Assembly (NCBI GenBank): GCA_016699935.1
Contig: CP064992.1
Span: 1,170,001 to 1,202,000, forward strand
Reading direction: 5' to 3'
DNA from: Candidatus Saccharimonadota bacterium
GTDB taxonomy: Bacteria; Patescibacteriota; Saccharimonadia; Saccharimonadales; UBA4665
DNA: 32,000 bases
Position numbers and translations under genes: made by a program
Notes under the pieces: generated by a model
The model's input: the letters and a program-made list of their open reading frames with translations, nothing else
Told to the model about the DNA's origin: nothing
Databases searched by the model: none
Part shown: piece by piece, positions 1 to 32,000 of the stretch
How the letters are laid out: each line of letters starts with the position of its first letter
Numbering within the stretch: position 1 is the first letter of the stretch

Positions 1-269
1 TCTTCAACCGATAAGAGGTCACGTTCCTGTTTTTACCGTCTGGGTCACCTATCATCCCTGTCGCGCCGCCCACAAGCAATATGGCCTTGTGGCCGTGGTC
101 TATGAAGTGGCGGATCATCATAGCGACAGCAAAATTCCCCACCGTCATACTGTCGGCGCTGGGGTCAACCCCAATAAAACGTGATAGGATCTCCGTTTAA
201 AACTGATGTGTCTTTGTAAGTAGTCTGGTTGGTAAAACCGCGCCAGGTTAGTTTGTCTGATAATGTCAT
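1..269 (-). CDS. tyrS: Tyrosyl-tRNA synthetase, N-terminal part (continues beyond the window start)
   Basis: Not in the ORF track because it runs off the edge. My minus-strand translation from ATG 269..267 is MTLSDKLTWRGFTNQTTYKDTSVLNGDPITFYWGVDPSADSMTVGNFAVAMMIRHFIDHGHKAILLVGGATGMIGDPDGK. This fits the TyrS N-terminal pattern (LxWRG, G.DP.ADS, GGATGxIGDPxGK). The frame breaks at the T5 run 30-34; one extra base would give GKKQERDLLSVE. Confidence 0.75.
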
Positions 270-283
270 GGTGGTAGTATACA
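270..283 (-). promoter_or_regulatory. -10 box TATACT (preceded by TG) 6 nt upstream of the tyrS ATG; implies a leaderless mRNA
   Basis: The minus strand reads ctgTATACTaccaccATG. There is no purine-rich SD between the box and the ATG. Confidence 0.4.
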
Positions 284-323
284 GATTTACGCTATGAGAG
301 TTAAGGGCTGTCAGATTAGAAAT

Positions 324-372
324 AAGAGTGGTGAGATAAGAGATAAGAATAGTGAGCGGAAAGTGAAAATGA
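324..372. repeat. Degenerate period-7 purine-rich array
   Basis: AAGAGTG GTGAGAT AAGAGAT AAGAATA GTGAGCG GAAAGTG AAAATGA, read directly from the plus strand. Confidence 0.6.
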
Positions 373-417
373 TGTTAATTAGATATGAATAGCAATTTTC
401 CCTTACTCTCTTATGTA

Positions 418-445
418 GAATTCTGAATTCCTTTACCTAATTCCT
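418..445. repeat. Period-7 array (GAATTCT-type)
   Basis: GAATTCT GAATTCC TTTACCT AATTCCT on the plus strand. Confidence 0.55.
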
Positions 446-476
446 AGATTTTGCTTGTGCTACAACGACCATATTT

Positions 477-485
477 TGCTATACT
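477..485 (+). promoter_or_regulatory. Extended -10 (TGcTATACT) upstream of the PBP1A gene
   Basis: ttTGcTATACT at 477-485. GTG 489 lies only 3 nt downstream and ATG 522 lies 36 nt downstream, so the start codon is uncertain. Confidence 0.35.
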
Positions 486-488
486 GGT

Positions 489-3458
489 GTGCAGTATATA
501 AGTGGAGAAACGCGTAGTTACATGAAACAGCTTGAATCGAACCGTCCGCGGCGTTCTAAAGCCAAATCGAACACATTTGTGACGCGCAGCGGCAAAACTA
601 TTAAGGTCAACCGTTCTCTCAATGAACGCCTAAAAGCCGGCCGAGAGGCCAAAGCACGCCGGAAAGCTGCATATTTGAGCAGCCTGCCTTCGCAGCCATG
701 GAAACGACTTCTCTACCGAATGAGTCCGAAGCGCCTTGCACGGTACTGGTTTAGTCGCGAGGAGCACTGATGGCTCTGAAAATTACTGGCATAAGCTTTG
801 TCGTCGGTTTCTTGCTATTAGTGGGCGTTTTTGCCTACTTCCGAAAAGACCTGCCGAAAATTAATGATGTCAACGGCAGTAATTTCGGGGGCAGTATCAC
901 CTACTACGACAGAACTGGTACGGTCCTACTCTACCAAGACTACAATGCAAAAAAACGCGTACCAGTTAAGGATGACCAGATAGCAGAAGTGATGAAGCAG
1001 GCAACTCTATCCATAGAGGACCGAAACTTTTTCAAGCACGGCGCTTTTGACACGAAAGGTATCATGCGAGCCACCGTGAATGAAGTCAAGGGAGGTGGTA
1101 GCGGCCGCCAAGGTGGATCGACTATCACTCAGCAACTTGTGAAGCTCAGCGAAGGCTGGCAAAATGAGCGAACTGTAAGCCGTAAGATAAAAGAGCTCAT
1201 CCTTGCTGTCGAACTCGAACGAGAATACAGTAAAGATGAAATTTTGACTGGCTATTTGAACATGGCACCGTACGGCAATGTAAATTCCGGTGTCGAGACA
1301 GCAGCTCAGGACTACTTTGGCGTGAGTGCAAAAGACCTCAGCCTTGCTCAGGCTGCCATGCTGGCTGCAATCCCCAAGGCTCCGGGTTCTCTTTCGCCTT
1401 TTAGTAGTCAGAGTTTAACAAAAGTCTTGGTACAAATTACTTCGATAGGGAGTGGCTCATTGACCGGCAACACTACATACTCAACATCATGAAAGATGAA
1501 AAATACATTACAGCAGAGCAACGAGACACTGCCAAGAAAGTCGATATACTTGCCCAAGTAAAACCACGCCAAGATAAATATGTAAATATCAAGGCACCCT
1601 ACTTCGTCAAAGCCGCCAAAGACGAGCTCTACAAGGCATTCCCAAAAGCAGTCGTCGATAACGGCGGCTGGAAAGTCATCACCACCGTAGATATGGACTT
1701 ACAGGCTTTAGCTGAAAAGTCTATGGCCGACGGACGAGCACAGATGACACGACAACGCGCTGATGTCGGTGCGTTTGTTGCAGAAGACAATGAAACTGGG
1801 CAGATTGTTGCACTTGTTGGCGGCTGGGGGCTAGACACGCCTGGTTACGGCGAAAATAACTATGCTAACCAAATGTATATATCGCCGGGTTCAAGCATAA
1901 AACCGTATAATTACCTGACGTTCATAGATAACAATAAAAAGGTCGGCGCCGGTAGTGTCCTGTATGACACGCAGGGCCCGATTGCGCAGTACACCTGTAC
2001 TAATAGAGCTCGTCCTGAAAGTGGCGGCAACTGTCTATTCGACTTTGATCGCCGCTACCCGGGGCCAATGACGCTTCGCTATGCACTCGGCGGCTCGCGT
2101 AACGTTCCTGCGGTGAAAGCCTTTGTTTCTGCCGTGCCAAATGATACCAGTCCTGGACGCGTCAATTCAATTAACAAAGTTATCTCAACCATAGATGGCC
2201 TCATGGATAATCCCGATGGCTACCGCTGCTTCAAAGATGAAACCGATGTCACCACGGCAACAAAGGCAGACGAGTCTCAATGCTACGCTTCGGCAGGCAT
2301 CGGTGACGGCGCCTATTTGCACCTCGATGACCATGTCCATGGTATCGCTTCTATCTCGCGGCTTGGCAAAGCCCTGCCAAAGACATACATACTAAAAGTT
2401 ACGAATGCTTCAGGGAAAACCCTGAAGGAATTCAAGCCGTCTACCGGCAAGCAAATTGTCAAGCCCGATTCGGCCTATATCGTGAACGACATGGCTTCAG
2501 ACCCAGGTGCGTCGTACCTCGGAAACAGCTGTAACGAACAAGGCTGTGGCGGGCTGAAATTCCACCGCTACAAGGGTTGGAAGATTGGCATAAAAACCGG
2601 CACCACGAACAATTTGCTCGATGGTATGATGGTCAGCTGGTCAAAGAAATATTCTGCGGGCATATGGGTGGGGAATCATACGCGCACCGTTCCATATTAT
2701 GGCCAGCCAGAAAACATGACTGCACCAGTCATGAAACAGTTCATGCAGGGGGCGCATGAACGTGCCGGAGCGGCCGACAACTGGAAAGAACCGGCTGGAA
2801 TCAAAACTGCACCTGCATTCATTAACCGCAGCAAAAATGGCGCTGGACAAATTGTTCCAAGCCGAGCCACCGATCTCTTCCCCTCTTGGTATGTCGGCAA
2901 GGCTGCTTCGACAAACGAGATGCTTGACAAAGTATCTAATAAACTCGCCACCAGCTGTACGCCGCCTCTTGCCAAGCAAAATAGTGCCAATAGCAACGCT
3001 GCCGGCTGGAATGTCGATGTCTTTTCGGGTGGCAACACCGGAGGTAATGCACCGGCAACTGGTAACGATGACATCCACAACTGCAACGATGCCAAACCAA
3101 CAGCCAATATCACCGCTGTAAACGGCGCATCGACGGACAGCCAAGCCGGTCTGACCTGCCCCGAGGCTGGCTGTAGCATCATGGTACGAGTCGACCAGGG
3201 GACACACCCGCTTAGTGATGGCGCACGGACGAATTTTCCAGGTACATTAAGTCTTCTCATAAACGGCCAACAGGTTCAGTCACAAGGAGTCGGTGTTAGT
3301 GGTGACTACCAGTTCACCTATGTCCCAGGTGGCGGTGCGGCCGAGTCCTCCAAATCAGTGTTCAGGTGACCGATAGCGTTTTGTACCAAGGCAGCGACAG
3401 CACGAGCATCTCAGTGGTCAAACCCCCGTTAGCGTCAGCCCCTAAAGATCCCCTCTGA
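489..3458 (+). CDS. Class A penicillin-binding protein (PBP1A-type transglycosylase/transpeptidase), interrupted by at least 3 apparent frameshifts
   Basis: ORF fragments 489..770, 770..1492 and 1489..3369. The first is a basic cytoplasmic tail. The second carries a TM segment and GT51 motifs (EDRNFFKHGAFD, GGSTITQQL). The third is the transpeptidase (SPGSSIKP, KTGTT). Junctions lie near 760, in 1408-1490 (candidate A4 run 1420-1423) and at 3352-3354. In another frame the ORF continues as ISVQVTDSVLYQGSDSTSISVVKPPLASAPKDPL to TGA 3456-3458. An alternative start is ATG 522. Confidence 0.85.
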
Positions 3459-3532
3459 ACCCCATAAGGAATAAAACAACCCCAGAAAATTACGTTCGGG
3501 CTGGGTTACTCGAGCACTCAAACCGTCCTACG

Positions 3533-4882
3533 TCACTTCTGGAGGAACTCATTCAGGGCAGATCGAACATCTGGCACGGTCACTAGAAACGATGATTGTT
3601 TTGCGTTGCCGCGCATACGAGGCCCAATTGCGCAGTCAAACCCAAGTTTTTGCCTCAGCGACACGCTTGTCTATGAATGGCACGTGGCGAATTTCACCCG
3701 AGAGGCCTATTTCACCGAAGACAACTGCATTTCGTTTGAGTTTTAGGCCTTTCGCGGCCGAGCCGATAGCCATACACACCGCCAAGTCCGCCGCTGGGTC
3801 CTGTAAACGCAGTCCGCCCACAATATTCACGTATATATCCTGGTCGGCAAGATTGAGTTTTGTTCTTTTCTCAAGCATTGCCACCAGCAGATTGATACGA
3901 TTCAGATCAATCCCACTTGCAGCGCGTTTCGGGTACCCGTAACTGGTTTTATTCACAAGCGCCTGGACTTCCACCAGTAGTGGACGAGTACCCTCAACGT
4001 TGCGAGCACGACTGACCCGTCGGTAATCTGCCGCTCTTCGAGAAGAGCCTGTGAGGGGTTGAGCACTGGCTTGAGCCCCTGCTCATCCATTTCCATAATT
4101 GCCGCTTCCGTCGTTGGACCAAACCGGTTCTTGGTGGCGCGTAGAACCTTGAACCCGCCGTACGCTTCGCCCTCCAAGGTCAATACTACATCGACAATGT
4201 GCTCGAGGAGCTTCGGTCCAGCGATAGCACCTTCTTTCGTGACGTGACCCACGATAAGCAGTGCGGTATTTGACTGTTTGGCTGCCTGGAGCAGTGTGTT
4301 TGTGCTGTTGGTGATCTGACTGACACTGCCAGGTGCGCTAGTTACTCCGGCTGCCTGCATCGTCTGAATAGAATCGACAACCACTAGCTGAAACTGCTTG
4401 CTCGCTATCGTCGCAGCAACGTCATCGGCCGAGTTCGAGGTTGCAAGCTGCAGTTTAGTTGCAGCCGCACTGAGACGCGTGGCGCGTATGCCAATCTGAT
4501 GCTCGGATTCTTCACCACTCACATACAGAACGGCAGCCTGCCCGGCAATAGCATTTGCAAGCTGGAGCAGCAACGTACTTTTGCCTATACCTGGCTGTCC
4601 GGCTATAAGCACGACACCGCCTGGAACCAGCCCACCACCGAGCACGATATCGACATCCAGTATGCCCGTCTGCAAACGGTGCTCTGGCTTGGCAGCCGAC
4701 GCCTTAACCGCCTGGGATGGCAATATTCTCCCTGATGGCTTCACCCCATTTGTATTTGACGCGACTAACTGCACTTCTTCAGCTATGCTATTCCATTCGC
4801 CGCACTGACTGCACCGCCCTGCCCAGGCCGAATACTGCGCACCGCAGCTTCCACACACATACTTCACGCTCTTTTTTGCCAT
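3533..4882 (-). CDS. radA: DNA repair protein RadA/Sms, with 2 apparent frameshifts
   Basis: Fragments 3953..4882 and 3636..3974. The first has a C4 zinc ribbon (CGSCGAQYSAWAGRCSQCGEWNS) and Walker A (GQPGIGKST). The second is the Lon-like domain. Junctions are near 3991-3997 (restores LEGTRPLLVEVQALV) and at the T5 run 3647-3651 (restores EAKLGFDCAIGPRMRGN...NEFLQK, stop 3533-3535). Confidence 0.9.
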
Positions 4883-4899
4883 AGGATCTCAGTATAGCA
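4883..4899 (-). promoter_or_regulatory. Extended -10 (TGcTATACT) 8 nt upstream of the radA ATG; leaderless-type
   Basis: The minus strand reads aatTGcTATACTgagatcctATG, with no SD. Confidence 0.45.
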
Positions 4900-4956
4900 A
4901 TTTTCAAGGTTCAATTCACAAGATTTTAGAGAATTTTCGATGAGCATGTTCCAAAC

Positions 4957-4991
4957 GTTCAACTGTCAACGTTCAAGTTATCAACAAACAA
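4957..4991. repeat. Period-7 array (GTTCAAC-type)
   Basis: The plus strand reads GTTCAAC TGTCAAC GTTCAAG TTATCAA CAAACAA. On the minus strand this gives phased TTGACA/TTGAAC -35-like hexamers. Confidence 0.6.
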
Positions 4992-5012
4992 TGTGCGGCC
5001 ATAGGCAACTGG

Positions 5013-5047
5013 AAGAATTATGAATCAAGAATTCAGAATTCAGAGTG
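5013..5047. repeat. Period-7 array (AAGAATT-type) abutting modular element copy A
   Basis: AAGAATT ATGAATC AAGAATT CAGAATT CAGAGTG on the plus strand. Confidence 0.6.
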
Positions 5048-5335
5048 CGGCAATAGGCCGCTCAAAATTGCCGCGTAGCGATGTAACTAGTGGTGGCCAT
5101 GCGGAAGCTCCTGGTCAGAATGTTGTTGGCTTCTACGACTTCTGGCAGGTGGCGTGACTTGTTTTACGAAGGCTAGTATTGCCGGTAGCAATAGTAGCTT
5201 GAGGAGTTGTCACGTCGGTTGTAGAAACGAACAATAGTTCTGCCAAGAGCTGGAGCTGCTGGCCGAGGTTTTTTGCTTCTTTTTGTCCGGCACAAAAAGA
5301 AGTCGCCCTGCCGGGCGAGACCGGCATGTTTTGTT
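5044..5335. repeat. Modular structured intergenic element, copy A (candidate ncRNA or BOX-like repeat)
   Basis: Shares ordered conserved blocks with 9169-9456 and 17477-17823. The blocks are: a GC hairpin gcggc-aatag-gccgc; agcgatgtaactagtggtggccatg...ctggtcag..tgttgt; gagttgtc.cgtc.gttgt..aaacgaacaa; ggagct.ctggccgaggttt; a long A/T stem cttctttttgt-ccgg-acaaaaagaag; and a cgccc-tgcc-gggcg hairpin. The strand is unresolved. Confidence 0.7.
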
Positions 5336-5437
5336 GATGGCAAAAGGCTTTGTTGGCCGCGGGACAAAACCCATATGAATGACGCTATTTTCGAAATTTA
5401 TTAGGCTAAATGGCAGAAGTCAAAACAGTGCATGTGG

Positions 5438-6421
5438 CTATTGGGCGGAGGGAAGGCCTTCGGCGGATAGGGCCTGGGTTAGCTGTCGTTCTTCGAGCGC
5501 TAGAGCGTTACGTTTTTCAACAGTATCATTGTACTCAGCAATCAAACCTTGGGTTTCAGACAACAACGCATTGTATGCTCGCACAAGTTGGTTAAAACTG
5601 GCAACCGTGGCATTATATGTCCCGACATTCGTTCTCCTGAGGACATCAAGCTCACGCTGTTGCGCATCTAACTCACTTCTCTGTGCAAGTAAGCGACTTT
5701 GGTTTGTGTCTATAGTAGACTTCAGTGTGTTCAAGTCAGCATCAAAGGCTGCAACCTGGTCACGCCGAAGCGTAAACTCGGCCTGGTAGCGTAGCGCCAT
5801 CGTCACGACCGCTTTCCGGTTCGTAAAATACTGCTTGTAATGTGCCTCTAGCTCTGCCGGCAAATCCATAACTTCAGTTGCAAATATTGAGTGCATTTCA
5901 TTCGCAATTTCGGTTGGTTCAGTTTGGCGATATAATGCTATGGTTTCACGAACCCGTTCATCGTTAAGACTCTTTTGGTAAAAAGCTTCGAGCGAAGTGT
6001 CTAGCTGTTTTTTTTCTGCCGCCGAAAGCCTCGCATAGGCAGCGTGGAGCATTTCATGGGCTGCGGTAACTTCTTCGACACCTTGTAGGCGAATGTCGGT
6101 AACATCGTAGAGGTAAATGCCTCTGTCGCCACCCTTATAGCAACCGAGAATGATAGTTTTTTCAGCTGCAATTGGGCATTCTTTACTAAACGTTGACGAC
6201 TCTAGAAGCTGTGGTTTATTGACGTAAAACAGGTGCGTGCCATGATCGTTCATCTGTGTTGACCGCGCGATCGCAGCGACTGCTGAAGATGGAAAATACC
6301 CTCGTAGTTTCCACCAGTCGGTTATTCGCTGTTGGTTGACATAGAGCGCGCCGAGCGCGCCAAACCAAACGAGCAGGAAAATAAGTACTCGACCGTGGTG
6401 AGGTTTCGGCTGGTTATGCAT
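5438..6421 (-). CDS. Hypothetical membrane-anchored protein with an HExxH motif and a C-terminal coiled-coil-like region
   Basis: Intact 327-aa ORF. It has an N-terminal hydrophobic segment (VLIFLLVWFGALGALYV) and AAHEMLHAAY in the middle. The last ~110 aa are Q/L/A/E-rich heptad-like sequence. I recognise no family. Confidence 0.7.
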   Translation of the reverse strand: MHNQPKPHHGRVLIFLLVWFGALGALYVNQQRITDWWKLRGYFPSSAVAAIARSTQMNDHGTHLFYVNKPQLLESSTFSKECPIAAEKTIILGCYKGGDRGIYLYDVTDIRLQGVEEVTAAHEMLHAAYARLSAAEKKQLDTSLEAFYQKSLNDERVRETIALYRQTEPTEIANEMHSIFATEVMDLPAELEAHYKQYFTNRKAVVTMALRYQAEFTLRRDQVAAFDADLNTLKSTIDTNQSRLLAQRSELDAQQRELDVLRRTNVGTYNATVASFNQLVRAYNALLSETQGLIAEYNDTVEKRNALALEERQLTQALSAEGLPSAQ

Positions 6422-6436
6422 TGATTAAGTATACCA
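6422..6436 (-). promoter_or_regulatory. Extended -10 (TGgTATACT) 6 nt upstream of the ATG of the HExxH gene; leaderless-type
   Basis: The minus strand reads cttTGgTATACTtaatcaATG. Confidence 0.45.
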
Positions 6437-6489
6437 AGAAGCTAACCAGTTGAGGTAACGAACGGAGATCACCCATAGGAACCGACGAC

Positions 6490-8966
6490 TTATTCGCTAT
6501 GGGTAGCATAGGTCAGGGCATCATCACGCGAACCAACGTGGATGATATCGCCCTTAGTAAACTTATCGTCGAGGATATCAATAGCCAGCTGATCTTCTAT
6601 GGTGTCTTGGATGAGCCGGCGCAAGGGACGGACACCGTTTTTAGCATCATAGCCATGTTCAATCAAATACTGCTTGGCGGCAGTCGTAAGCTGAACACTG
6701 ACACCATGTTTTTGCAAGCGTTTGCGCAGCTCGTCAACCTGCAAGTCTATGATATGGTAAATATCCTTTTTGTGAGGCCGCGGAACACAACGACCTTATC
6801 GATACGGTTCAATAGCTCTGGGCGCAGCTCTTTTGAGCCGATCCATGACATTGTCCTTGTTTTGCTCATGCATGGCGTCGAGATCCTCAAAGTCAGTTCT
6901 ACGTCCAGCCTGGAAACCAAGTGCAGCTTCTTTTTGGAGCTTGTCGGCACCAATGTTGCTCGTCATGATGACAATGGTATTCGTGAAGTCTATGCGACGG
7001 CCTTTTGCGTCGGTCAGGTAGCCATCTTCGAGCATTTGTAAAAGCATGTTAAATACATCTGGATGCGCCTTTTCAATTTCGTCAAACAAGACAAGGCTGT
7101 AAGGCTGGCGGCGGATTTTGTCGGTGAGCTGGCCACCTTCGTCGTAGCCGACATAACCTGCCGGAGCACCAACAAGCCGCGATACATTGTGATGTTCGCC
7201 AAATTCACTCATATCTATCTTAACCAGCGCATTCTCAGAGCCAAAAAACTCACGAGCGAGCACGCGCGCCAGTTCAGTTTTGCCAACCCCAGTTGGACCA
7301 AGAAAAATGAACGAACCAATTGGCCGATTAGCGGCGCTAATACCACTACGATTCCGACGAATCGCCTTACTGACAACTGCGACAGCTTCCGTCTGGCCAA
7401 TCACATGCCTGGAGATGTTCTTTTCGAGTTGTAACAGGTACTTAGCTTCGCTTTTGATAACTTTTTCACAGGCACGCCAGTGATGCGGGAAACGACTTCA
7501 GCCACATCGTCACTACTCATGACGAGCACTGCACCAGTTTTTGTTGCCTTATACAGCTCGTCGAGCTTTTTTGGATTTGTGAGGCGCGAGTTTTACCTCG
7601 AGCGGCTCGTTCGTAATCTTCCTGGTCAACCGCTTCGTCTATACGAGCATTGACGAGCTTCAATTCTTTCTGCAACTTGCGAACCTCAGGACTTGTTTTG
7701 CCCCTTTCTACACGAAGCGCGGCTGCCGTCTCGTCGAGTAAATCAATTGCCTTATCTGGCATGAATCTATCTTGGATATAGCGCTTTGCGAAATTCACCG
7801 TATCATCAATGACTTCATCGCTAATGGTAACACCATGAAACTCCTCATAGTGTTTGCGGAGTCCCTTTAGAATGGCGATAGTTTCGGGCATAGTTGTTTC
7901 CGGAACCTGGATGGGCTGAAAGCGCCGTTCTAGGGCCGCATCTTTTTCAACATGCTTGGTGTATTCTGCTGTCGTCGTGGCACCAATAACCTGGATTTTG
8001 CCCCGGGCAAGCGCGGGTTTCAAGATATTACCGGCATCCATCGAACCTTCGGCTGCACCGGCACCAATAATAAGATGTAACTCATCTATGAAAACCACCG
8101 TCCGTTTGTCGCCTTCAAGTTCGGCCATGACTTTTTAAGCCGCTCTTCAAATTCGCCGCGATACTTCGTGCCTGCGACCATTGCAGCAAGATCAAGCATT
8201 ACAATGCGCTTATCGAGCAGACTATCTGGCACGTCCTCATTGATGATTCGCTGCGCGAGACCCTCAACAATAGCTGTCTTGCCAACACCAGGCTCGCCAA
8301 TAAGCACAGGATTATTCTTGGTTCGGCGGTTCAGAATGGTTACAACTCGTTTAATCTGTGCCTCACGTCCGACAACTGGGTCAAGTTTGCCGCCACGGGC
8401 CTGGGCAGTCAAGTCAGTACCAAACTGATCGAGCATGCTTTTACTACTGCGTTGAGCCTTGCGGGCTGTCCGGCGCGAACCGGGCTCAACTGTTTCACGG
8501 TCGGCGTCATCAAACTGGCGGCTCAAGAAATTTTCGAGTTCACGCACGATGCTGTCGGTATTGACATGCATATCGCGAAGTAAGACGCTGGCACGAGAGT
8601 TCTTCTGGCTCAGGATACTATACAAGATATGTTCGGTGCCACAGAAGTCCTGGCCGTAGTCTTGCGCAACATCATAGGCCATACGGAGAGTGAGTTTGGC
8701 TGTTTCGCTATAGCCTTTTGCGCCCATGTTGATAACGATGTTTTTGGCGTCAGCTTCAAGGCGACTTGGGCTTTACTGAGAGTGACGCCGGCATCTTCGA
8801 GGATTTTTCCACCCAGGCTACCATCTTGTGCCATCAGACCAAGAAGCAAATGTTCGGTACCAATGTACGCATCACCGAGCCCGCGAGCTATTGTCCCTGC
8901 GTGCGCGAGGCTTTGCCGAGCATTCTCGGTTAAATAGTTTGAAAATTCTTGGTAGTCTGGTTGCAT
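6490..8966 (-). CDS. clpC: ATP-dependent Clp protease ATP-binding subunit ClpC, broken into at least 6 fragments
   Basis: Fragments 8610..8990, 8086..8727, 7517..8128, 6796..7404, 6747..6953 and 6490..6744. Together they give Clp_N repeats, NBD1 (GEPGVGKT), a short UVR-like middle region (DQEDYERAA), NBD2 ([11 protein letters not shown]) and the C-terminal D2-small domain. One junction resolves at the T5 run 8741-8745. The likely start is ATG 8966..8964, preceded by aaGGAGcgaattat. Confidence 0.9.
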
Positions 8967-8996
8967 ATAATTCGCTCCTTTGGAGCTCACTCTCTA

Positions 8997-9031
8997 AGTC
9001 AAGAAACATGAGTCATGAGTCAAGAGTGAAA
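8997..9031. repeat. Period-7 array (AGTCAAG-type) in the clpC upstream region
   Basis: AGTCAAG AAACATG AGTCATG AGTCAAG AGTGAAA on the plus strand. The minus strand carries phased TTGAC motifs. Confidence 0.6.
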
Positions 9032-9035
9032 GTTT

Positions 9036-9055
9036 GTCGCCAGCGGCGACTTTTT
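9036..9055 (+). other. GC hairpin followed by T5 (terminator-like on the plus strand) inside the clpC upstream region
   Basis: gtcgcc-agc-ggcgac followed by ttttt. No plus-strand gene ends here, so its function is unclear. Confidence 0.3.
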
Positions 9056-9113
9056 GTCTGGAATCCCGTCTTCGTGAGTAATGTACTTCACGAATACGAT
9101 ACTACCAGTCTAG

Positions 9114-9145
9114 CAAAATTAGCACTCCCACGTCAAGAGTGCTAA
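9114..9145 (-). terminator. Intrinsic terminator downstream of nusA and element copy B
   Basis: The minus-strand RNA forms uuagcacuc-uugacgugg-gagugcuaa (9-bp stem) followed by UUUUG. Confidence 0.55.
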
Positions 9146-9152
9146 ATTGGAA

Positions 9153-9172
9153 TTAGATGTTAGATGTTAGTG
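9153..9172. repeat. Period-7 array (TTAGATG-type) abutting element copy B
   Basis: TTAGATG TTAGATG TTAGTG on the plus strand. Confidence 0.55.
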
Positions 9173-9456
9173 CGGCCGCAGGCCGCCAGTAATCATCGCG
9201 CCAGCGATGTAACTAATGATGGCCATGCGTAACCTCATGGCTCAGGTGTTGTCGGCTTTGACAACTTCCGACAGGTGGCGCGACTTGTCCGAGAGAGGCC
9301 TGGATTGCCTGTGGCAATCCAGGCTGAACGAGTTGTCGCGTCAGTTGTCAAAACGAACAACTATCTGACCAAGAGGTGGAGCTACTGGCCGAGGTTTCTC
9401 GCTTCCTCTTTTCCGGTAAAAAAGGAAGTCGCCCTGCTGGGGCGAAACTGGCATTT
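9169..9456. repeat. Modular structured intergenic element, copy B
   Basis: Same block order as copy A. It has the hairpins gcggcc-gca-ggccgc and catcgc-gcca-gcgatg, a variable hairpin gcctggattgcc-tgt-ggcaatccaggc, and the A/T stem cttcctctttt-ccggt-aaaaaaggaag. It ends 8 nt from the nusA stop codon. Confidence 0.7.
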
Positions 9457-9461
9457 ACCCT

Positions 9462-10615
9462 TTATTCCCCGTGTTCTTCAATAGCGTCGAGTAGTGAGCT
9501 TTCGAGTTGCTCTTTCTTCTTTAGGCGCGGCTGCTTAGGCAATTCTTTTACTTGTGGCTCGCCTTCAACGTCTGGCGCATTTTCAGCCTCAATATCGAGT
9601 TCATAGCCAACAAGTTTGCTCGCAAGCCGCACGTTCTGACCACCACGACCGATGGCAATACTCAGTTGATCTTCCGGCACAAACACTTTGGCGCGCTTGG
9701 CAGATTCGTCTATGACGACGCGATTGACCTTGGTTGGGCTCAGTGCATTCATAATGTACTGGGCAGCCTCATCAGCGTAGACTATGATATCTATCTTTTC
9801 TTGTTCACCCACTTCACCGACCACCGCATTGACGCGCGTACCGTGTCCGCCCACAAAGGTTCCGACGGGATCGACACCAGGCACCGTACTAGCGACGGCG
9901 ATTTTGCTGCGGACACCAGCCTCACGAGCAATGTTCTTAATCTCGACTGCGCCAGCATCCATTTCTGGCACCTCAGCGCGGAAAAGCCACTCAATGAACT
10001 GAGTATTGCCTCGTGAAACTACCAGCTGCGGGCCGCGAGGGCCGCGCTCGACGTCTTTCAGGAACACCTTGAGCCGTTGGCTTGGGTAGTAGCGCTCACC
10101 CTGGATCTGTTCGCTTTTGGCATAATTCCTTGCGCTTTACCCAACTCCAATCGGACAATCATACCCTCGACACGAGTCACCATAGCATTAATTACGGTAC
10201 CGATTTTGTCTTCGTACTCAGCCAGGACTATCTCTCGTTCAGCTTCACGCAGCCGCTGCAATATAACCTGTTTGGCGGTTTGGGCAGCCACGCGGCCAAA
10301 GGTGGTTACCTTTTCATGCAGCTCGACAAAGTCACCTATGGCAGCCTCTTTTTTGAGCTTCTTGGCGTCTACCAGACTTATTTCGAAATCTTCGTCACCT
10401 ACTTTCTCCACAACTTCTTTGCTGACATACGCATCTACCTCACCGCTGTGCAAGTTCATACTCACGCGTACTTCTTGCTCGCGTTCACCATAATCACGGC
10501 GATAAGCTGCGGCAAGAGCTTGCTCCACCACTTCTTTCACTGTATCTTCAGGCAGATTCTTTTCCTCAGCTATTGCCTGTATGGCTACTGCTAGTTGTTT
10601 AAAATCCATATCCAT
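9462..10615 (-). CDS. nusA: Transcription termination/antitermination factor NusA, with 1 apparent frameshift
   Basis: Fragments 10058..10639 and 9462..10067 cover the N-terminal, S1 and KH domains. The junction is at the T4 run 10115-10118 and restores GIMPKSEQIQGERYYPSQRLKVFLKDV. The likely start is ATG 10615 (MDMDFKQL), preceded by GGAGcgaagcgactc. Confidence 0.9.
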
Positions 10616-10629
10616 GAGTCGCTTCGCTC

Positions 10630-10664
10630 CAATTCTCAATTAGCAATTTTCAATGACCAATTGT
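10630..10664. repeat. Period-7 array (CAATnnn x5) in the nusA promoter region
   Basis: CAATTCT CAATTAG CAATTTT CAATGAC CAATTGT on the plus strand, with CAAT in exact phase in 5 consecutive units. Confidence 0.7.
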
Positions 10665-10688
10665 AATTAATTTCTATAGTACCTTACG

Positions 10689-10713
10689 AAAAAAGCCGAC
10701 CTGCCGGCCGACC
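10689..10713 (-). terminator. Intrinsic terminator after the 233-aa orphan gene
   Basis: The minus-strand RNA forms gucggcc-ggca-ggucggc (7 bp including two G-U pairs) followed by UUUUUU. The pairing works only on the minus strand. Confidence 0.6.
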
Positions 10714-10750
10714 ATTACACATTTTATTGTAGCAATTTGTACAAAGAGAG

Positions 10751-11446
10751 TCAAATGAGAAAACTGATTCCTCCAGTCGGCTTATATGTAAGTACCGGTA
10801 GAAATCTAGTTTGGTTTTCAAACTCTGCCGCAGAAACTTCATGTGCGGGTGTTTCCCTGTTCACATCCCGAATATAGCGTTTCCACAATGCTACATTACT
10901 CATCATAAAAACCAAGGCATACGATAGTGGGTTGTCTAGAAATGCTGGCCACATATCTTGATGTAACGCGGAACGTATCATTTTCTCATCAGGGTTCAGT
11001 TGATATTTTGGAACCCCAGGTTGGCGTCTACTTATCATAACTTCCTGAATAGTATGCTCATTTTTGTCGCCAAGGGCCGTATGCACAAATCTACCAAGAG
11101 CAAGTCGGATAGTTCTGTCTACTATACGTACCGCCTCTTGGATTCCCATAGTTGAATCTGGCAGCCCAAGCGCTGCGATATTTCCTGCATACACTGCAAT
11201 ATGTCTCTCGCGAGGATCGTACGTTGCACCCGTAGTAATGCCTCGAAGATTTTGTTGGTTTTCATGCAGCTCTCTAATTACACCATCAGTCATCCCGCGT
11301 ATGCTCACCGTGAGTTCGTCTATTGCATCAGCGGGAACATTAGCTTCTCTAAGTAATCTCCATGCTATGGGGCCCGCAATGTGACAATCAGGCAAATTGA
11401 GCATACCCCAAGTATCTGTTCTAAAATGTGGGCCCCCCGGACGCAT
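10751..11446 (-). CDS. Hypothetical protein (orphan, no family recognised)
   Basis: Intact ORF 10751..11452. I prefer ATG 11446 over the upstream TTG. No motif is recognisable. By eye the segment is more AT-rich than the flanking nusA and pepN. Confidence 0.6.
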   Translation of the reverse strand: MRPGGPHFRTDTWGMLNLPDCHIAGPIAWRLLREANVPADAIDELTVSIRGMTDGVIRELHENQQNLRGITTGATYDPRERHIAVYAGNIAALGLPDSTMGIQEAVRIVDRTIRLALGRFVHTALGDKNEHTIQEVMISRRQPGVPKYQLNPDEKMIRSALHQDMWPAFLDNPLSYALVFMMSNVALWKRYIRDVNRETPAHEVSAAEFENQTRFLPVLTYKPTGGISFLI

Positions 11447-11540
11447 TAACAATATCTAGTGGCGAACCGCCCATAATTATCATGATACTTACTGTACAAC
11501 ATATTGTGTCTCAAACAACTAATATTTCGTTGTTTACTTA

Positions 11541-11555
11541 TGCTAGACTGTAGCC
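11541..11555 (+). promoter_or_regulatory. Extended -10 (TGcTAGACT) 6 nt upstream of the pepN ATG; leaderless-type
   Basis: ttaTGcTAGACTgtagccATG on the plus strand. Confidence 0.45.
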
Positions 11556-14172
<2,617 letters not shown>

Positions 14173-14180
<8 letters not shown>

Positions 14181-14538
14181 TAATGTTTTCGAGAACTTGC
14201 GTAATATGGTAGTCGCTTCCGCTCAACTCTATGCCGCCTATAATGTAATCGTCGGAACATTTTTTCACTAAAACGTACAGTTGTGCTGCAAACTGCATCT
14301 GTTGGATTTTTTTTGGGGTAATGTAGTCGAGGCCACGACCTTGGTGGTCGGTTTTACGGTGCTTAACCTCAAAAAACACCAGCGGACCTGGGCGATGAAA
14401 GCGCGGACGTTTTTGAGCGATTATATCTATCTCTGCCCTCGCATGCCGCCAGTTCAACTCGATTATGGTATAACCTTTTGTCTGCAAGTATTCAGCAGCT
14501 ACTTTTTCGGCCTGGTGCCCCGTTGCATAATTCGTCAC
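14173..14538 (-). CDS. yraN: YraN-family (UPF0102) endonuclease-like protein
   Basis: Intact 121 aa. GHQAEKVAAEYLQTKGYTIIELNWRHARAEIDIIA...FFEVKHR matches the family pattern. The start overlaps the upstream stop (ATGA). Confidence 0.8.
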
Positions 14539-14843
14539 TTGCTGTCCTCTTGTGTCATCTTGAGCGAAGTCGAAAGATCTTCCCTGCTTGGATTGAGTGT
14601 GTCAATTAACTCCTCCTTCTTTCTTCTCGACCACCCTTTAAGCTGTTTTTCTCGTTCAATCGCTACCAGCGCATTTGCAACCTCTTCATAGTAAACGAGG
14701 CATACGCAATTATATTTTTTCGTAAAGCCATCTAATTGTTTGGCCTGATGCTCCCAGATTCGGCGGACTAGATTGTTAGTTACTCCTATGTAAAGCGTCG
14801 TTCGAGATGGATTTGTCATGATGTATACGTAGTATGACCTCAT
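14535..14843 (-). CDS. GIY-YIG nuclease superfamily protein (UPF0213-like)
   Basis: Intact 102 aa: YYVYIMTNPSRTTLYIGVTNNLVRRIWEH...REKQLKGWSRRKK. The last ~15 codons are encoded by a copy of the GAATGACA-type hairpin repeat (14552-14579, minus orientation). Confidence 0.8.
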   Translation of the reverse strand: MRSYYVYIMTNPSRTTLYIGVTNNLVRRIWEHQAKQLDGFTKKYNCVCLVYYEEVANALVAIEREKQLKGWSRRKKEELIDTLNPSREDLSTSLKMTQEDSK

Positions 14844-14860
14844 ATAATCCCATCATAGCA
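14844..14860 (-). promoter_or_regulatory. Extended -10 (TGcTATGAT) 8 nt upstream of the GIY-YIG ATG; leaderless-type
   Basis: The minus strand reads ctTGcTATGATgggattatATG. Confidence 0.45.
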
Positions 14861-14866
14861 GATAGG

Positions 14867-15125
14867 GAGATTCTTCGCTTCGCTCAGACACGAGTTTCGC
14901 ACCAGCCAGCCTGCCGTCCAGCGAAGCTGGCCGCACCGCTGGCTTCTTTGGCTACTGTACATTTTTCCTCTCCAATACTCACTTCACCGTACTGCAGTAC
15001 GGCTCGTTCCGTTCTTCGAGGAGAAAATGCACATTAGCTCAAAGTGCGAAATTCGTGTCAAAATGACAAAGTAGGAGCATCAGACTACATCAGAGGGGCT
15101 TACGATGATTCTTCTCTTCGCTCAC
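14867..15125. repeat. Cluster of short hairpin repeats and palindromes between the GIY-YIG gene and rnhB
   Basis: Contents are gagattcttcgcttcgctcagaca (14867-14890), a gccagc...gctggc hairpin, the perfect 16-nt palindrome ccgtactgcagtacgg nested in an attttcctc/gaggagaaaat stem, and gattcttctcttcgctcacc. ORFs 14834..15037 and 15044..15259 are translations of these repeats. Confidence 0.6.
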
Positions 15126-15244
15126 CTGAGTCTCAAAACCCCCAGGTTGTTATCCCAGCGAACGCTGGGATTCGGATAAATGGACTGGATTCCCGCCTTC
15201 GCGGGAATGACATAAGTACTAGTAGGGCCAGTTTTGAGACTCAA
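15126..15244 (+). repeat. Composite ~119-nt element with 14-nt terminal inverted repeats, copy 1
   Basis: The termini are ctgagtctcaaaac (15126-15139) and gttttgagactcaa (15231-15244). The internal hairpins are atcccagcg-aa-cgctgggat and attcccgc-cttc-gcgggaat followed by gaca. The right end overlaps the rnhB stop codon. Confidence 0.65.
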
Positions 15245-15866
15245 GTTCGCTCAGATTGACAAAACTGCTGGACCGGTTTGAAGGATTTCCGATGGATGTC
15301 TGTGACGCCATGTTTCTCGAGCGCGGCAGCGTGAGCAGCTGTGCCATAGCCAACATGTTTTTCGAAACCATAGCCTGGATATTTTGCTGCCATTTCTGCC
15401 ATATAGTCATCACGAGCGACTTTGGCAATAATACTTGCCGCACTCACCGCCGGCACCAAATCGTCTGCATGCACCAACGTCCGCACATTGTGAGAGAATA
15501 ATCCTTTCACATTTTTGAAAAAGTTGAAGTTGCCGTCGATGATGATTTCTTCGTAGTCGGTGCTCGTTTCGTGGAGTTTTTCATTGCCCGTATCATGGCG
15601 ATTTGTACGGCTTTTGTAAGCCCCAGCTGGTCTATTTCGGCTGGTGTGGCCCAGCCAATACCGTAGGCTATAGCTTGGGATTTGATTTGCTCGGCGAGAA
15701 ATTCCCGCTGTTTCTTGCTGAGTCGCTTGCTATCACGCAACACCGTCGCCCCACCTTTGGGAGGACAGTCCTCCCAAAGTGAATTTGTAGGTAGGATTAC
15801 GGCAGCTGCGGCGAGCGGACCCGCCCAGCAGCCCCGCCCTACTTCGTCGATCCCGACCGTAACCAC
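15241..15866 (-). CDS. rnhB: Ribonuclease HII, with 1 apparent frameshift
   Basis: Fragments 15507..15866 ([14 protein letters not shown]) and 15241..15510 ([21 protein letters not shown]...GYG). The junction is near 15507-15510. Confidence 0.88.
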
Positions 15867-16301
15867 TGTAACCCTTTATACATCAGGTAAAACGCTAGCG
15901 CACCAGTTGTATTCGCCACAAGATCCCATGAGGTATCACTTATACCATAAGGCATATACCCCACCCAAAATAGAACAACTTCAAAAAGTTCATTTGCCAC
16001 CCCTAGAGTACAGACCGTCGCAAAGAGACTACTAACTTCTTGAAGCATACTTAATTTCAAATGCTTAATCTGGATAATATATAGCCACAACAAACCAGAA
16101 AACACCCCGCCACCAATTAAATGAGTCATATATTGTGTTTGGTTGCCGTGAACTAGTGGGAGGGGATAAAATATGAAACAAAAAAAAAATAAAACAACCA
16201 GCAATAAGGATTGGCCGCTGCCGTGGATGATAACCCATTTTCAGACGCAAAAGAAGATAGACCAAAATTGGGACAATTATAGATATAGAGTATGACAACA
16301 T
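15839..16301 (-). CDS. VanZ-like membrane protein, with 1 apparent frameshift at a 10-nt homopolymer
   Basis: Fragments 16065..16340 and 15839..16204 overlap across the A10 run 16180-16189. The hydrophobic protein contains NELFEV...SDTSWDLVANTTGA, resembling the VanZ DE..Q/D...N..G pattern. I prefer ATG 16301 as the start. Confidence 0.6.
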
Positions 16302-16316
16302 GTATCGTATTATACA
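16302..16316 (-). promoter_or_regulatory. Consensus -10 (TG-TATAAT) 7 nt upstream of the VanZ-like ATG; leaderless-type
   Basis: The minus strand reads aaTGTATAATacgatacATG. Confidence 0.5.
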
Positions 16317-16413
16317 TTCATACCCCAGCACTAGGCCCACCTAGGGACTTCGTGCCTCGGCTGAAGGCCTACCTCACTGAAGATTAGATATATACAATTT
16401 TATGTTTTTGTTT

Positions 16414-16426
16414 TATAGTATATTCG
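16414..16426 (+). promoter_or_regulatory. -10 box TATAGT 7 nt upstream of the lipoprotein ATG; leaderless-type
   Basis: ttttTATAGTatattcgATG on the plus strand. Confidence 0.4.
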
Positions 16427-16810
16427 ATGGTAGAACATCTCAAACATGTAGCACCCATGCTGCTTTGTTTTGCCCTTGGTAGTTGTGCTACTGGCGGTAC
16501 TCATTCAGAAATACCGCAAAAGGAGACTTTATATACGAGCCGAGTAAAATGCCTAGGTTTACTTTTTGAAGTTACCTATGCTTCGTTCATATTTTCTGGC
16601 CAAACAGTCGTATCAGCAAAGATAAGTAATCCAGACGAATTGCCAGACCTTGCACTTGGAATTCAAGACACTACAGGTGAGACCATAAGGTTAATGGACG
16701 CGGACGAAAAGAAGTCGTTTAATAGCGATAAATTGCCACCCAATGGATGGGTTATTATTTCACAAGACGGAACTGTCAAAGCTACATGCCCTACGGCAAC
16801 TCTACGCTAA
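16427..16810 (+). CDS. Putative small lipoprotein or secreted protein
   Basis: Intact 127 aa. The signal-peptide-like N-terminus MVEHLKHVAPMLLCFALGSCATGG has a lipobox-like LGSC. No family is recognised. Confidence 0.55.
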   Translation: MVEHLKHVAPMLLCFALGSCATGGTHSEIPQKETLYTSRVKCLGLLFEVTYASFIFSGQTVVSAKISNPDELPDLALGIQDTTGETIRLMDADEKKSFNSDKLPPNGWVIISQDGTVKATCPTATLR

Positions 16811-16838
16811 GAAATGCATTACATAAATGGAAAATATA

Positions 16839-17360
16839 CTAGGCTTCGGTGGCTTTGTGAGCTTCTTCTACTGCCTTTTGCTTGGCAGCTAGTTCGGCTT
16901 CTTCGGCGGCTTTTTCGGCAGCTTTAGCTTCGGCTTCGCGGGCAGCTGCTTCTTTCGCTTCATGTTCAGCTTTTTCAGCCTCGATATCACGAACATCATT
17001 TACAGCCTGACGGTCGAAATCGACACCGGTGAGACGAGCTGATTTGCCGGTCAGTTTACGCATGTAGCTGATGTTATTACGGCGAACTTTGCTACGCTTG
17101 GTCACTTCTACCTTGAGCACGAGCGGGCTATGAAGTAAAAAGCTCTTCTCTACACCTACGCCACTGGCAATCCGACGTACCGTAATGCGGCTCGTGTGAC
17201 TATCGCGGCGATCACAGCGGATAACCAGACCCTGGAAAATCTGCACACGCTCTTTGCTGCCTTCACGAATTTTTTGGTGGACTTTGACAGTATCGCCCGA
17301 GCGCACGTCTACCACTGCGCCCTTCTTGAAGGTGGCTTCAAGTTCTTTGATGTATTCCAT
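16839..17360 (-). CDS. rplS: 50S ribosomal protein L19 with a ~55-aa Ala/Glu/Lys-rich C-terminal extension
   Basis: Intact 173 aa. The core is FKKGAVVDVRSGDTVKVHQKIREGSKERVQIFQGLVIRCDRRDSHTSRITVRRIASGVGVEKSFLLHSPLVLKVEV. The tail is EAEKAEHEAKEAAAREAEAKAAEKAAEEAELAAKQKAVEEAHKATEA. Confidence 0.92.
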   Translation of the reverse strand: MEYIKELEATFKKGAVVDVRSGDTVKVHQKIREGSKERVQIFQGLVIRCDRRDSHTSRITVRRIASGVGVEKSFLLHSPLVLKVEVTKRSKVRRNNISYMRKLTGKSARLTGVDFDRQAVNDVRDIEAEKAEHEAKEAAAREAEAKAAEKAAEEAELAAKQKAVEEAHKATEA

Positions 17361-17398
17361 ATCCGTAGGATTGTACCCTATATCACCCCTGAAAGCAA
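17361..17398 (-). promoter_or_regulatory. Sigma70-type promoter of rplS (TTGCTT-17-TACAAT), with the -10 box 9 nt from the ATG
   Basis: The minus strand reads TTGCTTtcaggggtgatatagggTACAATcctacggatATG, with no SD. Confidence 0.5.
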
Positions 17399-17429
17399 GC
17401 AGCTAGTGTGTTTTTATTCCCAGAGGCGT

Positions 17430-17478
17430 GAGTCAAGAGACAAGATAGAGATAAGAGTTAAGAGATTTGAGATAAGAG
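17430..17478. repeat. Period-7 purine-rich array abutting element copy C
   Basis: GAGTCAA GAGACAA GATAGAG ATAAGAG TTAAGAG ATTTGAG ATAAGAG on the plus strand. Confidence 0.65.
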
Positions 17479-17823
17479 TGCGGCCTTGAGGCCGCTAAAT
17501 GATCATCGCGTAGCGATGTAACTAGTGGTGGCCATGTGTAACCTCCTGGCTCAGATGTTGTTAGGCTCTACAACTTCCAACAGGCGACACGAGTTGTTTG
17601 ATGCTAGTCAAGCCCTTGTGGCTTGACCAAGTAGCGATGTGTTATTCAAACACATCGCGTTCGGAAAGCTAGTATTGCTTCTGGCAATACCTTTTTGACG
17701 AGTTCTCGTGTCGGTTGTAGAACTGAAAAAAGCTGACCAAGTGGTGGAGCCTTTAGTCGAGGTTTTTGCTTCTTTTTGTCCGGTACAAAAAGAAGTCGGC
17801 TGGCAGTCCGAGAACTTCCGAGG
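17477..17823. repeat. Modular structured intergenic element, copy C (longest; two extra internal hairpins)
   Basis: Same conserved blocks as copies A and B. It has the hairpins gcggcc-ttga-ggccgc and catcgc-gta-gcgatg. The extra hairpins are gtcaagcc-cttgt-ggcttgac and gcgatgtgtt-attc-aaacacatcgc. The shared variable hairpin is gtattgc-ttctg-gcaatac. The A/T stem cttctttttgt-ccggt-acaaaaagaag is identical to copy A. Confidence 0.7.
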
Positions 17824-17883
17824 GAATAAGGTTGGGCGAGATTGTCAGGTGTAGTGAGTACGCAGACGTTGGAGCAAGCGCAT

Positions 17884-17945
17884 GGATTCCCGCATGCGCG
17901 GGAATGACAAGCAAGTGAAGATTCTTCACTTCGTTCAGAATGACA
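17884..17945 (+). repeat. Two GAATGACA-type hairpin repeats
   Basis: ggattcccgc-atgc-gcgggaatgaca (17884-17909) and gattct-tcacttcgttc-agaatgaca (17920-17945). Confidence 0.65.
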
Positions 17946-17958
17946 GGGTTAAAGTAAC

Positions 17959-18076
17959 CTGAGTCTCAAAACCCCAGGATGTCATCTCAGTGAAGGCGGA
18001 GTTCAAAATTCATGAACTGGATTCCCGCCTTCGCGGGAATGACAAAAGTACTAGTGGAGACAGTTTTGAGACTCAG
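17959..18076 (+). repeat. Composite ~118-nt element with 14-nt terminal inverted repeats, copy 2
   Basis: The termini are ctgagtctcaaaac (17959-17972) and gttttgagactcag (18063-18076), a perfect inverted pair. The right ~65 nt are near-identical to copy 1, including attcccgccttcgcgggaatgaca. The central ~35 nt differ. It ends 12 nt from the pilB stop. Confidence 0.65.
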
Positions 18077-18088
18077 GGTAAGGTAGGT

Positions 18089-19700
18089 TTACCCAACCAC
18101 TCGGAAGACTTCGTCTAGGTGGTGTGGCCGGCGACAACATGGAGAATGGCGTCTTGGAGCATGGTACGCATGCCGCTTGCCACGGCTGCCGATTCGATTT
18201 CTTGGGCAGACAGGACGTGATCGTGGCTCTCCAGCAGCTTACGGATTTCACCAGTCATGATGAATTGTTCGCGTACAGCGATCTGGCCTTTAAAACCGTA
18301 GGGTTTTCGGCCGATGAACCTGGTTTGTACAGCTTGATTCCTTGCAAGTTTGGCCGTTCAATGCCAACCGGCAGTGTCTCAATAACCCGTTGGATGGTTT
18401 GCAGTTCGCTAGCTGTGGGATCATACGGTAGCTTTATGGCGTCGTCGAGCTGCCGAATAAGCCGCTGTGCCATGACAAGGCGAATCGCCGAAACAAACAG
18501 TGGGTTCTGACCGATGATATCGCTGAGCCGCGTCAGTGCCGCCGAAGCAGACGAAGCATGAAATGTGGCAAGCACCAGGTGGCCCGTGAGGCTGGCCTGC
18601 AAGGCGGTTTTGGCGGTGTCATTATCGCGAATTTCTCCCACCATAACGATATCTGGGTCAAGTCGCAGAATAGCACGAAGCTTTTCGGCAAATGAGCCGT
18701 CGTTGCCAGATTCGGTCGACTTGATGGGAATCTGCGTTATCCCCTCAAACTGGTACTCAACCGGATCTTCAACGGTGATGATTTTTCGCTCATCACTCGA
18801 GAGGCTATTGAGCATAGAATATAACGTGGTGGTTTTACCAGAGCCGGTCGGACCGACTATTAGGACAAGACCACTCGGTTTACTGATGATGTCATCGACA
18901 ACCGCACGCTGATCTGGCAATAGCCCTAGCCTGTCCAAGTTATACATAGCACGGTCCATATTGAACAGCCGCATCACAACATCCATGCCATGGATGGTTG
19001 GAACGGTCTCAAGACGAACATTTACGTCCACTTCATTGCCATCTGCCATTTTCACCTTCTGGGCAATATGGCCTTGCTGCGCGTAGTCTGCGCTGGTGCT
19101 CACATTGCCAGCACTGGCAATGGCAGCAATCAGCACGCGGTATTTATCTGGCTCCAGCCGGGCAACTGGGTGCAATACACCGTCTATGCGAAACCGTATG
19201 CGCGCATCTTCAACCTGAGTTTCAAGGTGAATGTCACTGGCGTTCAGATTGTGCGCTTGGCTCACCAAGTAGGCCAGTATGTCATCAGCGCGCACCTGAT
19301 CAAGCGTTAGAGATACTTCTTTGACCAACTGCTCAGTGCCGGCGGTATTGATAGCAATATCCTGATACACAACTTGTTTCGGTGGGTCATACAAGTTCAT
19401 ATATTCCCGGAAACCACTTTCAGATATGAGGGTAAAGGCTATTTTCTGGTCGGTAAAATGCTCAACGAGCGCATTCATCGTTTGCTGTGACGTTGTGGTG
19501 GTTATACCAAAGAGAATGTTGCTCCGATCTGCCCGCATCGGGATAAGTTTGTATTGCCGCATTTGATCGATAGTGACAATATCTTTAAACAAAGGCTTTT
19601 CTGCCATTTGTGAAGTGTCGGAGTAGCTGACATGCAAAATATCCGCACGTCGTGCAGTGGCCTGCTCATCGTTCAAGCGCGCTTGCTGGTTATCTTCCAT
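18089..19700 (-). CDS. pilB: Type II/IV secretion (type IV pilus assembly) ATPase, GspE/PilB family, with at least 2 apparent frameshifts near the 3' end
   Basis: The main fragment 18255..19700 has Walker A (VGPTGSGKTTTLYS) and GEIRDNDTAKTALQASLTGHLVLATFHA. The C-terminus continues in other frames as GYKGQIAVREQFIMTGEIRKLLESHDHVLSAQEIESAAVASGMRTMLQDAILHVVAGHTT then LDEVFRVVG, with stop TAA at 18089-18091. Confidence 0.88.
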
Positions 19701-19761
19701 CTATTGCCCCACTCATTTGCACTTATTATAACTGCTTGTGTTTGGAGAAGAAAGTATAACG

Positions 19762-19773
19762 TATGATATAAGA
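19762..19773 (+). promoter_or_regulatory. -10 box TATGAT 6 nt upstream of the trmH ATG; leaderless-type
   Basis: acgTATGATataagaATGATG on the plus strand. Confidence 0.4.
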
Positions 19774-20281
19774 ATGATGAAACGAAAAATCATACTCATT
19801 GCCCACGATATCCGGAGCACCCACAATGTCGGCAGTCTGCTGCGTACTGCCGAGTGTCTCGGAGTGGAAAGGGTTTACTTAAGCGGGTATACTCCTTACC
19901 CAAGTGTCAAAACGATGAACGTTTACCACATATACACCAAAAATTAACCGCCCAAATTCACAAAACAGCTCTTGGCGCAGAAAACCTCGTCGCTTGGGAA
20001 AACAATCTGATGTAGCGGCCCTGATCCAGAATCTCCACACCGATGGGTATACGGTCGTCGCCCTTGAGCAAACCCTTCAAAGCACCGACATTTCGTCTTG
20101 GAATGCTCCCGATAAGATAGCAATTTTACTTGGTCGAGAGGTAGAAGGCATAGATGACGCCTTGATCCGGCTATGTGATTACGCAGTTGAAATACCTCAA
20201 TTCGGCCAAAAAGAATCGTTAAACGTTGTGCAAGCCGCAGCAATCGCTCTCTTTAAAGCACGGTTTGCCACCAAGGGCTAA
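19774..20281 (+). CDS. SpoU/TrmH-family RNA 2'-O-methyltransferase, with 2 apparent frameshifts
   Basis: Fragments 19738..19947 and 19994..20281. The first contains HDIRSTHNVGSLLRTAECLGV. The second contains LLGREVEGIDDALIRLCDYAVEIPQFGQKESLNVVQAAAIALF. A linking segment in a third frame reads PKCQNDERLPHIHQKLTAQIHKTALGAENLVAWEN. Confidence 0.8.
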
Positions 20282-20316
20282 GTATGCTATAGTTCTTATG
20301 ATAATCTAAAACAAAA

Positions 20317-21407
20317 ATGACACTCACCAAAACAAAACTCGTCGCCCGACGACGGCACACCGCAAACGAACTGCCCAACACCATCGGCAAAGTAGTCGCT
20401 ACGCACAGCCTTACTGGCCGTATTTGCCTATTGTTGCGATTTTTACACTTGGCCTACTTTTCAATACCTGGTTTGCTGGACACCAGCGGAGTGTTCTTGG
20501 ATACGCAACTGATATGAGCTCTTCATCGCTCTTAAGTGGCACAAACTCGCAGCGTGCAGCTAGTAGCCTTGGAGCGCTTGCCTTGAACGGAGTCTTAGGC
20601 CAGGCAGCCCAAAACAAAGCAAATGACATGGTTGCTAGGGACTACTGGTCGCACAATACGCCCGACGGTCAAACCCCATGGACATTTATCACCGCTGTGG
20701 GCTACGGCTACCAAGCGGCTGGAGAAAACCTCGCGTACGGTTTTGCGACCGCGTCGGACACCATAACTGGCTGGATGAATAGCCCAGGTCACCGCGCAAA
20801 TATCCTCAACACCAGTTTCAGTGAAGTTGGTTTTGGCGTAGCTAACTCAGCCAACTACCAAGGAGGCGGCCCACAAACAGTAGTCGTTGCAATGTATGCC
20901 TTGCCAGTTGGCGGTACACCACCTGCTGCACCCGCTCCGACACCTACACCAGCGCCAACCCCCGCGCCTTCCCCCACTCCAACCCCGGCTCCGAGTCCTA
21001 CCGCATCAGGTGGTGGCTCAAGCCGACCATCGGCTCCAACCCAGGAACAAACACCTACTGCTCCAGCCCCAGCTGAGTTACCCGCCCCTGAACCCATCGT
21101 ACCGACACCAGCGACCAAGCAAGGCGACCCAGAAACTGTTACGAAAGCAGCTGACAGCACCGCTCCGCAAAAAGTGAGCCGTTTACAGGTCCTCACTGCA
21201 ACCAATGTCGGATGGTCACAGTTTGCAGTGAGCATGCTTGCTAGTGTCGCCCTCCTCGCCTTTCTCCTTCGCCACAGCTTTGCCTGGCACAAAGTATTGG
21301 TTCGAGGTGAGAAGTTTATATTGCACCACCCGTTCTTGGACATCGTGTTTGTGGCTGTCGCAACGCTCGGGTTTATCTTACTTCAAACAACTGGCACCAT
21401 CCGCTAG
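20317..21407 (+). CDS. CAP/SCP (PR-1-like) domain protein with TM segments at both ends and a Pro/Thr/Ala-rich linker, with 1 apparent frameshift
   Basis: Fragments 20317..20517 and 20424..21407. The frame of the second runs back as ...HHRQSSRYAQPYWPYLPIVAIFTLGLL. The CAP motifs are YWSHNTPDG...GENLAYG...GWMNSPGHRANIL. A PAPTPTPAPTPAPSPTPTPAPSP linker follows, then two C-terminal hydrophobic segments. Confidence 0.8.
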
Positions 21408-21436
21408 CTGTAAAATTAGTGGGAATAGCTCTAAGC

Positions 21437-24400
21437 TTATTGCAACTTCACGTTTTCTGCACCAACAAGCTCGGTTAAGTCTGAGATGACTGAAGGTGCC
21501 TGCACTCGAGCAGGAAGCTTAACGGCTTGTTTGGCGGTATCTGGTCCGAGCACAAGAACTACCTCGTGCTCACCGATACTACCATCGATAATCTGTTTCA
21601 GCTGGCTGAGCAGCGCGGTATCGTCACTCCGTTTTAAGCGTATATACAACCGTGGAGCTTTGGTCGCTTCGACAGCATCTGGAACAGAAGAATTTTTTAC
21701 CGTCTTCGTTCTTGCTGAAGACTTCGCCGGTTTTGGTACCCGCGCTTTTCGACCAGTTGCCTGGTAGGCCGCTGCTTGTTCATGGGTAACCTCACGAGCA
21801 TCGTCAACGAGCACCTTAACTTCGTCGCCACTGTTGCCGTCACGGCCTTTTGTGCTGAGTTTCCCGCGTATGAGCACCACACGATCGCGCTCCCACAACC
21901 CGACAGTCTGCTGGAAGGCAGAAGGAAATAGCACAGCTTCAATATCGCCGTATTCATCCTCGATTTTAACAAACGCCATTTTTTGGCCATTTTTGGTCGT
22001 AATTTCACGAGTTTCGGTGATGCTTCCACCGATAACAACCGCTCGACCGTCATGCTCGGGTTTCAAAATATTGAGCGGTGTGGTCTGCTCGGCCAGTAAC
22101 GCACTGAATGCTGCAAGCGGCTGTTGACTCAGGTACAAACCAAGTAGTTCGCGCTCCCACAGCAAAAGTTCACGTGCATTATGCTTGTACTCAGGTGGTG
22201 CTAGCTGGAGGGTAGGTTTTGCCGATCTGGCATCATCGTCAAGGCTCCCAAACAGGTCAGTCTGTCCACTGGCCTTTTCCTTTTGGAGGCGCTGGCCAAA
22301 TGCAAGAATGATGTCGAGGTTATGGAGCAACGTCGATCGGTCACCAAATGCATCAAATGCTCCAGACCGCGCTAAGCTTTCAAGAGCCTTCCGGTTGACA
22401 GTACGCAAGTTGACCGCACCCACAAAATCTTCGATGCTCGTGAATACACCCAATTCTCTCGCGTGCACGATTTCCTCGACAGCACCCTGGCCGACGTTTT
22501 TTATGGCGTTCATGCCAAATCGGATGGCATTTCTTTCCTTGACCACTGCAAATTCGCCGAACGACTCATTTACGTCGGGGGGTAGGACTTGCAGGCCCAT
22601 TTTTTTACACTCAGTAATCTCAATACTTAATCGGTCGCTATCATCATAGTCACTCGTCATAAGGGCGGCCATAAATGCTGCTGGATAGTGAGCTTTGAGG
22701 TATGCCGTCTGATACGCGATGAGTCCGTAGCAGGCAGCGTGCGCTTTGTTGAAACAGTAGGCGGCAAAATCTTCGAGTTGCTTCCAAAAATCTTCCATCA
22801 GGCCACGCTCGGCCCCGACCGTCTTGACCGCACCTTCAATGAATTCGGCCTTCATTTTGGCCATCATCTGCGGATTTTTCTTGCCGATAGCCTTACGTAG
22901 CGTGTCGGCCTGGCCGCCCGTAAAACCACACATATCCTTGCTGATCTGCATGACCTGTTCTTGCATGACAATGACGCCGTAAGTACTTTCAAGAGCAGGC
23001 TTCATCGCTGGATGCATATAGGTTATTTGCTTTTTGCCATGCTTTCGGGCAATGAAATCTTCAATCCACTGCATTGGACCCGGACGATACAGAGCCACCA
23101 TAGAGATGATGTCTTCAAAAACTGAGGGTTGGAGTTCCTTTAAGTAGCGCTTCATCCCAGCTGACTCGAGCTGGAACACACCGGTCGTGTCGCCGCTACT
23201 CAGCAGTTTGTATGTTTTTGTATCGTCAAGCGGAATGGTGTTGATGTCTATGTCATCACCGTAGACTTTTTTATGATTCGAAGCGCGTTCTTGATGATGG
23301 TCAGGTTTGATAGCCCAAGAAAATCCATTTTGAGTAGTCCAAGTTCCTCGATCGGGCCCATCGGGTATTGAGTCGCGACGACTCCCTTTTGTGCCATTTC
23401 AAGTGGTGCAAATTTGACTATGTCATCTGGCGCTATGACAACCCCGCGGCATGTACGCCGTGACTCCGCACCGTTCCCTCGAGGATTATGGCGTAGTCTA
23501 TGACAGTCTTGCTCGTTTCGTTCGTTTCGTACTCGCCGCAGATCGACGTCGTCGACTATAGAGGTCGCGAGCGGGATATGGCGCCCTGGACAGGCTGGGG
23601 ATCATCTTAGCCAGTCGGTCAGCATCTGCGTAAGGCACCTGTAGCACACGGGCGACATCGCGGACAGCATTTCGTGCAAACATCCGGCCAAAGGTGACGA
23701 TGTTTGCCACGCGGTCTTTGCCGTATTTTTCCACGCAGTACTGGATAACTTCATCGCGGCGCGTATCTTGAATGTCGATGTCAACATCGGGCATCGATAT
23801 ACGGTCAGGGTTCAAAAACCGCTCAAACAACAGGTCATATGCCAATGGGTCAAGCTCAGTGATCTTGAGTGCATAGGAGATAATGGAGCCAGCGGCACTG
23901 CCTCGACCCGGCCCAAATACAATGCCGTTATTTTTACCCCAGTTAATAAAATCTTGAATGATAAGAAAGTAGCCGTCAAAGCCCATTTTTTCGATTATGC
24001 CCAGTTCATATTCGGCGCGTGTAATAACTGCCTCGGGGATGTGTTTGCGCGCTTCTGCGACCGACATGGTCGATGCTTCATCTTCTGTCACGCCACCGTA
24101 GCGCCACGCCATCCCCCGGAACGCGAGTGTATCTAGGTAGGTCTTTTCCGTTTCGCCATTCGGCACAGGAAACATGGGGATGAGGATTTTGCCTAGGTCA
24201 ATATTGACCCCGCAACGCTCAGCGACGACTTTGGTGTTTAGGATAACCTCGGGGTAGTCAGTGCCCCAGCGAGATATGAGCTCGTCCGGTGGCGTTACAT
24301 GCAGCTCGTAATCCTTTAGGCTCATCCGTTTTTCGTCGCTTAAAAAAGCACCAGTACCAACACACAGCAAGATCTCGTGGGCGTCTTGGTCGGCATGTTT

Positions 24401-25102
24401 TAGGTAGTGCGCATCACAGGTGAGAACGACGGATATATTGAGTTCTTTTGCCAGCTTAAACACGCCGTCGTTGACTCGCTTTTGTTCCGCGCTGTGCGAC
24501 GGCGCATCAGGATGGCCGTGGTCTTGAACCTCGAGATAGTAGCGGTCGTTAAATGTCTTTTGTACCAGCTAGCCACTTCTTTGCCTTAGCGTAATCATCG
24601 TTTTTCAGCGCATCGCCAATCTCCCCGCCCATACAGGCACTTCATGGCAATGAGCCCTCGCCGTACTGCTCGAGAAGCTCATGGTCTATACGCGGAAAGT
24701 AGTAAAACCCGTCCAGATTAGCGATAGTGCTCAAGCGCATCAGGTTCTGGTAGCCCGTCTGGTTCATGGCAAGCAAGATGAGGTGGTAGCGGTTTTTATC
24801 TTCTGGGGATCCTTGTCCGTATGACGTCTTGAGGCGACGTATGTCTCTATGCCGATGATAGGCTTCACCTCTTGCCCGAGACACTCTTTATAAAACTCTA
24901 TGGTGCCGCTGAGGGTGCCATGATAGGTCATGCCTACGGCAGTCATACCTTGTTCTTTGACAAAGCTAACGAGCTCCGGGATCTTCGTCAAACCATCCAG
25001 CAAACTATACTGCGTATGATTATGCAGGTGCACATAGTCTGTTACCGACACAGAAGCAGGCTTTGATACAGCTTTAGCTTTCTTCTCAGACATATACCTC
25101 AC
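21437..25102 (-). CDS. dnaE: DNA polymerase III alpha subunit DnaE, broken into at least 6 fragments
   Basis: Fragments are 24764..25102 (PHP: VHLHNHTQYSLLDG), 24642..24884, 23498..24463 (GPGRGSAAGSIISYALKITELDP...PDVDIDI) and 21437..23179 (fingers, OB fold and C-terminal region). The gaps 23180-23497 and 24464-24641 carry the expected sequence in shifted frames. The total span of ~1220 codons is normal for DnaE. The start is GTG 25102 or ATG 25093. Confidence 0.92.
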
Positions 25103-25148
25103 AAGTTGTCATACTTAGCGAAGCCATTGCATCATCCTCTTTTTTTAG

Positions 25149-25175
25149 AGGATCCTTCACTTCATTCAGGATGAC
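25149..25175 (+). repeat. GAATGACA-type hairpin repeat upstream of dnaE
   Basis: ggatccttcacttcattcaggatgaca. It is preceded by the hairpin atcctct-tttttt-agaggat. Confidence 0.55.
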
Positions 25176-25295
25176 AGCATCCCTTCATTACTCCATACAA
25201 TTATATCGTAAACTGCGTCATCCCGTCAGAAACACTTTTACAACAGTGCGCTTCAAAGAAACGATAGTCGTCTGATGCGGCTTATTGTTTCGGGG

Positions 25296-25712
25296 TTTAT
25301 TTCTTCAAATAGTTGCGGAGATTTTCTACGGCTTTAGTGGCCTCAGCGATGGCTTTTTTGAGGTCTTTGTCTTCGGCTTCACCGTCGTGAAGGCTTGAAA
25401 GCATTTCTCGGGCTTTGTCTTTGGCTTTCTGGCCTTTGCTGACTGCTTCATCGAGCGATTTTTTGCCTTTGCCTCTTAGCTCACTAATTTTGTCTCCAGC
25501 TTCAGTCAGCGCCTCACCTAACTCGGTATGGAGTTTTTTGAGTTCTTTTTCAGCGGCAGCGTACGTTTCAACCGCTTTATCTTTGATATCTTCGCGCGTT
25601 TCTTTGCCACTTTTTGTGCCGTCAAAATTCCGGCGATATACCCGGCAACTGCACTGATGGCCGCTCCAATGGCTAGTTTCTTTGCTACGTTTGGTTTGTC
25701 GGCTTTCGACAT
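25296..25712 (-). CDS. YtxH-like general stress protein, with 1 apparent frameshift
   Basis: Fragment 25518..25712 (MSKADKPNVAKKLAIGAAISAVAGYIAGILTA) continues in another frame as PKSGKETREDIKDKAVETYAAAEKELKKLHTELGEALTEAGDKISELRGKGKKSLDEAVSKGQKAKDKAREMLSSLHDGEAEDKDLKKAIAEATKAVENLRNYLKK, with a stop at 25296-25298. An SD aGGAGGagatagcag precedes the ATG. Confidence 0.75.
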
Positions 25713-25715
25713 CTG

Positions 25716-25967
25716 CTATCTCCTCCTATGTTTACTTGCTGTTGTGACGAACTTCATAACCATACGCAGTAAACCAACGGCACCGGCATTTTTCGCAAAT
25801 GTTTCACCAATCTCCTCTACTCGATCGACAATGGCACCACCTTTGGTAGCTACCTCTCGGAGCGATTTCACGAGTTTGAGCGTAAGTACGGCGATACATA
25901 TACTAAGAACCAGTAATATTGCGAGGAGTACACTGAGGATAATGACTAGAATTTCAAATGCGTCCAT
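25716..25967 (-). CDS. DUF948-like small membrane protein (usual partner of YtxH)
   Basis: Intact 83 aa with an N-terminal TM segment (ILVIILSVLLAILLVLSICIAVL) followed by an amphipathic region. The gene order with YtxH matches the ytxG/ytxH-type pairs I recall from Firmicutes. Confidence 0.6.
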   Translation of the reverse strand: MDAFEILVIILSVLLAILLVLSICIAVLTLKLVKSLREVATKGGAIVDRVEEIGETFAKNAGAVGLLRMVMKFVTTASKHRRR

Positions 25968-25982
25968 ACGTGTACTATATCA
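25968..25982 (-). promoter_or_regulatory. Extended -10 (TGaTATAGT) 6 nt upstream of the DUF948 ATG; leaderless-type
   Basis: The minus strand reads aatagTGaTATAGTacacgtATG. Confidence 0.45.
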
Positions 25983-26012
25983 CTATTTTAGCCAGACAAA
26001 CAGTCAGACAGT

Positions 26013-26913
26013 TTACAATTCCTTCAGGAGTTTCTCGACATGCGCCCGGAAAGTAGACCCAAGCTCTTTGTGGCGCAAGGCAAATTCGACGACAGTCATG
26101 AGGTACTCGAGTTTGTCGCCTGTGTCATACCGACGGCTATTTTGCATGACGCAACCGAAAAATTTATGACCATCTTTGAGCATAGGGTCAACCAAACTGG
26201 TAGCCACATAGAATTCTTCACCTACCGGCAGTGATGCAATACCGTTTTCGATGTATTTCAAAACCGATGGCTCAAATAAATAGCTACTCACCTGCGCATA
26301 GTTCGACGGTGCCTTTTCGCGGCCGGGCTTTTCTACCATACCCGACATTCGCAAAACATCATCACGAATTTCTGCCGGCGAGTATACCATAGCGGTCAAA
26401 TTCTTTATCGGTATGGACTTTCATGCAAGTCGCTATGCTACCACCTAGCTCATTGTAGAGGTTTACCATTTGCGTAAATGTGTTCGGCTCCGACACCACC
26501 AGGTCATCGGCATACACAAATATGAACGGTTCATCACCTATGAGATGCGCGGCATTGGCTATAGGCGTGGCATTACCATACGGACCTTTTTGGCGCACAT
26601 AAATGAAGTTCGCCATGTTCGCCAGGTCTTCCATCTGCTGGATGTAGTGGGCTTTTTGGGACCACCGGCGCGAATATTCACCAGCAAGTCTTCATTTGGC
26701 ACATCGAAGTGGTCTTCTATGGCACGCTTGCTGCTGCTCCCGACTATGATAATGTCCTTTATGCCTGCTGCTACCAGATCTTCGACGGCATACTGGATGA
26801 TGGGCTTATCGATAAGTGGTAGCATTTCCTTGGGCATAGCCTTGGTTTGCGGTAAGAAGCGAGTCCCAAACCCTGCTGCTGCGATAACTGCCTTCGTAAC
26901 TGCCTTCTGCCAT
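26013..26913 (-). CDS. galU: UTP-glucose-1-phosphate uridylyltransferase GalU, with at least 3 apparent frameshifts
   Basis: Fragments 26559..26837, 26362..26634 and 26013..26399. An N-terminal piece in a shifted frame reads [42 protein letters not shown] 26913..26911 is preceded by cGGAGGcatat. Confidence 0.85.
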
Positions 26914-26949
26914 ATATGCCTCCGATTTAGATTGACTCTTATTATATAC

Positions 26950-28401
26950 CTAATTGCTTTTTGATAAGCTGCGCTGCGAGCGCGGGTTCGCCTTGCCCTG
27001 AGATTGTTTCATGACTTGACCAACCAAGAAACCAATGGCTTTCATTTCGCCACCTTGCACATCACCTGCCGCCTTGGGATTCTCTGCTAAAACTTGCTTC
27101 ACGATTTCAGCAATGGCTCCTTCGTCGCTGACTTGCATTAAGTTTTTCTCTCCAGCAATTTTGGTAGGGTCCTCACCAGTTTTGAGCATGGTATCGAGCA
27201 CTTCTTTGGCTGCTGTTGAACTGAGCATATTATCTGCAACCATTTGGCTCAGAGCGATAAGATTTTTCACCTGGGATGATGTTTTTACCTCTTTTGCCTC
27301 AACTTCATCCGCATCATCACTGCCGTCCGATTGCGGCTTTAGTAGCCAAAAAGCGGCGCGCTTAGCGTGAGCAGAACCAGCATCGTCGTACACTTCACCA
27401 ACGAGCTTTGCTGTCGCAGGTTCCGCGACAACGTCTTCGACCGTTTTGGCATCGAGTCCCATGGCAGCGAATTTCTCGCGGTAGGCATCTGGTAGCTCGG
27501 GCATGTTTGCCGCGATGTTTGCCACATACTCGTCGCTGAGGACGATCGGTGGGATATCTGGGTCGGGCATGTAACGGTATTCGTAGGAGTCTTCTTTGCT
27601 GCGCTGACTGAAAGTCTTTTGGCCGGCGTCATCCCAACCGCGCGTTTCCTGTACAACCGTCTCTCCCTGTTCCAGCAAGCCGATTTGGCGCTCCACCTCG
27701 TACTCAACAGCACGTTCTACGCTCCGGAAACTATTCAGGTTCTTGGTTTCGGTGCGCTTGCCGAGTTCGGCCGTTTTACTGACGCTGACATTGACATCGA
27801 AGCGCATATTGCCATAGTAAAGGTTTGCATCTGAGACTTCGGCGTAGCGCATCCGCAGGTACAGCTCACGTGCGTAGCCCTTGGCTTCGGCGGCACTGTG
27901 CATGTCGGGTTCGCTCACGATTTCAAGCAGTGGTGTCCCAGCTCGGTTCAGATCTACCAGGCTGTAATCGGCACCCGCCGGATGAGTCGATTTGCCGGCA
28001 TCTGCCTCCATATGCGCTTCATGGATGCGAACTGTCTTGGATTCGCCGTCCAGCGTAAACGTTACTGAGCCGTCTTTGATAATCGGGTCATAGAATTGCG
28101 TAATCTGGTAGCCAAGCGGCAAGTCTGGGTAGAAGTAGTGCTTTCGGTCAAATTTACTAAACCGCTGCGGCTCTGTCCCAAGCGCAAAGGCTGCCTGGCT
28201 GGCAAGTTCAACCGCTTTTTCGTTCAGCACTGGTAATGCCCCCGGCAAGCCAAAATCTATATGATTCACGAGTGTGTTTGGCACGGCCTCTCTGGCATCA
28301 TTGTCTGCTCCACTAAACAGCTTTGTCTTTGTTTTTAGCTGCACATGACACTCTATGCCGACGGTAACGGTGTACTGGGAGCGGATATCATCGGATATCA
28401 T
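26950..28401 (-). CDS. gatB: Asp/Glu-tRNA amidotransferase subunit B
   Basis: Intact 483 aa: [17 protein letters not shown]...[19 protein letters not shown]..., with a C-terminal GatB/YqeY domain. Confidence 0.95.
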
Positions 28402-28422
28402 AAACTCTACCTTCTGTTACAT

Positions 28423-28504
28423 TTGAGAATGAGGTATGACGAATGATGAATGACGTATTTGGAATGTTATACACCACTCTCCATTCACCATTCATCATAC
28501 TTGC
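28423..28504. repeat. Period-7 arrays in inverted orientation (imperfect palindrome) in the spacer upstream of gatB
   Basis: The left arm is TTGAGAA TGAGGTA TGACGAA TGATGAA TGACGTA TTTGGAA. The right arm is CTCTCCA TTCACCA TTCATCA TACTTGC. A 9-bp perfect core pairs tgatgaatg (28444-28452) with cattcatca (28489-28497). Confidence 0.5.
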
Positions 28505-28509
28505 CTGTC

Positions 28510-28929
28510 TCATAGTGCTCCCAAGTCCTTCAATGCCGATTTTATCCCAAGCAATGCGTCTTTCACGTCGCGCTCACGAAGTTTAATGTCGCTTTCGTGA
28601 ACAAGCTTATTACGGAGCTTGTGACCAAACCAGACTTCATCGTTATATTTTATTTCGCGCTGCGCCGCAACAAGCCGTTCGCCCATGGTTTTTCCCTTAA
28701 AACGGCGGTCTTTCAGCGCCTTATCAAGGAGCTTGTCGGCGTCGATGATAGCGAGTGGCCACGTGGCAGTATCCTTCAAGAGCTTTTGTAGTTCTTTCCA
28801 CTTCTGTTCGTAATACGCCATGTTCATTTTCCGACCGCGACGGGAAATAACCCCCGCGACGATAACCAACAGAGCCATGAGCAGACCGGCGCCCACCGCG
28901 AGAACAGTTGAATTCATCATATCGTTCAC
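28510..28929 (-). CDS. Hypothetical single-pass membrane protein embedded in the gat operon
   Basis: Intact 139 aa with an N-terminal TM segment (VLAVGAGLLMALLVIVAGVI) and a basic helical domain. The GTG start overlaps the gatA TGA (GTGA). The SD GAAGGAG lies 7 nt upstream. Confidence 0.65.
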   Translation of the reverse strand: MNDMMNSTVLAVGAGLLMALLVIVAGVISRRGRKMNMAYYEQKWKELQKLLKDTATWPLAIIDADKLLDKALKDRRFKGKTMGERLVAAQREIKYNDEVWFGHKLRNKLVHESDIKLRERDVKDALLGIKSALKDLGAL

Positions 28930-30358
28930 TTCAGTACTCCTTCGGTGGTGGCGGCAAATGCCAACAGCTCACGGTCACGTCGTTGCGGGGCGATGATTTG
29001 CAAACCTATAGGCATACCCGTTTGCGCACTCAGAGCTGCTGGAATACTTATGGCCGGAACGCCCACCAGCGCCGGAGCAACGGTCATCATATCGACCAGG
29101 TACATTTTGAGGGGTCGTCGGCATTTTCACCTATCTTAAAAGCGGCATTTGGCGCTACTGGACCAATGAGGAAATCGTACTGCTCTAGCGCGTCGTTGAA
29201 TTCGTTGATCAGCTTGGTTCGGACAGTCTGTGCCTGTTTGTAGTAGGCGTCGTAGTAGCCACTACTGAGAACGTAGGTGCCTATCATAATTCGCCGCTTG
29301 GCCTCGCGGCCAAAGCCTTTAGCGCGAGACTGGGTATAGCTCTCGAACAAATCTGTACCGCTCTGGTCGCTAAATTGATAGCGCTGGCCGTCGTGCCGCG
29401 CAAGATTACTGCTTACTTCAGCAGGGATAAGTATGTAGTAGACAGCCAAGGAGAGTGGCAGGCTCGGTATACTGACCTCTTCCACGACCACGCTCCGGCA
29501 GCTGTGAGCTTATGGACAGCCTGCTCTACCGATGTTCGGACGTCGTCGTCCAGGCCTTCACCCATCCATTCTTTGATGATTCCGACTTTGGTAGCTGGAA
29601 GGTGGAAGGTAGTAGGTGGAAGGTAGTAGCCTTCTGGATCGCGGTCTATAGTGGTGCTGTCTAGTTCATCTTTACCGGCATATACGTCAAACACGTACGC
29701 TGTGTCTTCTACAGTCATTGCCAATGGTCCAATGGTGTCTGTACTGCTCGCCATGGCGACAACACCACTACGCGAAGTCAGCCCGTAGGTCGGACGTAGT
29801 CCTACGCATCCAACGTAACTGGCGGGTTGGCGAATAGACCCACCGGTGTCTGTTCCGATGGCAAAAGGCGCCATCTCAAGCACCACGGCCGCCGCAGGAC
29901 CACCAGATGATCCGCCTGGCACGCGGGTTTTATCATGTGGATTTTTGTGACAAAAAGTCAGAGTTTTCGGTGCTAGCACCATGACCAAAGGCATCTTGGT
30001 TGGCTTTGGCCACACAAATAGCGCCCTCAGCCTCAAGCCGATTTATAACGGTTGACTGATACGGTGGCACAAAACCTTTCAGGATGTTACTTGCCGCCGT
30101 CGCTTCCACGCCCATGACAAGCAAATTGTCTTTGGCTATGAACGGCACGCCAGCTAACCGCCCTGCGTTTACCCCATTTGCCACTTTCTCATCTATAGCT
30201 TTCGCCCGGGACCGCGCCGAATCGGCCAGTGTCGATATGATAGCCTGGTAGTCTTTGTGCTGTTCGATAGCGGCCAGGCTTTGTTCAACCAGATCAACCG
30301 CCTTGACTCGCCCAGACTGAACATCATCTGCCAGTTGGGCAATCGGCTTCCACTTCAT
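28926..30358 (-). CDS. gatA: Glu-tRNA(Gln) amidotransferase subunit A, with at least 3 apparent frameshifts
   Basis: Fragments 29933..30358, 29413..30036 and 29087..29491. A C-terminal piece that I translated reads [59 protein letters not shown], with a stop at 28926-28928. The amidase signature is [11 protein letters not shown]...[12 protein letters not shown]. Confidence 0.9.
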
Positions 30359-30382
30359 CCGTGTAGTCTCCGACTAGCGCAC

Positions 30383-30471
30383 AGAGATAAGAGATGGGAG
30401 ATAAGAGATAAGAAAGTAACACCATCGTACGAAACTTGACTCTTAACTCTTAACTCATATCTCTTATCTCT
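30383..30471. repeat. ~90-nt near-perfect palindrome built from heptad arrays, filling the gatC-gatA spacer
   Basis: The outer 13-bp perfect stem pairs agagataagagat (30383-30395) with atctcttatctct (30459-30471). By hand, the inner arms 30396-30413 and 30441-30458 pair at about 14 of 18 positions (one G-T). Confidence 0.7.
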
Positions 30472-30473
30472 CA

Positions 30474-30767
30474 TTACCCGATCATCCTCTTCACCCTCAG
30501 CATGTTTTTTTCCACCTTTGGGACGATCTGCAGCAGCTTTTCAGCTGTGTAGCCGTAGTCGATTACTTCATCTTTGCGCATGACGTTGGTAAGCCCAGTG
30601 ACTTGATTAGTTGGCTCCAGGCCGCTTACATCGACAGAGGAGAGCTGCTCAACATAGCCCAAAATAGCACTCAGCTCAGTCGCAAACGAGTCAACTTCAT
30701 CATCCGACAAAGAAATCCGTGCAAGCACGGCCAACTTTAAGACATCTTCACGAGAGAGCTTCGTCAT
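30474..30767 (-). CDS. gatC: Asp/Glu-tRNA amidotransferase subunit C
   Basis: Intact 97 aa: LSREDVLKLAVLARISLSDDEVDSFATELSAILGYVEQL...TNVMRKDEV. Confidence 0.9.
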   Translation of the reverse strand: MTKLSREDVLKLAVLARISLSDDEVDSFATELSAILGYVEQLSSVDVSGLEPTNQVTGLTNVMRKDEVIDYGYTAEKLLQIVPKVEKNMLRVKRMIG

Positions 30768-31014
30768 TAATACTACCTACTATACGTGATATGACCCCTT
30801 TATAACAAGTTATGAAATGCCTTTTCGTTACCATTTTTGCTACATAATCCGAGCTCAGCATACCTTGACGAGCTCATAAGCGAAAAACCCATTTTGCTTC
30901 GGCAGCCCCGGAACGTGCGCAGCATCAGGCATAGCCCAACCCAGAAGATTCCCTTATGACTCGCTCGCAGAAAACAAAAAGGCCTGACCTTTTGTAGCCT
31001 TATGAATTGCCAAT

Positions 31015-31088
31015 TTACATCTTGGCTTTGATGTCGGCTATGAGGTCGCGGAGTTCGGCGGCTGTTTCGAATTGAAGGTTGGCAGTGG
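31015..31088 (-). pseudogene. Orphan duplicate of the last ~24 codons of uvrB
   Basis: 68 of 74 nt match 31726-31799, with a 56-nt identical core at 31016-31071. It translates to TANLQFETAAELRDLIADIKAKM*. The reading frame closes about 30 codons upstream. Confidence 0.75.
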
Positions 31089-31123
31089 AATCATCCGGAG
31101 GACTATAAATATTGGTCAGGGTA

Positions 31124-31159
31124 TTGACAAAATATATGAAGTTTTATATACTTTAGCAT
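31124..31159 (+). promoter_or_regulatory. Near-consensus sigma70 promoter of the relBE cassette (TTGACA-17-TATACT), with the -10 box 7 nt from the ATG
   Basis: TTGACAaaatatatgaagttttaTATACTttagcatATG on the plus strand. Confidence 0.6.
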
Positions 31160-31447
31160 ATGAATAACTTAGATAAAACAACGATAAACGTGAAGCTCAG
31201 CAAGCAACTTAAACAAGACGCTCAGGCGCTGGCAGACGAATTGGGCATTCCGCTCAGCACAGTAATGGTCGCGAATCTTAATGAATTTGTTCGCAGTCGT
31301 TCGCTCGTACTCTCGGCTCTACCGCGTCTCAACCCTGAGATTGAGTCAGAACTCCAGGAAGCCATGACCGACTATCAATCTGGCCAGGAAATCTCCCCAG
31401 TCCTCGGAAGTAAAAAAGCTATTGCTGACCATTTTCTCGCCCTATGA
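31160..31447 (+). CDS. relB: Type II antitoxin, RelB/DinJ family
   Basis: Intact 95 aa. TINVKLSKQLKQDAQALADELGIPLSTVMVANLNEFV fits the RHH DinJ/RelB pattern. There is a 4-nt ATGA overlap with the toxin gene. Confidence 0.8.
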   Translation: MNNLDKTTINVKLSKQLKQDAQALADELGIPLSTVMVANLNEFVRSRSLVLSALPRLNPEIESELQEAMTDYQSGQEISPVLGSKKAIADHFLAL

Positions 31448-31704
31448 ATATTGTTGTTCACCGTCGATTTGATAAAATGTTCGCAAAATTGCCCGCAGCC
31501 ACGCGTAACAAAGCAATTATGAGATTACAACTATTTGCCCAAGATCCACTATCTCCCAGACTCCGTAATCACGCACTTCACACACCTTACAAGGGGTGCT
31601 ATAGCATAGACATTACAGGTGATATCAGAGCCATCTACTACCTAGTAGATGACGCAACAGCGTTGTTTACTCATATAGGTACTCACAGCCAGTTATATCG
31701 TTAG
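31444..31704 (+). CDS. relE: Type II toxin, RelE/YafQ-family mRNA interferase
   Basis: Intact 86 aa. RFDKMFAKLP...LFAQDPLSPRLRNHALHTPYKGCYSIDITGDIRAIYYLVDD..LFTHIGTHSQLY fits the RelE/YafQ pattern. Confidence 0.8.
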   Translation: MNIVVHRRFDKMFAKLPAATRNKAIMRLQLFAQDPLSPRLRNHALHTPYKGCYSIDITGDIRAIYYLVDDATALFTHIGTHSQLYR

Positions 31705-31725
31705 ATTTCTTCATGCACCGCTAAG

Positions 31726-32000
31726 CTACATCTTGGCTTTGATGTCGGCTATGAGGTCGCGGAGTTCGGCGGCTGTTTCGAACTGGAGGTTGGCGGCGGC
31801 TAGTTCCATTTGACCTGTCAAGTCTTTGACTAGGCTCTTGTATTCGTCTTTTGGAATCTTTTTCAGATTTAGTTTGGCACGCTTGGCTTCCTCTGGTAGA
31901 TCGGTATTCAAACGAGCCTCGACTGCCCTCGTTATACCGGTAGCCGTTATGCCATGTTCAGTGTTGTAGATTTCCTGTATGCTGCGGCGACGATTCGTTT
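31726..32000 (-). CDS. uvrB: Excinuclease ABC subunit B, C-terminal part (continues beyond the window end)
   Basis: My minus-strand translation is NRRRSIQEIYNTEHGITATGITRAVEARLNTDLPEEAKRAKLNLKKIPKDEYKSLVKDLTGQMELAAANLQFETAAELRDLIADIKAKM. It contains the UvrB YN.EHGIT motif and the C-terminal UVR domain. Confidence 0.85.
   Translation of the reverse strand, partial: TNRRRSIQEIYNTEHGITATGITRAVEARLNTDLPEEAKRAKLNLKKIPKDEYKSLVKDLTGQMELAAANLQFETAAELRDLIADIKAKM

What the first reader, a model, noticed from the sequence alone, without database searches (positions are those of the whole stretch)
5044..5335. Three-copy ~290-350-nt modular intergenic element with compensatory stem changes: candidate new structured RNA or BOX-like repeat family (copy A)
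**What is shared.** Three intergenic segments (5044-5335, 9169-9456, 17477-17823) carry the same ordered blocks at roughly 80 percent identity by eye.
- A GC hairpin (gcggcc-N3-5-ggccgc).
- A ~93-nt block: atcgcg..agcgatgtaacta.tg.tggccatg...ctgg.tcag.tgttgt...acaacttcc.acagg....cga.ttgt.
- A variable hairpin region.
- A ~125-nt block: gagttgtc.cgtc.gttgt..aaacgaacaa...ctgaccaag.ggtggagc...gaggttt, then the stem cttctttttgt/acaaaaagaag and a terminal hairpin.

**Compensatory changes.**
- The variable hairpin keeps the core attgc/gcaat. In copies A and C it reads gtattgc/gcaatac; in copy B it reads ggattgc/gcaatcc, and the stem extensions are unrelated.
- gttgtc/gacaac (B) becomes gttgt/acaac (C) and gttgt/acgac (A, with a U-G pair).
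- The outer stem agttgt...acaact (B) becomes agttc...gaact (C).

**Other points.** Indels between copies are not multiples of three, so the ORFs 5133..5327 and 5173..5367 are not coding. I could not match the element from memory to tmRNA, RNase P, SRP, 6S, T-box or ribosomal leader motifs. G-U pairs recurring in the RRCAGG-N8-YTTGTY hairpin in all three copies favour a plus-strand RNA. One stem in copy B, and the gene context, favour the minus strand.
Basis: partly seen in the sequence, partly recalled or inferred. Interest (0 to 1): 0.8.

Follow-up and report, generated by a model that had tools for sequence, protein, structure and literature searches.

The report
New structured intergenic repeat family, Saccharibacteria
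Three copies of a roughly 285-base non-coding element sit between housekeeping genes of a Saccharibacteria genome; they share a folded shape that evolution has clearly preserved and match no catalogued RNA or mobile element, but what they do is still unknown.

Summary
The three copies are A 5044-5328, B 9169-9455 and C 17477-17818, all on the + strand. Five full relatives and one partial relative turned up in metagenome and MAG contigs.

Together they form a ~170-nt interrupted hairpin (P3) with a three-way junction, flanked by hairpins P1, P2, P4 and P5.

- **Structure:** across 8 sequences, 93% of cells are paired. 28 of 87 pairs change on both sides, against 14.3±2.1 in shuffles and 5-12 in slid controls.
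- **Strand:** the + strand is the folded one (G-U:A-C 46:12, against 21:18 on the minus strand).
- **Coding and known families:** it is not coding, and nothing in Rfam matches.
- **Origin by insertion:** sister genera have 53-105-nt spacers at sites where this lineage carries the element.
- **Selection:** two copies sit at orthologous sites in a sister species. They stay 72-79% identical in paired and unpaired columns, while 4-fold codon sites are saturated (36%) and the flanks cannot be aligned. That indicates purifying selection.

Best reading: a genus-restricted family of structured non-coding elements, probably a plus-strand RNA, that spread by insertion and was then retained. A selfish REPIN/BOX-like repeat is the main rival. 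RNA versus single-stranded DNA, expression and function remain untested.

The parts
5044..5328 (+). Copy A, core element (P1 5049-5059, P2 5069-5083, J2/3 5084-5094, P3 5095-5264 with apical hairpin 5171-5199, P4 5275-5303, P5 5309-5326)
   Evidence: Its positional orthologue is L005, which shares the right-flank gene.
9169..9455 (+). Copy B, core element (P1 9174-9184, P2 9194-9209, P3 9221-9390, apical hairpin 9297-9325, P4 9401-9429, P5 9435-9453). It lies between the nusA stop (9462-9464) and the CIRCE operator of clpB (9119-9145).
17477..17818 (+). Copy C, core element (P1 17482-17493, P2 17504-17518, P3 17530-17758, P4 17768-17796, P5 17802-17818). Its positional orthologues are L002 and L009, in the pilB-rplS spacer.
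17602..17662 (+). 61-nt insertion at the top of P3, found only in copy C. It forms two extra hairpins (GTCAAGCC/GGCTTGAC and GCGATGTGTT/AACACATCGC).
   Evidence: sequence read directly
5013..5044 (+). Period-7 purine-rich tandem array abutting the 5' side of copy A (units AGAATTC / GAATCAA)
9153..9170 (+). Period-7 tandem array (TTAGATG) abutting the 5' side of copy B
17436..17478 (+). Period-7 tandem array (AGATAAG / GAGTTAA) abutting the 5' side of copy C
   Evidence: (D3)
4993..5010 (+). Partial second P1-like sequence (GTGCGGCCATAGGCAAC) upstream of copy A's heptad array. Possibly a remnant or duplication.
   Evidence: (I9); not followed further

Best explanation
This is a genus-restricted, multi-copy family of ~285-nt non-coding elements.

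**Fold.** The plus strand forms five helices:
- Two small 5' hairpins, P1 and P2.
- A conserved single-stranded GUAACUA linker.
- A ~170-nt interrupted helix, P3, with purine-rich internal loops, a three-way junction and an apical ATTGCC/GGCAAT hairpin.
- Two 3' hairpins, P4 and P5.

**Shown.**
- The fold is conserved by compensatory change.
- The plus strand is the selected strand.
- The element entered intergenic spacers by insertion in the ancestor of one Saccharimonadales genus.
- Copies at orthologous sites have since been held by purifying selection, in paired and unpaired positions alike. Neutral sites are saturated over the same interval.
- Modules have been exchanged between copies.

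**Inferred.** The selected molecule is a plus-strand RNA of about 250-290 nt. It would be transcribed independently of, and mostly antisense to, the flanking genes, and would end at P5. In the A/B/L005 subtype P5 is a canonical hairpin plus U-tract. The conserved internal loops and linker would serve as a protein-binding scaffold, not as a base-pairing regulator of the neighbouring genes.
For: **Structure.**
- 87 pairs are 93.3% paired, against 86.0±0.7 in shuffles.
- 28 pairs change on both sides, against 14.3±2.1 in shuffles (0/500) and 5-12 in slid controls.

**Strand.**
- Consensus folding energy is -99.2 on the plus strand and -81.9 kcal/mol on the minus strand.
- G-U:A-C is 46:12 on plus and 21:18 on minus.
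- All 8 copies fold better on plus.
- GC skew shows the plus strand is C-rich. Any replication-linked mutation bias would therefore favour A-C mismatches on plus, not the observed G-U (inference).

**Not coding.**
- Variable columns per codon position are 8/7/9.
- The ORF is frame-shifted in L002/L009.
- No ORF is shared by all copies.

**Insertion.**
- The pilB-rplS spacer is 53-105 nt in L016-L019 and L021-L025 (L026 and L020 have longer spacers that hold no copy) but ~730 nt (894 nt to the frame-shifted pilB ORF's stop) with copy C in the window.
- In relative L024 the nusA stop to CIRCE interval is 12 nt; in the window it is ~316 nt.
- About 250 kb of relatives hold no copies.

**Purifying selection.**
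- Between the window and L009, pilB 4-fold sites are 36% identical and third positions 46%.
- The gene flanking A/L005 has third positions 36% identical, and the non-element spacer cannot be aligned.
- C/L009 are nevertheless 77% (paired) and 72% (unpaired) identical, and A/L005 are 76% and 79%.
- The P5 subtype tracks the locus: A-L005 96%, C-L002 88%.

**Terminator.** P5 plus TGTTTTGTT on the plus strand of A is retained in its orthologue L005.

**No known family.**
Against: - No transcription data exist, and no convincing conserved promoter was found upstream. The tool reports none. My -35-in-heptad / -10-after-P1 model would cut off the 5' arm of P2.
- The C/L002/L014 subtype lacks a U-tract after P5.
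- P1, P2 and the P3 apex mostly carry C-GNA-G-type triloops, which are classic stable DNA mini-hairpins (own knowledge). The element folds just as significantly with DNA parameters, so single-stranded DNA is not excluded.
- Three copies in 32 kb, and short-read contigs that break at the element (L004, L009, L030), suggest a high copy number. That is more typical of selfish repeats than of sRNA genes.
- The mosaic pattern means gene conversion could mimic per-copy constraint.
- Only 8 sequences are available, and two are nearly identical.
Confidence: 0.45

Rival explanations
1. Selfish non-autonomous mobile repeat, like REPIN, BOX, ERIC or IS200/IS605-derived palindromic elements (PATEs). The fold would be needed on single-stranded DNA, or on an RNA intermediate, for recognition by a transposase encoded elsewhere in the genome. 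Family-level conservation would come from replicative selection and gene conversion, not from a host function.
For: - Presence or absence at conserved spacers between genera.
- Narrow distribution.
- Probable high copy number, and assemblies that break at the element.
- Mosaic modules.
- It shares spacers with other small repeats, including a TIR-bearing MITE at 17968-18075.
- Triloop hairpins, and a fold that is equally significant with DNA parameters.
- Every copy abuts a heptad array, with left junction AAGAG|YGCGGCC in most copies, which could be a target.
- Croucher 2011 used the same logic to call BOX, RUP and SPRITE parasitic (PMC3049150). REPINs persist vertically for very long times (PMC3116915).
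Against: - No terminal inverted repeats and no target-site duplication.
- No transposase, RT, TnpB or IscB in the window or any fetched locus (and the gene tables).
- The P5 subtype tracks the locus across species. Orthologous copies stay 72-79% identical in unpaired positions too, while neutral sites are saturated. Old immobile copies of a selfish element should have decayed.
- The fold has a three-way junction and asymmetric conserved loops, not a simple palindrome.
- In the window the folded strand is the leading-strand template. That is the opposite of the IS608-type expectation (weak: n=3).
Confidence: 0.3
2. Cis-acting hairpin cassette. The element would act in place as a bidirectional transcription terminator or insulator, or as a 3'-end stabiliser between adjacent transcription units, as proposed for REP/BIME and ERIC.
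For: - Terminator-like sites on the minus strand at the P5/P4 end of A and B, directly after the upstream gene: TCGCCC..GGGCGA + CTTCTTTTTG. There is another at P1 of C.
- A plus-strand P5 plus U-tract in A.
- Copy B begins 6 nt after the nusA stop, and no other terminator lies before CIRCE.
Against: - A terminator needs ~30 nt, not a 285-nt fold with conserved unpaired motifs.
- G-U asymmetry favours the strand antisense to the flanking mRNAs in 6 of 8 copies.
- Relatives manage with 53-105-nt spacers.
Confidence: 0.1
3. Small-protein or type I toxin-antitoxin locus. The conserved ORF starting at ATGGCCATG (MAMRKLLAQVLS...) or its antisense 34-aa ORF would be translated, and the RNA fold would control it.
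For: - An ORF of 24-50 codons starts at the invariant ATGGCCATG in all copies, with a similar N-terminal peptide in 6 of 8.
- A 34-aa minus-strand ORF occurs in A, B and L005.
- E. coli LDR and SIB repeats set a precedent (own knowledge).
Against: - No third-position excess (8/7/9 variable columns).
- A 1-nt insertion shifts the frame in L002/L009.
- ORF length and C-terminus are not conserved, and there is no hydrophobic transmembrane segment.
- The minus-strand ORF is absent or broken in C, L001, L014 and L002.
Confidence: 0.04

Closest known systems
BOX elements of Streptococcus pneumoniae (with RUP and SPRITE)
   Same: Intergenic, multi-copy, 100-300+ nt, modular, with extensive predicted secondary structure. 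Restricted to one species and its nearest relative, slow to transpose, and sometimes expressed (PMC3049150).
   Different: - No sequence relation was found.
- There is no boxA/(boxB)n/boxC architecture. The variable parts here are the external heptad array and one apical insertion.
- Orthologous copies here are conserved across saturated neutral divergence, which was not the case made for BOX.
REPINs / REP sequences mobilised by RAYT transposases
   Same: Extragenic, with a hairpin maintained in single-stranded DNA or mRNA, vertically persistent, non-coding, and with no classical TIR/TSD signature (PMC3116915).
   Different: - REPINs are two ~20-25-nt REPs plus a spacer forming one simple hairpin of roughly 100 nt or less. 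This element is 285 nt with five helices and a three-way junction.
- No RAYT is known for this clade (not testable here).
ERIC / IRU elements of enterobacteria
   Same: Imperfect palindrome of >100 nt in transcribed intergenic regions, with size variants caused by internal insertions and reported compensatory substitutions (own knowledge).
   Different: ERIC is a single 127-nt palindrome. There is no sequence similarity, and ERIC is found across a whole family of bacteria, not one genus.
HEARO / omega-RNAs of IS200/IS605-family elements (IscB, TnpB)
   Same: A structured RNA of a few hundred nt that is itself part of a mobile unit. It is multi-copy, often found without an adjacent ORF, and has hairpins at the element ends (own knowledge).
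   Different: - No hit to Rfam HEARO or any other model.
- No iscB, tnpB or tnpA in any locus.
- The orientation relative to the replication skew is opposite to the IS608 rule (weak).
STRR heptanucleotide repeats of cyanobacteria (comparison for the 5' heptad arrays only)
   Same: Tandem 7-nt units in intergenic DNA that are lineage-specific (own knowledge). Here there are 12 period-7 arrays in 32 kb, against ~7 in 250 kb of relatives.
   Different: Different units and a different phylum. Here an array abuts every copy of a structured element.

Membership tests
Any Rfam 15 family | Covariance-model score at or above the gathering threshold | tested here: not met
   0 hits in the window at gathering. 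Copy A at E<=10 gives only chance-level hits, the best being RAGATH-25 at 16 bits against a threshold of 49. L001, L002, L005 and L014 give no hit at E<=10.
Classical MITE | Terminal inverted repeats | tested here: not met
   The inverted repeats found are internal (P3 arms, apex, P4). The 5' end (P1/P2) and the 3' end (P4/P5) are not complementary. A 14-nt flanking inverted repeat occurs only around copy A.
Classical MITE | Target-site duplication | tested here: inconclusive
   No direct repeat is visible at the junctions of B (filled versus empty comparison) or of the other copies. The empty sites come from other genera, so exact boundaries cannot be set.
Classical MITE | Short, non-coding, multi-copy, with presence/absence polymorphism | tested here: met
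Classical MITE | Cognate autonomous IS with matching ends | not testable with these tools
   The complete genome is not available, and no transposase appears in the window or the loci.
REPIN / REP-RAYT | Two inverted ~20-25-nt REPs forming one simple hairpin | tested here: not met
   The element has five helices and a three-way junction over 285 nt.
REPIN / REP-RAYT | RAYT gene in the same genome | not testable with these tools
   Genome not available.
IS200/IS605-derived element or omega-RNA (HEARO) | Match to known omega-RNA/HEARO models, or adjacency to tnpA, tnpB or iscB | tested here: not met
   (no model hit); and the gene tables (no such genes).
IS200/IS605-derived element or omega-RNA (HEARO) | Subterminal hairpins and a fixed short target 5' of the left end | tested here: inconclusive
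   P1 and P5 are subterminal hairpins. The left junction reads AAGAG|YGCGGCC in most copies, but that motif is part of a heptad array common in this genome.
Type I toxin-antitoxin | Conserved small hydrophobic ORF | tested here: not met
cis-regulatory 5' leader or riboswitch of the downstream minus-strand gene | Lies between the promoter and the start codon, on the mRNA strand | tested here: not met
   The CIRCE operator (9119-9145) and a conserved promoter-like motif of rplS (about 17372-17400, read directly) lie between the element and the genes. The fold favours the opposite strand.
Independent structured sRNA gene | Covariation-supported fold under purifying selection | tested here: met
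Independent structured sRNA gene | Own promoter and terminator, and a discrete transcript | tested here: inconclusive
   A plus-strand terminator-like P5 plus U-tract is present in A and L005 and weakly in B, but not in C, L002 or L014. No convincing promoter was found. Expression cannot be tested here.

The most novel reading that the evidence does not exclude
A previously undescribed class of large (~285-nt) structured RNA specific to a Saccharimonadales (CPR) genus. It would be present in many genomic copies and individually maintained by selection. Its conserved purine-rich internal loops, three-way junction and 5' GAG-heptad array would serve as a platform for an unknown protein partner, making it a new ribonucleoprotein or RNA-guided/mobile RNA system in an episymbiotic, genome-reduced lineage.
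Probability: 0.3. Interest if true: 0.65.

Novelty: new member of a known kind. Interest (0 to 1): 0.5.

Why it matters
Saccharibacteria have tiny, tightly packed genomes, and almost nothing is known about their non-coding RNA or their repeats. In such a genome, a 285-nt element kept in several intergenic spacers and conserved while synonymous sites are saturated is unlikely to be junk. If it is an RNA, it adds a lineage-specific structured RNA with good covariation support to a phylum where few are known. If it is a persistent replicator, it extends REPIN-like biology to the CPR. It would also explain why short-read assemblies of this genus fragment at these sites. Either outcome gives a concrete alignment and structure for Rfam-style curation and for transcriptome checks.

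Tried and rejected
- **Rfam:** searched at gathering and at E<=10 on the window and four loci. Nothing matched. The RAGATH-25 hit in copy A (16 bits) is not reproduced in other copies and its hairpin is not conserved in L001, so it is chance.
- **tRNA/tmRNA:** none.
- **Protein coding or type I toxin:** rejected.
- **Virus, phage or plasmid origin:** two viral contigs pattern scans and distant blastn against the phage and plasmid collections all came back empty.
- **Metagenome pattern hits L003, L006-L008, L010-L013 and L015:** chance. L003 lies inside a coding gene.
- **nusA terminator:** I first read the conserved hairpin at 9119-9145 as the nusA terminator. It is the CIRCE operator TTAGCACTC-N9-GAGTGCTAA of clpB, conserved in relatives. 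Copy B therefore sits between the nusA stop and clpB's operator.
- **Promoter model:** -35 in the last heptad, P1 as spacer, -10 in the AT-rich P1-P2 linker. It is not supported by the scan tool, is poorly conserved between orthologues, and would remove the 5' arm of P2.
- **Heptad arrays as part of the element:** weakened. Period-7 arrays of various units are common upstream of genes throughout this window. Even so, every copy has one at its 5' side.
- **5' leader of radA, clpB or rplS:** rejected by position and strand.
- **Extending the window's own genome:** the window's GatC is not on record.
- **Long-range 5'-3' helix in copy B's MFE** (CCAGUA/ACUGGC): not conserved in other copies.

Full report
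**Observation.**
The three segments are real. A three-way alignment gives 73% mean column identity. Refined cores are A 5044-5328, B 9169-9455 and C 17477-17818, all on the + strand. Copy C has a 61-nt insertion (17602-17662) that forms two extra hairpins.

The window is a Saccharimonadales (Patescibacteria) chromosome segment. Its L19 and PilB best hits are named Candidatus Saccharimonadales or Saccharibacteria. It is syntenic with relatives in the order gatB-dnaE-CAP-pilB-rplS-rnhB-pepN-nusA-clpB. Many housekeeping genes are split by frameshifts. The assembly is therefore indel-prone or the genes are decaying, and single-base indels in the copies should be read with caution.

**Relatives.**
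- One exact-pattern scan of GTDB species genomes found one copy, L001, in a MAG.
- One metagenome scan with a block-2 pattern found 14 contigs. nhmmer confirms five of them: L002, L005, L009 and L014 are full copies and L004 is cut by the contig end. The rest are chance.
- No copy occurs in viral contigs, phage records or plasmid records.
- No copy occurs in about 250 kb fetched around the orthologous genes of relatives whose PilB is 73-86% identical or whose NusA is 81-86% identical.

**Structure.**
The architecture has six parts:
- P1, GCGGCC/GGCCGC, invariant.
- P2, RTCGC/GCGAY.
- A conserved single-stranded linker, GUAACUAGUGRU.
- P3, about 170 nt. It has a GGCCA/UGGCC closing stem, a 5x5 purine-rich internal loop (GGAAG/GUGGA), several short helices, a three-way junction with a small CC-NNCA-GG hairpin, and an apical ATTGCC-N3-GGCAAT hairpin whose lower stem is hypervariable.
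- P4, CUUCCUCUUUU/AAAAGAGGAAG.
- P5, a variable 5-6-bp stem with a conserved CGAGA loop.

On the 355-column core alignment, 87 pairs are 93.3% paired, against 86.0±0.7 in shuffles (0/500). 28 pairs change on both sides, against 14.3±2.1 in shuffles (0/500) and 5-12 when partners are slid by 1-3 columns. Double changes fall in P2, P3, the apex, P4 and P5. P1 never covaries. Individual copies fold far better than shuffles as RNA or as DNA, on either strand (z -6.5 to -8.8), as expected for a largely palindromic element.

**Strand.**
The plus strand is favoured in every test:
- Consensus energy is -99.2 against -81.9 kcal/mol.
- G-U:A-C cells are 46:12 on plus against 21:18 on minus.
- All eight copies have a lower MFE on plus.

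The plus strand of the window is C-rich. A replication-linked C-to-T bias on the G-rich strand would create A-C, not G-U, on plus (inference), so mutation bias does not explain the asymmetry.

The plus strand is antisense to both neighbours for A, B, C, L002/L009, L014 and L005. It is co-oriented with a neighbour in L001 and L004. With five independent antisense cases against two sense cases, this is not significant.

**Not coding, not a leader.**
An ORF begins at the invariant ATGGCCATG in all copies. Its variable columns are spread 8/7/9 over codon positions, a 1-nt insertion shifts its frame in L002/L009, and its length ranges from 24 to 49 codons. No ORF on either strand is shared by all copies.

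The element is not a 5' leader of the downstream minus-strand genes either. The clpB CIRCE operator (9119-9145, TTAGCACTC-N9-GAGTGCTAA, conserved in L024, L027 and L032-L034) lies between the element and clpB. A conserved promoter-like motif upstream of rplS (read) lies between the element and rplS.

**Origin by insertion.**
The pilB-rplS spacer is 53-105 nt in L016-L019 and L021-L025. L027 carries an extra gene there, and the longer spacers of L020 (457 nt) and L026 (388 nt) hold no copy. The window carries copy C and other small repeats in its ~730-nt spacer. Between the nusA stop and CIRCE, relative L024 has 12 nt, whereas the window has about 316 nt consisting of a heptad array and copy B. 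Other relatives carry unrelated insertions or an extra gene at that position.

There are no terminal inverted repeats and no evident target duplication. No transposase, RT, TnpB or IscB occurs in the window or any fetched locus (and the gene tables).

**Retention under selection.**
This is the most informative result. L002 and L009 carry the element in the same pilB-rplS spacer as copy C, and their PilB is 90-91.5% identical to the window's by two alignments. L005 carries it next to the 3' end of the same 327-aa gene as copy A.

Between these species, neutral sites are saturated:
- pilB 4-fold sites are 36% identical and third positions 46%.
- Third positions of the 327-aa gene are 36% identical.
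- The spacer between that gene and the element cannot be aligned.

The positional orthologues are nevertheless well conserved. C/L009 are 77% identical in paired columns and 72% in unpaired columns. A/L005 are 76% and 79%. The P5 subtype follows the locus across species (A-L005 96%, C-L002 88%). P3 and P4 follow other groupings (B-L005-L002 88-96%, C-L014 86-90%, A-C P4 97%), so modules have been exchanged between copies.

The insertions therefore predate the species split, and the family, probably each copy, has been under purifying selection since then. Gene conversion between copies complicates but does not remove this conclusion.

**Heptad arrays.**
Every copy is preceded by a purine-rich period-7 array (GAGTCAT/GAGTCAA/GAGATAA, or GAATTCA in A and GATGTTA in B). 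GAGNNAN arrays occur only in element-bearing sequences. However, period-7 arrays of several different units are frequent throughout this window: 12 in 32 kb against about 7 in 250 kb of relatives. They mostly lie 20-120 nt upstream of gene starts. They are a lineage-specific companion feature, reminiscent of cyanobacterial STRR repeats (own knowledge). I cannot say whether they are part of the element, its target, or independent.

**What it most likely is.**
I favour a genus-restricted family of structured non-coding elements whose selected form is a plus-strand RNA of about 250-290 nt. It would have spread by insertion in the genus ancestor and been retained since (confidence 0.45).

In favour:
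- Covariation with G-U asymmetry.
- Conserved unpaired motifs and asymmetric loops.
- A three-way junction, not a plain palindrome.
- Constraint at orthologous sites.
- A plus-strand P5 hairpin plus U-tract that is conserved between A and its orthologue L005.

Against:
- No promoter was found and there are no expression data.
- The other P5 subtype has no U-tract.
- Triloops of the C-GNA-G type suit DNA hairpins.
- The apparent copy number is high.

The main rival (0.3) is a selfish REPIN/BOX-like replicator whose fold is read on single-stranded DNA or on an RNA intermediate. Narrow distribution and presence/absence are exactly the arguments Croucher et al. used for BOX, RUP and SPRITE (PMC3049150), and REPINs persist vertically for long periods (PMC3116915). 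It is weakened by locus-specific P5 subtypes, by constraint in unpaired positions of old copies, and by the lack of any transposase or terminal signature.

A purely cis-acting terminator or insulator role (0.1) is suggested by terminator-like sites on both strands. It cannot account for 285 nt of constrained sequence. It may still be a secondary, co-opted role: copy B supplies the only terminator-like hairpin between nusA and the clpB operator. A small-protein or toxin locus is unlikely (0.04).

**Novelty and limits.**
Nothing in Rfam 15 or in the phage, plasmid and viral collections searched matches. I found no paper describing such an element in Saccharibacteria.

I rate it a new member of a known kind (structured interspersed intergenic elements or ncRNA families), not a new kind of system. 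Limits:
- Only eight sequences from perhaps three or four genomes.
- No complete genome.
- No transcription data.

Noticed in passing
window 9119-9145: A perfect CIRCE operator (TTAGCACTC-N9-GAGTGCTAA) upstream of clpB, conserved at the same place in relatives L024, L027 and L032-L034. This implies HrcA control of clpB in this clade. The terminator scan had flagged it as a minus-strand terminator.
   Followed up: partly
window 333-348, 4954-4976, 5013-5044, 9007-9027, 9153-9170, 10630-10662, 17436-17478, 28427-28498, 30383-30471: Period-7 tandem arrays of various units (STRR-like). There are 12 in 32 kb against about 7 in 250 kb of related genomes. They mostly lie 20-120 nt upstream of gene starts, and 30383-30471 is an inverted pair of arrays.
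   Followed up: partly
window 15136-15243 and 17968-18075: A second repeat family (81% identical). It has terminal inverted repeats TGAGTCTCAAAAC.../...GTTTTGAGACTCA around a REP-like hairpin GGATTCCCGC-CTTC-GCGGGAATGAC, so it looks like a classical MITE.
   Followed up: partly
window 17880-17948; L002 ~985-1020; L001 ~60-110; L004 ~150-260; L026 ~3400-3480: Small repeats of the type GATTCTTCNACTTCGCTCAGGATGACAG and GGATTCCCGCATGCGCGGGAATGAC recur in the same spacers, 3' of several element copies. They generate spurious 'FAQDDS' and 'PACAGMT' ORFs.
   Followed up: no
window 5438-8990 (clpB), 21437-24463 (dnaE), 9462-10639 (nusA), 11858-14180 (pepN), 29413-30358 (gatA), 15507-16204 (rnhB), 18090-19700 (pilB): Housekeeping genes are split into two or more ORFs by frameshifts, while relatives have intact genes. 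This points to an indel-prone long-read assembly or to pseudogenisation.
   Followed up: partly
window ~17361-17400 (minus strand): A conserved promoter-like motif (TTGCTT-N17-TACAAT) ends only ~9 nt before the rplS ATG, here and in relatives. The rplS mRNA may be leaderless or nearly so.
   Followed up: no
window 31002-31088 and 31713-31799: An 87-nt direct repeat, 89% identical, 711 nt apart, near the right end of the window. It probably reflects paralogous gene ends.
   Followed up: no
window 9002-9060: A heptad array (CATGAGTCATGAGTCAAGAG) is followed directly by a GC hairpin with a triloop and a T-run (GTCGCC-AGC-GGCGAC TTTTTGT). This looks like a miniature of the element's 5' end (array plus P1) without the rest. 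It lies just upstream of the clpB start and is partly alignable with L024.
   Followed up: partly
window 4980-4993 and 5325-5338: A 14-nt inverted repeat (ATCAACAAACAATG / CATGTTTTGTTGAT) brackets copy A together with its heptad array and a partial second P1. The right arm is shared with orthologue L005, while the left arm was not seen there.
   Followed up: partly

Follow-up and report, generated by a model that had tools for sequence, protein, structure and literature searches.

The window, by which we mean the whole 32,000-nucleotide stretch of DNA that was analyzed, contains open reading frames (ORFs) for PBP1A, RadA, ClpC, NusA, aminopeptidase N, RNase HII, L19, a PilB-like ATPase, DnaE, GalU, and GatC, GatA, and GatB. 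The nearest loci in public genomes all belong to Saccharibacteria/Saccharimonadales, with a top GatB match of 88%. Frameshifts split many of the essential genes, which marks the assembly as error-prone. Searches of the window for tRNAs and for Rfam families returned no matches. Promoter candidates have in common an extended -10 element, TTGCTAYAMT, with a -35 element at 17 to 18 nt; such sites lie at 476 on the plus strand and at 4891, 9107, and 10726 on the minus strand, and a related site lies at 6428. The genome also carries other small repeats, namely, a MITE with terminal inverted repeats and a 290-nt element. At least three copies of the latter are present in the window (copies 1, 2, and 3), each with a terminal hairpin adjoining an array of tandem 7-nt units (heptads), and viral contigs scanned for this element gave no match. 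A general association of heptad arrays with GCGGCC-type hairpins was considered and rejected (11% versus 13% for random placement); inside the window, the association of arrays with GC hairpins is due to the 290-nt element. The heptad arrays of the window, together with one stem-loop that serves as context, are as follows.

297 to 372, minus strand: degenerate AAGAGAT-type array (CTCTTAT on the minus strand), detected by Tandem Repeats Finder (TRF) at 313-356 with period 21 and at 333-348 with period 7; in a divergent spacer, just 5' of the promoter-like site at 304..276 (minus strand) of a gene starting near 269.
418 to 445, no strand assigned: weak GAATTCY-type heptads, not significant alone and absent from both TRF and the lag-7 scan.
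4954 to 4991, minus strand: GTTGAAC-type array (TRF, 4954-4976), 55 to 90 nt upstream of the radA extended -10 element (4891-4900).
5013 to 5047, minus strand: AATTCTG-type array (TRF; lag-7 scan score of 15), immediately after the terminal hairpin (GCGGC..GCCGC) of the 290-nt element, copy 1.
8997 to 9030, minus strand: CTTGACT/CATGACT array in the clpC 5' leader (TRF; lag-7 scan score of 14), about 20 nt upstream of the clpC Shine-Dalgarno sequence; the clpC promoter candidate is at 9136..9107.
9153 to 9170, minus strand: CATCTAA repeated 2.6 times (TRF; lag-7 scan), adjoining the clpC -35 region and coming immediately after the terminal hairpin of the 290-nt element, copy 2.
10630 to 10664, minus strand: five NNNATTG units in the nusA 5' leader (TRF; lag-7 scan).
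10694 to 10713, minus strand: conserved nusA-leader stem-loop followed by a T-run (context), downstream of the promoter candidate at 10754..10726.
17423 to 17478, minus strand: CTCTTAT-type array (TRF; score of 17), flanked by the rplS promoter and by the terminal hairpin of the 290-nt element, copy 3.
28427 to 28498, minus strand: inverted pair of GATGAAT-type and ATTCATC-type heptads forming a 20-bp stem-loop (TRF, lag-7 scan, and folding), within the operon, in the spacer that separates gatB from gene X (28510-28929).
30383 to 30474, minus strand: inverted AGAGATA-type pair forming an interrupted stem-loop of about 30 bp, with arms 87% complementary, in the gatC-gatA spacer.

The window arrays are real, and the excess of period 7 is specific and statistically robust, no other non-codon period being over-represented. 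Twelve of the 28 rows reported by TRF for the window have period 7, with 4 more at period 14 and 1 at period 21. Lag-7 autocorrelation in the non-coding segments is 0.288, compared to 0.256 in 500 dinucleotide shuffles (z = +5.2), and autocorrelation at lag 21 is also high in these segments (z = +6.2); in coding DNA, lag 7 is below average and gives no signal. A search for local high-scoring segments at different lags found 12 for period 7 and 1 each for periods 4, 5, 8, 10, 11, 13, and 15, and locally shuffled sequence yielded on average 0.72 period-7 arrays, with a maximum of 4 in 100 shuffles. Ten of the 12 period-7 arrays sit in spacers. The period-7 arrays described in the initial annotation are thereby borne out, and every 7-mer that it listed is present where it had been placed. 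Its description of arrays in "at least ten spacers" and "almost every promoter-proximal spacer" was overstated, as a clear array occurs in 7 of the 20 spacers of the window, or in 7 of the 13 that are at least 100 bp long. Of the arrays it named, two (418-445 and 4957-4991) are weak when taken alone, and TRF adds four others (28472, 29596, 30383, and 30435).

Three contexts account for the placement of the arrays: 5' of promoters (297-372, 4954-5047, 9153-9170, and 17423-17478), beside the Shine-Dalgarno sequence within 5' leaders (that of clpC for 8997-9030 and that of nusA for 10630-10664), and inside the gatC-gatA-X-gatB operon. The array with which the initial annotation was chiefly concerned, at 10630-10664, sits between the attenuator-like hairpin at 10694-10713 and the Shine-Dalgarno sequence of nusA. 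A nearly invariant stem-loop and T-run (YCGGCC-loop-GGTCGR-TTTT) lies upstream of nusA in 26 related loci as well as in the window; across 2.17 Mb, each locus has this motif a single time, shortly downstream of a promoter-like site. In most genomes, the gap between this hairpin and the Shine-Dalgarno sequence is only 15 to 45 nt, and 24 of the approximately 26 related leaders have no period-7 array. Weak or borderline signals appear only in the nusA leaders of loci L111 (score of 9) and L117 (a Shine-Dalgarno-like duplication), both without ATTG units. The syntenic locus L083, with about 75% nucleotide identity in genes, has 8 to 9 ATTG units at the same place, compared to 5 in the window, together with a small inserted hairpin repeat. 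Over about 13 units in these two genomes, the ATTG core does not vary, and four CAAT in phase are found only in these two nusA leaders among 180 loci. Confined to the window and L083 within a leader that is itself conserved, the array is a lineage-specific expansion and not an array of -35 elements. Its inheritance involved a change in unit number, and it lies outside the conserved regulatory design. Mismatches concentrate at particular positions of the heptad (z = 3.4); this clustering, combined with the invariant ATTG core, could reflect selection on a phased motif instead of neutral decay.

To place the window among its relatives, we used 80 gatB-centered loci from different Saccharibacteria species (1.4 Mb) and 80 L19-centered metagenome loci, for a total of 160. 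The gatB-centered loci contain 84 period-7 arrays, compared to 17 to 48 for periods 5, 8, 10, 11, and 13, and these are concentrated in about 15 genomes, with most genomes having none. The L19-centered loci give the same picture. Across the 160 loci, ORF-like stretches make up 93.5% of the bases but hold 38% of the period-7 arrays; the remaining 6.5% holds 70 of the 112 period-7 arrays and only 3 to 16 arrays for each of the other five periods. Overall, the period-7 excess in relatives is purely intergenic and limited to some lineages. The units are A+T-rich and diverse; 124 arrays yield 102 distinct canonical units, of which the most frequent, AAGAGAT, is found in 8 arrays from four sources (the window and loci L004, L081, and L031). 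The initial annotation's statement that units differ from site to site does not hold throughout, as an AGAGATA-type unit recurs at 4 to 5 sites of the window, a common irregular unit included. For example, the segments at 318-349 and 30383-30414 are 88% identical and have the irregular unit in common, which points to copying inside the window. Some arrays in relatives are long and perfect, such as GAAAGTA repeated 7.7 times and AGTAGAA repeated 8.3 times. Upstream of rplS, the orthologous locus L081 has related CTCTTAW/CATGACT units in other numbers and of other types, and at orthologous promoters and leaders, arrays are missing in most relatives. An inverted partner lies within 150 nt of 49 of the 124 arrays (about 40%), compared to 4 to 7 in reversed or complemented controls.

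Heptad arrays take two forms, solitary direct arrays 5' of promoters or in leaders and inverted pairs that make stem-loop cassettes. Inverted pairing had been missed in the initial annotation, and both 28427-28498 and 30383-30474 form hairpins, with minimum free energies (MFE) of -31.4 (z = -3.8 versus shuffles) and -41.1 (z = -4.3), respectively. The solitary arrays of the window, when folded, have no significant structure of their own. A cassette consists of an array and its reverse complement, giving a stem-loop of 85 to 110 nt; inside operons, cassettes begin right after a stop codon and end just 5' of the next ribosome-binding site. The X-gatB and gatC-gatA spacers carry heptad hairpins in many species, usually built of unlike units, and in other species have either no spacer or a non-periodic hairpin. 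No promoter-like site was found in these two spacers of the window. The unit family of the solitary clpC-leader array (8997-9030) is that of the "type II" hairpin arms in related genomes.

Exact-protein look-ups with GatC, L19, and X of the window retrieved no other contigs, which left the window genome without relatives at the strain level, and a sister population was therefore used for comparison at the strain level. This population encodes an identical or nearly identical protein X (P0004/P0005), and 20 of its contigs, which are 92 to 98% identical in gatA, X, and gatB, were compared. At X-gatB, these contigs carry three unrelated hairpin alleles (GCATGRA/CATACTY, AGAGTCA/CATGTCT, and an AAGTAGT type). 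The gatC-gatA spacer likewise has three alleles or is absent, with gatC overlapping gatA, and sequence divergence reaches into the adjacent gene ends. Because unrelated alleles occur in strains so similar in the flanking genes, these hypervariable cassettes are natural strain markers. Nine type II contigs are identical, without any unit-number change within an allele, which argues that slippage is not fast in short arrays. One hairpin family can occupy both spacers of a single genome (80% identity over 98 nt, loop included, in L161; 73% in L162), and the same family occurs in non-orthologous spacers of other species at 76 to 81%, compared to about 59% for unrelated families. Hairpin arms often differ from their partners by one periodic mismatch per heptad, a pattern that points to arm-wise homogenization; in some families, this is one C-A mismatch per heptad on the sense strand. 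One central loop hairpin has a compensatory double change between strains. Of 12 hairpins, 8 folded better as the sense than as the antisense strand, and G-U pairs numbered 23 versus 18; this comparison does not show selection at the RNA level. Conserved termini, target-site duplications, and common flanks were looked for in the hairpin cassettes, and none were found.

The reading that we favor, with confidence somewhat better than even, is that the arrays are heptanucleotide simple-sequence repeats, in one class with the cyanobacterial STRR and the heptamer repeats of Xanthomonas, Beggiatoa, and Geobacter, that lengthen through slippage and undergo copying or replacement in the form of REP-like cassettes. 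Slipped-strand replication would add and remove units in steps of 7 or 14 nt, the units of each arm would be homogenized arm by arm, and whole cassettes would pass as copies from one spacer to another and be exchanged or lost among strains through recombination, gene conversion, or some further route of mobilization. Slippage, one of the options raised in the initial annotation, is suggested by the tandem structure, the perfect arrays in relatives, the 14-nt higher-order units, the differences in unit number between orthologues, and the arm-wise homogenization. By itself it is insufficient, because hairpin-type arrays behave as dispersed, replaceable cassettes. The stem-loops would be the most likely seat of any function, for example, in mRNA processing or stability or in pausing, as with REP elements, and their placement makes a role in mRNA processing or stability plausible; the solitary arrays are probably tolerated by-products. 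Non-coding DNA is scarce in this Saccharibacteria lineage, and heptad repeats account for a sizeable part of it. We counted the stasis of the nine contigs, the concentration of mismatches at heptad positions, the ATTG core, the recurrence of AAGAGAT, the folding comparison, and the sense-strand C-A mismatches of some families against this reading, which also gives no reason for the period being 7.

Several other explanations bear on the same observations. The initial annotation had seen, on the coding strand, phased TTGAC/TTGAA motifs resembling -35 elements directly upstream of genes, and phased hexamers of this kind or UP-like elements could in principle set promoter strength. TTGAC does occur inside the arrays at 4954-4991 and 8997-9030 and at the end of 17423-17478, and several arrays lie 40 to 110 nt upstream of -10 candidates. 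However, the best promoter candidates, with the TTGCTAYAMT element and its own -35, are separate from the arrays, and a TTGACA-like hexamer within an array 16 to 18 nt upstream was not found at any good -10 element of the window. The leader arrays at 10630-10664 and 8997-9030 are downstream of promoter candidates, those at 4954-4991, 5013-5047, and 17423-17478 are 55 to 110 nt upstream of them, the promoterless gatCAB hairpin spacers are internal to an operon, and orthologous promoters in relatives lack arrays. We therefore consider this explanation highly improbable: the heptad arrays are not promoter architecture, whatever function they may serve, and periodic motifs near genes need not be. 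Very little credence can be given either to an intrinsic element of DNA curvature, as had also been proposed, or to chance or assembly artifact. The high autocorrelation at lag 21 (21 bp is two helical turns) would suit curvature, and the many frameshifts would suit an artifact. With a helical repeat of 10.5 bp, however, 7 bp corresponds to about 240 degrees, so identical bends would be expected to cancel every three units. Chance is excluded by the shuffles, and the arrays are not artifacts, since dozens of short-read assemblies made independently have equivalent arrays at orthologous sites.

Phased binding sites for a lineage-specific nucleic-acid-binding protein are an unlikely explanation, although several features would fit them. 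Such a protein might be an omega/ParB-like ribbon-helix-helix (RHH) protein, with one dimer per heptad in direct or inverted orientation, or an RNA-binding protein acting on leaders near the ribosome-binding site. Arrays typically have at least four contiguous heptads, direct and inverted, and the omega/ParB sites of pSM19035 need at least four (PMC9499535). Conservation within the heptad is position specific, the window and L083 both keep the ATTG core in phase, and two arrays, in the manner of the TAACTGA repeats of Beggiatoaceae (PMC4679880), immediately precede Shine-Dalgarno sequences. The idea of phased binding, put forward from the start, is nevertheless weakened by the diversity of units, which leaves no common recognition sequence, and by the lack of arrays at the same promoters and leaders in most relatives. 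Furthermore, array positions relative to promoter candidates range from -110 to +90, in near-identical strains, alleles built of unrelated units can stand in for one another, and the window contains no candidate gene for a binding protein, including any cognate RHH or ParA gene next to the arrays. The sole RHH-like ORF of the window, called by eye and without a Pfam hit, lies 5' of a YafQ toxin gene.

We likewise doubt that the hairpin cassettes, with solitary arrays as half-elements, are non-autonomous mobile elements moved by a dedicated enzyme, such as a hairpin-recognizing REP-associated tyrosine transposase, with the heptads being a property of that machinery. Presence or absence and allele replacement between strains 92 to 98% identical, the occurrence of one family, loop included, in different spacers within and between genomes, and the irregular unit common to 318-349 and 30383-30414 would all be consistent with mobility. 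Insertion is always intergenic, right after stop codons, and the genome has other small repeats (the MITE and the 290-nt element). On the other hand, neither conserved termini, target-site duplications, nor common flanks were found for the cassettes, and the window has no transposase gene. Divergence runs into gene ends, as expected of homologous recombination between lineages, arrays are not generally enriched next to GC hairpins, and the homogenization of units and changes in their number require slippage anyway. A bolder proposal, which we regard as quite unlikely, is that heptad-built palindromic cassettes constitute a new class of small elements, mobile or self-propagating, in bacteria of the candidate phyla radiation, dependent on a lineage-specific machine that acts as a 7-nt ruler. 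This machine might be a hairpin-recognizing transposase or recombinase or a protein that binds in heptad register; if the proposal is true, it would account as well for the predominance of 7-nt repeats in prokaryotes, which has long been noted. Two further candidates were rejected. Rho binding through regular YC dimers has a published spacing of YC plus 9 to 13 nt (PMC6144790), a mismatch with 7, and a transposon with a 7-bp target duplication cannot explain the inverted pairs; duplications at the window MITE are ambiguous (4 to 8 bp).

Returning to repeats that grow by slippage and spread as cassettes, we note that Saccharibacteria genomes are very small and tightly packed, which makes it notable that heptad repeats and heptad-armed hairpins, with their fast turnover, fill much of their spacer DNA. 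As a compact system for comparison, the gatCAB spacers and the nusA leader lend themselves to two questions, namely, why 7-nt units dominate among bacterial simple repeats and whether such repeats work as stem-loops in mRNA.

Among known systems, the cassettes resemble REP/BIME, Correia, and ERIC elements, which are small imperfect palindromes between co-oriented genes just after stop codons. Palindromes of the REP/BIME kind form dispersed, strain-variable families with a presumed action as stem-loops in mRNA. The Saccharibacteria hairpins are alike in siting, family dispersal, strain variability, and the role proposed for them as mRNA stem-loops, forming dispersed intergenic families of imperfect palindromes that differ between strains. 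They differ in having arms made of tandem heptads, and neither a conserved flanking tetranucleotide, terminal repeats, nor, in the window, an associated transposase was found.

The initial annotation had held that no described repeat class has these properties, yet intergenic heptanucleotide repeats are already on record (PMC4679880, PMC4692102, PMC2700814). As summarized in two of these papers, such repeats are over-represented in scattered bacterial lineages, and slippage has been proposed as their origin (Mrazek et al. 2007, cited via PMC4679880 and PMC4692102). In these summaries, the heptanucleotide LSSR of prokaryotes, including the STRR of Calothrix and Nostoc, resemble the Saccharibacteria arrays in consisting of tandem 7-nt units that are commoner than other unit lengths, in being only intergenic and sporadic among lineages, in having no established function, and in the proposal of slippage. 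The window arrays conform to this class in their head-to-tail 7-nt units, their excess over chance and over other periods, and the restriction of that excess to non-coding DNA. Variation in unit number, which the initial annotation had suggested looking for in orthologous spacers, is present between species (5 versus 8 to 9 ATTG units) and absent from the nine contigs of one allele. Compared to the LSSR and STRR as so summarized, the Saccharibacteria arrays are short (3 to 8 units) and degenerate and draw on about a hundred units instead of a few high-copy ones, and their host is a reduced-genome member of the candidate phyla radiation. One or a few high-copy units per genome, the trait of STRR1-3, GGGAATC, and TAACTGA, is not seen here, where the commonest unit is found in 8 of 124 arrays; a single high-copy unit marks particular families and not the whole heptanucleotide class.

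Individual families offer closer parallels for each of the two forms. The GGGAATC repeats of Xanthomonas include inverted pairs, and the same genes flank them in two species while their length and sequence vary (Rehm et al. 2015, PMC4692102). Together with GGGGAYT of Nostoc, they resemble our arrays as intergenic heptamer arrays of which some are convergent inverted pairs able to form stem-loops, but their units are G-rich, quadruplex-forming, and about one per genus, whereas those of Saccharibacteria are A+T-rich and diverse and lack G-tracts (PMC4692102). Direct TAACTGA repeats of marine Beggiatoaceae, cyanobacteria, and Bacteroidetes cluster just 5' of start codons (MacGregor 2015, PMC4679880), and the heptanucleotide elements MTYCTGA and GGACCGG of Geobacter have four and five units (PMC2700814). 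Both are runs of 2 to 6 tandem heptamers, many of them a few nucleotides 5' of a start codon or ribosome-binding site, like the arrays at 10630-10664 and 8997-9030 (PMC4679880, PMC2700814), and the ATTCTGA unit of the array at 5013-5047 fits the MTYCTGA consensus (PMC2700814). In those systems, a single heptamer is conserved genome-wide, suggesting one binding factor, whereas the Saccharibacteria arrays have no common heptamer. The omega protein (ParB, RHH) of pSM19035 reads at least four contiguous heptads in either orientation, so a protein can read DNA in a 7-bp register (PMC9499535). Its sites resemble ours in being contiguous 7-bp repeats, usually at least four, direct and inverted, in promoter regions (PMC9499535). 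They differ in having one consensus heptad beside the protein's own omega/delta genes; the Saccharibacteria arrays reach at least four contiguous repeats but have neither a consensus heptad nor, in the window, a cognate gene. None of the papers searched treated Saccharibacteria in combination with tandem repeats and intergenic DNA. Compared to all these systems, what is new is the Saccharibacteria host, the very diverse units, and the heptad-armed hairpin cassettes that turn over as discrete alleles.

A non-coding element of about 290 nt recurs at three sites in the window, each time in minus orientation and upstream of a gene, and a further copy lies in a related Saccharibacteria locus (L081).

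5041-5342, minus orientation, 290-nt element upstream of radA
9167-9469, minus orientation, 290-nt element upstream of clpC
17475-17834, minus orientation, 290-nt element upstream of rplS
L081 717-1001, copy in the related locus

The three window copies share a mean identity of 74%, and their predicted folding is strong (MFE, -130.6; z, -7.4), with compensatory double changes at 19 base pairs among three copies only. From 5' to 3', the element consists of two small hairpins, a long imperfect hairpin of about 230 nt, and two more small hairpins, the last of which (GCGGCC-loop-GGCCGC) is directly followed by heptads, the tandem 7-nt repeat arrays of these spacers. Searches with the element returned zero matches in Rfam, even at an E value of ≤10, and zero matches on the viral contigs scanned, and it is absent from 159 other related loci. 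The element may be a new structured RNA or a MITE-like palindrome. All four copies fold better on the plus strand of the window, and the transcribed strand is therefore uncertain.

The window also carries a shorter, MITE-like repeat of about 125 nt, whose two full copies are 81% identical.

15123-15250, MITE-like repeat
17957-18082, MITE-like repeat
17883-17910, partial copy of the MITE-like repeat

This repeat has terminal inverted repeats (ACCTGAGTCTCAAAAC/GTTTTGAGACTCAGGT) and an internal hairpin (TGGATTCCCGC-loop-GCGGGAATGACA), with ambiguous target duplications of 4 to 8 bp. A related hairpin is found at about 12985-13010 in L083, a syntenic relative.

Near the end of the window, a YafQ-type toxin gene and the small open reading frame (ORF) upstream of it are flanked by a direct repeat.

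31160-31704, YafQ-type toxin gene and upstream small ORF
31002-31088 and 31713-31799, 87-nt direct repeat, 89% identity

A Pfam search with the small ORF gave zero matches, but this ORF looks antitoxin-like. The 87-nt repeat duplicates the 3' end of a gene on the minus strand that extends beyond the window; the C terminus of this gene (...ANLQFETAAELRDLIADIKAKM*) we take to be UvrB-like in appearance. As arranged, the toxin gene and small ORF look like a cassette inserted at the 3' end of a gene.

At the gatCAB genes, a comparison concerns two loci, L171 and L175, drawn from the sister population (L161 to L180). Their copies of the gene between gatA and gatB (gene X) are 99.5% identical, yet their hairpin alleles, the inverted heptad-array pairs of the X-gatB and gatC-gatA spacers, and their gatB 5' ends differ, a contrast that suggests recombination breakpoints at or near these two spacers. 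Within the gatA coding sequence itself lies a perfect 14-nt tandem duplication (29589-29629; AGGTGGAAGGTAGT, 2.1 copies, period 7/14), in a variable loop encoding 13 residues; the sequences on either side share one reading frame, and the region is therefore in frame overall.

Throughout the window, frameshifts split many essential genes (those for PBP1A, RadA, ClpC, NusA, PepN, RNase HII, DnaE, GalU, and GatA) into overlapping ORFs, for example, at the following sites.

1489-1492, 3953-3974, 8086-8128, 8610-8727, 10058-10067, 12928-12961, 29413-29491, and 29933-30036, frameshift sites
21437-25102, DnaE frameshifts

These frameshifts, which fall mostly away from long homopolymers, are most likely long-read assembly errors, and the genes are not real pseudogenes on this reading.

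An extended -10-like motif, TTGCTAYAMT, precedes several genes.

476-485, plus strand, upstream of PBP1A
4891-4900, minus strand, upstream of radA
6428-6437, minus strand, upstream of a 327-aa gene
9107-9116, minus strand, upstream of clpC
10726-10735, minus strand, upstream of nusA

The bare pattern is not commoner than chance (8 matches versus 7.4 expected); its exact and near-exact copies are all at gene 5' ends. Upstream of nusA, a stem-loop lies just downstream of the promoter-like site.

10694-10713, minus strand, nusA-leader stem-loop and T-run (YCGGCC-loop-GGTCGR-TTTT)

Nearly invariant and including a conserved G-U wobble, this stem-loop has a single site in each of 26 related loci (e.g., at 12932 in L083 and at 6801 in L098), with exactly one occurrence for every locus over 2.17 Mb, and it spans Saccharibacteria whose NusA proteins are only 55 to 89% identical. 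The structure resembles a conserved attenuator, one that could act in NusA autoregulation, for which NusA-dependent termination in other bacteria provides the comparison.
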